Below, piece after piece: positions 1-64,000 of a DNA stretch of 64,000 bases; within the stretch, counting starts at the first letter, position 1, and each line of letters starts with the position of its first letter. The DNA is from Macrostomum lignano (lineage: Eukaryota). The notes beneath the pieces were generated by a model. That model was not told the origin of the DNA. It saw only the letters and a program-made list of their open reading frames with translations, and made no database searches. The DNA lies in the NCBI GenBank assembly GCA_002269645.1, contig NIVC01000749.1, forward strand, positions 1-64,000, in the 5' to 3' direction. A program made the position numbers and the translations under genes.

Positions 1-333
1 TGACGCCCGTTTTCATCATGGAGTGACAATCCCAGATCAATTTCAGCCCGCTTGACGCCTGGTGACATTGCCTCCATACTCGCCATTCCTCAATCCTGTG
101 GAGAACCGCGCACGCCTGCCTGAAGGCAGCATCAAAAGCCAACTGGCTCAACCACAACTGCAAGAGAGCTGGACACTCCGCCTGATGGTCATTCGCTACG
201 AGAGTGGCGAATCCTTGTCCTACAGAGGGTTGCACAGGACGCAACCCGTGAAGTAACCGTTGCAAAATGCGGAGGCTGGTACCGGCAGATGCTGAGGTTT
301 ATTCCAGCCTGACTCGACGACATCCGATGCTAA
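1..333 (+). pseudogene. 3' remnant of a Tc1/IS630-like DDE transposase
   Basis: Translates as DARFHH...LPPYSPFLNPVE (second D region and catalytic E motif), then GWYRQMLRFIP; internal stops. Same family type as the element at 39660-41861. Confidence 0.75.
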
Positions 334-420
334 AGCTTTTATTTGTTTATTTTATTGTTCTGTTTTTTTATTTTCTCAATGATAAGTAAACGACTTGTGT
401 TATAGCACTGGATATTATAT

Positions 421-579
421 TAATATAGACTGGCTGTTGAGGACTGAAATGAACTGAAACGTTTAAACGTGCTAGGTTTAAACGTGCGCCTAGTCCTCAA
501 CTGGCTGTTGAGGACTGAAATGAACTGAAACGTTTAAACGTTTCAGTTCATTTCAGTCCTCAACAGCCAGTCTATATTA
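421..579. mobile_element. Short MITE-like foldback element
   Basis: 421-469 is the exact reverse complement of 531-579, and 501-570 is a perfect 70-bp palindrome. TA-rich termini (taatatagactggc...gccagtctatatta). Confidence 0.7.
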
Positions 580-789
580 GTGTTATGGGTAGGCTGAAGC
601 GCGAACGCACAACGCGGTTTCACGTCCACAGAAACTGTCTATGGTTGAAAAAGCTTTAGCTACGAGTATATGCTTCGTGGCGGTTTCGCAGTCCGCGGAG
701 ACTGTCTATGGTTGAAACCCAAATAGAGTTTGAAGCATTCTTCTCTTGGTGGGTTGGAGAGAAAATAAGATTTAAACAGCTTGAAGGTT

Positions 790-1492
790 CGGAATTAGCC
801 ATGTTTTACTGGAATGTGTGGTGGTGTGGAGAAGACAGTAACGGCGGACGACCCAACCACACGAAAGTCGATCATTTTGGCCGAAACGCCGACTGACCCG
901 AATACGTGTCCGGTTCGTGCGATGGAGATGTACCTAGCAAAAATACCAGATGACGTCGGTTGTCTGTGGCCTAAACCGCTGGAACGAGGGTTTTCCATGG
1001 AAGGTTTCTGGTATCACAAGAGCCTTGTACTCGGCAAACACTGGCTTAATGAGTTCATGAAGAAATTGTGTGAGCTGGCGGGACTGAGCAATCGTGCGCA
1101 CACCAATCATTGCATACGCGCCTCCGTTGTAACCAACTTAATGGAGGATGGCGTCAGCGTTTCCGAGATTCAAGCCGTGACCGGTCACGAACGAGCGGAG
1201 AGCGTTGAACATTACAACAAGAGATTGAAGTTCTCCAAAAAAGTCAACCTATCCTGAGCAATCAGTGGGCGACTCTCTGGCACTGCGGAAACAAACCCTG
1301 GCATCGGCTGGTCAGAGCGCCAGCAACGCGGGAACAAGTTCGACTGCTGGATGCATCGTACTGTCACAAAATACGACTGCGTTGGGCATGCCTGGGTCAA
1401 CTGTAGCTAACCAGGGCGTATCGATTGGTGCCAACCAGGCGAGCGTTTTTGAGAACTGCAAATTTGAGAATTACACATTCAACATTATATGA
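790..1492 (+). mobile_element. Crypton-like tyrosine recombinase remnant (C-terminal catalytic part, frameshifted tail)
   Basis: ORF 814-1257 has CPV..Y, NHCIRAS (HxxR), TGH and VEHY (catalytic Tyr). The out-of-frame continuation ends FENCKFENYTFNII, resembling Crypton/KCTD1-type C-termini. Motif ctgtctatggt on the left (two copies, ~637-712) is inverted on the right (accatagacag, ~1555). Confidence 0.75.
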
Positions 1493-1799
1493 TTAGAATG
1501 ATCAAATTGATGCTCCCAGAATTAAATTGAAATCCGCTATGCCAGCGAGTGTCGACCATAGACAGAAAATTTTCAGTCTCACAAGTCTGATTTCCGTATC
1601 TATGATTAAATTGAAAGCTTGCAGTACCAACTAGGCCGCAAAAAGGAATAACAAACCAGAAGTTGCTATGGTAACTATGCTGTAGCTATATAAATTGATA
1701 GTGAGCCTCCAATACTCTAATACCGTCATGAACAGGTGTACAAGCTTACGAGTAGTCAAAGCTGATACCAAGCTAATAAAACAACAAGCTGTGAAGTAC

Positions 1800-2175
1800 C
1801 TGCAACTCGTTCGCCTGTACAATTCGCCTCATCCAGACATCTCGGTCCTCAGCAGCGAGAAACGTAGTCTTTGGATCCGAGAAACTGCTAGACAACACGT
1901 TACCCAGCGAAACGTTCTTGAATCCCTCCGACTGTCTGATGTCATCGTAGTTGGGAATGTTGATTCCAAGTGGCGGCTCGCTGCTAGCAAAAGTCACAAT
2001 CTCCAGCGCAGTGAAGTCAGGCTGCAGAAATTTGTCCTTTTCATAAGCAGCTGGCCACGGAAGCAGCGGCAGAAACTTCTCAGCGTTGGAAACGAGAGCG
2101 TTGAACTTGGCGCTCTGCTCTTTGTTCACCACGGCTACGAAGCTTTCGAATTCGCCGCGAACTCCGAATGGATCT
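1800..2175 (-). CDS. DPP3: Dipeptidyl peptidase III, copy A, exon 4
   Basis: [18 protein letters not shown]...[23 protein letters not shown]; AG acceptor at 2177-2176, GT donor at 1799-1798; 376 nt, same length as copy B exon 4. Confidence 0.9.
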
Positions 2176-3098
2176 CTGTTGTCAGTAGATGGAGCATCGA
2201 GTTATTTATTGGCATCTATTATTATCTACTTGTCTAAATTTAAGTTTCGATGGAGTTATAAAGAAGGTACCAATAGTTTGGCCAAATGGGGAGTAAAAAC
2301 GCTGTTGGAGACCAGGAGAAGTCAGCCTTGAATCCTTCCCGCCACTGTTTCACTTGTTCCGTGTGACGCTGTATCTTCTTCTTCTGCTTCGGACGTCTTC
2401 TTTACCCTCTTAGGTCCCTTGTGTTGCTTTGTTTTCTCGCGAGACCGAGCTTTCCATGAGAAACTCGGCACCCGAATCAGCAACTTCTCCCACCCTCTCT
2501 GTGGACCGACTCTCGCCCCTTATAGACTTTGATTGCTCCTAAATCCCACGATCTCCTCAATAAGCACCCGCCAACTGTACTTCCTACTCCCCTATCGTTT
2601 GCGACTTCCCCTAACACCTACCCCAATCCGAGGCTTTCGGATCGTCCGTGACTGTACTGATTCACCATGAGTCGCGGCATGATCAGAGTGAGTAGAGAGT
2701 GCGCCTGTAGCAGAGCATGGAATAGAAGTTGAGGATCAGAGTGGATGATCACCGAGTCTGAGCCGAATCCAGCCAAATAACCATAGCAGTAACAGTATTC
2801 CTAAGTAAGTCCCTGTAAGATGTGCATCACGAGAGAGCTCTGACATTTCTAGTACAGTTGGCGTCAAGAACCTTCGTCTGTTACAGACCGAGAGTCCCGT
2901 CTCGTTAGCGGGAGTTTTCACCGGATGCACTCCCGCACTGGTGACTGGTGGCGGCCACGCCTCTGGCGTGTACACCTTTAAACAACCCGGGCCCGCTGTC
3001 TAGATAATGGGATCTTGGCACTATCCAGAGGCGGACAAAGTCTAGGGGACAAGGCCTGGCGTCTGTACCTATCAGAATATTATTTGCCACGCCCGAAC

Positions 3099-3397
3099 CT
3101 GTAGGACTCGATGAAGCCCATGTAGGTCTCCACAGCCGGTCCCTTGTCGCGAATCCAGGCCCTCGACCCGGCCTTGTGCTCGTCGATGCTGCCGCCGGCG
3201 AACGAAGCCGCGTAGCGACGCAGCATCTCCGCTTGGTTGGCGTTGAGCGCGGCCGCTTCGGCGTTGCGCAGATGCGGCAGCGCCAGCGACATCAGCTCGC
3301 GGTAGTCGCCCCGCTCGACACTGAACTTGCCGCTGCGGCCGCTGGCCTCGTCGGTGAAGTCGGTCGGCTCGGCCACGACGCTCGACTCTGCCGCAGC
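3099..3397 (-). CDS. DPP3: Dipeptidyl peptidase III, copy A, exon 3
   Basis: RGDY...GSIDEHKAGSRAWIRDKGPAVETYMGFIESYR; canonical AG/GT; 299 nt; phases compatible with exons 2 and 4. Confidence 0.92.
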
Positions 3398-3696
3398 CTG
3401 ACGGATGAGTCAGAAATGAGCGATGGGGTTGCCCACTGGTTTTTAATTAGCGCGGCTCTTAAAAACAATTTCTGAATCTGAAGAGCCACAATATTTTGTA
3501 TTGATTTTATCGCCAGGTTATCGATCGCAACTCAGATACCATTCAGTATAAACACGAGCCACACTGAGCAGCTGACCGGTGAAGCGAGGCTTATGTTGTA
3601 AAGAGAATCCCATTAGAGAAAATTCGCACCTGCACGATCCGATAAGAGCCTCCGTCAGCACAATTGAACAGCCTCTAATTAATCTAAATTTCGCAC

Positions 3697-3958
3697 CTGC
3701 ACGATCCGATAAGAGCAGCCGCCTGCAGACTTGAACAGCCTCGTGTTGTAGGCGCTGATCTGCCGGCTGTCCAGAAATGCTTGCGCCAGTTTCGCGTCAG
3801 ACTCGTTGCAGTTGTCAGAGAAATAGGCGGTGATCCCGGCTGTGCCGAGGCCCAGCTGCCTGTTGCGCTCCGTGAGGCTGCTGGCAGCAGCTCGAACGCG
3901 TTGCCAGGCAACCCGGACTCGCTCGCTGGAGGCGTGCGCCTCCGAAGCCGTGATGATC
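3697..3958 (-). CDS. DPP3: Dipeptidyl peptidase III, copy A, exon 2
   Basis: IITASEAH...LGLGTAGITAYFSDNC...DAKLAQAFLDSRQISAYNTRLFK; canonical AG/GT; 262 nt. Confidence 0.92.
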
Positions 3959-4008
3959 CTGGATTTTACCAACAAAAACTAGCTAGAGTTTAACAGTTAA
4001 AGGCTAGC

Positions 4009-4277
4009 GAGCGAGAGAGGAGAGAGAGAGGAGAGAGAGAGAGGAGAGAGAGGAAGAGAGGGAAGAGAGAGAGAGAGGGAGAGAGAGAGGGAGAGAGAGA
4101 GAGGAGAGAGAGAGAGGAGAGAGAGAGGAAGAGAGGGAAGAGAGAGAGAGAGGGAGAGAGAGAGAGGGAGAGAGAGAGAGAGGAGAGAGAGAGGAGAGAG
4201 AGAGGAGAGAGAGAGGAGAGAGAGAGGAAGAGAGGGAAGAGAGTGAGAGAGGGAGAGGAAGAGAAAGAGAGAGAGAG
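4009..4277 (+). repeat. Compound (GA)n-type microsatellite in DPP3-A intron 1
   Basis: Almost pure G/A tract of ~270 bp; the homologous tract in copy B (38088-38132) is only ~45 bp. Confidence 0.95.
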
Positions 4278-4460
4278 CTCTTGGCATCCTCTGTTCTGAT
4301 GTCTATAGCCGAACTAGCAACTTTTTGCCTTTTTATCAAATTGCTCATAAGATCATACACATATATATGCAGCCAAGGTATTTCAACTCAGCGAAGACAG
4401 CAAGTCACGTGACAGCAATCTGCGCAGCCACAAATGAACGAGAACATAGATAATACTCAC

Positions 4461-4831
4461 TTGTCGAGCGCCTCCTCAGATAGATCCGGCAGAATTTTCG
4501 TGTCGCCAAATGATTTATAGTTGCCCAAGTTGCCCAGCACCTGAGTGGCGTACATGAGAAATGCGTCCCAGTCCGCATCGGAGACGCCAGCTTTGCAGGC
4601 GGCTCGCAGCTGCTCAGGCGTCTGTCGCCGGAACACCGACTGCAGCACCAGGAAGAGTCCGGGAGACTCAGCGCTGGTCTGGTGCAGGCAGATCAGGCCG
4701 CCTATCCAAGAGGCCCGGTACAGGTGATAGGCGTACGCCTTCTCAGCCTGGCTCAGCTTCTCAAATGCGGGCCCGCAGGCCAAAAAAGTCACCGGGGCGT
4801 CTGTGGGCACCGTGTAGAGAGATCGGTCCAT
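4461..4831 (-). CDS. DPP3: Dipeptidyl peptidase III, copy A, exon 1 (in-frame upstream ATG at 4990 would add 53 aa)
   Basis: MDRSLYTVPTD...YAYHLYRASWIGG...QTSAESP...NLGNYKSFGDTK; donor GTGAGT at 4460; 371 nt, as in copy B. Confidence 0.92.
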
Positions 4832-5669
4832 AACTGGCTGCTGAGTTGCTTGGAGACTCGCTGAGAACAGAGCTACTTGCTGCACTGGTTGCTGGGTGGG
4901 TAGCGAGACTGCTGCTGCTGCTGTGCTTGGCAAGGTTCCAAATCGAGAGGCGGCTGCCACAAGCGGACGAAGCGACGACTTCAAGAACATAAATAAATTG
5001 TTGAGACATTCAATAGTAATCACAAGACATGCTTTACCGTAAAATGGGAGTTGCTGAGATGCAAGGACTCAAAGAGGTTTCATTCTTTTTTATCCCAATT
5101 TTAAATCTGACAATAGTGTCCATGCAAAGCTTTTTTTATGCAGTCCACTACACTAGAAGGTATGTCATAGAGAAGCTTAAAACCTATTCACCTTAGTGTT
5201 TATAAAAAGCGAAAATAAAAAATGTTCAACAAACTTAATGGAATCGATAAGGTTTTATTACTTGGCCAGCTCAGAAACCGGGCAAACGATTTGACAACAA
5301 AAATCGAACAATAATTCGTAGAAAAAAGACTATTTCCACTTTTTGTTTGTCTTTTATAATTGTCTTCTAGCTTAACAATTAGCAGCAGTTGACGGCATTT
5401 AGGAGCAGAATTGGCAGACTGGTTACAAAGTAAGCATATTAAAAACTACAATTGGTTTACGGCAAAACGCCAAAACATACGAGTAACTACAAAGTCTATT
5501 AGTAACTTATTTTAATTTTTCTGTTTTCTTAAATCTGCCAAGTGTCACTCAGGACTATCAATTTTGAATTATAAGACTAAATCAACAGTCAATTTTAAAA
5601 TTATGATAACTATTTTGAGTTCGATCCATCAACATGGAATAAATCAGCCAGACAACCGAATCCGCGTGC

Positions 5670-6101
5670 TCAGGCCAGCTTCATGAGAGGCAGGTCCCGC
5701 TCCCACTGCTGCCACAGAGCCTCCTCGATCCTCCCCCAGTCTTCGTCGCTGAACCGGTCGCGGAATGACCGAATCATCTCGGCTGGTCCGTCCGAGTACT
5801 CAACAATGCTCACACTGCCGGATGAGTCCATGCTCAAGTTGGCCTGAATGAACACGCGCCTCGGTTTGCGCCGAGCAATCACGATGTCGCGCAGACGCTG
5901 GAAGTAGGCGTCAACGGTTGAGTAGGACTCAAAGAATGCCCGGCCGGCCTCGACACTGCAGGTGGACTTGAAGCTCTGCAGACGCTTCAGGAACTCGCCA
6001 ATGGCCGGCTTGGCCACGCTGGAGATCTTGGAGCGGTCCAGGCGGACAGTCAGGTCTGGCTTGCCGTCCTCGCCCGTGATTTCGTCAATGGTGACCAGGC
6101 C
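5670..6101 (-). CDS. DPP3: Dipeptidyl peptidase III, copy B, last exon (6)
   Basis: GLVTIDEITGEDGKPDLTVRLDRSKI...RRKPRRVFIQAN...SFRDRF; AG at 6103-6102; 144 codons including TGA. Confidence 0.92.
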   Translation of the reverse strand, partial: GLVTIDEITGEDGKPDLTVRLDRSKISSVAKPAIGEFLKRLQSFKSTCSVEAGRAFFESYSTVDAYFQRLRDIVIARRKPRRVFIQANLSMDSSGSVSIVEYSDGPAEMIRSFRDRFSDEDWGRIEEALWQQWERDLPLMKLA

Positions 6102-6395
6102 CTGGTTATTGTTCGTTTCGAATATTTATAGTTATGGTAGAAAATATCTTAAATTTTACATCTGCTCCTAGTTGAGAATATTGAGACAAATTCGCCATAG
6201 AGTGGTTTCAGAGTGGTTGCAGGTAACATAGGAAATAGGAAAGTTAAATAGGAAAGAAGTGACTCTAGCTAGACGACCCTAAAACGACGAGATATCACAG
6301 TAAAATGATTTCGGGGCCGTTGTTGAATCTGAAGCGGGCTGGAGTCGCTGGATAATCACTGATTTGCGTCCACAGATACTATTGTAAAATAACTA

Positions 6396-7143
6396 CCTTA
6401 GTGCGTCCAGAAAGTTCTTGGACACCCCTCCTATCTCTGCATCTGTTCAATCGATTTTTATAAAAATTTACACAAACAGGAACCAATATGTAATGAGTTC
6501 AGTGCTAAAGTTTCAGCTTAATCGGGTTGACAGAGCAAAAGCAATCGATCATTTACTGAGGAAGCTACGAAATTAGCAATACGATTTAAAACTCAACAAA
6601 ATGCAAAAGTTAACGAGCAAACAGTTCAAACTTCAAACTGACAAGTTCCAGAACTTCCGAAAACAGATCACCAATCGTGAAAATCTTCAGAAGAATCTTC
6701 ATTCCGTCGAATTGGCGATTCTTTTGCTGTTAAACCATCTGAGGCCGGTTCCGCGTCTCAGCATCTGAATCTGGCTATGCTGCTTACTGCTTTGTTCTTT
6801 TTTTGCTCTTTAATCTACTGGCTAAACCTTCACAGCTTGCATTATTATTAACTCAATTAAGGTATTTATCAATACTCAGCGAAAGCAGTGATATTTTGCT
6901 GATTAATTTTTAGAAAAATGAGCTGCAATGTCACCACTGGAGTCCAGATTCGATGCTCTTCAAAAATCGTTTTGCTAATTTCATAGGTTCCTCAGTAAAT
7001 GATCGATTGCTTTCGCTCTGTCAACCCGATTAAGCTGAAACTTTAGCACTGAACTCATTACATACAGGTCCATGTTTGTGTAAATTTTTATAAAAATCGC
7101 AGAGATAGGAGGGGTGTCTAAGAACTTTTTGGACGCACTAAGG
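6396..7143. mobile_element. Non-autonomous Tc1/mariner-type MITE with ~190-bp TIRs
   Basis: ccttagtgcgtccagaaagttcttggacacccc... is inverted at ...ggggtgtctaagaactttttggacgcactaagg; TA on both sides (6394-95, 7144-45). Confidence 0.85.
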
Positions 7144-7145
7144 TA

Positions 7146-7596
7146 GATGGGCCACTCAGGCATACATGCGTATTAAAACTGCTTTCTACTTTCAGTTCAG
7201 TAGCAAAGAATAATGCATAAGCTACTCTATAAAAAATAAGGCAGCTGAAATGACTTTGATAAGTTTAGAAGCCACAAGCTTGCAGGTGTAAACAACTTGC
7301 TAATTGGTTCAGCAATAATGTACATTTGCCACTCCACTGAAATGTACAGGGCAGCTTTAGGCTGGAATTCCGAGAAAGGCAATAAAAATTGGGGCGGGGC
7401 GGTGCGCGGGGGTAGTGTGGAAAGGCGCCGGTTGGAGGGTTGAGGCTGTTGGGTAGCCAATAAATGGCCAAAATAGCTAAATAGCCAATAAATAGACAAT
7501 AAATGAGCCTTGGCTATAAAATACATCAAGATGCTTCTGTTTAACTTACTACTGAACTGAAAGTAGCTTACGTGCAAATGTGCTGAGTGGCCCATC
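7146..7596. mobile_element. Second MITE (TIR GATGGGCCACTCAG), TA-flanked, abutting the previous one
   Basis: 14-bp perfect TIR plus inverted subterminal ctactttcagttcagtag; TA at 7144-45 and 7597-98. Confidence 0.75.
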
Positions 7597-8160
7597 TAGT
7601 CATTTTAGAATTTGTGGTTGCGTCTAAATTTGTCTAATTGACTCATTTATGTGACTCGACAGTTGTCTGTCTGTCGCCATACAGTCGTTTGAGTCGTTTA
7701 AACGATGAATTCGATTGGGATAAGTGCTACCTAGAAACTTAGCCCAGATGTCAAAGGCTCATTGTGGGAATTGCAGAAATACTGTGGCTCAGATGCTTTG
7801 AGTCAAAACTCATACGCTCGTAGAGGATCTGATATCTCAGGCTAGATAGCTGGCTTTCAGAGCATGGATGCTTTTTTGCTTTAAACCATTGTCCTTAAGA
7901 AATTAGTAGTGACTCTTCAAGGTCAAAACCTACATCTATATAAGCTCGAAGTTTATACAAAAAAATGTGGCAGGTGCAGATTGCTAGTTGGAATTTTAAC
8001 ATTGCATTTGCCATGCCAAAATGACATCAACTTTTTTTCAGACAAATGTCTACACAGCTAGTAAAAACAAGCTAAACCACATTGGCCTCGACACTACTGC
8101 AACAATATAAAGGTGACAGTAGAGATTACGACAGGCACTGAACAGTAAAACAAAACTCAC

Positions 8161-8580
8161 CTGTCCGGCTTCCAGCAGAGCGCGCAAAATAGCGAATCGA
8201 GCCCGACTGTGCGCCTGACGCCAGGTGCCGCCATTCTCAGGTGAGTACATCTCTAACGAGGCCACCCCGGCCCTGGCCATGCACAGCCAGTTCACGTAGA
8301 TCACCTCGTCGGCCTCTGCTTTGTCCGGATGGCCGAACACGGCCAGCACTTCGGGCACGTCGCACAGGTAAACGCCAACGCACTCGGCGCGGCACTCTTC
8401 AAAAGCCGACGCCAGATTGCTAAATTTGCCATCCCAGGTTTCGCCGACTTTGTACCAGCTGGCAACCGGCTTGCCAGTGACCAGATCTACCACCGAGCTC
8501 GGGTCGAAGTTGAACTTGCCGTCAGAGTCCTGCTTGAACAGCTTGCCGCTGCCGTGGCCAAGGAGTTCGTGCAGGCCTAC
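8161..8580 (-). CDS. DPP3: Dipeptidyl peptidase III, copy B, exon 5 (catalytic exon)
   Basis: VGLHELLGHGSGKL (M49 hexapeptide HEXXGH), EECRAEC and WRQAHSRAR; canonical splice sites; 140 codons. Confidence 0.97.
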
Positions 8581-8699
8581 CTGTTCAAATAGGCCGCAGA
8601 TAAGAGAAGTTGATGAAGCAAGTTCGCAAGAGTTAAAATTACGAGTAAAATAGACCGAACTAGACAAACTAAACGAGCAAATACATATACAAATTGTCT

Positions 8700-8968
8700 C
8701 AGTGCTCTGGTGAGGCGCTCTGATGTGCCAGAGGCCCAGGCTCGATTCCAAGTTCAGTCACATCGACTTGGGTCTCCTCGTGCAGTTAGCGCCCTTAAGT
8801 GCCGACCCCCCCCCCCCAAGCCACCGTGAAGTGTACATGCCTAACGATAAATAAAGTCAGGGCCGCTGATCAGGGGAGTTGGCGGAATGGGCAGTAATGC
8901 CTCTCACGGGTTGCAGGATAATTTCGCTTAAAGTGCATCAGGTTGCACACAACCTCTGCCTCTGGTAA
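8700..8968 (+). mobile_element. tRNA-derived SINE (family 2), diverged copy
   Basis: B-box-like ggctcgattccaag; body collinear with the SINE at 26185-26551 (gtgaagtgtacatgcctaacgata, ggcggaatgggcagtaatgcctctcac). Confidence 0.7.
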
Positions 8969-9015
8969 AAGGCTATAAATTTATACAAATTTATAGCAGA
9001 TGCAACGTGACCAAC

Positions 9016-9391
9016 CTGGACTTCAAACGACTGTGCAATACGTCGAATCCAGATATCTTTATCCTCAGCAACGAGAAACGTAGTCTTTGGATCCGAGAAA
9101 CTGCTAGACAACACGTTGCCAAGCGAAACGTTCTTGAATCCTTCAGACTGTCTGATGTCATCGTAGTTGGGAATGTTGATGCCCAGCGGTACTCCGCTAT
9201 TAGCAAAAGTCACAATCTCCAGCGCAGTGAAGTCAGGCTGCAGAAATTTGTCCTTCTCATAAGCAGCTGGCCACGGGAGCAGCGGCAGAAACTTCTCAGC
9301 GTTGGAAACGAGAGCGTTGAACTTGGCGCTCTGCTCTTTGTTCACCACGGCTACGAAGCTTTCGAATTCGCCGCGAACTCCGAATGGATCT
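9016..9391 (-). CDS. DPP3: Dipeptidyl peptidase III, copy B, exon 4
   Basis: [10 protein letters not shown]...[19 protein letters not shown]...SFEVQ; canonical AG/GT; joins in phase to VGLHELLGH. Confidence 0.95.
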
Positions 9392-9433
9392 CTGTATAGA
9401 AATTGAGAATTGTATAACTTATAATTTTTACTA

Positions 9434-9555
9434 TAGCGGATTAAGAGTTTCGGGCTCTCGACTGAAAGGTCGGGGTTCGATTCGTGACCTACTCAGGAAC
9501 AATTTATGACCTTTACTAAGACACTTAACTCTGCATTGCTTCAGTTCACCTGAAG
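9434..9555 (+). mobile_element. tRNA-derived SINE (family 1), 5' fragment
   Basis: A-box tagcggattaag, B-box ggttcgattc, then aagacacttaactctgcattgcttcagttcacc shared with the copy at 46371-46667. Confidence 0.65.
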
Positions 9556-10440
9556 AGGACTACCGGATCAAGGGCGCCCGCATCACCAACTCATTTAAGC
9601 TTTTTTTGAAGCCTGCAATAGCAGATTCAATAAGGATGCAGCAGTAGCTGTCCAAAATGCTCGGGAGGCAGCTAATCAGCTTGGCAATGACATCAAGCGT
9701 GGCTTGCGCAAGAGGCATTTGCAGTTCTGAATCTAAGTTAAACTAATTTATACATATATTTTATCAATGCAAGTGCAAACTGCTGTGTTTCTTGCTATTT
9801 TATTCAATCTAAACTACTATTCTTGGCTATGCCAGACAGTTCGAAAGTACTATACTTGTATAGAAAATATTTTGTTGGTAGAAATTTTAGGAAACTTGAG
9901 CTGAGCTACATACCGAATCGTGTGCAGTTTAAGTACAAGCTAAAGATAAAGATACTAAAGATACTACGTACATTACTTAGCAATTTGTGAAGGTTATACT
10001 CATAAAATTTAGTTTAAAATGTCTTCGTATTGTCAATTCCTACCAGAGTTTCTGGAGATAACAACTGGATGCCTACTAGGTCAGCTCTAGCCCTCTATAA
10101 TCATAATAAATAAAAATTATTATCTTTCATTTTTATTTCATACTTCATAGTCAAATTGTTTGATTATATGTCATTTGCTATTACTTTTGGCTTAATGGCA
10201 TTAGTTACATTTCTAAGCTAAATATACAGTCACATGCAAGTTATTTGTTTTTTTTATCTATTTTGTTAAAAAACCTTCTCCTTATATTTATTTACTTTTT
10301 TAACGTTTAAAGTTTCTCTTCAAATTATCCCTTTAACTTTTGCTATTCCAGACTCTCCAGACAGGTGCCTAAAAAACAGGATCTGGCCTACTATGCAAAG
10401 CAAAAGGCAAAGCGGCGCCGAGTTGCCATCCTATCAATAT

Positions 10441-11320
10441 TGTAGTGAGCCGCTAGTTTAGTGTTAGGCGTCGCACTTGGTCAGCAGTTTTCCTCGCCCT
10501 CGCCCTCGCCCTCGCCCTGGGTTGCTGTCTGCCGCTGGTCAGCTTCCCGCCTTCCCTTGTCTGCCTGTTTGCTGCCCGCTTTTCCCGTTTGCTGCCCGTT
10601 TCCTGCGCCTCTGTTCACAGCCCTCAGCTTCTCTGCTGTGGTCTGTCCTTGTTTCGTTCCAGTCCTGTTTCCTCTGTCATGTGAGCAAGTCACATGACAG
10701 ATCTTGTTTTCTTGGAGTTTTTCTTAGACTATAGACTGAACTACCCAAGTCCGGACTAGCTAGTCTGGACTAAGCTTTCTGAATACGGCCTCTTGTGCGC
10801 TTTGGGCAGAAAAGAATCCCGTGCTATAAATAGGACCCCTCCCCCTTGTTTCCGTAAAGGAGTTTCTCTAGAGTCTAAAGTTCTGAGTGTTCAGCGTCCT
10901 GTCTGACCGTTAGTCATCCGTTCTCTAAGTGTCTGAAACGCCCGTTCTGCGTCTGCGTACATTTAATTTCCTATAATTGGTCTGACTGAGACCCCTCTAA
11001 AGCCAACCCCGAGCCTACGGCAGGCTGACACAGCCCTCCAATCCACCCACCAAGCCCCCACCAGGCGAGCGAGACGCTTTAAGGATCTGCTGACGAGACG
11101 CCCTGTACGTTGAGCTGCAAATCTGCACACGGTGCTGAGTTCGTTGACTTGTTTATTTCGTTCCGACGGGAAGCTAACCTCATCGAAGGCCGAGACCATG
11201 AAGGAACTGGTGGCAGCACTACCTACGCTACTAAGAGCTAAGAATGCTTCCGATAGAAGAGGCTCGAGACTTAAGGTAAACTTAAGTGCCTAAACCGGGA
11301 AGCCAACAGCGTCTACTTCA
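10441..11320 (+). repeat. 5' LTR (880 bp)
   Basis: Begins TGTAGTGAGCCGCTAG, ends CTACTTCA; TATA-like tataaatagg near 10826; 10912-11320 nearly identical to 14723-15131. Confidence 0.85.
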
Positions 11321-11334
11321 TTGCTGAAGCAGCG

Positions 11335-12720
11335 GTGAGATCCGACTACGACACACCCAAGCCAACCGCTCTTTCGAGAACGTCGGCCAGCAACTACGAC
11401 GAGATCAACATGTTCAACGAGCGAGACGAGAGCCGGTGCAGCAGCCGGCTAGATCAGCACGTCAGCAGTTCGAGGCCTGCGGCAGCAGACGCCGCCGCGG
11501 CAGCAGCAGTGAGCAACGACTTCTGTCAGCAACCGACGCCGAGGCGAGGTGCGAGAAGCGATGTTCCCGACGACCCACCAGACGATCTTTTGCAAGGCCT
11601 GGACAACATTGGCCAGAACATCACGAACCAGGACGTGAGGACCATGACTGCAGTCCTGCAGCAACAGATGGAGCGGACCGTGAGTAAATAAGTTAAGATT
11701 TTTAAATTTACTGCAAGTCAGGGCATTCATGTCTGGCTTGCCGCGTTCGAGCAGCGTTGCAATGTGGAGCGCATCGTCGACCCGTTCGAGATGAAGCAAC
11801 ACCTCATCGCGAGTCTTGACTTAGCTACTGCGTATACTGCCTTGCTTGGTATGAATCTTCCGCGCTTCGCCAGTACGAGGAGGTTAAACAACGTCTGATA
11901 AAGCGATTTGCCCGTCATGGTGGTGCTGATGAGTACCGAGAATTGCTGCGACGTCGTCAAGGCAAGAATGAGTCAGCAGAAGAGTTTGCTGACGCCTTGA
12001 GAATTCTTGGTGAACGTGCGTATCCTCGAATGCACCCTGAAGACCGCGAGAAGGAACTTGCCGATCAATTTCTTGCTGGTATCCGGACGACTCAAGACTT
12101 GCGTGAACGGCTTTACTGGATTCGCCCAAATAATCTTCTCGCCGCGATTCGTGAACTACGACGACTAGAAGGCGCCAAAGAGTTGGCGCAGCGATCCGCT
12201 CAACCCCCGGTTCGGATGTTTGACGGGGAGCAGGACGGCGACCCGAAGCCCGACGTCACCGCCCAAGCCTTGCTAACTCCAACCGATTTGATCGAGAAGC
12301 AGCAGCGACTGCTTGATCACCTGGTGCAGCGTGACCAACAGCAGACAGCAAGCCCGTCATCGAAGGCTGTGATCTGCTACGGATGAGGACAGCCCGGTCA
12401 CCGAAGTGCACAATGCCAGTTTCGCCAGAACCAGGGAAACGGCCAGCCGGAGAGCGACAACGGCACCACCCTCCGAGAGGTCCAAGCCAAGGCTACTTGG
12501 CAGACTCCGAGAGATCACCAGAAGAAGAGAATGTCGGCTGTGCAGGCGCCAATGCCCAGTCCGACAGTCGCTCGTCAGTAAGTGACGCGGAGTGCGGAGG
12601 TTTCGTGGACACCTCCCTGAATAAAAAAATCCATGCGCATGAGGCCGATCCGTACGTCACAGGCCGAGTAGCGAGTCGAGAGGTCCCTTTCTTGCTAGAC
12701 AGCAGCAGCCAAAAAAAATT
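11335..12720 (+). pseudogene. Gypsy gag-protease remnant
   Basis: Gag helical-domain motifs, CCHC knuckle with a Cys-to-stop change, GGGAAAC at the gag end, and YVTGRV...VPFLLDS; frameshifts present. Confidence 0.75.
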
Positions 12721-14692
12721 TCCTTGGTTCGTCAACCTGGGCCGCTATTACACCTCGGATGCCTCGTTGTATTATATCGCATGCTATATTCCCGATTGCG
12801 TAACTATGTATGATGGGACGCAGCTCCCTCTTGCTTGCAGGGTGTCCGCCGCGTCAAGCAGATCTCTCTAAAGGGCCAGGCTGCCCCGCAGGTGCCCATC
12901 TCCGACGGGATCGCCCGCAGCATTGCCATGATTCACAAACAGGTTGAGGCAGACATGGCTTAGGAAGCCGCAGCCGCCAACCAGGAGCAGTCCAAGCCCA
13001 CGCCAGCTAGCCTCGAAACGACGGGCCGTGAGCATCGCCGTTCCCGAACTGCAGCTCACATCTTCATAGACCTGACAGAGCCGGAGACTCCGATGCCTCG
13101 TCCCGAGAGCGAGATAACCCAGGCCGGCTCTTCCGTCACTGAGGTCGTGGCGAAGAGTGTCGCTACAGCTTCAGCATCACCGATCAGCGGCAAGCGGGTC
13201 AGCGGCGTTGGTGACCAAGGCCGAGCGACGAGACGCCCGACCGGAGACGTCCGCTGACGCTGGCGGACCACTGGCGGACACTAGTTTCTTTTGTAGGGTC
13301 GGCTAGGAGCGTCGGATAGAGCCGGCCTCACCACCTCGTGAGGACGAGACCTGACTGCCAACGGTCCCAGAGCCCGAGGTCTCGGAGGACCCAGAGCAAG
13401 CCGAGGCTGCCTGCCAGACCGAAGACCTCCCCGAAAGCCGAGATCCCTATGCGGCCGCCTGGACCGAGCTGGCTACGGAGGTCCGCCGGGCCCTGGCCCC
13501 CGGCCATTCGGAACCCCCAGCGCCGCCGAATTCGCCGGATCCGCAGGCGGCGGTCTCGGGAACGGCCAGAGACGACGATGGAGAGCCAGTGCCGGCGAAC
13601 CTCGCGCCAGAGGTCCAAGCCGCCGTCAATCACTACATCAAGGCGGTGGATTACCGGGCTCAATTACTGACGGGCGCCGCTCAGCTGGGCACCCTGCCAA
13701 CCCTTGCGGGGTGGCCACGGTGGGCCAGCCTCCGTGCCCTGAGTGACGACGACCGATAGCGGCTGATGGACGAGGCCGCCCAGCTGTCCGCGCCAACCCT
13801 GCGAAACCCACCGCACCGGGAGACGGCCCGCACAGTCACCCGCTTGATCGCTGGCCGGGCTCCCGAGGTTCCGGACATTGTGCGGATGTGCGACCGGGTA
13901 CCAAGGCTAAGCCGCGTGTGCTCATGACAGTGACCAGGAGAGACTAGTTAATCGGCACTGGCCCTTTCCCCTTTTAACTTGCCTAGGCCTGTGCTTGAAG
14001 GCGCATTTCGTTCGCTCCCAATCTCTAGCCCCTTTTTCTGCAGTCCAGGGGCAACTGCATTGCGTACAAGCCTTTGAATCTCGGGTTTTCTTTACGGTTA
14101 GCCCGGCCGCATTTAACCCGTAAATTCGCCTTTTACGAGGTATTTTCCCCTTTCTGCCTTCCTCGGAAGCGCCCATTGATCCCGCGGGCTCTGCCAATTG
14201 ACTCCCGGCATCCCACCATATTTAGGCGCTAATTTTCTGGGCCGGCGCCCCCAACCTGCTACTGAATTTTAATTTTTGCTGCCATTGTGCCCGAGAGGCT
14301 GGCCCGAGAGGCTTGCCAGCCTCTTCGTTTTTAATCTCCATTTTAGGGCTCTGCCTTGGCGCGGGCAACAACTTTTAGGCCTCCGGTGCTGCGTAGGTTT
14401 GCCAACTTTTAAGCAACGTCTGCTGCCCTATTTTTTAGCCTCCCGGGCTCTGCCAGCCTTTAAGGCATCCCGCCATATTTAGGCGCCTTTGCTTCGCAGG
14501 GGCTGGCGCCCCCCGCTACGCCATTTCGGGCTACAATCCCGGCCTTGGCCCAGCCGTGCAATAATTCTGCAAGACAATTTTTAAGTTTGCTAAATAAATT
14601 TGCCAGACATTTTTAAGTAAACCCATTATTTTCAACTATTAAATAAAAGCACGCTCCGCTTTCACTTCGCCTCTTTATTTGAACGGGAAGAG

Positions 14693-15131
14693 TGTGAGTG
14701 AGCCGCTAGTTTATTCATCTAAAGTCATCCGTTCTCTAAGTGTCTGAAACGCCCGTTCTGCGTCTGCGTACATTTAATTTCCTATAATTGGTCTGACTGA
14801 GACCCCTCTAAAGCTAACCCCGAGCCTACGGCAGGCTAACACAGCCCTCCAATCCACCCACCAAGCCCCCACCAGGCGAGCGAGACGCTTTAAGGATCTG
14901 CTGATGAGACGCCCTGTACGTTGAGCTGCAAATCTGCACACGGTGCTGAGTTCGTTGACTTGTTTATTTCGTTCCGACGGGAAGCTAACCTCATCGAAAG
15001 CCGAGACCATGAAGGAACTGGTGGCAGCACTACCTACGCTACTAAGAGCTAAGAATGCTTCCGATAGAAGAGGCTCGAGACTTAAGGTAAACTTAAGTGC
15101 CTAAACCGGGAAGCCAACAGCGTCTACTTCA
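14693..15131 (+). repeat. 3' LTR (439 bp, internally deleted relative to the 5' LTR)
   Basis: Same first ~19 nt and last ~408 nt as the 5' LTR; lacks the counterpart of 10460-10911. Confidence 0.85.
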
Positions 15132-16247
15132 ATATCCAGTTCTTCAGACTCTGATGATTTTCGTTTGGGTCTAGAAGATGCAACCCATGGACATGCAGAA
15201 GATTGGCAACCACGAGTGACTTCGAGTCCAATTCTATTTGACCAATCAGATTCACACTCAAGTGGGTCATTGCAGGACTCGAGCATCTCGTCGTCAGAAG
15301 GCTTGTTTGGGAATGCGACAATGAGTGTTGGTTAGTTTAAAAGACGGTTTACATCACTAGTTGCAAGCAAGCGTGTCAATGACACAACTGCCGCTGCCTT
15401 TCTTGGCCACTGTGCCAAAACGTTAGCATGATAAGCAGTCACTTCCTCAATCTTGCAACTTACAAAATCGCTTCTCCAGCCATGCAGCTTGGCACATAAC
15501 ACAGCATATGGCGGAACCAGCCGCCACACTTCACAGACATGACTTCTGCCGTCGCCTCCTCCGCAATTCTATTCAGAACAACTTAGGCCAACAACTTAGG
15601 CCAACTTAGGCCAACCTAGTGCGATACATTCTTGCACCTTAATTTTTCCTCTTAATACTTTTGTGCCTATTTTTCATTTTTAACTATAATTTCAAAGCAC
15701 AACGTACATGTACATTCGTTAGTTTCTTTTTTGTTTTTAGTTGTATGTTTTCATACTTTCTTTAATATTTGGAATTTTATCAAAATATCAATTATGTTAA
15801 CCAATCACGTTTTTATATTTCAACTGTCTTGTTAGTTTTTAAAGAAAGACAAATATACATCTTCTTGCATCGAATATCAACTTTTTCAAAAGTTGCAACT
15901 GCGCCCTTGTAATGTGCCCTTCGGTTTGAATTAAAAAAATTTGAATATGTGGCTAGTTCGTCAGTTATTTTTTGGTCCTCACTGAAGCTCTCTCGATGTA
16001 TAGGCTTCATAGGCTCTCATTGTTAAGCGTGTTGCGTTTGCTTAATAAACAAAATTTTTATAAACGTTCTAGACGTTCTGTCAATTTATATATATAAATA
16101 TATACATATACAATATTGTATATGTATATATTTAGCAGAGAAAGCGAGGATCAGCGATTGGCTATTTGCTCAGTGCACTACTCCAAGTAGGATAGTACAA
16201 AAGTTATGTAACATGATAATTGCAATAAAATTGCTATTTACAAGAAA

Positions 16248-17326
16248 GGGGATGTCAACTTAAGCACCAGAATGGAGCCCGAAGTTCAGCTCCGGACCAA
16301 ACCGACTGCAATCGATAACTTGTCGGCCCAGACGACTAGAATCGCCGAGACATCCCATCCGGCTCCCTTCCTTGGGGTCCCAGGGGATAAAGGGGATAAA
16401 ATGGGGATCTCATGTCAACTTAAGGCTCTGGAATGGAGCCCGAAGTTCAGCTCCGGACCAAACCGACTGCAATCGATAACTTGTCGGCCCAGACGACTAG
16501 AATCGCCGAGACATCCCATCCGGCTCCCTTCCTTGGGGTCCCAGGGGATAAAGGGGATAAAATGGGGATCTCATGTCAACTTAAGGCCCTGGAATGGAGC
16601 CCGAAGTTCAGCTCCGGACCAAACCGACTGCAATCGATAACTTGTCGGCCCAGACGACTAGAATCGCCGAGACATCCCATCCGGCTCCCTTCCTTGGGGT
16701 CCCAGGGGATAAAGGGGATAAAATGGGGATCTCATGTCAACTTAAGGCTCTGGAATGGAGCCCGAAGTTCAGCTCCGGACCAAACCGACTGCAATCGATA
16801 AGTTGTCGGCCCAGACGACTAGAATCGCCGAGACATCCCATCCGGCTCCCTTCCTTGGGGTCCCAGGGATAAAGGGGATAAAATGGGGATCTCATGTCAA
16901 CTTAAGGCCCTGGAATGGAGCCCGAAGTTCAGCTCCGGACCAAACCGACTGCAATCGATAACTTGTCGGCCCAGACGACTAGAATCGCCGAGACATCCCA
17001 TCTGGCTCCCTTCCTTGGGGTCCCAGGGGATAAAGGGGATAAAATGGGGATCTCATGTCAACTTAAGGCCCTGGAATGGAGCCCGAAGTTCAGCTCCGGA
17101 CCAAACCGACTGCAATCGATAAGTTGTCGGCCCAGACGACTAGAATCGCCGAGACATCCCATCCGGCTCCCTTCCTTGGGGTCCCAGGGGATAAAGGGGA
17201 TAAAATGGGGATCTCATGTCAACTTAAGGCTCTGGAATGGAGCCCGAAGTTCAGCTCCGGACCAAACCGACTGCAATCGATAACTTGTCGGCCCAGACGA
17301 CTAGAATCGCCGAGACATCCCATCCG
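16248..17326 (+). repeat. 161-bp tandem array, ~7 units (left arm)
   Basis: atggagcccgaag recurs at 16272, 16433, 16594, 16755, 16915, 17076 and 17237. Confidence 0.97.
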
Positions 17327-17641
17327 GTTTCAAGTGACGAAGCTCTATTCTATTCGAATATCGCATTAGCGGGTGTATTTTATTTTAGCTATTATATATT
17401 GTTTGCATTGTAATATTTCCGTCGTTTAATTTTTCCGGATTTTTGAGAATGTTTTCGCGGTTTTGATTTGACCACTTTAGGCGAGAGATTTTTGATACTG
17501 TGCGTCAAGTATTTGTAGCATTAGTTTAAGTGATATATTTTAAGTGATATATTAATGAAGTTAAGGTTTTGGTCAGTTTTTCTTACTTAGTTTTATGACA
17601 GGTGCAGATTTGTTGCAGATTGCGTTTTATACTTGCTAGTA

Positions 17642-20578
17642 ATGTCCGATTTTACTTGCTCTCAATGTGGTCATCAATTCAGCAAAGCAGCCAATTTGAA
17701 CCGACATCTCGAAACGACTAGATGTGGTCGCTGCTCATCTGAATCGTCTGGAGCCTTCGCGCCTCCGAGAAACGCACGAGAGGCGCTTCAGTTTCTTGCG
17801 GTCGGTGGTAAGTATGTGAAAGTTTTTTTGAACCCAAACCTTTTTCCACGAACCGCAAATGAGAAGGAGTTCAAACGTATTTGCGGTCTTAGCTATAGTG
17901 ATTTCGATAGCTTCTCAGAAATGTTACCAGAAGTATCTCGCCTTCGTATTTTGACAAAGCCATCTCGAATATTTTTGTACCTGAAGAAGCTTCGCCAAGG
18001 TTGCAGCTTTCAATCATTAGCTTTCGATTTCAACATTTCTGCCCAAAGAGCATGCGACATTTTTTGGGAGATTGCCAAGGAGCAGTACCTACGGGATCCA
18101 TATCAACCGAGGTCGATAGCGTCGACTCCGATTCAGACTCTGCTTGAGGAAAATGTAGTACGCGATCAATTTATTCTCGGTGTATTTCACACACTACTCA
18201 AAGGCAAGAAGCTTGTTCTTCTAGTGGGTGATCATACTTACTTTTATCTCCCTAAGAGCAGCTCACACCACACGCAAATTCGAACTTACTTTTCCGGCAA
18301 GAAAATGAATGTGAACAAAAAAATGGCGGTTGTCAACAGTAGAGGAAAAATTATCTACACCGCTCCCCTTACCGCCGCTATCTCGCCAACAATGGGCGAT
18401 GGGAATTTGACTGCAATGCAAGTTGACATGGAGGCTGAAGGACTAATAGAGCCCATTTTGTTGCGCATTCTGTGCTCTGTACAGAAAGATTATCACGTTA
18501 TTGGCATTTTCGACAAAGGTTACAGCCACCAACTTTGTTCACCAACTTCGGTTAACTTCCGCGACTTTATAGAGACTAATAGTAAAGGCTGCACGACGCT
18601 TCTATTTCCGACCAGTCCAGGTGACCGAGTTCTAAACGAGCAGTTTGAATTTGTAAATAATGAGGCTCCTGTTGGTGACCGATCAATACCAGGAAAGCTT
18701 ACATCAATCGAAGCAAATACAAGTCGCTGCGCTACGCTTTTCCGTTATCTCGTAGAATGTAGCTTTGCTGCAATCAAGCAGGACAAATGCATAAATGAGC
18801 GACAGGAGCCGTACCAATGGCTACATGCCCCAGAGTTTACCGAACGCAGCCGGCTCGATGTTGTTATTGAAAACTCCATGGCAAAATTCAACCGTTCGCA
18901 TCCAGGATTTCAAGCTACAAGGAGTCTGCCGCCGTCATGGTCAGATTGCTCCATGTTCGAATACGGACGGAACTTTGCTAAACGTCTTTTCATTGCGAAT
19001 GAGCTAGACGAAATTGAGCAACTTGAGTACAATTGCGATTTGACTCGAATACCAACGAGTTCTACCCGAAAATGGACAGCAGTGGATCCCCTGGACCCTG
19101 AAAGTTCAGGGTTCCCCAGCGTTGACGAAAGAAATCTGGAAGAGCTTAGCATCGGCCCATACCACGTTCTTCAGTCAAAACGCTACATCGAAAACGTCAG
19201 AGTTCATGAGGTGCTCAGTAGCTACGCTGGAGACTCGTGGCGCGATTTCGAATTGTTGATTTCTGAACTGCCAAGCCATTTAAAATGCTGGAAGTTTCAT
19301 CAGCGAGCGCCACCAAAGGGGTGGAGCAGTAAGTTTGGAGAATGGAGGCCATCTTGGATATATTTAGCCGTTCTTCATTCCCGTCATCGGTCAAAAACTT
19401 ACCGAGTTGTCCTTCGTATTTGCGAAACTGCAAGTGGTAACCGATTCGGATTTCGTGACTCGGGGCTGCTGCGTCTGCATGGCTACTTTTCATCCTCAAA
19501 GGCCGGAAGCAGGACAGCAGGGTGTGACAGTCATGTTATGGCTGTGGTTAGAATGCTAGGCTGTTATGCATATCACCCCGAAAGCTACAACATGTGCGGC
19601 AGCAGCTTCCGATTTATTGACAGTGCTTTGCCAAAAGCACTGATTGCCAATCTTTACAATGATCAATCTGGTGGTCATCCAGCTCCAAATGCACCTCGCA
19701 GAGACAGTGCTGAATCGCAGCAAGATGAACAGAGGCACAGTTCAAATGCTACTGGTTCATTGAATTCGCCGAAGAAGTTATTTGGGTTGCCAAATAATGG
19801 CCTGCAGTGCTACGCAAATGCAGCAGTGCAATTGTTTCTCTGCCTGCATTCTAATGGATGCATTTTAAAAGAGACTAGCAACGACCAAGTCCATCGAGAG
19901 CTGCTTCGTCTTCTGACGGAGATGCAACAGCGGTCTGCAACAGTCACTCCACTGTTAACGGCAGTTCGGTTGCAACATCCAGATTCATTTCAAACAAATC
20001 AGCACCATTGCGTCAACGAATTTGTTCAAACGCTTCTAATACATCTGGAATTTCTGTCATCAGATGCTTTCACAGAATTTTCACTCATTCAAACTTGTCG
20101 GGATTGCCAGCGCACAAGTGCTGAAGTTCCTGTTGGCACAATCGATAACAGAGTGATTTGCATTCCTCTCTGTCAATTTGAGCGCTCAATTGTCAGTTTA
20201 GACAAAATCTTCTGCGCTTTTGTCGCTCCTCAGGTAGTGAAATGTTCGGACGCCAATTGCCTGGGCGATTGTAATCAAGAGATCGTAGTAACACCTGGAA
20301 AGTTTACCCTGATATATCTTGATCGTGCTAGTATGGATGGCCACCTTAAGCTTCAAACTCCTGTAAGCTTTTCTTCAAGGTCAGGGGGTGTTTCTACACT
20401 TGGTAAGCCAGTGGCCACAATATCACACCATGGAAACCGACTGAAATCGGGACATTTCACAGCAAGCGTACTGAGCTGTGTGTGGACGAGAATTGACGAC
20501 ATGAAAGTTACGTCAGACTATAACCCGTTCGTACGTGAGCCTGAGTGCATCGTGCTCGTTGCACTTTTAAACTCGTAA
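17642..20578 (+). CDS. C2H2-HTH-DDE (DDE_Tnp_4-like) transposase fused to a degenerate SWIM finger and a USP/peptidase C19 deubiquitinase domain (978 aa from the ATG)
   Basis: CSQC...RHLETTRC; LRQGCSFQSLAFDFNIS (HTH); D in GDHTY (18230), D in IFDKGY (18512), E in LVECSF (18755); KAGSRTAGCDSHV (SWIM-like); GLPNNGLQCYANAAVQ (Cys 19808), CRDC...CSDANC, SHHGNRLKSGHFTA (His 20453), WTRIDD (Asp 20495). Uninterrupted ORF. Confidence 0.88.
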   Translation: MSDFTCSQCGHQFSKAANLNRHLETTRCGRCSSESSGAFAPPRNAREALQFLAVGGKYVKVFLNPNLFPRTANEKEFKRICGLSYSDFDSFSEMLPEVSRLRILTKPSRIFLYLKKLRQGCSFQSLAFDFNISAQRACDIFWEIAKEQYLRDPYQPRSIASTPIQTLLEENVVRDQFILGVFHTLLKGKKLVLLVGDHTYFYLPKSSSHHTQIRTYFSGKKMNVNKKMAVVNSRGKIIYTAPLTAAISPTMGDGNLTAMQVDMEAEGLIEPILLRILCSVQKDYHVIGIFDKGYSHQLCSPTSVNFRDFIETNSKGCTTLLFPTSPGDRVLNEQFEFVNNEAPVGDRSIPGKLTSIEANTSRCATLFRYLVECSFAAIKQDKCINERQEPYQWLHAPEFTERSRLDVVIENSMAKFNRSHPGFQATRSLPPSWSDCSMFEYGRNFAKRLFIANELDEIEQLEYNCDLTRIPTSSTRKWTAVDPLDPESSGFPSVDERNLEELSIGPYHVLQSKRYIENVRVHEVLSSYAGDSWRDFELLISELPSHLKCWKFHQRAPPKGWSSKFGEWRPSWIYLAVLHSRHRSKTYRVVLRICETASGNRFGFRDSGLLRLHGYFSSSKAGSRTAGCDSHVMAVVRMLGCYAYHPESYNMCGSSFRFIDSALPKALIANLYNDQSGGHPAPNAPRRDSAESQQDEQRHSSNATGSLNSPKKLFGLPNNGLQCYANAAVQLFLCLHSNGCILKETSNDQVHRELLRLLTEMQQRSATVTPLLTAVRLQHPDSFQTNQHHCVNEFVQTLLIHLEFLSSDAFTEFSLIQTCRDCQRTSAEVPVGTIDNRVICIPLCQFERSIVSLDKIFCAFVAPQVVKCSDANCLGDCNQEIVVTPGKFTLIYLDRASMDGHLKLQTPVSFSSRSGGVSTLGKPVATISHHGNRLKSGHFTASVLSCVWTRIDDMKVTSDYNPFVREPECIVLVALLNS

Positions 20579-21261
20579 AAGCATTTTTAGCGAAAATACA
20601 ATTGTTTTAAGCGAGTGTACTGTACGTTTTGTATTGCAGATTTTAAAGGACATGCAGATTAAGAAACAATGTCATCTCACGCATTCTTTACGTACCATAG
20701 GTTACATGTGAAGATAATTCAGACTGACATCAAATAACAAAAGCTTTGAATTAGTTGTTTCAATTTCTTTTAGACTCACAATTAACTAAAAATTGGAAGT
20801 ATTTTTTACTGAAGCAAAGAACTTAAACCCAAAAACCGTTTCTTAGGACTGAGAAACTTTTGCAATTATGATTTTACTAAGCTTTGCGTGAGAGGCGTTA
20901 CTTTATTTGCTTAAAAACGTGTGCTGCTTTGCATGACATGCTTTGTTTTTATTACTTTGATAACTTGTACAGCTTTGCATGATATGCTTTGTATCCATTA
21001 CGTCATAACTTGTACAGCCTTGCGTGATATTCTTTATTTTACCAATATACATGGTTTCGGTTTATCGTCAAAAGTTCTGCTTACTAATAACCAAACGAAT
21101 TTACAAGTTAATTTTTTCAAACTGAGTTTCCAGATCAGCATTTTTAACAGGTTTCGATACGAGCAAATCATTTTTATTACTTAACAATCAATATATAATA
21201 GCTGAAATAAAATACACCCGCTAATGCGATATTCGAATTGAATAGAGCTTCGTCACTTGAA

Positions 21262-23309
21262 ACCGGATGGGATGTCTCGGCGATTCTAGTCGTCTGGGCC
21301 GACAACTTATCGATTGCAGTCGGTTTGGTCCGGAGCTGAACTTCGGGCTCCATTCCAGAGCCTTAAGTTGACACGAGATCCCCATTTTATCCCCTTTATC
21401 CCCTGGGACCCCAAGGAAGGGAGCCGGATGGGATGTCTCGGCGATTCTAGTCGTCTGGGCCGACAACTTATCGATTGCAGTCGGTTTGGTCCGGAGCTGA
21501 ACTTCGGGCTCCATTCCAGAGCCTTAAGTTGACATGAGATCCCCATTTTATCCCCTTTATCCCCTGGGACCCCAAGGAAGGGAGCCGGATGGGATGTCTC
21601 GGCGATTCTAGTCGTCTGGGCCGACAAGTTATCGATTGCAGTCGGTTTGGTCCGGAGCTGAACTTCGGGCTCCATTCCAGGGCCTTAAGTTGACATGAGA
21701 TCCCCATTTTATCCCCTTTATCCCCTGGGACCCCAAGGAAGGGAGCCGGATGGGATGTCTCGGCGATTCTAGTCGTCTGGGCCGACAAGTTATCGATTGC
21801 AGTCGGTTTGGGCCGGAGCTGAACTTCGGGCTCCATTCCAGAGCCTTAAGTTGACATGAGATCCCCATTTTATCCCCTTTATCCCCTGGGACCCCAAGGA
21901 AGGGAGCCGGATGGGATGTCTCGGCGATTCTAGTCGTCTGGGCCGACAAGTTATCGATTGCAGTCGGTTTGGTCCGGAGCTGAACTTCGGGCTCCATTCC
22001 AGAGCCTTAAGTTGACATGAGATCCCCATTTTATCCCCTTTATCCCCTGGGACCCCAAGGAAGGGAGCCGGATGGGATGTCTCGGCGATTCTAGTCGTCT
22101 GGGCCGACAACTTATCGATTGCAGTCGGTTTGGTCCGGAGCTGAACTTCGGGCTCCATTCCAGGGCCTTAAGTTGACATGAGATCCCCATTTTATCCCCT
22201 TTATCCCCTGGGACCCCAAGGAAGGGAGCCGGATGGGATGTCTCGGCGATTCTAGTCGTCTGGGCCGACAAGTTATCGATTGCAGTCGGTTTGGTCCGGA
22301 GCTGAACTTCGGGCTCCATTCCAGGGCCTTAAGTTGACATGAGATCCCCATTTTATCCCCTTTATCCCCTGGGACCCCAAGGAAGGGAGCCGGATGGGAT
22401 GTCTCGGCGATTCTAGTCGTCTGGGCCGACAAGTTATCGATTGCAGTCGGTTTGGTCCGGAGCTGAACTTCGGGCTCCATTCCAGAGCCTTAAGTTGACA
22501 TGAGATCCCCATTTTATCCCCTTTATCCCCTGGGACCCCAAGGAAGGGAGCCGGATGGGATGTCTCGGCGATTCTAGTCGTCTGGGCCGACAAGTTATCG
22601 ATTGCAGTCGGTTTGGTCCGGAGCTGAACTTCGGGCTCCATTCCAGGGCCTTAAGTTGACATGAGATCCCCATTTTATCCCCTTTATCCCCTGGGACCCC
22701 AAGGAAGGGAGCCGGATGGGATGTCTCGGCGATTCTAGTCGTCTGGGCCGACAACTTATCGATTGCAGTCGGTTTGGTCCGGAGCTGAACTTCGGGCTCC
22801 ATTCCAGAGCCTTAAGTTGACATGAGATCCCCATTTTATCCCCTTTATCCCCTGGGACCCCAAGGAAGGGAGCCGGATGGGATGTCTCGGCGATTCTAGT
22901 CGTCTGGGCCGACAAGTTATCGATTGCAATCGGTTTGGTCCGGAGCTGAACTTCGGGCTCCATTCCAGAGCCTTAAGTTGACATGAGATCCCCATTTTAT
23001 CCCCTTTATCCCCTGGGACCCCAAGGAAGGGAGCCGGATGGGATGTCTCGGCGATTCTAGTCGTCTGGGCCGACAAGTTATCGATTGCAGTCGGTTTGGT
23101 CCGGAGCTGAACTTCGGGCTCCATTCCAGAGCCTTAAGTTGACATGAGATCCCCATTTTATCCCCTTTATCCCCTGGGACCCCAAGGAAGGGAGCCGGAT
23201 GGGATGTCTCGGCGATTCTAGTCGTCTGGGCCGACAAGTTATCGATTGCAGTCGGTTTGGTCCGGAGCTGAACTTCGGGCTCCATTCTGGTGCTTAAGTT
23301 GACATCCCC
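21262..23309 (-). repeat. 161-bp tandem array, ~13 units, inverted (right arm)
   Basis: Reverse complement of the left array, with exact 161-bp periodicity from 21353 to 23285. Confidence 0.97.
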
Positions 23310-24174
23310 TTTATTGTAATCCTCATGCAAGTTATATGTAATTGACGTGCCATTTTTGTGCAGTTAAATTTCAAGAAAATATCCTACCGAAATTGCAACT
23401 AAAGTGCAATTTAGCTTAGGCTTCTCGCAATTAAAAAGAACAATTCACTTGTAATTCGCTTGCAAGAATGGCGAAATTATTGCGTCTCCGACTGCAATTT
23501 TTGGTAATTCTGCGCAATTTTGTTTATCTAGTGTTACAAAATATTTTTTTAAAAATGGTGCTTCATATCGGCAGCGGATTATTTATGCTTCTAATTTCTT
23601 TTATCCGCGACTTTTACTGCCTGCAATGGAACGTTTTAATTTGTTCAGTTGCAACTTTTATGTTCATTCTTATTCTGCAATACATAATAATACTATAGTA
23701 CACTATACAGTTTTTGTGCGGCTCCAAAATACTTCCTCGTCGAATAGTTTCTTTTGTAGTGACCTTCGCGAAAGTTCTATACCGTATGATGTTTATTTCC
23801 TGAAAATTCTGCAATACAGTACGAGTTAAATTCTAGAAAATTCTTTATCTAGCTATCTCTAATCACGTAGTAAATATTTCTACTCATTAAATATTTAATT
23901 ACTGTAATTCGTCATTATACAAAATATGAATACCGTACGTACGATACTTACTATATAATTTGTTTTAATGCGCTAGAACGATTCCAGAAATTTCCGGAAG
24001 GTCAAATTATAGTATAAATATACAGTAGCCAAACCAGCATTTTTCTCCAAGCCTCTTCGATATTCAAGCAACTCAAGTGCTAACCAAAGAAGCAAAACAA
24101 AGGCGAACCACCGCCTAGCTCTACCTTCTTCATTTCCTAGCCGCTACAATTGGTCCGGTGAGGCGACACCAAAG

Positions 24175-25095
24175 ATGTCCAACGAAGACTCAATTCAACC
24201 CGAAGCCGACGCACTCCAGGGTCAGGACGCCGCGAACGACGACGCTGCGCCAACTGGTCAACCAGCAGTGGCAGCTGTAGCTGTCAAGCCACCACCCTTC
24301 TATCGGACAAACCCAGAAGCGTGGTTCTGCACTCTGGAGGCGCAGTTTAACTTAGCGCACATCACCTCTGAGAAAACTAAGTTTTTTCATCTGGTCGCCC
24401 ATTTACCCGAGGACATCGGCTCGGTCTTCCTGTCCAGGGATTCGCTATCGTCAGCTAATGCGCAGAGCTACACCAACCTGAAGAAAGGCGTCTGCAACAT
24501 GCTGCAGAAGAGCCAACAAGAAAAAATCAATGAAATCCTAGCAACCTCAGACCTCGGCGGAGATAAACCTTCGATCTTTCTCCTGGTCGCCAAGATGTCG
24601 CAGTGCGGACTAAATTTTACGACGTGCCCGGATATGGTCAAAGCAACCCTGCTCCGCTGCCTACCCAGCGAGTTCCGCATCGCACTGTCGGGTTTCCAAG
24701 GCCAATCCCCTACGGAGATCGCCACCATCGCCGACGCGATGTTCAGCGTCCAGAGTACCGGCGGGAAGATCAACGCAGTAGGGCAGCTCGGAGCAGCGCA
24801 GCCTGTCGCTGCCATCCCAGCTCTGCACACCCACGGCTCATCTGCGACACGGGGGCCACCTCGCAACGATGTGCCACCGTTCCGACCTGGTCAACGTCCA
24901 GTCGTCTGCCGCGAGCACGTCTTCTACGGCCTGCAGGCGCACACATGCCGCCGGTGGTGTCAGTTTCCGAAGTTGCCGGGACACCAGCCACGCGTCCTTA
25001 GCAACCGCGAGTCAACGTCCGCCCAGTCTCGCTCTAACTCGCCTGTGCGTCGCGGTCCGGGAAACTGGGCGGCGCTGCCCAACACGCGGCAGTAA
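24175..25095 (+). mobile_element. Gypsy-type gag ORF (306 aa), pol deleted
   Basis: KPPPFY..NPEAWF..LEAQF...TKF, LGGDKPS, LP..RIAL and CREHVFYG..AHTC..WC finger; GGGAAAC near the end, then an abrupt switch to AT-rich DNA. Confidence 0.82.
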
Positions 25096-25852
25096 ATTAA
25101 AATTAAATTAATTTTACTGATAAATTTAAATTATCCGTGATGACATTATTCTTTATTCTTTGTTAACTCCAAACCCATTGGATAAGTTCTGAAATTTTAT
25201 TTCTTTAAACTTTTTAGTAAACAAGTCACCTAAATCAGTTTGAAATGTGAGAAGTATATATAGCTTGTATAAAACTTTGCATATTTGAAAGTACTTGAGA
25301 AGTAAGTCGAGAAAACATTGCATACTTGCCACGAGGTTGCATTATTGACTTACGAAGTACTTAGCAAGTTTGGTTTTTTTTTCTCGGGTTAGGTCCCAAA
25401 TCACAAGTCATGGCTTTTTAGTCTTCAATTTAGTCGTAGTCTTAGATATAAGTTGGACTCTCAATCTCAGCGAGTCAGTTTGATAACCTCAGTCAGTTCA
25501 AAGACAACTTAATCACTTAGGACGGGAGTCTCGCCATTCGTGGTGATTGAGTCAGTTACTTTTTGTGGGAACAGATAGGTTTATGGCACTGTTTTCGGGC
25601 ACAGCAAAAGATATTCAATTCGTACTACTCGTTAGTAGACGATCTGCTATACAACACCGTAATTAACGGCAAGTAGAAAAATTAAACCCTAGCACGTTTT
25701 CATCAATTTCAAAGGTTTTTAAGGTAAGTCAGGCTGAATATTATGAATCTACTCCAGTAGCTGGGTAGATATTTGGCACCTGTCTAATAATCATCCTGGA
25801 TAATAATCATAAAAATTTAAATTGAACCAGCCACTGAAAAAAATGCCCGAAC

Positions 25853-26151
25853 CTGTAGGACTCGATGAAGCCCATGTAGGTCTCCACAGCCGGTCCCTTG
25901 TCGCGAATCCAGGCCCTTGACCCGGCCTTGTGCTCGTCGATGCTGCCGCCGGCGAACGAAGCCGCGTAGCGACGCAGCATCTCCGCTTGGTTGGCGTTGA
26001 GCGCAGCGGCTTCGGCGTTGCGCAGATGCGGCAGCGCCAGCGACATCAGCTCGCGGTAGTCGCCCCGCTCGACACTGAACTTGCCGCTGCGACCGCTGGC
26101 CTCGTCGGTGAAGTCGGTCGGCTCAGCCACGACGCTCGACTCTGCAGAAGC
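25853..26151 (-). CDS. DPP3: Dipeptidyl peptidase III, copy B, exon 3
   Basis: Near-identical to 3099-3397; canonical AG/GT; 299 nt. Confidence 0.93.
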
Positions 26152-26184
26152 CTGACGGATGAGTCGGGAAGAAGCGATGAGGTT

Positions 26185-26551
26185 TTTTTTATTAGATTAG
26201 AGGCAGGGGGTTGTGTACACCCTGGCGCACTTTAAGCGACATAGGCACACAACCGGTGAGAGGCATTACTGCCCATTCCGCCGACTCCCTGAGCAGGCAT
26301 ACAAGCGCGCGGATACGTACGCAGGCACACACTCACACAGGAGTGTACAGCGGCCCTAACTTTATATTATCGTTAGGCATGTACACTTCACTGCGCCTTG
26401 GGGGGTTGGCTCTCAAGGCCGTTAATTGCACGAGCAGAGCCAAGCCGAGATTCCAATTCAGCCCCAAATTAATGTGACTGCACTTGGAATCGAGCCTGGG
26501 TCGCTGGCACACCAGAGCAGCTGCGCTACCGCTGGGCTACGGCCCCCCTTG
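26185..26551 (-). mobile_element. Full-length tRNA-derived SINE (family 2) with 12-bp TSD
   Basis: tRNA-like head ggggggccgtagcccagcggtagcgc...ggctcgattcc and poly(A) tail; agcgatgaggtt duplicated at 26173-84 and 26552-63; the empty site is present in DPP3-A intron 2 (~3419-3430). Confidence 0.88.
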
Positions 26552-27319
26552 AGCGATGAGGTTGCCCATTGGTTTTTAATTAGCGCGGCTCTAAAACAGT
26601 TTCTGAATCTGAAGAGCCACAAAATTACAACTGCCTCAACGTGCCTTGACTTCAGTGCCGAAGCATATATGGCTGATTTTCTCGCCCTCCGATCAATAGG
26701 CGGAATAGCCACACTGTAGACACAAAGACTAGGTTTAGGCTAGGCGTAAAGTCTCAAGTTCGAGTCTGCCTCCCCGCGGACAGTTAAAATTGAATTTTTT
26801 TATTCATTTGTAGCTTGTGCATCGACTGATTGGAACATTTTTTGTTCAATTAGCAAGGCACACTTATTGAATTAAATTTGCTATTCGGCACAAGTCGCAT
26901 ATCAAGGCTGACGGGGGGGATTACTGAGATTGCTTGCCTTCGGCAGATGCTTGCTATTTAGGGATATATGCTACAGGGGATGCTTTCTATCGGAGGATGC
27001 TTGCTATCTTGGGGTTTTTGAAATCGAAATCTGAATAAGAAAGAGATTAAATAATGCTATAGTGGAAATTTTCATGACAAAGACAGCCCCGTGGATTTTT
27101 TGAGTGGAACAACCAAGGGATGGAGTTAGGATGGCAAGCTCCGACTGGGGTTGGAATTGGCTAGTCCACTCTACTATTACCAAATATATAGTTGTGTTGG
27201 CCGAATTTCATAAAATTTAGCTGTCGCAAACTTTTTTATCTTGATTGTACATTATCTGCTATTGTACATTATTATTATTATTATTATTAGATTAGCATTC
27301 AGTTATGTTAATGTGGTCA

Positions 27320-28054
27320 TGTATCGAGCGGCTAGTTTAGTGTTAGGCGTCGCCCTACTGTCAGCAGTTTCCCTCGCACCGCTTTGGGTTGCTGTCTGCC
27401 CCTGGGCAGCTTCCCCTTTTTTGGTCATACTGTGCTCCGTTCCTTTCCCTTTGCTCTGCGTTCTTGTTTGCAGTCATGGGCATCTCTGCTGTGGTTTGCT
27501 CTTGTTTCGCTTCTGTCCTGAGGTCACGGCAGTAGCCTGTTTTCCCTTGTCACGTGAGCAAGTCACATGACAAGCCAAGCCTAAAGTGCAGCACACATAT
27601 TTTTTTGTTTATTTCTGTTTATTTATTCAATTTTTATTTTTGTTAAGGATTCTCTATTTTCTCGGATATCTCAATTTCTCCGTACAGTTCAATTCAGTTC
27701 GTCTCCGCTCGCGCGTGTGCGTACATTTGAACACTTCTGTTATTGGCCTGACTGTCCATTCAAAGGCACCAAGCCAACAAGAGGCTAACTCTGCCCTCCC
27801 AACCGCCCATTGAGCCCGACAGGATCTGCTGACGAGACGCCTTAGTACGTTGAGCTGCAAATCTGCACGAGGTGCTGTGTTCGCTCGTCTGCTATTTCTT
27901 CGCGAAGGAAGGTCACCTCACCGAAGGCCGAGACCAAACGGGCTGGTGGCAGAACTAACTACGCTACTAGGAGAATGCTTCCAAGAGGACGCGCGAGACT
28001 TAAGTATAACTTAAGTGCCAGTAAATTGGGAAGCTAAAGCTCTGTACTTTAGCA
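27320..28054 (+). mobile_element. Solo LTR related to the LTR of 10441-15131
   Basis: TG...CA with gtca duplicated (27316-19, 28055-58); shares blocks such as gctagtttagtgttaggcgtcgc and gtacgttgagctgcaaatctgcac with 10441-11320. Confidence 0.82.
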
Positions 28055-28199
28055 GTCACGTTAATTGCCTGAGGAATTTAAGATATCGTGGAGACGTTTA
28101 ATTCCAACTAATGAGACTCTTTTATTTCAGTCAGCAAAATTCCGCAAAAGTTTCCTTGACTTTCTTTCTTTCTTTCTTTCCTGACTATCATTCAGTTTA

Positions 28200-29439
28200 C
28201 GACTGGCAAGCAGCAATGCGCCATCATCAATGACGACGACGACATTGATGGCTATCGAACTGTTGGCCATCCAGTGTCTGTCATCACCGCAAACACGAAT
28301 AAAAAACGGCTACTCGTCATCTAGCCAAAATCGTCAAGGGTCCGTATGCCTCATTAAACCAAGTAAAAAAAATTTCAAAACTCTGCCAAACCGCCGCAAA
28401 TTCACAGGATCTGCAGACAGTGGTAGAAACCTGCCCGAAAAAAGAGGAGCAACTCCGGAACCTCAAAAGTGAAAACTCGGCTCTTCATCAGGAGCTCGCT
28501 GTGTCATTCGACAATTCACGGCCTGGAGCAGCAGCTTGACACCCAACAAAAGACGAGTCAAGATTTAATAAAAGAAATCACCGACTCGTAAAGTTCGTGC
28601 TGCGCAGTTGAAACGGCGCGCACTTCTCTCCGTTTTCGCGGCTATTGCTGCTCCAGCCAACGACGACAAAGGCGACACAGATGATGAAAATGAGAATAGC
28701 AAAGCCACGCCTTCTGACATCCAGGCACAACTGCTGCGCAACGTAGCACAGCATGCTGGGTCGTCTAAAAACCATGACCGGGTTCTTGTGCCCCTGTCAG
28801 TCGCTCTGACGCACACTTTGGTATGCAGGGGTTCATTATATTGCGTACGTACATTAATAGGTGTCGGAAATTCAGTTTGAATTTCTTACTCCGGTATTTT
28901 ATTCACAACACCCGAATTGAATTTGTCTGCTTTTCAAATAATGAATACATAAATTATTATGACAATGAATGAATGAAAACGTATTCATTAAAATAAGCAA
29001 CAGGTGCGTTCAATCTACCGAACTATATAAACGACGTAATAAGCAAGTATAAGACGGCAGCCAACATCGACGCTGTTTGCAAAGTTTTTGGAAACCTGCG
29101 CACCTTCATTAGAGCGCTTTCTCCAAAGAGGACCTTGTTAATTTGTCCTTTACAGGCCGCAGCTAAAGCGACGCAGTGCGTCAACCCGCGGACGCCCATA
29201 GGCTGGATGTCATTGTTACACATCTAAACAATAATGGCGTCGAAGTAGCTCGGAAGGAGCTGCAGCGGGTTTACGCGGCCTGTGTCGATGCCGTTTGGCA
29301 GGCCCAAAAGCGCAAGGCCCGCTTGCCGTCCAATGCCAATGCCAATGCCAAGCTGCACAACCAAAGCGCTGCTACATGTTCCGCTAGTGCAGCCACCGAC
29401 GCCGGTTTAGCAAAGAGCGGTAATGGTTTAGTGTTGTGA
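28200..29439 (+). pseudogene. Decayed spliced gene: coiled coil plus BEN-like domain
   Basis: Frameshift-corrected NLRTFIRA.FSKEDLVNLSFTGR...QPADAHRLDVIVTHL...VYAACVDAVWQAQKRK fits the BEN pattern (F..EEL...S.TG...LD); donor ~28821, acceptor ~29002; stops and frameshifts present. Confidence 0.45.
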
Positions 29440-30660
29440 GAAGCTTTTAAAAGTGGAAAATCGTTTAAATTTCAGTGTAGTACGCTCGTATACTTTAGTA
29501 TACACTGAGTATCAGAAAAGGGTGCGCTTTCGGATAATTTCTAGAATTTTGAGACAGGCCAATGGCGTAGGGGTGAGTACGGTAGTACCGTAACAAGGCA
29601 AGTTAGCAGAGAGCAGAGAGCGCAACTGACAGTGCATAGTGGAATGACACCATTGCCAATTGTCGGGATTGCCTCTAGAACTTCTGTCCTTTACTTAAAA
29701 AATTATATTAAATCGATGAAAATCGGAGCTATATACACCGTCCTATTTCTCCACAGATAAAAGCCCACGTTTTTTTGGGTCAAAGTCGGAGTTGTTCGGA
29801 GCTACGGCGGAAGCTACGGCGCTAGTTCCGGTGCCAGCTACGGCGGCAGCTACGGCGCCAGTTCCGGCGCCAGCTACGGCAACAGCTACGGCGCCAGCTA
29901 CGGCGGCAGTTACGGCGCCAGCAGCGGCGGCAGCTACGGCGCGGCCAATAACAATGGCGCGGCCAGCTACACCGCCAACTTTGGCACCCATGCAAACCGG
30001 AAAGACCGACAGCTAGCCAATCCGGCGAGCGAGAGCTGCGCTGAAAGAGTCTGTAAGAGCTGGGCAGGACTAAAAGTGCCCTTTTTGTACAGGGTGCGTT
30101 GTGCGCAGGTCGAGATTTGCGCAGCACGTTAAAGTGTGCCATCGCCTTGTGTACGAAAACTTTCTGAAAGAGCATGATGGCGATGCTTTAAAAGTGAACC
30201 ATGCTCTGAGGGCTTTTATAAAGGCGAAGGACGAGCAAAGCAGGTAAGCAGGTAGGCTTTTGGAGGTAACCACAAAATCATTTAGAAATGGGGTTTTAGA
30301 ACTGTAGTCTATAGTTTCTAAGACTTACTGGTAGTGATACTGCTTTTATTTAATATTATTATCAGCTTTATTTATTGATAATTATTATCAATTGTTATCA
30401 ACATTATCTTAACTATTTTCATAATGCTTAGCTTCAGTTATAACTTAATGAGGAGCTGTTTGTGCTACCTTGGCAGAAAATAATTGTCCTAGCAAAATCT
30501 AAAATTCTGCAAACTACGAGTATGCCAATTGGCATATTATTTTCCTCAACTGTCCTTTTGGCATAGTTGGCAGTTATGACATGATGTGAGTCAAGATTAA
30601 GATAATAAGCGGTGCATAGTTATTGTTTGTATTTGACGGTTGAATCATAAATCTTGAGCG

Positions 30661-31410
30661 CGTAGCTCTAGACGGGGTCTTGAGGGGAAGAAGGGGTGAA
30701 ACCAAGAGGGGAGCTCTGCGAAGAAATAGTGTAATTCCATAGACTAACTAAACAGTAACAGAACAAAAACAATAATGCTATAGACTGAGCTCTAATGCAC
30801 AACATGTCCCCTTCACGGAACAAAGGGCTTGGACCCTCCTGTCCCGTAGCAGGGGTACCCGGATCTTGGTCGACGTTCGGAACTGGAGCATCGGTTTCAT
30901 AGCCCTCCTATAACTGCATGGCCTCTAGCACGCGTTGCTGCTCCCGACTGTCTCGAAGTCCAGCGATCAGCGCCATTCGAATCAACTCTTCCGATGGGCT
31001 TTGGCTCGAGCGTAGAGTCGAATTTGCAATCGATTGCAAAGCCGAAGCCGGCTCACAAAGTCGCCAATGGACTCGCTAGGCGCTTGACGAACGTTGAAGA
31101 ACCGCGCCCGCTCCGCCACAGTCAGCTTCTCTCTGGGTCGTAGGTAGTCCAGGAGTGTTTTCTCAATGTCCGCAAACGACAGGTCGGCTACCGACCGAGA
31201 CACAAGATCTCGTGGAGACGCAAGATCTTGCAATTTTTCAAGTGCAGTCAGACAGCAATAAGCTAGGAAATTGTCGGCGATGCATTTCTTTTCTGCAGTG
31301 TCAGTCCATCCTTTCGCTCTGGCCAACGCTTGGAAGGCAGTCAGCCATGTTTGCGCCCTCTCCGGCTTTTCCAGCGGCAGGTTGCCGAGTTGCGATGCTA
31401 TTGATGTGAG
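30661..31410 (-). mobile_element. Internally deleted Gypsy fragment (gag piece, PPT, short 3' LTR)
   Basis: AERARFFNVRQAPSESIGDFVSRL gag motif; gaagggga purine tract, then TGTTGTGCA LTR start at 30804. Confidence 0.7.
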
Positions 31411-33520
31411 TCTATAATTATGCTAATCAGCATATTACTATGCCAGACAGAACAAAAGACAATTTTTACATACTTATTCGAATATAATTGTGCCACAACT
31501 GTGCCATAACTGTCAATGAAGCCCATTTTTGTTACTAATTAAGAATTATTTTTGTGTTTTTTCTCTGTTTTTCATATGCCATTTGACAAAGTCAAGGGAA
31601 AAATATTTCCTGATGTGTTTGTGTCCCATTCTTGCACTATCTAAAAATTCTTAATTTCTTTTTTTTCGATATTTAAAGATGCACAAAAAGTGTCAATGCC
31701 TTGAATAAAATTTTATTCCTTATTATTCCCTAACTCTAACTCTCTAAAAAACACAGTCTAAACAAAGGCATTAAAAATTGCAGGACAAAAAGCATGCGCG
31801 CCTTATAAGCGATGAGCAGGTATCGGCGCTCATGGCTTTCAAGAGGCAACTGCTGGCCGAAGCTGAAGCCGAAGAAGATCAGGCAAAAGGCATCAGCGAC
31901 AAGGAGATGCTTGCTGTCGGAATGGTCATTTGTTTCGGCGAGGGAAATGCTAATTGACAGGACGTAGCCTGCAATTTTTACATTGCTGGAGGTGCGGCAA
32001 TGGGCCGAGCATCCTGAGAATGAACTTTGGGTGAGCCTCCTACGAATTTATTTAATATGCACTAAGTAATGCCTAGAGTAAAAGTGGCTTTAAACTGTTC
32101 CTTTTTGCAATTGAATTCGTCACAACTACAAAACATTTCGTCCCCTAGACTAACATAGATAGTTAATTAATCTTCTAATACTGATACTATTAAAGTCTAA
32201 GATAAGTTTAAAGTCGTTATTAAATAAATTAGACTGAGAACGAAAAGTTTTGCAAACTGGGATGAAACAGCGCAAACGCTACTGTCTATGGCATATTCTG
32301 AATTAAGCTCTCGTTTTCGTAGATAAAGTATGTCGCAGTTTGAAAGAATTAAATTGCCAAAAGTTATACTAGAAGTACTAGAAGCACACAATATCTTACA
32401 TTACATGTTCCATTAATCCACCCGCATAAAATTAGGACACTCACAATTTCCAGAAGGGTCACTTTCAAATGAACTTGTATTGTCATGCACTACAAACTCA
32501 GCAGTATAGTGTATATAGCAGTATATATAAAGTGTGCTTATGTTTAGATCAGAGAATGGTAAGCATTATAAAAAAATCTACTTGGTTAGGGACAATTTTG
32601 TCAAGCCAAAAATGGTTAAATTTTTTACGATTTCTCTAAAGCTGTGCAATATTTTCTAATTTAATTCAGGTGGCCAACCACAAGACGATGCAGTACTTTG
32701 GCGCTGCGGAACTAAATGATCTTGAGTGCCGCAGCCTGCTCCTACGCCTGCTTCAACGAGGCGAAAGCCAAAACCCAACTGCCGAGGACGCTGCAAGTCC
32801 GTTCATTAAATTCAAGTATGGCAGCTTCGAAGGAATGTTCCGAGAATACAGGACTCGGTTCAGCAAGTTATTGCACAATGTAACATGTACAAGCTTTCGT
32901 GTGTTTATTGAAACGAAAGTGAGTATGCTGTTTCTTAAATTTTATAAACAATTCTTTTGTGTGCCTCTTACTTCTTATCACTGCGAGTCAGCGATTTCTT
33001 CCCTTCTTAGTATTGTGACCTAGCTAATTTGCAATCGACAAGCGAGGGATATTTATGGATAGTTCTTTTATGTATATTTAGTTATATAATTATTTACACT
33101 AACAAATAGTCTTTAATATTTATCCTTAATGTCAGAAATTATAAATTTCGATTGTTAATTTGTTTATTAACTTTTACTCATATCATTTTTCCAGGCTCTC
33201 CTGGCTGGAGAAGATAAACAGCTAGTGGCTGACTGACTACCATACTCCAAAAGTGGCACGTGATGCATATCAAGTGCACACGGACTGCTACCGAAGAGCG
33301 GGCAGCGACGTTCTCATGAAGGCAAATGAAGCGTCGACTGGCCAGGTAATTGGAATTAAGAAATTAAAATAATTCTTTCACTAGCCTTTACGAAAATTAT
33401 TTCATTATTATTATATTTGATATTAGAAAGTATATAAAAGCCGTCGAACCTTCTGCCCAGTTTAGGTTGCCAGCAATCTGCAAGCAGCAGTGCCACAATG
33501 CCGTTTCACAGATGCGAAAC

Positions 33521-33810
33521 CGGCTGAGGCCAAGCGCTGCCGGCCGCTTAGCGACGCCACAGCCTCTGGCAACGAGACATCGGCTGAGGCCAAGCGCTGC
33601 CGGCCGCTTAGCGACGCCACAGCCTCTGGCAACGAGACATCGGCTGAGGCCAAGCGCTGCCGGCCGCTTAGCGACGCCACAGCCTCTGGCAACGAGACAT
33701 CGGCTGAGGCCAAGCGCCGCCGGCCGCTTAGCGACGCCACAGCCTCTGGCAACGAGACATTGGCTGGGACAAAGCGCCGCCGGCCGCTTAGCGACGCCAA
33801 AGCCTCTGGC
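33521..33810 (+). repeat. 60-bp coding tandem repeat, ~4.8 units (AEAKRCRPLSDATASGNETS)
   Basis: Exact 60-nt periodicity, in frame with the downstream PWWP motif. Confidence 0.95.
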
Positions 33811-34727
33811 GGTGGCAGCGAGAATCCGGTCGGAAAGAAGAACGAGCAGGGCGACTTAGTTTGTGCCTATTGGCCGGACGGAAAAGAAAGCTGGTGGCCA
33901 GCCATGGTATGCCGACCACCTTAAGGAGAAAAACCTTGTCGAGGCGGCCTGCACGTGCAATTTTTTGGCAAGCCGCCAACGCGTGGTTGGATATTCAACT
34001 GGCGCCAGTTTGATAAGCAAGCCGATCTCAAGGGCGAAAGCAAATCCTTCAAAATTGCACTTAAACAGGTAATTTCAGCTTCGGAGATTCCAAAAAAGCA
34101 TGAACGTCTTGAAAAAAATTGTGAAGCTGTCATTGTCATCGGTGTATGTACATGTAAATACCAATGTTAACATTTTTAATCATGTTTTCCTATATCCTAA
34201 GTTGTAAGTTTTTGCTTGTATGCTCAATTTTCTATTGTATGTTTTTGTGTTTGCGTTGTGCTTTTTCTACTCTCCATTACCAACTGAATGCGTTTAATTT
34301 TTTTTCAAACTTCAACCTATGCTATATTTTTTATGCTATATTTTAATGCTAATTGTAAAAAGTTTTGCTTTGTATGCTTTTGCTGTCTTATTGTTTGTAT
34401 CCTTTTATTGTACTTTATTTTTTTAGCATTTTATTATTCGAACAGTATTAGTTTAATGCTTTTAAAATTTTGATTTGTAACATACTGGTGTATGGTTCAA
34501 ATAATGGTGTTTTAAATTGTTGTGTAATAAAACAAAATATAAAGTCGTAAAATAAATTGTTTATTATAAAATTTTATAAATTTTAATATTGTTTTTTTGT
34601 TTTCATTTTAACTTTATACTTGTATACCTACAGCATTTCGGGTCATTTATCCACTACATGTATATCGAACTGAAACTTATATTTTTATTATATAACTTCT
34701 TCGACTAGCACTAGCACTAGACTAGCA

Positions 34728-37500
34728 CATCTGTCCAGTTCGTGTCATTCCTTTATCTGTATAGTGTCATTTGTCCAACCAAGGTCATCTGTCCAGTTCG
34801 TGTCATTCCTTTATCTGTATAGTGTCATTTGTCAAACCAGAGGGTCATCTGTCCATTTTGTGTCATCATTTATCTGTATAGTGTCATTTGTCAAACCAGA
34901 GGGTCATCTGTCCATTTTGTGTCATCATTTATCTGCATAGTGCCATTTGTCCAACCAGAGGGTCATCTGTCCATTTTGTGTCATCATTTATCTGCATAGT
35001 GCCATTTGTCCAACCAGAGGGTCATCTGTCCATTTTGTGTCATCATTTATCTGCATAGTGCCATTTGTCCAACCAGAGGGTCATCTGTCCATTTTGTGTC
35101 ATCATTTATCTGCAGTGCCATTTGTCCAACCAGAGGGTCATCTGTCCATTTCGTGTCATCCTTTATCTGCATAGTGTTGTAGAGATCTCTAAACATAGTA
35201 GCCTACTAAAAGTAGCAAGATAAAAACATGAATACTATTTAAAACTAACATGCGTCATAGTCTATTTTCAGTAATGCATGCAATATCACATAAACAGCGA
35301 GTGATCATTACATAGTCCGAAAAACCGGTTTTCCAAATATGCTAAATGTCAATTAAATGCGATCTAAGCTTCACCCCCTTTCTATGTAAAACCCTACCGG
35401 TCAAGAGACAAAGTCCATCTTTTGATTCTTATCAATAAAACCAGTTTGAAGCTCAAGGTCGAATGAAATCGTGTATAAATACAAGCGAAAATCCGAGCTA
35501 AAACCTCAGACTCGGAGCAGCCTTAAGAGATCTTAGGCTTAGCCAGAACTACTAAGCAAGGCTATATCTCTGAGAGAGACAAATACCAATTGGTAAGACT
35601 TTGTTAGAGTCTGTTATTCGATTATTGAGAGCTGTGTCATTGCCGGCCGTTACTGATCAGTCGATTTATTGAGTTATTGAATTTGAGGCCTCCCTCCAAA
35701 GGGATTGGATAGGATCTGCGGACCGATTCCGATACTCTTAGTCTATTACTGACTGATTGATTTTGGTACCCTAGAGTAACCGATAGAAGCACACGACTCC
35801 GATTCCGTTATTTCTAGAAGACTCCCTTTCGGAGGACCTCGTTATTGTTATAGAGTTGACTTTGTTATTAGGGCGAGGGCACATCTCTGCACTCGAGGAA
35901 TATATTGATTTCTGCACTCGAGGAATATATCGATTTCTGCACTCGAGGAATATATTGACGTCGACGGACTAAGTTATTAAGCTCTCATATTCGGCCGATT
36001 CTAGAATTCAAGATGACTACTCCGGAGAAAGAATATTTGAAGAGACGAGCTCGGAGAACCTGCCCGACAAAGAAAATGAGCCCGCATCAGTAAGTGAACA
36101 CTGAACTTTGTTCCCAGGCTTGAGGTCTGGAAGTGGGAGTTCGTGCGTTTAGACACTCGATTAATTTCTCTCTCTCTCTCTTCTCTTTTTCTCTCTCTAT
36201 AGTGTGCTAAAGCGAACTCTTCAGTGTCATTTGTCCAACAAGAGGGTCATCTGTCCATTTTGTGTCATCATTTATCTGCATAGTGCCATTTGTCCAACCA
36301 GAGGGTCATCTGTCCATTTCGTGTCATCATTTATCTGCATAGTGCCATATGTCCAACCAGAGGGTCATCTGTCCATTTTGTGTCATCATTTATCTGCATA
36401 GTGCCATTTGTCCAACCAGAGGGTCATCTGTCCATTTTGTGTCATCATTTATCTGCAGTGTCATTTGTCCAACCAGAGGGTCATCTGTCCATTTTGTGTC
36501 ATCATTTATCTGCATAGTGCCATTTGTCAAACCAGAGGGTCATCTGTCCATTTTGTGTCATCATTTATCTGCATAGTGCCATTTGTCCAACCAGAGGGTC
36601 ATCTGTCCATTTTGTGTCATCATTTATCTGCAGTGCCATTTGTCCAACCAGAGGGTCATCTGTCCATTTTGTGTCATCATTTATCTGCATAGTGCCATTT
36701 GTCCAACCAGAGGGTCATCTGTCCATTTTGTGTCATCATTTATCTGCATAGTGCCATTTGTCCAACCAGAGGGTCATCTGTCCATTTTGTGTCATCATTT
36801 ATCTGCATAGTGCCATTTGTCCAACCAGAGGGTCATCTGTCCATTTTGTGTCATCATTTATCTGCATAGTGCCATTTGTCCAACCAGAGGGTCATCTGTC
36901 CATTTTGTGTCATCATTTATCTGCATAGTGCCATTTGTCCAACCAGAGGGTCATCTGTCCATTTTGTGTCATCATTTATCTGCATAGTGCCATATGTCCA
37001 ACCAGAGGGTCATCTGTCCATTTTGTGTCATCATTTATCTGCAGTGTCATTTGTCCAACCAGAGGGTCATCTGTCCAGTTCGTGTCATTCCTTTATCTGC
37101 AGTGTTATTTGTCCAACCAGAGGGTCATCTGTCCATTTTGTGTCATCATTTATCTGCATAGTGCCATTTGTCCAACCAGAGGGTCATCTGTCCATTTTGT
37201 GTCATCATTTATCTGCATAGTGCCATATGTCCAACCAGAGGGTCATCTGTCCATTTTGTGTCATCATTTATCTGCATAGTGCCATATGTCCAACCAGAGG
37301 GTCATCTGTCCATTTTGTGTCATCATTTATCTGCAGTGTCATTTGTCCAACCAGAGGGTCATCTGTCCAGTTCGTGTCATTCCTTTATCTGCAGTGTTAT
37401 TTGTCCAACCAGAGGGTCATCTGTCCATTTCGTGTCATTCCTTTATCTGTATAGTGTCATTTGTCCGACCAAGGTCATCAGTCCAGTTCGTGTCATTGCC
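34728..37500 (+). repeat. ~59-bp minisatellite interrupted by a solo LTR
   Basis: Unit gtgtcatcatttatctgcatagtgccatttgtccaaccagagggtcatctgtccatttt, with 57-nt variants; blocks at 34728-35177 and 36224-37500. Confidence 0.95.
35178..36223. mobile_element. Solo LTR (1046 bp) inserted in the minisatellite
   Basis: TGTAGAG...CTCTTCA with gtgt duplicated (35174-77, 36224-27). Confidence 0.8.
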
Positions 37501-37633
37501 TGATTAATAGGGCCGTCGCCTGTCTGTCGGGGCGTCCGCCCATTTGGTGCGCCTGGCGGACACCGACACCCGACCAGGGCGGCCAATCGGCGACTGCCAG
37601 GGTGGAAACTTTTTTCCCACTGGGTTTTTTATA

Positions 37634-37822
37634 TTTCGCACCTGCACAATCCGAAAAGAGCCGCCGTCCGCACACTTGAACAGCCTCTAATTTATCTAAA
37701 TTTCACACCAGCACAATCCGATAAGAACCGCCGTCCGCACACTTGAACAGCCTCTAATTTATCTAAATTTCGCACCTGCACAATCCGATAAGAGCCGCCT
37801 TCCGCAGACTTGAACAGCCTCG
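37634..37822 (-). repeat. 67-bp tandem duplications of the DPP3 exon-2 3' end plus donor site
   Basis: Units start at 37634, 37701 and 37768; one extra copy also exists in copy A (3624-3745). Confidence 0.85.
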
Positions 37823-38037
37823 TGTTGTAGGCACTGATCTGCCGGCTGTCCAGAAATGCTTGCGCCAGTTTCGCGTCAGACTCGTCGCAGTTGTCGGAGA
37901 AATAGGAGGTGATCCCCGCTGTGCCGAGACCCAGCTGCCTGTTGCGCTCCGTGAGGCTGCTGGCAGCAGCTCGAACGCGTTGCCAGGCAACCCGGACTCG
38001 CTCGCTGGAGGCGTGCGCCTCCGAAGCCGTGATGATC
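37776..38037 (-). CDS. DPP3: Dipeptidyl peptidase III, copy B, exon 2
   Basis: Near-identical to 3697-3958; canonical AG/GT; 262 nt. Confidence 0.93.
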
Positions 38038-38304
38038 CTGGATTTTACCAACAAAAACTAGCTAGAGTTTAACAGTTAAAGGCTAGCGAGAGAGAGAGGA
38101 GAGAGAGAGAGGAGAGAGGGGGAGAGAGAGAGCTCTTGGCATCCTCTGTTCTGATGTCTTTGGCCGAACTATCAACTTTTTGCCTTTTTATCAAATTGCT
38201 CATAAGATCATACACATATATGCAGCCAAGGTATTTCAACTCAGCGAAGACAGCAAGTCACGTGACAGCGATCTGCTGTGAACGAGAACATAGATAATAC
38301 TCAC

Positions 38305-38675
38305 TTGTCGAGCGCCTCCTCAGATAGATCCGGCAGAATTTTCGTGTCGCCAAATGATTTATAGTTGCCCAAGTTGCCCAGCACCTGAGTGGCGTACATG
38401 AGAAATGCGTCCCAGTCCGCATCGGAGACGCCAGCTTTGCAGGAGGCTCGCAGCTGCTCAGGCGTCTGTCGCCGGAACACCGACTGCAGCACCAGGAAGA
38501 GTCCGGGAGACTCAGCGCTGGTCTGGTGCAGGCAGATCAGGCCGCCTATCCAAGAGGCCCGGTACAGGTGATAGGCGTACGCCTTCTCAGCCTGGCTCAG
38601 CTTCTCAAATGCGGGCCCGCAGGCCAAGAAAGTCACCGGGGCGTCTGTGGGCACCGTGTAGAGAGATCGGTCCAT
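38305..38675 (-). CDS. DPP3: Dipeptidyl peptidase III, copy B, first coding exon from MDRS (open frame continues upstream; possible acceptor at 38826)
   Basis: 371 nt; donor GTGAGT at 38304; the six exons sum to 2160 nt = 719 aa plus stop. Confidence 0.93.
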
Positions 38676-39659
38676 AACTGGCTGCTGAGTTGCTTGGAGA
38701 CTCGCTGAGAACAGAGCTACTTGCTGCACTGGTTGCTGGGTGAGTAGCGAGACTGCTGCTGCTGCTGTGCTTGGCAAGATTCCAAATCGAGAAGCGGCTG
38801 CTGCTAGAGGGCGTAAAAAAGAGAGCTGCGGGTGTAAAAAATAACGTGTTTTATTTTTACCTGCGACTTTTGTGCCAGTTCTGTGTACCACAGACTAAAG
38901 TGCTGACTTCGAATTCGTGAAACCTATCTGACCTAGATCATGGATATTACTGGAACGCCAGGGGGTGTTGCATAAAATTGATTAGTCGCAAGTTACTAGC
39001 TACAAGCTTGACAAGTGAATAGTGAATGGAGACTTGTGTTGCATAGAGACTTGACTAGTTACAAGTAGGCGATAAGCTACAAGTGAATAGTGAATAGTCG
39101 CGCTACAAGCGGTTTGTTGCATAGAATCTAATGTTGACTAGTGTCATAGTAAATTCGAGTGTGACAAGTTGAGTAAACCACGAGCTATTTAAGCTTGTAA
39201 TCGGTTGAAAGCATATCGCATCCATTGAGCGAAAATATTCTACGAGTCAGATTCCGAAGATTCCGATGCAGATGAGCCAATTAAGCGTCCCCGAACATTC
39301 AAGGAAAGGATAAATTTCGACTTTTATGTTGACTACAATGATCATCAGCCGAGGTTTCGCTTGCACGAGGAACATGTCGACGAATTGTTTCATCTGATTG
39401 GCGAGCGTCTGCAGCAGTCGCTCTTGTACTCTCGTACTAGACCAAGCAGGAGCTTGTTTTCGTTTGTTAAAGGCATTATAATAACACTAACTAACCCTGT
39501 GTGTGGGATGACAACGATGGCTTCTTATCTAACTTATCATTTGACTTATCTGGTCAAGTTCTACGAGCTCGTACAATACAGACCCCAAAAATTTTGCTTG
39601 CCCAGTGAATGTCTATGGTCAATCGTGCGCACAAGCTTGTAGCTTGTAGACGAAACCTA

Positions 39660-41861
39660 CACCGTTTTGCATTCAATTCCAACCAAAGTCGCATTCAAAT
39701 TTCAGCAAGCTGGCATTAAAAATCGGCAATCTAAATTTAGCGAACCAAATCTTCATTCAATTTAAGAATGCTTGCATTCCATTTCAGCGAACCACATTCA
39801 ATTTCGGCAATCTGTATTAAATTTAATTTTGTCTCAAACTTGTCTGCTCGTCCATGGATAAACTTTATTGACGCGTGTAGATTTTGCACTCAATCTCGGC
39901 AATCTGCTTTCAAATTCAGCAAAATTTTATTAACTAAACGTAAAACGAAACAAGTGTCGTCCAATACATGTAGTGCTATAGGGAACAGAAGCAGAAATCG
40001 TAGTCACGTCAAGTGTGGCCCTTCAGTCCCCATTGATGTGCATCCTGGCCAGGCATCTCGGTACAAAGCTGAAGCAGTGATTGTACCACTGGATACACTT
40101 GTCCTGAGTGACGCTGTCGTTCACTGTTAGATCGGCGAAGCGCATCAGCTCGTCCCTTCGATATTCAGCCAGTGTACGCCCAGCGCGAGCTTCGTCGGAT
40201 GGATTGATGAAAACTTCGCGGCTGTTACTGAGTTCCGCCTTCCATGCGGAGATGGGGCTCTCAACGGGTGTTAAAAATGGACTGTATCTAGGGAGTCGAC
40301 GGAACTTAGCCAGTCCCACAACCTCTTGTAATTCAGCGTCATTATGGCTGCTGACATCAAAAATAAGGTATGCAAGTTGGTGCGGTGCGGCCAGGTCATT
40401 TGAGCGTTACCCATCACAACTTGCAGAAATTCGGCAAATCTCTCCTTTGTCATGCCGCGAGTGTACGCTTGATAGTGGATCAGACCAATCTGAGGCGAAA
40501 CGGCGACGCAGATGGTGATGCGAGTGCCCTTTTGGCCGGAAACGGTTCTGTAGGCCCGTTGACCGCGGAGCGACATTCCCTGTTGACGTCGCATCCAGGT
40601 GTCGAATCCGAATTCATCGATGAACACCTTGGGAGCATTGATAACATCGACCGAGCACCACCAGTTACAATAAGCTTCACGCTCTGCTAGGACTGCCGGG
40701 GAATTGCGTTCTGCGGGCACGTCTCGAACAAGTTTGATAGTGTACGCATGGCCCTCCAGTTGTCGGCTTAGTGTAGTCATCGAAACAGCTGTTTTGTCCG
40801 GAAATCTTATGCGCAATCGATCATTGATTCCTTTTAGCGTCAGAACAGAATTGTTTTCCAGTAGTTCAGTACAATGCTGCAGCATCTCCTCATCGAACTT
40901 TGAGTACCGCCTTCCGCCCTTTGGTCGTTTATATCGGCGGCCTGATCGAACTATTGAATAGGCGGTGGTTCTCTTGATGTTCATGAGCTCTGCAAGTTGT
41001 AAATATTCCTGCCCTGTCTCGTGGGCATCGATAAGGCGGGCTCTATCTCCGTCAGAAACTCGTGCGTATGGTCCCCGACCTTCTTCTTCTGACTCAATTT
41101 CTTCGTCACCTTGTTCTTCAATGATCTCATCGTCTCATATCTATGCTCGATATCTACACTTGCAGTCGAAAAAAAACAGAAAGCTGGGGATGAATTGAGA
41201 TGAAAGGATTGACAAAGCCTCTTTGGATGTAAACTGTACATGGAACCGAACATTCGTCTGTGGTTGCAATCCAATGTGTTTTGCTGAATTTGAAAATTGT
41301 CGAAATTGAGTGCAAAATCTGCACGCGTCAATAAAGTTTACCCATAGACGAGCAGACAAGTTTGAGACAAAATTAAATTGAATGCAGGTTGCCGAAATTG
41401 AATGTGGTTCGCTAAAATGGAATGCGAGCATGCTTAAATCATGGAGGAAAGAATAGAATGGAGTGCTAATCTGAGCCAGTTATTTTTATCTCGCTCGATT
41501 TTTGCTTTTAACATCCCTTTCCCCCCCCCGTTCCTTCCTATTGGCTGAAAGCAGATTTTGATGCGAGCTCATACTATGCTGGGACAGACCTTTCAGAGGG
41601 GAACGAAAACGAAAACGAGACGAAAAATACTTTGTCTATGGCAGTCACGAGCCAATAGGAAAGAACGGGGGGAAAGGGATGTTAAAAGTTAAGATCGAGC
41701 GAGATAAAAATAACTGGCTCAGATTAGCGCTCCATTCTATTCTTTCCTCCATGGCTTAAATTGAATAAAGATTTGGTTGGCTAAATTTAGATTTCAGATT
41801 TTGAATGCCAGCTTGCTGAAATTGAATGCGACTTTGGTTGAAATTGAATGCAAAAAAGGTG
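39660..41861 (-). mobile_element. Tc1/IS630-like transposon with ~250-bp TIRs and a frameshifted transposase, nested in the Harbinger element
   Basis: TA-CACCGTTTTGCATTCAATT...AATTGAATGCAAAAAAGGTG-TA; HTH (LAELMNIKRTTAYSIV), FIDE, IFDV, LPRYSPFLTPVE; frameshift near 40390. Confidence 0.85.
41438..41755. mobile_element. 318-bp MITE with TTAA TSD inside the Tc1 TIR
   Basis: ~95-bp inverted arms (catggaggaaagaatagaatggag...); TTAA at 41434-37 and 41756-59; the opposite Tc1 TIR shows the empty single-TTAA site. Confidence 0.88.
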
Positions 41862-42843
41862 TACAAGTGCGTGTGTGCAACGAAAATCACATACACTTGT
41901 AGCTTGTCACTATTCAGCTTGTTACTTGTCGCATCACACTAATCAATTCTATGCAACACCCCCATGAAGCTCGATTTTTTCGGTTTAATTCATTGACAAG
42001 TACCAGCTTGAACGGTTGGATTGCTTGAAGCTCAAAATTTTGACTTTCTAAAAATAAACGTGACAAAGTTGAATGCGCGCTTTCACTGTTATGTCTTTGA
42101 GCTTGTCGAAGCTAAGTCACTTAATTTCTAAAGTTAAGATTAAAATGATATATTGGTACAGTGGGTGAAATTTGTCAACACAAACTTGACTGATGGGATG
42201 AGGAAAAACTTCAAATTCGACGAAATAAGTGAACTGTGTCCCTACAGCCAGCTTGTATCCGTCTCTCTCGTCTCTCTTTACCATTAGCGCTATAATTTGC
42301 TTTGCGTTGCAATGCTTTATCAATCAATACAAACTTTATCAATTCGACTAGCGTTGTACACGCTCAAGACAAAATACACGCTGATGAATTTCACTCGCTT
42401 CGTCGAATTCGAAGACACTTTTTCTCTTCTCTACCTAAAACACAAGCTTTTTAACCCTATAGCACCCCCTAACCCTATTATTGTGCATGCATGATGAAAT
42501 CCAAGTTAAAAGGGTATAGCTAGAAATGTTTCAGTAGCGTTAGAATTGAAACTTTTTACTGTAACAGGATCCCGGCAGGGGTTCAATACTAAAAATTCGC
42601 TTTCTACTTTGAGAAAGAAATCAAAACCGATTTTAAAATTTTTTCCAGTACACAAAAAGGAATAGATTTTGGGTTATTTAATTATTTATTTCAATGAAAT
42701 AACTGTTGCAAAAAAAGTCGAAAGGAAAAACTTCATTAAAATCTGTTAACTAAAGACACACGATAAAAATGAATACGGAGATGAAAATTGAAAAAAAAAA
42801 CGGTAGAGTGACTGCTTCTCAAATGCATTTCTGTGGGAATAAT

Positions 42844-43179
42844 TTAATCAGCCACGGTCATAGTCCACCCGATTTCGGCTACAGCTTCACAGATTCGATC
42901 AAACAGCCACTGCTTGGTGCAACACTCATTGATGCCGTTCAGTGCCACAACCAGTTTGTCGCACACATCCGCCGAGATGCCCAAAAGAAATTGGTGTCGT
43001 ATCTGTGCGCAACTCTTATTACGACATGAAACACTGACCAAGCTGCTGCTGTTGCTAAGGCTTAGCAAAGCTAGCTCGCCTAGTGATTGATGCTCCATTA
43101 GAAGTTTAGGACGATGGTGTACAGTTGAGCGTAGAAGCTCAGGCGGAGCTGTTAGTAGAACTGAGTTGCTGGCAGATGA
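42844..43179 (-). CDS. Putative terminal exon of the FHA-domain gene
   Basis: Acceptor ttttcag at 43180; phase 0 matches the upstream exon; open to TGA at 42844; no recognisable domain. Confidence 0.4.
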   Translation of the reverse strand, partial: SSASNSVLLTAPPELLRSTVHHRPKLLMEHQSLGELALLSLSNSSSLVSVSCRNKSCAQIRHQFLLGISADVCDKLVVALNGINECCTKQWLFDRICEAVAEIGWTMTVAD

Positions 43180-43399
43180 CTGAAAAGTTGTCAAGTCAGT
43201 TACTTAGTTTTATTTTGCAGGGGGGTAGTCGAAGGCGACAGTCAACCCGCAGCCAGGCAAGCAGTCATGCCCATTCCACTGCCCCTCAGCATGCACAAGG
43301 ATACCCGATGAAAACGGTACCTACGCCAAGAAGCGTCCCACTCCCATATAAAACGGAATAATCACAAAAAGGGGCTGTAACCGTTTCGTAACTGTCATG

Positions 43400-43584
43400 G
43401 TCACCTGTTACCATTTGTGACCGTTTTGTTCAGGGTCACCATGTTACCGTTCACTGTGACCGTATTTTGACCGTTTTGTTCAGGGTCACCATGTTACCGT
43501 TCACTGTGACCGTATTTTGACCGTTTTGTTCAGGGTCACCTTGTTGCCATTCACTGCGGCCATATTTTGTGACCGTTTTGTAAC
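43400..43584 (+). repeat. 50-bp minisatellite, ~3.5 units
   Basis: tgaccgttttgttcagggtcacc at 43418, 43468 and 43518. Confidence 0.9.
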
Positions 43585-46370
43585 TATATTTTGTAATCAT
43601 ACGTCCTATCAGCTCTTGTCGTTTTAATTGAGAATTAATAGAATGCCAGGATTTCGTTATTTCGGAATGTGGCGCTACGCAAATGTTTGTTGCCAACTTT
43701 GTCTGAATTTAGGGTAAAAAAGACCTAGAAATTTTAGACAGTACAATATTTTAGGTGTAGCCCATTTTGCTTGAATTCAGAACATAATTGATGTGCCATG
43801 GTGCATCTGAAACTGCTTAACTATTTCAGGCTTGCAGCTTGTGCGCCAGTCACTGAATTCAATGAATGCGGACGGGCAGAATCAAAGCTTCATCATGCAG
43901 GTGCCCGATTGGTGCGCAGCTGTGGCACCCAGTAATGGTTCTGAGGGCCGCACTTTGCGCAGTGTGAAGGAGCTGCCAGCTGCTGCTGCTAAGCAGAGGA
44001 GACCAGACCGGGGCGCAGTGAACTGAAGTCAGTGTTTTCTTTACCCAACCCCCAACCCTTACTCTCTCCTGCCCGTCCTAGCTAGCCCCCCCCCCCTGGT
44101 TCCATTGTGCAATTATCGATTATTTCGATTTTTGATGTATAAATTGACCCATTTTCACATTTCAAAAAATTAAGTGGCTGTCCAAGTCACCTTTTGACCA
44201 GGAGAGGGTTCGGAAGTTAGTGAGTCGGCCTTACTACTCGTAGCCCACACTGCCTTCTGGTTTCTAGCTAGAGTATCAGGAGGCTGACAAGGAGATGCAG
44301 CGATAAATAGACAAGGAGCGTGCAATGATTCGGGAACCCAGGTCAGGCTGCTTCGCGATACTGCGCCAAACCATTTCAGGAAACTTGGCTTTCAAAGCGC
44401 TGTCCGGTGACCAGAGACAATCCGTTATTTCCGGCCGATCTAAATAGTGCCTCTGAAACGTTCACTACCTATGGGGCGGCTCAGCCAGAGACCTAGGAGA
44501 CGCAGGAGAATGTGTTGAGTTGTGACAAGGAGCCCTTAAAAGGGCCGTTTTACAAAATAACAAGCTTTGTTTTTTATAGGGTTATTTTTTTACTACTCTA
44601 CTATAAGTAGGAATCAACGTTAATGCTATGCAAATAGCTAATATTATTTGTGTTGCCGAAATTATCGATCGTGCATTAATTCATGCTTGGATGCAAATAT
44701 AAGCGCGGGGTCGTCGTCCTAAGTGGAGCGTACTTTGCCGAATTCTTACTTGCCTAATTAACCGTGGCTTTCTGTATTAGTCTATCGAGACACCACATGA
44801 TGTGCAGCACATTAAGAAGGCCCTGCAAGATAGATGTGCGCAGCTCTTATGGGTGCAGAAAAGGAATTGGAAGAAGCAGGTTTACTGCTTAATGAGCTGA
44901 ATAAGTATAGTCGCTTCTGCCACTGCTACTAAGGTCTCGGGTGGCCAAACAGCATGTCGCTACTGGGTATTCGAATACACAGCGGAAGACGGCGGTCAGC
45001 TTGTGACATCTACGCCGACAAGTGCATTGTTACTGACGGCTCAGTAGACCCAAGCCGACTGTCAGTGGACGACGAGGTCACCATTAAGCCAGGAAAGATC
45101 TCCACAGCAGCAAAGCCTACCGCGTGCGTGTATGCAAAGGGCCATACTGCACAAAGCGGCTGCAGAGTTCGGTGCCAGTGCCTGACAATCGGTATCAACT
45201 TTCCTAACAGCTGCACCACCTTTTAAACCTCCGGACAGCCGCCGCGGAGTTGGCGCAGCAGACTGCCGACAGCTACAGAGAAAGCCAGCGACGGCAGATC
45301 GAAGAGTTATATTACACTCTGTACTTCTTTTCATATTTCATAATTTGTTTAATCAACTATTCCAACATTTACCTATAAAAAATAATGGCAGTCTGCGCAT
45401 ACATATACAAACACTTTTTTACTATCTTTTACTAGATTTTTTACTACTTTTATAACTTTTTATAACAATTCCGTTTTTTACGGGAGAGTCCCTTGCGTCA
45501 CCCCAAAGCCGTTTCAGAGTCGTTGCAGATAACACAGGTAAAATAAAAAAGAAACAACTATTAGACGTTTTAAAACGACGCCAAAAAGTCAATTCCAGGC
45601 GTTTTATTTTCTGCGACCAAGAAACGACTCTGGGGCGACACAAGTGACATCGGGGCGTAGAGTCGTACCTGAGACGTGCTGGAGTCGTTGTAAAGTCACT
45701 GACTTTCGCCTAAAGCGCGTCTGCCTCACTATAGGAATTAGAATCGCATTTCGAATTTACAATGACAACACGGCGACTCTTGAACCTTTTCGCGACTCTT
45801 ACGATTCTACAACTCATGTGATGCGCTCGTAACTCAACAGTGGCATCTGCGTCGCATTACAGTCGCTTGCACTAGTAAGTTTTTTGCAATGACTCTTTAG
45901 CGATTCTCGTCACGGTAACGTTTTCAACGGATATACGCACGCAGGCGCACGCGCTCACACAGGGGGTAACAGCGGACATAACTTTCTAACCGTCAGGTAA
46001 GTACACTATGTGCTTTGAATGTGCTTTGGAGCTTGGCCCTCACGGGCGACAATTTTATCAAAAGCATTTTAGCATAGCCTGCGCATGTAAAGGCAAACCT
46101 GTTCAAATGTATCATCTTCATGGTAACGGTCGGCCGTATCAATCTTATAATCGGCTTGCCCCGCAGTTGGCAAGGACCGTATTAACACGCAGTTGATCTG
46201 GTGAGAGCGAATTATCACCTGCTCCTGCTCCCGCTGTTGGAATGGAAATTTAGGGTTTAGCAATACAGCCTCAATCAGGTGGCGAATCATATAGATAATG
46301 ATAAATGCACACTAACTGTAAACAACTACAAAATATTTTGCAACTCAGTTCAATCTCAGTTTTGTGGAAT

Positions 46371-46667
46371 AATAATAATAATTGATTACAGCTGCCCTAA
46401 TTAGGCCAAATGTGCAACCGACAGCTCAGCCGCAGCTATTGCGCGCGCATCTTAAGACTGCGTACGGTTGTTCAGTCCAAGGACTGGGGGGTCGCCACAC
46501 ACTCAGTTACCAAGCTAATGCTGGCACCCATTTTACACCTGGGTGAACTGAAGCAATGCAGAGTTGTGTCTTGCTCAAGGACACAAATTGTTACAGAGAG
46601 ATCGGGAATCGAACCCCCGACCTTCAAGTCTTGAGTCCGACGTTTTAACCACTAGGCTACAGCCCCC
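46371..46667 (-). mobile_element. tRNA-derived SINE (family 1) with (ATT)n tail
   Basis: gctgtagcctagtggttaa (A box), ggttcgattccc (B box), gtgtccttgagcaagacac conserved core, and (att)n 3' tail. Confidence 0.85.
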
Positions 46668-46854
46668 TATATGGAATACAGCATTTATAAGAACTTGCAT
46701 AACAAACATAACTGAATACAGAAATACAGAGTCTAATAAAATTCAATGCTAGTGACACTTAACTTGTCAGTGACATTTGACTGCCACAACCAAAAATTAA
46801 CTGTCAACCCTAATAACCCTAACAAAAATCGTTGGCAACATTAATTGAACTCAC

Positions 46855-47140
46855 AGATGGCGACTGAGAGCAAGCAGCCAGCAGTGGGCTAGCAGTTTGC
46901 TGCTGATGCTGCTGTTGCTGAAACAGCGCATTTTCTAAACGACCTACAGCTGCCGAGATTCTCACGGCCAAACTGTCGGCCCGACCAGCAGCTTCAGTGA
47001 GGTCGCGAGCTCGAGCTCTTAAATCGGAATTATCCCGTCGTAGAGCAGCAACATCGACTTGGCTGGCAAGGAATCTGGCTGCCGGGGCATCTGAACAGTC
47101 CAATTGATTGTGTCTGCCCCAGCAGAAGAGGAACACGCAT
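46855..47140 (-). CDS. Exon of the FHA-domain gene (end of FHA plus predicted coiled coil)
   Basis: Acceptor ctacag, donor GTGAGT; splicing gives GSAIVCGR|CVFLF; VAALRRDNSDLRARARDL heptad-like segment. Confidence 0.55.
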
Positions 47141-47423
47141 CTGTAGTTAAGAAGACACTCGTCTTATTTTCGAAATCTCAAAAATCAATTCTTTACCCAC
47201 TCTAATATTTACATTCTGAGCCACTCTGACCCACAAAAGTTGCAGAAGTTTGCAGACTCCAAGGAGCTCAATGATTATAATATTGATAGATACTTTAAGT
47301 AGATTATTAATTCAAGACGGAATTCAAATTTTCGAATTTTCGAAGTCCCAGTTAATTAACACCTGGATTTTCGAGTCAAGACTCAAGAGTCAAAAGTTTT
47401 TTTTATTCGAACAAAACATTCAC

Positions 47424-47844
47424 CTTCCGCAGACAATAGCCGATCCGGGCAACAGGTCGCAGCCATCCAGAGTAACCTCAACGCCATTTACATATAAATC
47501 GTCCGCGTTATCCTCAACTGATAAAGATGGCGTAGTAGTTTCGCCGCATGCGCTCAACTGTTGGTCAATAATAGGCTCAGCTGTAACCCTGCCATTGTTG
47601 GCATCATAGACTACAGCAAAAAGCGACCGCTGCTGATCATTGGTTCCTGTTGGCGATTCCACAACTGTCCGGCCAGGCTGGAGGCCCAGCACTGCCAGGC
47701 CCGGCGTCTCAGTGCCATCCTCCAATCTGAGCAGATGCGGCCCGCGAGCCAACAAGCTAACAGACTGTCGGCATAGGCCCTCCCGGCTATTGCTTCGACG
47801 CTTCTTAATGCAAAGACTGGGCAGCGCCGATAAAAGGCGAAGAT
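47424..47844 (-). CDS. Exon encoding a kinesin-3-like FHA domain
   Basis: GPHLLRL...LQPGRTVV...VTAEP...LYVNG..V....DLLPGSAIVCG resembles the KIF1/KIF13 FHA pattern (PHLVNL...YVNG...L..G.RI..G); a phase-compatible upstream exon ends at 47937. Confidence 0.55.
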
Positions 47845-48159
47845 CTGCGCAGCTGCGCCACTGCGCCAGCAATTACATGTAGAGATATGTTACCCAATGA
47901 AAATGGTACCTAAGCCAAGAAGCGGCTCAGAGTCACCTGCTTCTTCCCGGAGTTCTTCCAGATTTGTTTCAGTTAAAACAGGTAAAATAGAAAAGAAGTG
48001 ACTCTAGACGACTTTAACATGTACAAGTCGCCAAAACGTCGTCAGAGAGTTGCCCAAGAGTCAAGTTGAGGCATTTCATTGTCTGCGCCTCATTTTTTTA
48101 ATCAAGTGACATGATATACTATGCTTATAATTCCCTATATGCTGAATGCGCCTCTCATC

Positions 48160-49668
48160 TAGGGGGCGACCGGGACGGCCAAAGTCGGGCCCGGGTCGGG
48201 CCCGGGAATGAGGACTCGGGCCCGGGTCGGGCCTTGGGAATTCGGGACAAGATCTTTAGGACAGCTCAATAATTGGAAAAAAATCATAATAAATCTTAAT
48301 ACTTTTAGCATATGCAGATTACTATTAAATATATAATAAATATATTAATATATTAAATCTAATATAATATATTAAATGTATAATAAATATATGATAAACA
48401 TTAAATATATTATAATATATGAATATATTAAATATATAATAATATATAAATATAATATATTATATTAAATATATAATAAATATTATTTTTATTTAATACA
48501 TTAGTTAATACTTCAGAATAGATAAGAGTTACATTAAAAGACTTAATACTCAAATATCAATATACTCAATAGTTCAAATTCAATGTCACTGTGTGGCACA
48601 AGTACTGTGTGTGTGCCAGTGACAGTGACACTAACACTTAACAGGCAGTGAGGTAGGCAAGCAGGCACTGCGGTAGTGCGGCTGGCACTGGCAGTGGCAG
48701 TAAGCAAAAAGAAGAAAAGCTGAAGCATTAAGTGTAAGGCACTTGGCATTGGAAGCAGTAAGGAAGTAAGAACCAAATCAATTGATTGATTCTTTTATTT
48801 GAATTTTTAGTTCCTTTACATAGCTTCAATGTAAAGAGCCATGTACACAGTCAGTATTCAGTAAGACAACAAGACAAGATAACAGAACAGAACACAAGTG
48901 AAGTGACAACACAACACAACACTCAACTGTCTCAACAGAACAGGCAAACAGACAATGGAAATACAAGTAATTAGCTGATACCTGCCTACCTGCTCACCTA
49001 CTTACCTAAACGAATATGATTACGAATACGATACTGAGTCTACAACTACAACTACCTACGAATACAATACAAATATGAACACGATTACAAACTCTGATAG
49101 ATAGCAAACTTCTTGGAAAAATGGTAGCCTTGGCCCTTAATAAGTACTTCTTGGAACGTAAATAGGAAATGTTATTTACAAAAGCTTAAAAATGACAAAT
49201 CAACTTTTTAAAGAATCATATTTTTGCTTTTAGCCTGCAGCCTGCAGCGTGTAAAGTGGAATCAATATTGCATCAACTATGTTTTAATTTTATCTTCCTG
49301 GAAAAAATCCGATCTTCCTGGAAAGTGGAAACTGGCTGTGGCTGACGCTCACGGTCACAGACGCTCACGCTTAGAGCCTACTACGAATCAATGATATTGC
49401 TACTTCACATCATATCATCTATTACTATTACTGCAGTCGTGCAGTGCTTGAGTCTTGAGTGCTGATGCAATGCTTAACTGAGTGTTGTGCTGTGCTGTGA
49501 ATAAAAATAATTTTATTCTTATTTGCACGCAGTTAGTGCCTTTAGGGAAAAAAGACTTGTCCCGATTTCCCGACTTTTTTAGGGTCGGGCCCGGGCCCGG
49601 GTTGGGCCACGATTTTGGTCGGGATTCCCGACTTTTCGGGCCCAGGCCCGGGACTGGGTCGCCCCCTA
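48160..49668. mobile_element. Non-autonomous hAT element with 8-bp TSD
   Basis: TIR TAGGGGGCGACC / GGTCGCCCCCTA; ctctcatc duplicated (48152-59, 49669-76); subterminal tcgggcccggg repeats; AT-rich interior. Confidence 0.9.
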
Positions 49669-51789
49669 CTCTCATCCCACCCTTGAAGTGTTTTGCCTAA
49701 CCCCCATTGTTTGTGAGTCACTGTTGCCCTTGTGTGCTCTACACCCACCAATGCCTCAGCTCTTTGTTGTAAACCCCCCCTGACCCTTGGTTTCTCAGTC
49801 GCCCATTGTGTTTGTGCCCCACCCCTCTGGCGCCTGTGTAAGCCTCCCGTGCCTGATTGGCAGAGGCTCGAGCAATGTGTCCCCCCTATTTGTATTGTAG
49901 TGCTGTCAACTCCTTTCCAGCCCTTTTTGCGATGTATTTCCCAGCGCTGGCTCAGTGTGCTCTCTGATTGGCTGCAGTCTGCCCTGGCCTGCCTATTTAT
50001 GCGAGGCCTCTGCAGCTGCAATTATGTAATATGTAATAAGATGACCTTATTACACCAAAGCTGACCCGATGACCAGACTGGGCTGTTGCTATTCAGCGAG
50101 CAATACAATGCTGCCCCCAAAATATACCAAAGTCGACCAAGCCAGGACTTGCCTTTTCAGCGAGCACACCATGAACACTCCTACTGCTTTGTCTCTTCAG
50201 GTTTTGCTTGCCTATGGCTTAGTCAGGATTAGGAGTGTTGTACTCCGATTCCGCCCCAACCAGCTTAGTGTTGTACACTTAGCTAGAGGCCATCATGCAT
50301 TGTACACTCAAGCAGCCTGATCTCAGCCGACTCTGCATCGTACACAAGTATGTTGAATGACCACATTGTTAAAAGGTCAGTACACAATCGGGGTCAGACA
50401 GGGAGCCTAGTTGGATTCTTCCCCCAGTTCATTAAACATATTGGAATAAATTTTAAGAACTTGTTGGAAATGCACTATGGTAATCCTAAAGTGGCATGGA
50501 CAGTGCTATCATAGCAATCTTCAAAATCCCAAGGCAATGTGGATTATGCATCATGGCAACTTTCAAATCTAAGCTAGCAGAGATTTAGCTATTGAAGCAT
50601 ATGACTTTAGTCACTAAAATATTTGTATACAATGAAAACATATTGATATAGATAACATCTGTCCAAAATCTTTTATTTAAAAAACCTTAATCATTCATTA
50701 TTAAATTTAAATGATGCCAACCTCAAAAGAAAGTGAACTAGAAATTTTGCTAACTATATATTGCCATAAAGATACAGATGTTGCATAGGATTGAGACCCT
50801 TAAATTCTGCACTATTGTCAACTACAATAGCAACACATTCATTGAGACCTTTAGAAGCAGTCAAATAGTCAGCACCATCACAGAAAATATCAAATGTCAA
50901 GAGGAGCTGATTATATCAGCAATTCAGACTCTACTATGAAGCCAAAAAATGTCAAAGTTGGATGACAACTAAGAAAACATCAGGTAGGAAAGACTGCATC
51001 TAGTGGCAGCCAAGCATATTTGCCACAACTTGGTAAGAATTGGAATAGATGCAGACTCAATCAATGGAGTGACCCATCTTGCAATGCTCAGTGTCCACTA
51101 AAGCTATAAGGCTGCTAAACACTTAAGGTACAAGTTACACTGTAAATCAAAAGTGGACGCAATAGTGGCTATTTGTAAAGTGGCCAGTTGTAAATTAGAA
51201 AAAACTGAAAAATTATTTAATCCATAATGCGGTGTAAATATAACTGCCTATATAACAATATTTTTTCATTAAAAGTTGCTAGAATGTTGTCTATGGGACA
51301 TTTCTTTCATGTGTACGTCACAGTAGCCAGTTGTAAAAATGTCCTAATTGCTCAGTGTTTTAATTTATTCAGTCAAGCTAAATTGTGTTGTACAGATCTA
51401 GAATTTTGATGATATATATAAAAGCTATTAAAGTAACTTAAAAATATACCTTTATGTCAGAAATAAGTTTCATTTTCTGTCTTATGCACTAATATAAACA
51501 CATCTCTTTACTGACTTTCTTAACTTATTTAGCTAGCTAGCTAGACCAATGCATATCTAATCTAGGAGCAAGGCCTTGTTTTATACTAGCCAGGCCCTAT
51601 TTATTGACATTTTATACATGAAATTTCATAGCTATTCTACTTCTACTTTCTGTTGCTCCAAATCTTGCTTGTCAATCATTGTATATAAATTGATTATTGA
51701 TTCATAGATTATCTAGCTAGGCCTAAGCCTAGGGCCTAATTGATTTATAGATTATTTAACTGTTTTATTTTTATCTTTTTATCTTTATT

Positions 51790-53870
51790 TTAGTCCGTCG
51801 ATTTCACGCTGACGTCGTGCAGGACCCTCGCCGTCTGGCTGAAGCCTGGGATGAACCAGCGGTAGAACCCCAGCATTCCGAGAAAACGCTTCACCTCCTC
51901 GGTCGTCGTTGGGCTGGGCATGCTGCGAATGGCCTCGACCTTGCCGGGATCCGGTGCGATGCCCTGCTCGCTGATCAGGTGTCCCAGGTACAGCACCCGG
52001 CGATGGCCGAACGCGCTCTTGGCCTTGTGCAGCTTGAGTCCCGCGTCTCGCAACCGCTTAAAAACTTCCGCCAGCCTTTCCAAGTGCTCGTCGAATGTCC
52101 TGCTGAAGACAATGATGTCGTCGATGTAAGTCAGCACGGACTCCCAGGACAGGCCGGACATCACCAGCTCCATGAGCCGCTGAAACGTCGCCGGGGCATT
52201 GCACATCCCGAAGCCCATCTTGCAGAATTGCATCAAGCCGTGCGTCGAATAGAAGGCCGTCTTGTACCGGTCCTCCTCCGCCACCTCCACCTGGTGGTAG
52301 CCCTGCCGGCAGTCGATGGTGGAGAACCATGAGCATCCGACAAGCGCATCCATGGCCTGCTGCAGGTGCGGTAGCGGGTACGCGTCCCTGACGGTGCAGG
52401 CGTTGAGCTGCCGCCAGTCCATGCACAGTCTGATGTCGCCGTTCTTCTTGCGGACCACCAGCAGGTTGCTTGCCCATGGCGATGTCAACGGCTCGATTAT
52501 GCCGCTGTCCAGCATCTGGCTGATCTTCTTGTCCACCTGGTCTCGCACAGACAGCGGCAGCCGGCGCTGGACCTGCCGGTGTGGCCGCGCTCCCGGCTCC
52601 AGCTCGATCTGGTGCTGCAGCAACGCCGTCGTGCCCAGGTCGTACTTGTGCCTGGAGAACAGGTCCTCGTTGCGCTCCAGCAGCTGTCGCAGCCTCGCAG
52701 CATCCGGTTCGGGCAGCTCCGCATTGATGTTCCAACCGACGGGGGTCTCCTGGGCCGCCTCCTGGCGACCGTCCCCGTCTGTCATCGCGCTTTCGAACGT
52801 GCCGACCGCCTTGTTGGCATACAGCATCACGGGCTCCTCTGCCAGGTTGCACATTTTCACCGGGATGCGGCAGCCGTCCGAGACCGCCAGCACGCGGGCC
52901 GGCAGGACGGCGGTGGACTTTACGAAGTCCTCAGATGGCTCAAAGACTCCCTGCTCGCCGCTGGAATCCACCTTGAGCCACACCAGCTTCTCGATGCGGG
53001 CGGGCAGCTCCATAGTTGCCACCACACGCGCCACCAGAACACTCGGCACCAGGCGTCAGTCTGCTCGAGCCGGCTCGCTGCTGAAAGGCACAGCTGTGCT
53101 GTCGAACTTGACGACGCCTTCTTTAATGTCGATGGTCATCGCCTGCGACACCTCGCCGATGAAGTCCATGCCGATGATCAGGCTGGGCTGGATCCCGTCC
53201 ACGACTCTGAAGCGATGGCACACGCGGATGGTCTGGCCGATCGAAACATCCGCTGCTGACAGGCCAAGGCAGCGCAGCCGGGATCCGTCGACAGCCGTCG
53301 GCAGCGCACCGATGTCGGTGGAGTCGATCTTGCACGGCAATCTATCGAACAGAGACTTGTCTATCAACGAAGTTTGCGCGCCGGTGTCGAGCAGAGCGGG
53401 CGTTGACACGCTGCCAAAGTGCACCTTCACGAAGACTGAAGGCGCTGATCTGAGGGCCCCTTTTGAGCGGGTCGGTGCTGGCCCCAGGCTGCCGACCCTC
53501 AGAAGTTTCCCTGCGGCTGACCAGTTGGTGTCGGGCACACCGCGGCAGAGTGACCCTTACCTGAGCACCGCCTAGCGATGTGACCCGGCTCACCGGAGCT
53601 GAAGCACTTAATGGGTCCCTTCTGACGCCTGTCTCTTCCGGGTGGTCCCGTTCGCATGCTGGCTGTCAGCTGCTGCATTTGTTGCTCCAGCTGGCTCAGC
53701 CGTCTGTCCTCCACCGACACCGCAGCTGATGAGGCTGTAGTCGCGTGGCTCACCAGCTCAAGCCGCGCAGCTCTGTCGACAATGGCGGTCAGCGAACAAG
53801 AGTCCGCGTCCTGGTCCTTCAACAGCGCATCTCTCATGGCAGATGGCAGGAGACGCATCAGGCAAAACTT
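51790..53870 (-). mobile_element. Gypsy gag-pol internal fragment (knuckle, protease, RT), no LTRs
   Basis: KCFSSGEPGHIARRC, ALLDTGAQTS, RLCMDWRQLN, GYHQV, NAPATFQR, YIDD; one in-frame stop at 53056-58; truncated before RNase H. Confidence 0.92.
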
Positions 53871-56406
53871 TAAAAAAGCTTAGATAATAAGTGATGCTGT
53901 TCTTAAATAGAACTTTCTTTGTATGTTTATAAAAAATTATAAACCTTAGCGAATTCACATTTAGTAAAGTGAACTCTTAGTAGAGGAAAGTGCATTCTTT
54001 AGTAAAGTAAAAAATGCACATTAGTAGTAAACTGAACACATGTACAATCTTATACTTTCTTTGACTTGTCATTGAGTTGTACAATAACTGCAATTGTTTA
54101 ACATTATGCTAGACATAATATTTTTGTGTTTTAAGTATCATCTTGGTTCAGCTAGTAATCAACACTAATGCAAGTAACTACAACTACAACTGCAATATCA
54201 TGGTAACACTAACAGGTTCTTTGTTTAACTAGGTTGCAATTAAAACAATTTTTTCATATTTAACTATGAACAAAGTAAATACAATTAAAATACAACTACC
54301 ATGGTGTATATTTTTAGAATATGATGGTACTCTTATGTCTACCTACCTACTAATTTATTTAGTTTAAACAACATTTTTTGCCCGTAGCTATTCTATATGT
54401 GGCTTGATGCCTCTCTACAAAATTCCATCTACCTAGAAAGGCAAAAAAGTATTCATTGAACTGGACAGCCAAAACTTTGATAAACTTATTGCTGCTGGAT
54501 GTCAAGCTCTCTATATTACAACAATGCCAATCATCAGTACAGAAGACAATGTTGAAATCACAAGTGAAAGGATCTGGACAACTCTGTTTGCTGCCAACCC
54601 AGAACAAATTTTTGTCTTCCACAAGAATGATGAGTCTACCATCTCAAAGCCAACCACTGAAGTTGATGGCTTAGCTGTCACCATGGGCCAAAATCCTGAG
54701 CCACTTGCAATATATGTAACCTACAAGCTGCCAGAATATCTTGCTGACATTATTGGTAGGATAAATTCAGTGCATAGCAAGGAGGCTGCTGCTGCTTTGA
54801 AGATGGACCAGTCGTTTAATAATGTCATGCTAAGCTTAACCCTTATCATTAGATTTTTTGCAATTGCTATTGAATTGATTGATCAGATTCTTAAAAAAAT
54901 AGTTCATTTATTATAGAGAGCTTATATACATAGCAGCTATCTATTTACTATTTTAATTGCATATATGGCAGCTATCCACCTAGTGTTTTAATTGCATTGC
55001 ATGCCAGCCAGGAGATAGGCAATATAGCAAATTGGACCCTTTCCTTCTAATCCATGTTGTTACTAACTAAATCTTATTTAATAATTTGTTGCTTGTTTTA
55101 TCCTACATACAATATAATCTAAAGTGATCGCTGTTTTTTGTTAATTTGAACATTAATTACTAATAATTTAAATAATATAGGGGCCCTATGACATATTATT
55201 TATGAGATATAATTGCTATATATGCAATTAAAACACTGGGTAGATGGCTACAATGCACACAAGCTCTATATAGGGGGCCTATTTATTAAATTAAATATTA
55301 TAACAATTTTAAATAAAATTCTTTAATCCTATTTTATTAACTTTTAACAAATCTACTTTTTGTAAATGCTGCTTAGGCCCTATTTAAATTGTATTAGGCC
55401 TAGGCTTAAATACAATCAATAAGCACCTTTCCAAAATTCTAATATTCAATTAGGCCTACATTTTTCCAAAATGGTTGTTAATGCATTGTTTTCTAAAGTG
55501 GACTTTTCTTATTTTTTTGCAAATGCCAATAAATGGTTTTTGCTAAAAATTGATTTGCTTTTGCCTTTGCCAGAGTGTAATAGACTGAAGAGAGCCTAAG
55601 CTAGCCTGCCCTAGCCCCTACCTAAGAAGTATAGGCCCTAGGCTATATAGATAAGCTGGCAATTTTCCTCTTTTGATTGTTAAATTAATTTTTTCTTTGA
55701 ACACAAATAGTACTAACTTTAAGACAAAAAAAACAATAACAGTATGTTGTAGAAACCTTTGTAACATTTAGAAAAACATGAAAGTGAAATCATACCAAGG
55801 TGTGTAAGAAAATGAAGCAACAACTGTCTTTTAGCATTGTCCACGATTAAAACTATGGGGATAGGCTTAGGCCCTTATCACTAGAAAACTAGAAAGGGGG
55901 TAGGCCTACAAAGAAAATAATTTACAAGTCCTCTTACGACTTAAGTTTTTAGTCAGCTACTGCTCAAAAAGTTCAAAAACATATAATTATACTCAACGAC
56001 ATGGCTGGTTGCCCTGCAGCACCTACATTTATTGTAGCCTACCCCTTGGGAAAGTGCGTCCTGCTCCTACACTGGAGCTATGCAACATTGTCATTAGTTT
56101 CACAATGTGGGAGCTCACCTCACCACTATCACGACAACACCTTGAGACACCTTGAACTGGATGGCAACATATAAGCCAAGTATGAGTTTTTGACTTTTGA
56201 ACTTCATCATGTTTTTTAGTGATATTTTCTAGGCCTAGTGAAAATAAATTTAACAAACAAAAGAGGAAAATTGTCAATAAGCCTATAAAGCTAAAGCCTA
56301 AAGCCAAAGGCTATAGCGGAGTATAGGACATGATTATGATATTATCCTAAGTTGTGAGTGAAGCTAAATAAATTCTAAATTTAAAATTTAAAACACAATA
56401 GACAAA

Positions 56407-56667
56407 GAGCCTCTTCATGGCAATCGATTCCAGAACCAGAATCAGTTCAGATTTCCAAGAAAAAAACAGTATAACTATTTAACTTTGTTGAATGTTTGAC
56501 TGCCTTAACAGCCTCACTTTGCACAATTTTTCACTTTCTTCTTGGCTTTTGCCATTCAATAATCACAATTTTAAAGCACTAATATCCCTCTACTTTAGGA
56601 GACAAAAAGTTATACTTTACAAAATGGTTCTGGTTCTAGAACCAGAACAAGCAATATGAAGAGCCTC
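56407..56667. mobile_element. Tourist/Harbinger-like MITE, copy 1
   Basis: Collinear with 57295-57553; short TIR gagcctcttcat/atgaagagcctc; flanked by aaa on both sides. Confidence 0.65.
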
Positions 56668-57294
56668 AAATATGACATTAATTAGGACTTACTAGTCACT
56701 GTACTACTACTACTACTAGGCCTACTAGCTATAGTGCTAGCTAGCGCTAGTTTTACGGGACGTTTCGGGCATGAACGGACGTTAGGTTAAAGGATCATTT
56801 TCAGTTAATATACAAATCCAAAACAATAGTTTACAAATAATAAATAATAAAACACTGTGCTATAAGTCAAATGCTACTTTTTAGCACAAAATTCACCATA
56901 GGGCTGTAAAGAAAAGCTTATTTGTTATAGTGACGTTCACTAAAAAAGTAACCTCGAGAATCGAAAGTCGCCTATAGCTGCAAAATAGTTTTCGAGGATA
57001 TGAAATTTCGAGCTTATGAAGTTTCGGGTTTGTGAAAGTGGGCTGCTGGAATGTTTTTCAAGGTTGTGAAATTTCGAACTTATGAATTCGGCAGCTAAAA
57101 TTTTCGAGGTTGTGAAATTTCGAGCTTATGAAGTTTCGGGTTTGTGAAAGTGGCTGCTAAAATGGTTTTCGAGGTTGTGAAATTTCGAGCTTATGAAATT
57201 TCGAGCTTGTGAAAGCAACCCCCCGTGCAGCAATCCGACATTTGGCGACGTCGCTAAACGTTTCCGACGCGCGCTTATCGAAATCTGCAAGTAT

Positions 57295-57553
57295 GGGCCT
57301 TTTCATATTACCAATTCCAGAACCAGAATCGGTTCGGAATTCCAAGAAAAACAGCAGTATAACTATTAAACTCTGTTAATATTTGACTGCCTTAACAGCC
57401 TCACTTTGCACGATTTTCACTTTCTTCTTGGCGATTGTCATTCAATAATAAAAACTTTATAGCACGTATCTCCCTCTAGTTATGGAGACAAAAAGTTATA
57501 CTTCACAAATTGGTTCTGGTTCTGGAACCAGAACAAGCAATATGAAAAGGCCC
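57295..57553. mobile_element. Tourist/Harbinger-like MITE, copy 2
   Basis: Imperfect TIR gggcctttcatatt/aatatgaaaaggccc; 3-bp TSD tat. Confidence 0.75.
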
Positions 57554-58937
57554 TATGACAGACATGCACTTTTAACCGACGTATGACGTCGCGATGTAAT
57601 TTAAATTGAAAAGTATGTGTACATTATGTTGTCAGACGTCGATTTCTTCAACAGCCACCCCAGATTTATGTACGGGTGGCTGTTGTGCTATTTTGGATCT
57701 TATAAATATAAGTTCTGCTTCTCACCATTGCGTGAGTGAATAGTTATAGTACTCCAAGGCACTTTGACAAATATATGCACATGTACAGTGTACGTACATG
57801 TAGATGCATGCACGCAATTGAGCTCGATATCTTGCAGCTGCTCATAAATTGACGAAATTTCCGTCGAGTATAACGCAATCATATGAATCTTTACTTGTTC
57901 ATTCTGTGGCCATTTTTGTTTTCTATACTTTTTCTCGATCTTTCTGGTTAGTTTTTTTCCGAAACTTTATCCGTTTTCCTACCTTTTATCCGAAACGACC
58001 AGTTTTTTCGATAATTTTACTACAATATAACCGAAACGTCCCGTTGCCCCAGTTTACTAGTTAGCTTTAGCCAGTCAAATATTTTGGTTGTACATGTACG
58101 AACTAGATTAATAAGTTGCGATAAGCTGCCCTCGATCTAGAGGCCAGTTGAATTCAACGTGCGCATCTGTAGTTATGCCAACTACTTCTATATAGTTTCA
58201 GAGGGCTATAATTATCCTAGACTACATGATTTACCAGTAGTAGACTCTATAGAGGTCTTAGGGGGTACACGCACGACTTTTTACACGTCAAAAAACGCGG
58301 CCACACGCAGAACAGCCACACACCGAAAGGCCACGTTAAACAACTATTTGATCTAAATCAGTTGTGTAAGCGTGTAATTAAAGTGACTGTACGAGGCCAA
58401 AACCTAGCTATGCAATCCGCTAGCTCCCTAATTTAAAAATCCTGGATCAGCCACTGCCTCCAGATGTCGAGGAGTGCAGATTGTGATGAGGACGCACTTT
58501 TTCCCAAATTCCACGCTAGCACATGCGCTCTAAACTTGCTAGCCTACTAACAGCAGGCTAGCAAGCTTTTTTTTGTTTTCGTAATTTTTCTAGAATTCAT
58601 ACTAGTAGGACTTTTGTAGCTATATGAATCTGCCATACTTGTACGCTCGTAGTTATAAAAACATAGGCGTGGTTTTTTGCGGCTTTCGGGTCATAAATCA
58701 TTGCTTTTGAGCTGGTCTGACAGCCACCTGCGCCTCACTCAATGCTGAGGCTGGCGCCATGCAGATGGTCTGAGGGGATGCGGGCGGTAGCTTTTTTCTC
58801 ATCATTTTTGACAGGCCATCAGATTTATGTATTGTATTAGTATAATTTATGTATTAGTGTTGTATTGTATTGTTCGTATTGTTCGTATTTCGTATTGTTC
58901 GTTTATTCACTCAAGCGTTTGACAGCTCTGACAGCTA

Positions 58938-60246
58938 CGAGGGGCGTTCAATAAGTTTCCGGACCATAAGAGCCAGCGCACTCTAGGCTGCTCAAAATGT
59001 ACTCACATGAAAAATGTACATCTCCTGAGATTTGACATAAAATATAAAGGTTACTCAATAAACCTGAATCTCACAACTTCACTTCAAAGGCACCTATCAC
59101 CTCCAACTTCAAGTATCTATTATGGAACTGTCACGCATCCACTGGAGAGCGATGATTTTTTACGACTACAAATGTGGTCTGAACCAGTCGCAAAGCTTAG
59201 AACGGCTTCGCCTAGCCTTCGGGGATACTGCACCCTCGAGAACAACCGTCTTTGACTGGTTCGCGGAATTTCGTCGGGGCCGAGTGTCGCTCTAAGACGA
59301 GGCTTGCGAAGGATGACCCCCGAGTTTGACCACTCAGGAAGCAGTGGCTGCAGTGCAGGCCCTGGTTGAGGAAGACCCGCGGTTGACAGTGCAACAGCTA
59401 GCCACTGCTGTGGGCATTTCATCGGGAAGCACCTCAACCATCGTACATGAAAGGCTTGGCCTCAGCAAGGTGTCCACATGCTGGGTGCCTCATCACCTGA
59501 CCCAGGAGCAGAAACAGGCTCAGATCGATTGGTGCCATTCAATGCTCGAAAAATTCAATGGTGGAAGATCAACGAGCTCCTGGGACATCGTCAGTGGTGA
59601 TGAGACCTGGGTATACTGTTTTGACCCGGAGAGCAAGCAGAAGTCGGCCCAGTGGACCCCCATTGGCAGCTCGCCACCTTCAAAGCTGGTGCAGTCACGA
59701 AGCGTCGCCAAGCAGATGGTGGCTGTTTTTGTGGCTCGCAGCAGTCCTGTAGCCATGATTCCGCTGGTAACACAGCGGACGGTGACTGCGGGCTGGTATG
59801 TAACCGACTGTATGCCCCAGGTGCTGCAATCCATCGCTGAGAATCGCCCAAGGACTCGCCATCGCGGGTTGCTGCTCCACCAGGACAACGCCCCGGCCCA
59901 CACTGCGCGACTAACTGTGGAGTTCATGGAGCAGAATCGCGTCCAACTGCTTCAGCACCCACCCTACAGCCCCGACTTGGCACCATGTGACTTCTTTGTG
60001 TTCCCACAAGTCAAACGCCTGCTCAAGGGAGTCCGATTTGCATCGCCGGAACAGGACGTCGAGGCCTTCCAAAGTCACCTGTTCGACATCCCTCAGTCGG
60101 AGTTGGCTGGCTGCTTTGCTACTTGGTTTGAAAGAATGAGAAAGTGCATCGAAGCTGCTAGAGAGTACTTCGAAAAGGCCTGAAATTTATCTTCCCTCTG
60201 ACGCTTTTCATTTCTGTGCATCCGGAAACTTATTGAACGCCCCTCG
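58938..60246 (+). mobile_element. Full-length mariner (DD34D), 1309 bp
   Basis: Perfect TIR CGAGGGGCGTTCAATAAGTTTCCGGA with TA TSDs; WVPHHL, GDETW, QDNA, YSPDLAPCD (34-aa D-D spacing). Confidence 0.95.
59122..60183 (+). pseudogene. Mariner transposase with two nonsense codons
   Basis: The frame from ATG 59122 is continuous except for TAA at 59293 and TGA at 59314. Confidence 0.9.
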
Positions 60247-61260
60247 TATGCGTTTTACCCCTAAAAGTACTTTGGGATTAGCAATTAGTACGAGCGTAAA
60301 TTCTCTTCATCATCTTCACTTTCTACTTAATATAACCTTTCTAATGTATATTTTTTCATTAATTTTTGTAATTCCTACGCGAAAGATCATAAATCATTAT
60401 GTAGCGACTTTTAGTGATTTATGACCGCACCTGTCGTATTTTTATGGCCCCGAAGGAACTGATAGGATCTCTTGGTCACGTGAGTTTGGGTGGCAACAAG
60501 CTCGGCCAATCAGAAAATTCCACGTCAGTTATAACAAATCGGCTGAGCCAATCAGAATCGAGGTATTCCATTATAAAAAATTGCGGTCCAGTTGGCGGCT
60601 ATTTAAACCGATGTTTTTGGCCCGCTTGGACACCAACTGTTGCACTCTCGGGACACTCTCTGGACTCTTGCGCTCCACCCGGTTCCACTTCTGATTCCCG
60701 GAGCTCGACCGTCGTCTCTTGATCCCCGGATCGCGACTCCCCCAATCATCATCAAGGACGAATCCCCCGGTCGTCAGCAGCGAACATCAAGATTAAGAAC
60801 ATCACCTGCTAGCTATTTGCGAAGATTGTGACATCAGCATCATCCCGGGTCTACAGCTGCGAAGCACTAAGCCGATTCGGTCACTGTGGATTACCTGGTC
60901 TCCGGCTGTTGAGTTTCTGATTGGTTGGGTGAGAGGCCGCCTAGAATTGCTTGATTGGGTGATTCCTTATCTGTCCCCTGTTTCAGTAGCTGGATTAGGC
61001 GCACACTTTTGCTCATTTTGTTCAGCAGTGCTGTCATCGAGGCAGAAGTCATTCAATAATACTGCTAGTAGTCTGAAACTCCAATTCAATCTGAAGTGTG
61101 AAGTGGTCTAAGCAGAAGGTTAAATCTGACAGTTATTTTTATCGGTTTTATTTCTTTGTTCGCCGATGGCTCTGATGAATAGCTAAGCTAGTAGGCGCCG
61201 GTCACAGTGGACCAATGGCAAGGCAGTTCTCAGTCGATCAAACTATCAAATCAGTTAGCG

Positions 61261-61707
61261 AAATTGCCAATAGTGCAGAATCGGCTCCAGAGATGTACTC
61301 TGTGCACTCTAGGTTAGCCAAGCGGCTCGGGTATTGAATCAAGCGGTCTCTGATGTTTGAGTTAGCCTTTCATCAGCGCTAGTAGAGGCTGGTTGGCGCG
61401 TTGAAGGCCAAAAGTGCAATCCCTCGTATTTAGCAATGTAATAGTACATGTAACTACCCCATAGGCTCGCCACCGCAAGAATCCCCTGCACAAGTCCCCT
61501 CTGTCCCTGCATGGCCAATGCGATCAAGTCCCAGCAGTGTCCCTTAACATCGGCTATGACTTCGAGATTGACAGCAAAAAGACACTAGTTGGCAGGTAAG
61601 TGCTAAACCCCCTCTAGTCGGTAGCCCGATTTCGAAAGTTCCGGTTTGGTGAGCCAGGACGTACGGGCTGGTGGCAGCGGTTTAGTTAATCTGCGGATTA
61701 GCTGACC
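61261..61707. repeat. Interspersed repeat, inverted relative to 63556-64000
   Basis: Reverse complement aligns with 63556-64000 with scattered substitutions (roughly 85% by eye); family not identified. Confidence 0.85.
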
Positions 61708-63424
61708 ATCTTGTTGCGTTGTTAGACACCGTGGGACTTCTGTGCTGACTAGAGAGTAGTAGTACAAGCTTGTTGAGTTTCGCCTTGTAAGCAAGCAGTT
61801 GGATCTGATCTTCAGTTGTGTAAACAAACTCAGTTGAGTACAGCTCACGGCCTTGATGGTTTTGCATCTCCAGCGGCACTTCCCGTCTGTGCAGCCGTAT
61901 CGAACCTAGCAGCGACATATTCCTTTGCAGTAAATATCTTGCTAGTGCTAGAGAGCAGAAGAAATTGTCGACGGTCACTCCAATTCCTGATCCTTGTAAC
62001 CCTTCCGTCAACTTCAAAACGACGTGCTCACCAAGGCTTGCCTCACGCTCTTCCTCACGGCCAACATACATAAGGATATTCCAGCAGTACCCAGTAGCCG
62101 CATCGTTTAGGCACCAGAACTTCAGCCCATACTTGGCAGGCTTCTTTGGCATGTACTGTATGTAGCTGCATCTTCCTCTATAGGGAAACAGCTGTTCGTG
62201 TACAGTAACAGCTTCATTAGGAAAGTAACTCTTCTGTGAGTTCTGGACAAGTCCGTCAAGCAGCAACCTCACAGCGGCAAGCTTATCTCTTTGCAGTCGC
62301 GCATTTCGAGTTTCGCGGTTGTCAAATCGCAGAAATCGGCGAATAGTCTTGAAGCGCGTCAAAGACATGGAGTTCTTGAAAACCTTTCTTCCGAATTCCT
62401 CACTCCAGAGCTCATCGATGCTCTCCATGCTTCCTTTGAATACTCCGCGAAGAATGTTTAGGCCAATGAAGGCATCGATTTCCTCTCTAGTAGTTGGATT
62501 CCAAGCATTTCCAAGAACTCTCCTAGCTTCGCGGTTGGTCTCTATCACAATTGTGTCAACCATGTCATTGTCAAAGATGACGTGGAAAGCCGACTCTTCA
62601 TCGTGAATGCGTGCTGCAGCGTAAGCTGTGATTCCAGGTCTATTGCGCAAGATGTTACAGGCTGGCCTCTGTCCAGGACGTGGAGTTTCACGGTGCCATA
62701 CTTGACCACAAGGACTGCGATAACCTCTTCCAAAATCAGCAGCAGCAGCTGCGGCAGCAATTGCAGCAACAGGCGATGCTGGCATTGATGAATCACTAGA
62801 TGCGTCTTCAACATCGGGCAAATCAATATCTTGTTCGGCTTCAGCAATATCCGAAAGAGCCTCGTCTTCGTCCGATACTTCAGCGTCAATATGGGCTTCT
62901 GGGTGAGCAACTGGTTGGTTCATAATCACTTCAAGAGCTCTAGACTTAGCAGCTCTTACGTCCATCGGTCTAGAAGAACCCATTTCGTAAATTTTCGCAA
63001 ACACTTGCTGAGTAAATGCTTGGTATAGTAGCTTTCTCTATGAATCAGCTGGAAATCTTTTGTTATAGAATAGCTATTTTCACAAGATTAGGGCAAGAGG
63101 GCGCTCCTTATATACCCAACAGCTATATATGGAATATTCTAGAAATAGAAAATATTAGAAAGTTTAGAAAATATTGCACAGCCCCAACCGACCTTATGTC
63201 TTTCAATTATATAAATATAGCTATACCCCAAGAACCCCCAATATAATAAGTTCACTTGGTGAACAGCGCTTAGATAAAACAAGAACAACGAGGTTTACAT
63301 GGTTGAATACCTTCAAAAATAATAACTCTCCTAAGATCTGGTTGTTTTAACATAATATTAAGTATGAATTTGTTCTAAGTAAAGACACCGTTGGGGACCA
63401 ATGGACCCCAATATCTTTCGAGGG
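61708..63424 (-). mobile_element. piggyBac element, 3'-truncated; transposase ORF 63004-61682
   Basis: RFLRFDN, TVHEQL (D to H at the first catalytic Asp), YMPKKPAKYGLK, VTVDNFF; 5' end CCCT at 63424 preceded by a TTAA-like ctaa. Confidence 0.9.
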
Positions 63425-63555
63425 TTAGAGTCCTGGCCCCCCACTCCTGTCAAGACGGTCAGCCCCCAAGGTAGCTTGATCTGTGGCGAGCAGTCTAGGT
63501 CCTATAGCTAAGAGAGGGACAGCGAGAGACAAACAGGGAGAATTTTGAAGGTAGA

Positions 63556-64000
63556 GGTCAGCTAATCCGCAGATTAACTAACTCGCTGCCACCAGCCCGT
63601 ACGTCCTGGCTCACCAAACCGGAACTTTCGAAACTGGGCTTCCGACTAAAAGGGGCTTTATACTTACCTGCCAACTAGTGCCCTTTTGCTGTCAATCTCA
63701 AAGTCATAGCCGATGATAAGGGACACTGCTGGGACTAGATCGCATTGGCCATGCAAGTACAGAGGGGACTTGTGCAGGGGATTCTTGCAGTGGCGAGCCT
63801 ATGGGGTAGTTACATGCACTATTACATTGCTAAATACGAGGGATTGTACTTTTGGCCTTCAACGCGCCAACCAGCCTCTCGTAGCGCTGATGATAGGCTA
63901 ACTCGAACTTTAGAGATCGCATGATTCAGTCCCGAGCCGCTTGGCGAATCTAGAGTGCATAGAGTACATCTCTAGCGCCGATTTTGCACTTTTGGCAATT
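63556..64000. repeat. Second, inverted copy of the 61261-61707 repeat (runs off the window)
   Basis: Direct sequence comparison. Confidence 0.85.

What the first reader, a model, noticed from the sequence alone, without database searches (positions are those of the whole stretch)
17642..20578. Intact cut-and-paste transposase fused in one ORF to a USP-family deubiquitinase
Seen in the sequence: one uninterrupted 978-aa ORF. The N-terminal two-thirds is a PIF/Harbinger-ISL2EU-type transposase with all three acidic residues (D 18230, D 18512, E 18755). The C-terminal ~265 aa has the USP Cys box (GLPNNGLQCY, with the oxyanion Asn), a zinc-ribbon finger (CRDC...CSDANC) and a His/Asp box (GHF...WTRIDD). 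Established: protease capture is known for other transposons, such as Ulp1 SUMO proteases in Mutator and Zisupton and cysteine proteases in Helitrons. I do not recall a USP fused to a PHIS-type transposase. Inference: the DUB could shield the transposase from degradation or strip ubiquitin from chromatin at its own ends or target, acting as a built-in anti-silencing module. Intact residues in both enzymes suggest selection on the fusion.
Basis: partly seen in the sequence, partly recalled or inferred. Interest (0 to 1): 0.92.

Follow-up and report, generated by a model that had tools for sequence, protein, structure and literature searches.

The report
Spy-related DNA transposon with transposase-deubiquitinase fusion
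A flatworm cut-and-paste transposon encodes one protein that joins a DDE transposase to a ubiquitin-removing (USP) protease; distant relatives carry the same fusion, so it is old and conserved, but transposons carrying such proteases were already known.

Summary
Window 17642-20578 (+) is one 978-aa ORF. Its parts are an N-terminal zinc finger, an HTH, a DDE core (D197/D291/E372), a degenerate SWIM-like remnant, a disordered linker and a USP domain (aa ~715-978).

The USP passes Pfam UCH. Its model (pLDDT 91.6) matches only solved USP catalytic domains. It keeps the oxyanion Asn718, Cys723, His938, Asp952/953 and the zinc-ribbon cysteines.

The ORF lies in a ~7.1-kb element (about 16238-23319). 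Its long inverted ends are arrays of a 161-bp unit, 6.7 copies on the left and 12.7 on the right. The host is probably a Macrostomum flatworm.

The fusion is not a one-off. At least eight lineages at 20-35% identity, mostly from marine metagenomes, encode the same uninterrupted transposase-USP ORF. They form a 100%-supported clade next to DDE_Tnp_4 transposases, one family of which I showed to be Spy-type (AAA|GGA...|TTT). One relative carries Ulp1 at the same C-terminal position.

Transposon-borne OTU, VTD, Ulp1 and UCH proteases are published, as is one Trichomonas IS5-like transposase + C19 protein. I therefore rate this a new variant of a known kind. What the USP does is inferred only.

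The parts
16238..23319 (+). Whole element (~7.08 kb): autonomous cut-and-paste DNA transposon. The exact termini lie within 16238-16248 on the left and 23309-23319 on the right.
   Evidence: The outermost inverted-repeat arms end at 16238 and 23319, and nothing similar lies beyond them. It is the only copy in the window.
16238..17405 (+). Left long terminal inverted repeat. It holds the terminal motif TTACAAGAAA-GGGGATGTCAACTTAAG, then 6.7 tandem 161-bp units (16252-17327), then 78 bp of inner inverted repeat (17328-17405).
   Evidence: TRF gives period 161, 6.7 copies, 98% matches. The inverted arms are 97-99% complementary. Each unit repeats the GGGGAT...TGTCAACTTAAG end motif.
21185..23319 (-). 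Right long terminal inverted repeat. It has the same structure in inverted orientation, with 12.7 units (21263-23305). It has six units (966 bp) more than the left arm.
17642..20578 (+). Single 978-aa ORF encoding the transposase-USP fusion protein (stop codon included).
   Evidence: Relatives carry the same fusion as one ORF.
17651..17725 (+). N-terminal C2H2-like (C2HC) zinc finger, aa 4-28, probably DNA-binding.
   Evidence: Pfam zf-C2H2 is weak, 18.6 bits. PDB zinc-finger matches are weak. The finger is conserved in P0001 and in the upstream ORF of L009.
17951..18067 (+). Helix-turn-helix of DDE_Tnp_4-type transposases, aa 104-142.
   Evidence: HTH_Tnp_4 scores 22.7 bits, below the cut-off of 27. 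It aligns to the HTH of Pfam-positive relatives.
18209..18775 (+). DDE catalytic core, aa ~190-378. D197 is at 18230-18232, D291 at 18512-18514 and E372 at 18755-18757, with R368-x3-E372.
   Evidence: D197, R368 and E372 are invariant and D291 is conserved in at least 90% of sequences. hhalign against the DDE_Tnp_4 group gives probability 100%, E 6.5e-46. In the model D197 lies on a strand, D291 follows a strand and E372 lies in a helix.
19475..19576 (+). Degenerate SWIM-like region, aa ~612-645. It keeps GC(629)DSH(631) but lacks the first CxC found in relatives.
   Evidence: Alignment and hhalign. The closest relative L001 shows the same loss. Relative P0072 gives a weak, below-cut-off SWIM match in Pfam (17.0 bits, cut-off 19.6).
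19670..19777 (+). Disordered Ser/Gln/Arg-rich linker, aa ~677-712, between the transposase and the USP.
   Evidence: pLDDT is 30-40 for aa 677-700 and below 50 for the first 10 residues of the USP model.
19784..20575 (+). USP (peptidase C19) catalytic domain, aa 715-978. N718 is at 19793, catalytic C723 at 19808, the zinc ribbon C819/C822/C868/C873 at 20096-20260, catalytic H938 at 20453, and D952/D953 at 20495-20500.
   Evidence: Pfam UCH scores 37.5 bits against a cut-off of 23.9. The AF2 model has pLDDT 91.6 and pTM 0.89. The top 50 Foldseek hits are all USP catalytic domains, best E 2.3e-17, TMq 0.73. These residues are invariant or nearly so across the fusion family.

Best explanation
This is an apparently intact autonomous cut-and-paste DNA transposon of the PHIS (PIF/Harbinger-ISL2EU-Spy; Pfam DDE_Tnp_4) superfamily, sitting in what is probably a Macrostomum flatworm genome. 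It belongs to a deep clade, undescribed as far as I could find, that is sister to a group containing a Spy-type family.

Its single protein is built as zinc finger - HTH - DDE nuclease - degenerate SWIM - flexible linker - minimal USP deubiquitinase.

Shown here:
- The domain identities, the intact catalytic residues of both enzymes and the USP fold.
- Long inverted ends built from a reiterated 161-bp unit that repeats the terminal motif. These are probably arrays of transposase-binding sites.
- Retention of the fusion in both deep branches of the clade, with one nested loss.

Inferred:
- The transposase binds the reiterated end motifs through its zinc finger and HTH, and excises and reinserts the element by DDE chemistry.
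- The USP, held on a ~35-residue tether, removes ubiquitin locally. The most likely substrate is the transposase or transpososome itself, which would protect it from proteasomal turnover. An alternative is ubiquitin marks on chromatin or repair factors at the break.
- A relative carries a SUMO protease (Ulp1) at the same position. That suggests the selected activity is removal of ubiquitin-like modifiers in general.
For: - ORF and motifs.
- USP fold.
- Transposase homology: the window protein hits Pfam-positive DDE_Tnp_4 proteins directly (P0062, E 1.6e-8 in a library of 1.8 billion proteins; Pfam). hhalign gives probability 100%, E 6.5e-46 over 459 columns. The DDE columns are conserved.
- The transposase model is confident (pLDDT 87.9) with a disordered linker.
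- Element ends.
- Recurrence of the fusion as one ORF: P0022, P0010, P0033, P0046, P0303, P0311, P0315, and P0001+P0007, which overlap.
- The P0010 and P0033 families are multi-copy and intact, with clusters of 20 members each.
- Trees: the fusion clade has 100% bootstrap, USP sits on both deep branches, and the USP-less P0003/4/5 nest with USP-bearing P0010 at 98.5%. The USP tree repeats the ((P0046,P0303),(P0315,P0311)),P0022 topology at 93.5%.
- Purifying selection in a relative family: omega 0.16 for the transposase part and 0.48 for the USP part.
- Ulp1 at the same position in P0127.
- Sister group shown to be Spy-type in one family.
- Host: a DPP3 exon is 95% identical to an M. lignano protein, and M. 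lignano has fragments of the family.
- Precedent for active transposon DUBs: PMC9741609.
Against: - There is no biochemical or expression evidence. Only one copy is in the window, so activity, copy number and per-domain selection for this family are untested.
- The left and right arrays differ by six units and the SWIM-like finger is degenerate, so this copy could be immobile.
- In the relative family the USP omega of 0.48 rests on 16.5 synonymous and 31.5 nonsynonymous changes. I did not test it for significance and it may not differ from 1.
- The USP of P0010 is not placed with the others in the USP tree (15% support), so a single capture is not proven.
- Trees are neighbour-joining on very divergent sequences.
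- The transposase model has no significant match to a solved structure (best E 0.035).
- The termini and TSD cannot be fixed from one copy.
Confidence: 0.75

Rival explanations
1. The USP acts on chromatin or the DNA-damage response rather than on the transposase. Tethered at the excision or integration site, it would strip ubiquitin from histones H2A/H2B or from repair factors. That could bias break repair, blunt checkpoint signalling or counter silencing.
For: Bao et al. 2010 proposed a DNA-repair role for transposon Ulp1 and OTU domains (PMC2836005). A related transposase carries a SUMO protease at the same position. From established knowledge, not tested here, the DNA-damage response uses both ubiquitin and SUMO. 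The USP is a minimal core on a flexible tether, which suits local action.
Against: The sequence contains nothing that points to nucleosome or repair-factor recognition, and there are no accessory domains. Erven et al. 2022 favour protection from proteasomal degradation for Helitron DUBs (PMC9741609). No data here separate this reading from the self-protection reading.
Confidence: 0.25
2. The USP-fold domain is not a ubiquitin hydrolase in practice. It may cleave another ubiquitin-like modifier, or act as a non-catalytic ubiquitin-binding or recruiting module.
For: The domain is very divergent, scoring 37.5 bits against Pfam UCH where cellular USPs score 110-130 bits. USP18, an ISG15-specific enzyme, is among the top structural matches. 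Constraint is relaxed relative to the transposase part (35% versus 51% identity to the sister family).
Against: The oxyanion Asn, catalytic Cys and His, the Asp pair and the zinc-ribbon cysteines are invariant or nearly so across lineages at 20-35% identity. That conservation is hard to explain without catalysis. USP2, 46, 12, 4 and 21 score the same as USP18.
Confidence: 0.12
3. The window copy is an immobile relic, or a domesticated host gene, rather than an active transposon.
For: There is only one copy in 64 kb. The exact-product look-up found nothing on record, and the word-index homology search found only P0001. The arrays are unequal and the SWIM-like finger is degenerate. M. lignano relatives appear as fragments inside gene models.
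Against: The inverted arms are 97-99% identical and flank an intact 978-aa ORF. The neighbourhood is rich in transposons. Relatives are multi-copy and intact. A domesticated gene would not normally keep kilobase-long inverted repeats.
Confidence: 0.15
4. The USP is a recent passenger captured by chance in this one element.
For: None beyond the general fact that transposons capture host fragments.
Against: The same in-frame fusion occurs in at least eight lineages at 20-35% identity, with conserved catalytic residues and partly congruent trees.
Confidence: 0.02

Closest known systems
Spy transposons (PHIS superfamily; Han et al. 2014, PMC4122938; active cgSpy, PMC11304231)
   Same: The transposase is homologous from the HTH to the SWIM-like region with a DDE_Tnp_4 group (hhalign probability 100%). 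One family of that group (P0101/P0324) has Spy hallmarks: AAA|GGAGGATG...|TTT ends without a TSD. Like Spy, the window element has a single ORF, an invertebrate host and long TIRs. It reads ...GAAA|GGGG...CCCC|TTTA... at its ends.
   Different: It forms a separate clade with 100% bootstrap. It has an N-terminal zinc finger, a larger DDE core with long insertions, a C-terminal USP and TIRs made of tandem 161-bp units; Han et al. saw no subrepeats in long Spy TIRs. The terminal GGGGATGT does not fit GGANNNNG. The 10 bp outside GGGG are also inverted-complementary, and ATAAA recurs inside the unit, so an AAA|TTT insertion is not established.
ISL2EU and PIF/Harbinger groups of PHIS (PMC4482050)
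   Same: Same DDE_Tnp_4-type catalytic core with the R-x3-E signature, the same HTH, and AT-rich flanks.
   Different: There is no THAP domain and no room for a second ORF (YqaJ in ISL2EU, Myb in Harbinger). The flanks are not AT (ISL2EU). For the Harbinger TWA duplication they read TTA on the left and TAA on the right, which do not match as a direct repeat.
Trichomonas vaginalis XP_001314237.1: transposase_11 (pfam01609) + Peptidase C19, mentioned by Bao, Kapitonov and Jurka 2010 (PMC2836005), citing Gladyshev and Arkhipova 2009
   Same: An IS4/IS5-type DDE transposase joined to a USP-family (C19) domain. This is the only published mention of such a combination that I found.
   Different: It is a one-sentence mention of a protist protein. 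I could not fetch the sequence or the cited paper, so whether it belongs to this clade is unknown.
Helitron-like elements carrying UCH, OTU or VTD deubiquitinase domains (PMC11417382, PMC9741609)
   Same: These are transposon-encoded deubiquitinases, often in the transposase ORF, with catalytic residues conserved. VTD activity was shown biochemically. Pfam UCH is stably present in HLE2 subgroups c and d. Hit P0130 here looks like a helicase C-terminus plus USP.
   Different: They are rolling-circle RepHel elements, not DDE cut-and-paste elements. In my tree P0130's USP groups with canonical USPs, not with the PHIS-borne ones, although support is weak.
Ulp1 (SUMO protease) fused to or carried by transposases: Mutator-like elements, Ginger1 (PMC2836005), Zisupton (from my own knowledge: Bohne et al. 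2012)
   Same: A C-terminal ubiquitin-like-modifier protease on a cut-and-paste transposase. A SWIM finger precedes the protease in Zisupton and in relatives here. P0127 in the sister group has DDE_Tnp_4 + Peptidase_C48.
   Different: The protease clan differs (C48 versus C19), and so do the transposase superfamilies.

Membership tests
PHIS superfamily (DDE_Tnp_4-type transposases) | Catalytic DDE triad in the conserved context, including R-x3-E | tested here: met
   D197, D291 and R368-x3-E372 sit in invariant or nearly invariant columns. The signature is described in PMC4122938.
PHIS superfamily (DDE_Tnp_4-type transposases) | Significant sequence or profile similarity to Pfam DDE_Tnp_4 (PF13359) proteins | tested here: met
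   The window protein itself has no PF13359 hit. However, phmmer hits PF13359-positive proteins directly. Relative P0006 passes PF13359. hhalign of A4 against A5 gives probability 100%, E 6.5e-46.
PHIS superfamily (DDE_Tnp_4-type transposases) | HTH_Tnp_4 (PF13613) upstream of the DDE core | tested here: inconclusive
   It scores 22.7 bits against a cut-off of 27. It aligns to the HTH of relatives.
PHIS superfamily (DDE_Tnp_4-type transposases) | Terminal inverted repeats flanking the transposase gene | tested here: met
   The arms are 16238-17405 and 21185-23319, 97-99% complementary.
Spy group | Insertion between AAA and TTT without target-site duplication | tested here: inconclusive
   The flanks read GAAA|GGGG...CCCC|TTTA. 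However, the inverted repeat continues 10 bp further out (9 of 10 positions), and ATAAA before GGGG also occurs inside the 161-bp unit. No empty site or second copy is available.
Spy group | Terminal 5'-GGANNNNG-3' motif | tested here: not met
   The terminus is GGGGATGT. The verified Spy-type relative has GGAGGATG.
Spy group | Transposase falls inside the Spy clade | tested here: not met
   The fusion clade is separated with 100% bootstrap from the group that contains the Spy-type family. This is a neighbour-joining tree without Repbase references.
ISL2EU group | N-terminal THAP domain, second ORF with a YqaJ exonuclease, and AT target-site duplication with GG termini | tested here: not met
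   The N-terminus is a C2H2-like finger. Only 684 bp of unique sequence follow the ORF and no other ORF is present. The flanks are not AT.
PIF/Harbinger group | 3-bp TWA duplication and a Myb/SANT ORF2 | tested here: not met
   If the TIR starts at CAAG, the flanks are TTA on the left and TAA on the right, which is not a direct repeat. There is no second ORF.
USP / peptidase C19 deubiquitinases | Pfam UCH (PF00443) above the gathering score | tested here: met
   37.5 bits against a cut-off of 23.9, aa 715-958, profile positions 2-237 of 254.
USP / peptidase C19 deubiquitinases | Cys box with the catalytic Cys and an oxyanion Asn five residues upstream; His box (GH[YF]); Asp/Asn after W-x-x-[FI] | tested here: met
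   N718, C723, H938 and D952/D953 are present and conserved across the fusion family.
USP / peptidase C19 deubiquitinases | USP fold (thumb-palm-fingers) with a zinc ribbon | tested here: met
   The AF2 model has pLDDT 91.6. The top 50 Foldseek hits are all USP catalytic domains, E down to 2.3e-17, TMq 0.67-0.76. C819/C822/C868/C873 are present.
USP / peptidase C19 deubiquitinases | Isopeptidase activity on ubiquitin | not testable with these tools
   This needs a recombinant protein assay.
Zisupton superfamily | SWIM finger plus Ulp1 protease in the transposase; 8-bp target-site duplication (from my own knowledge) | tested here: not met
   There is no Peptidase_C48 domain, the SWIM-like motif is degenerate, and there is no 8-bp duplication.

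The most novel reading that the evidence does not exclude
An old, undescribed clade of Spy-related cut-and-paste transposons, found in flatworms and marine eukaryotic plankton, has carried a catalytically active USP deubiquitinase on its transposase for its whole history, while a relative in the sister group carries Ulp1 in the same place. If so, removing ubiquitin-like modifiers is a recurrent, selected requirement of DNA transposition, for example to escape ubiquitin-dependent restriction of the transposase or to damp break signalling. This compact single-ORF element would then be a tractable system to test why unrelated transposon classes (Helitrons, Ginger, Mutator, Zisupton, PHIS) keep acquiring such proteases.
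Probability: 0.4. Interest if true: 0.75.

Novelty: new variant of a known kind. Interest (0 to 1): 0.58.

Why it matters
Proteases that remove ubiquitin or SUMO have been picked up independently by several unrelated transposon classes, yet no one has shown what they do for transposition. This element packs the whole system into one intron-less 978-aa protein, with a transposase of a type whose Spy relatives work in human cells. Comparing wild type, C723A and a USP deletion in excision, integration and transposase half-life assays would test the idea directly. It also adds a deep new branch, with unusual tandem-repeat ends, to the PHIS superfamily. If the USP stabilises its own transposase, it could be of practical interest for transposon vectors.

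Tried and rejected
- A sequence-only search of the PDB with the whole protein gave only weak zinc-finger matches. The USP needed Pfam and fold comparison.
- Foldseek of the transposase model against the PDB gave nothing significant, only weak matches to Tn5 and P-element transposases and other nucleases.
- The two word-index homology searches with the ORF found almost nothing. The exhaustive representative search was what worked.
- The exact-product look-up for the window protein found nothing on record.
- The metagenome locus scan with the window protein found no relative.
- I looked for a second copy, a paralogous empty site, or solo 161-bp repeats in the window and found none.
- I tried to define the ends of relatives from their contigs. 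In L002, L003, L004-L009 and L016 I could not find both element ends. Only the Spy-type P0101 family gave clean ends.
- I looked for reference Spy or ISL2EU protein sequences in paper supplements and found none usable.
- Gladyshev and Arkhipova 2009 is not held.
- Rfam found no RNA family in the window.
- Rejected: the ~122-aa ORFs inside the 161-bp arrays as genes. They are reading frames running through a repeat.
- Rejected: ISL2EU membership, recent one-off capture, and a USP-less ancestor for the clade. The last is less parsimonious given.


Full report
**Observation.** Window 17642-20578 (+) is one uninterrupted ORF of 978 aa from its ATG.

- Pfam finds a USP-family domain above threshold: UCH PF00443, aa 715-958, 37.5 bits against a cut-off of 23.9.
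- Pfam also gives sub-threshold hits for HTH_Tnp_4 (aa 104-142, 22.7 bits against 27) and a C2H2 finger (aa 4-25). It gives no direct DDE_Tnp_4 hit.

**The USP domain.**

- An AlphaFold2 model of aa 697-978, built with an 18-sequence alignment, is highly confident (pLDDT 91.6, pTM 0.89).
- The 50 best Foldseek matches in the PDB are all USP catalytic domains, including USP2, USP18, USP46, USP12, USP4 and USP21. The best E-value is 2.3e-17 and TMq is 0.67-0.76.
- Across all transposon-borne USPs found here, at 19-36% identity to the window, the following are invariant or nearly so: the oxyanion Asn, the catalytic Cys and His, the DD pair, three zinc-ribbon cysteines, and a family-specific R895, W948 and P962.
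- The domain is a minimal core of about 265 aa without accessory domains. It is joined to the transposase by a disordered linker of about 35 residues.

**The transposase part.**

- An exhaustive search of 1.8 billion representative proteins gave 131 hits.
- The more distant hits (P0062, P0063, P0068, P0072, P0079 and others) are clear DDE_Tnp_4 proteins scoring 52-79 bits, usually with a sub-threshold HTH_Tnp_4 match and, in P0072, a weak sub-threshold SWIM match. Relative P0006 also passes DDE_Tnp_4.
- A profile-profile comparison of the window's clade (A4) with that group (A5) gives probability 100%, E 6.5e-46, over 459 columns running from the HTH through the DDE core to the SWIM-like region.
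- D197, D291 and R368-x3-E372 fall in the conserved DGTY, DRGF and R-x3-E columns. This matches the PHIS signature described by Han et al. (PMC4122938).
- A model of aa 1-700 is confident (pLDDT 87.9). It places D197 on a strand, D291 just after a strand and E372 in a helix. It has no significant match to any solved structure.
- The CxC...CxH SWIM-like motif of relatives is degenerate in the window protein and in its closest relative.

**The element.**

- The ORF lies between inverted arrays of a 161-bp unit. There are 6.7 copies on the left (16252-17327) and 12.7 on the right (21263-23305), 98% homogeneous.
- The inverted repeat runs from 16238 to 17405 and from 21185 to 23319, with nothing similar beyond. 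The element is therefore about 7.08 kb with one gene.
- Each unit repeats the terminal motif GGGGAT...TGTCAACTTAAG. The arrays are therefore probably multiple transposase-binding sites; this is an inference.
- The exact ends are ambiguous. The sequence reads ...TTACAAGAAA|GGGGATG...CATCCCC|TTTATTGTAA....
  - This could be a Spy-like insertion between AAA and TTT without duplication.
  - Against that, the outer 10 bp are also inverted-complementary (9 of 10 positions), and ATAAA before GGGG recurs inside the unit. The TIR may therefore start at 16238-16241, with a TA or no duplication.
- There is no second copy or empty site in the window.

**Host.** A dipeptidyl-peptidase 3 exon at 8050-8751 (-) is 95% identical to a Macrostomum lignano protein. 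M. lignano gene models contain fragments about 55-57% identical to this transposase. The window is otherwise rich in transposons: piggyBac, Tc1/mariner and reverse transcriptase.

**Is the fusion a one-off? No.** The same architecture occurs as a single uninterrupted ORF in several other lineages.

| Relative | Length | Source or locus |
|---|---|---|
| P0022 | 955 aa | L002 |
| P0010 | 1048 aa | L003, L009; 20 near-identical cluster members |
| P0033 | 1119 aa | 19 contigs, several of them Tara Oceans samples |
| P0046 | 1639 aa | L008 |
| P0303, P0311/P0313, P0315 | 1010-1380 aa | cluster members |

- The closest relative is split between P0001 (transposase, 51% identity) and P0007 (junction plus USP, 35% identity). 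The two overlap in L001.
- A neighbour-joining tree of the transposase core (454 columns, 200 bootstraps) puts all of these in one clade with 100% support, apart from the conventional DDE_Tnp_4 proteins.
  - USP-bearing members sit on both deep branches.
  - The USP-less P0003/4/5 have a 360-aa N-terminal extension instead, and no USP lies downstream in L010. They nest with USP-bearing P0010 at 98.5%.
  - This pattern favours one early capture followed by a later loss.
- The USP tree repeats the topology ((P0046,P0303),(P0315,P0311)),P0022 at 93.5%. The USP of P0010 is unresolved in that tree.
- Two diverged copies of the P0010 family give dN/dS of 0.16 for the transposase part and 0.48 for the USP part, the latter from 16.5 synonymous and 31.5 nonsynonymous changes. 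The USP is therefore constrained, but less than the transposase. The 51% versus 35% identity to the sister family points the same way.

**Relatives outside the clade.**

- One family of the sister group (P0101/P0324, five contigs) has clean ends: AAA|GGAGGATGCCC...GGGCACCCTCC|TTT, with the flanks differing between copies. These are the published Spy hallmarks: an AAA|TTT target, no duplication and a GGANNNNG terminus (PMC4122938).
- Other members of the sister group come from a springtail and a moth.
- The window's clade is thus sister to a group that contains this Spy-type family. It is not ISL2EU: there is no THAP domain, no YqaJ ORF and no AT duplication (PMC4482050). It is not classical Harbinger either, because there is no Myb ORF.
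- P0127, in the sister group, carries a Ulp1 SUMO protease (Peptidase_C48) at the same C-terminal position.

**Prior knowledge.**

- The two PHIS survey papers list no protease domain.
- Transposon-borne modifier proteases are nevertheless well documented:
  - Ulp1 in Mutator-like elements and Ginger1, and OTU in Ginger1 and Helitrons (PMC2836005).
  - VTD deubiquitinases in Helentrons, shown to be active (PMC9741609).
  - Pfam UCH stably carried by Helitron-like HLE2 subgroups (PMC11417382).
- Bao et al. 2010 also mention a T. vaginalis protein with pfam01609 (an IS4/IS5-type transposase domain) plus Peptidase C19. I could not retrieve that sequence or the cited paper.
- The general phenomenon is therefore known, and a DDE transposase joined to a USP has been noted once. 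A conserved, deep, Spy-related clade of such fusions in animals and plankton was not described in anything I could search.

**Mechanism.**

- Shown: two intact enzyme domains on one polypeptide joined by a flexible tether; reiterated end motifs; long-term retention of the fusion.
- Inferred: the zinc finger and HTH bind the reiterated motifs, and the DDE core cuts and pastes the element. The tethered USP removes ubiquitin locally.
  - I consider protection of the transposase or transpososome from ubiquitin-dependent degradation the most likely role, by analogy with the argument made for Helitron DUBs.
  - Action on chromatin or repair factors at the break is the main alternative.
  - The Ulp1 in a relative suggests that what is selected is removal of ubiquitin-like modifiers in general.
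- None of this is tested.

**Verdict.** I rate it a new variant of a known kind, with interest about 0.58.

Noticed in passing
window 16272-17369 (+) and 21221-23300 (-): Many overlapping ~122-aa ORFs (MEPEVQLRTKPTAIDNLSAQ...) are listed here. They are reading frames running through the 161-bp tandem repeat, not genes.
   Followed up: partly
window 8050-8751 (-): This is an exon of dipeptidyl-peptidase 3 (Peptidase_M49, 212 bits), 95% identical to a Macrostomum lignano protein. It identifies the probable host lineage. The 5% difference may mean a paralogue or a sister species.
   Followed up: partly
window 61682-63004 (-); 40271-40984 (-); 59326-60183 (+); 51790-53049 (-); 24175-25095 (+): Other mobile-element ORFs are present: a piggyBac-type transposase (DDE_Tnp_1_7, 216 bits), two Tc1/mariner-type DDE_3 fragments, a reverse transcriptase (RVT_1) in a GC-rich stretch (0.60) with a 419-aa antisense ORF at 52316-53575, and a DUF7041 ORF just right of the element.
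   Followed up: no
window 12001-14000 and 52001-54000: Two GC-rich islands (0.61 and 0.60) stand out against a background of about 0.46. The second coincides with the reverse-transcriptase ORF.
   Followed up: no
P0127 / L016:1690-4482: A 930-aa DDE_Tnp_4 transposase from the sister group carries a C-terminal Ulp1 SUMO protease (Peptidase_C48, 39.5 bits). The position is the same as that of the USP in the window protein. I could not define its ends.
   Followed up: partly
P0130 (455 aa, JGI metagenome): A helicase C-terminal fragment (weak UvrD_C_2 and Herpes_Helicase matches) is followed by a UCH domain (62.8 bits). This looks like the published UCH-carrying Helitron-like elements.
   Followed up: no
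L009:202-1944 and 2008-5154; L003:2-292 and 356-3502: In the P0010 family, the N-terminal zinc-finger part (a 580-aa ORF) and the transposase-USP ORF are in the same frame, separated by a stop at 1942-1944, with homology resuming at 1945. Most full-length members of the cluster are 1048-1050 aa and so seem to start after it. This could be a two-ORF organisation, readthrough or an inherited mutation.
   Followed up: no
L004:1568-2932 (and L005-L007): The P0033 family has an extra 454-aa ORF upstream on the same strand, with only a weak C2H2 match. The window element has no counterpart.
   Followed up: no
L013:1075-3991 (with L011, L012, L014, L015): This is a compact element of about 2.9 kb with a 722-aa DDE_Tnp_4 transposase and textbook Spy ends (AAA|GGAGGATG...|TTT). 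It occurs in five JGI metagenome contigs at 99.6-100% identity, so it appears recently active.
   Followed up: partly
L003:3359-3890: Downstream of the P0010-family ORF there are subterminal direct repeats (41-nt motifs spaced 60-72 bp apart, and a 198-bp duplication). Repeat-rich ends may be common in this clade.
   Followed up: no
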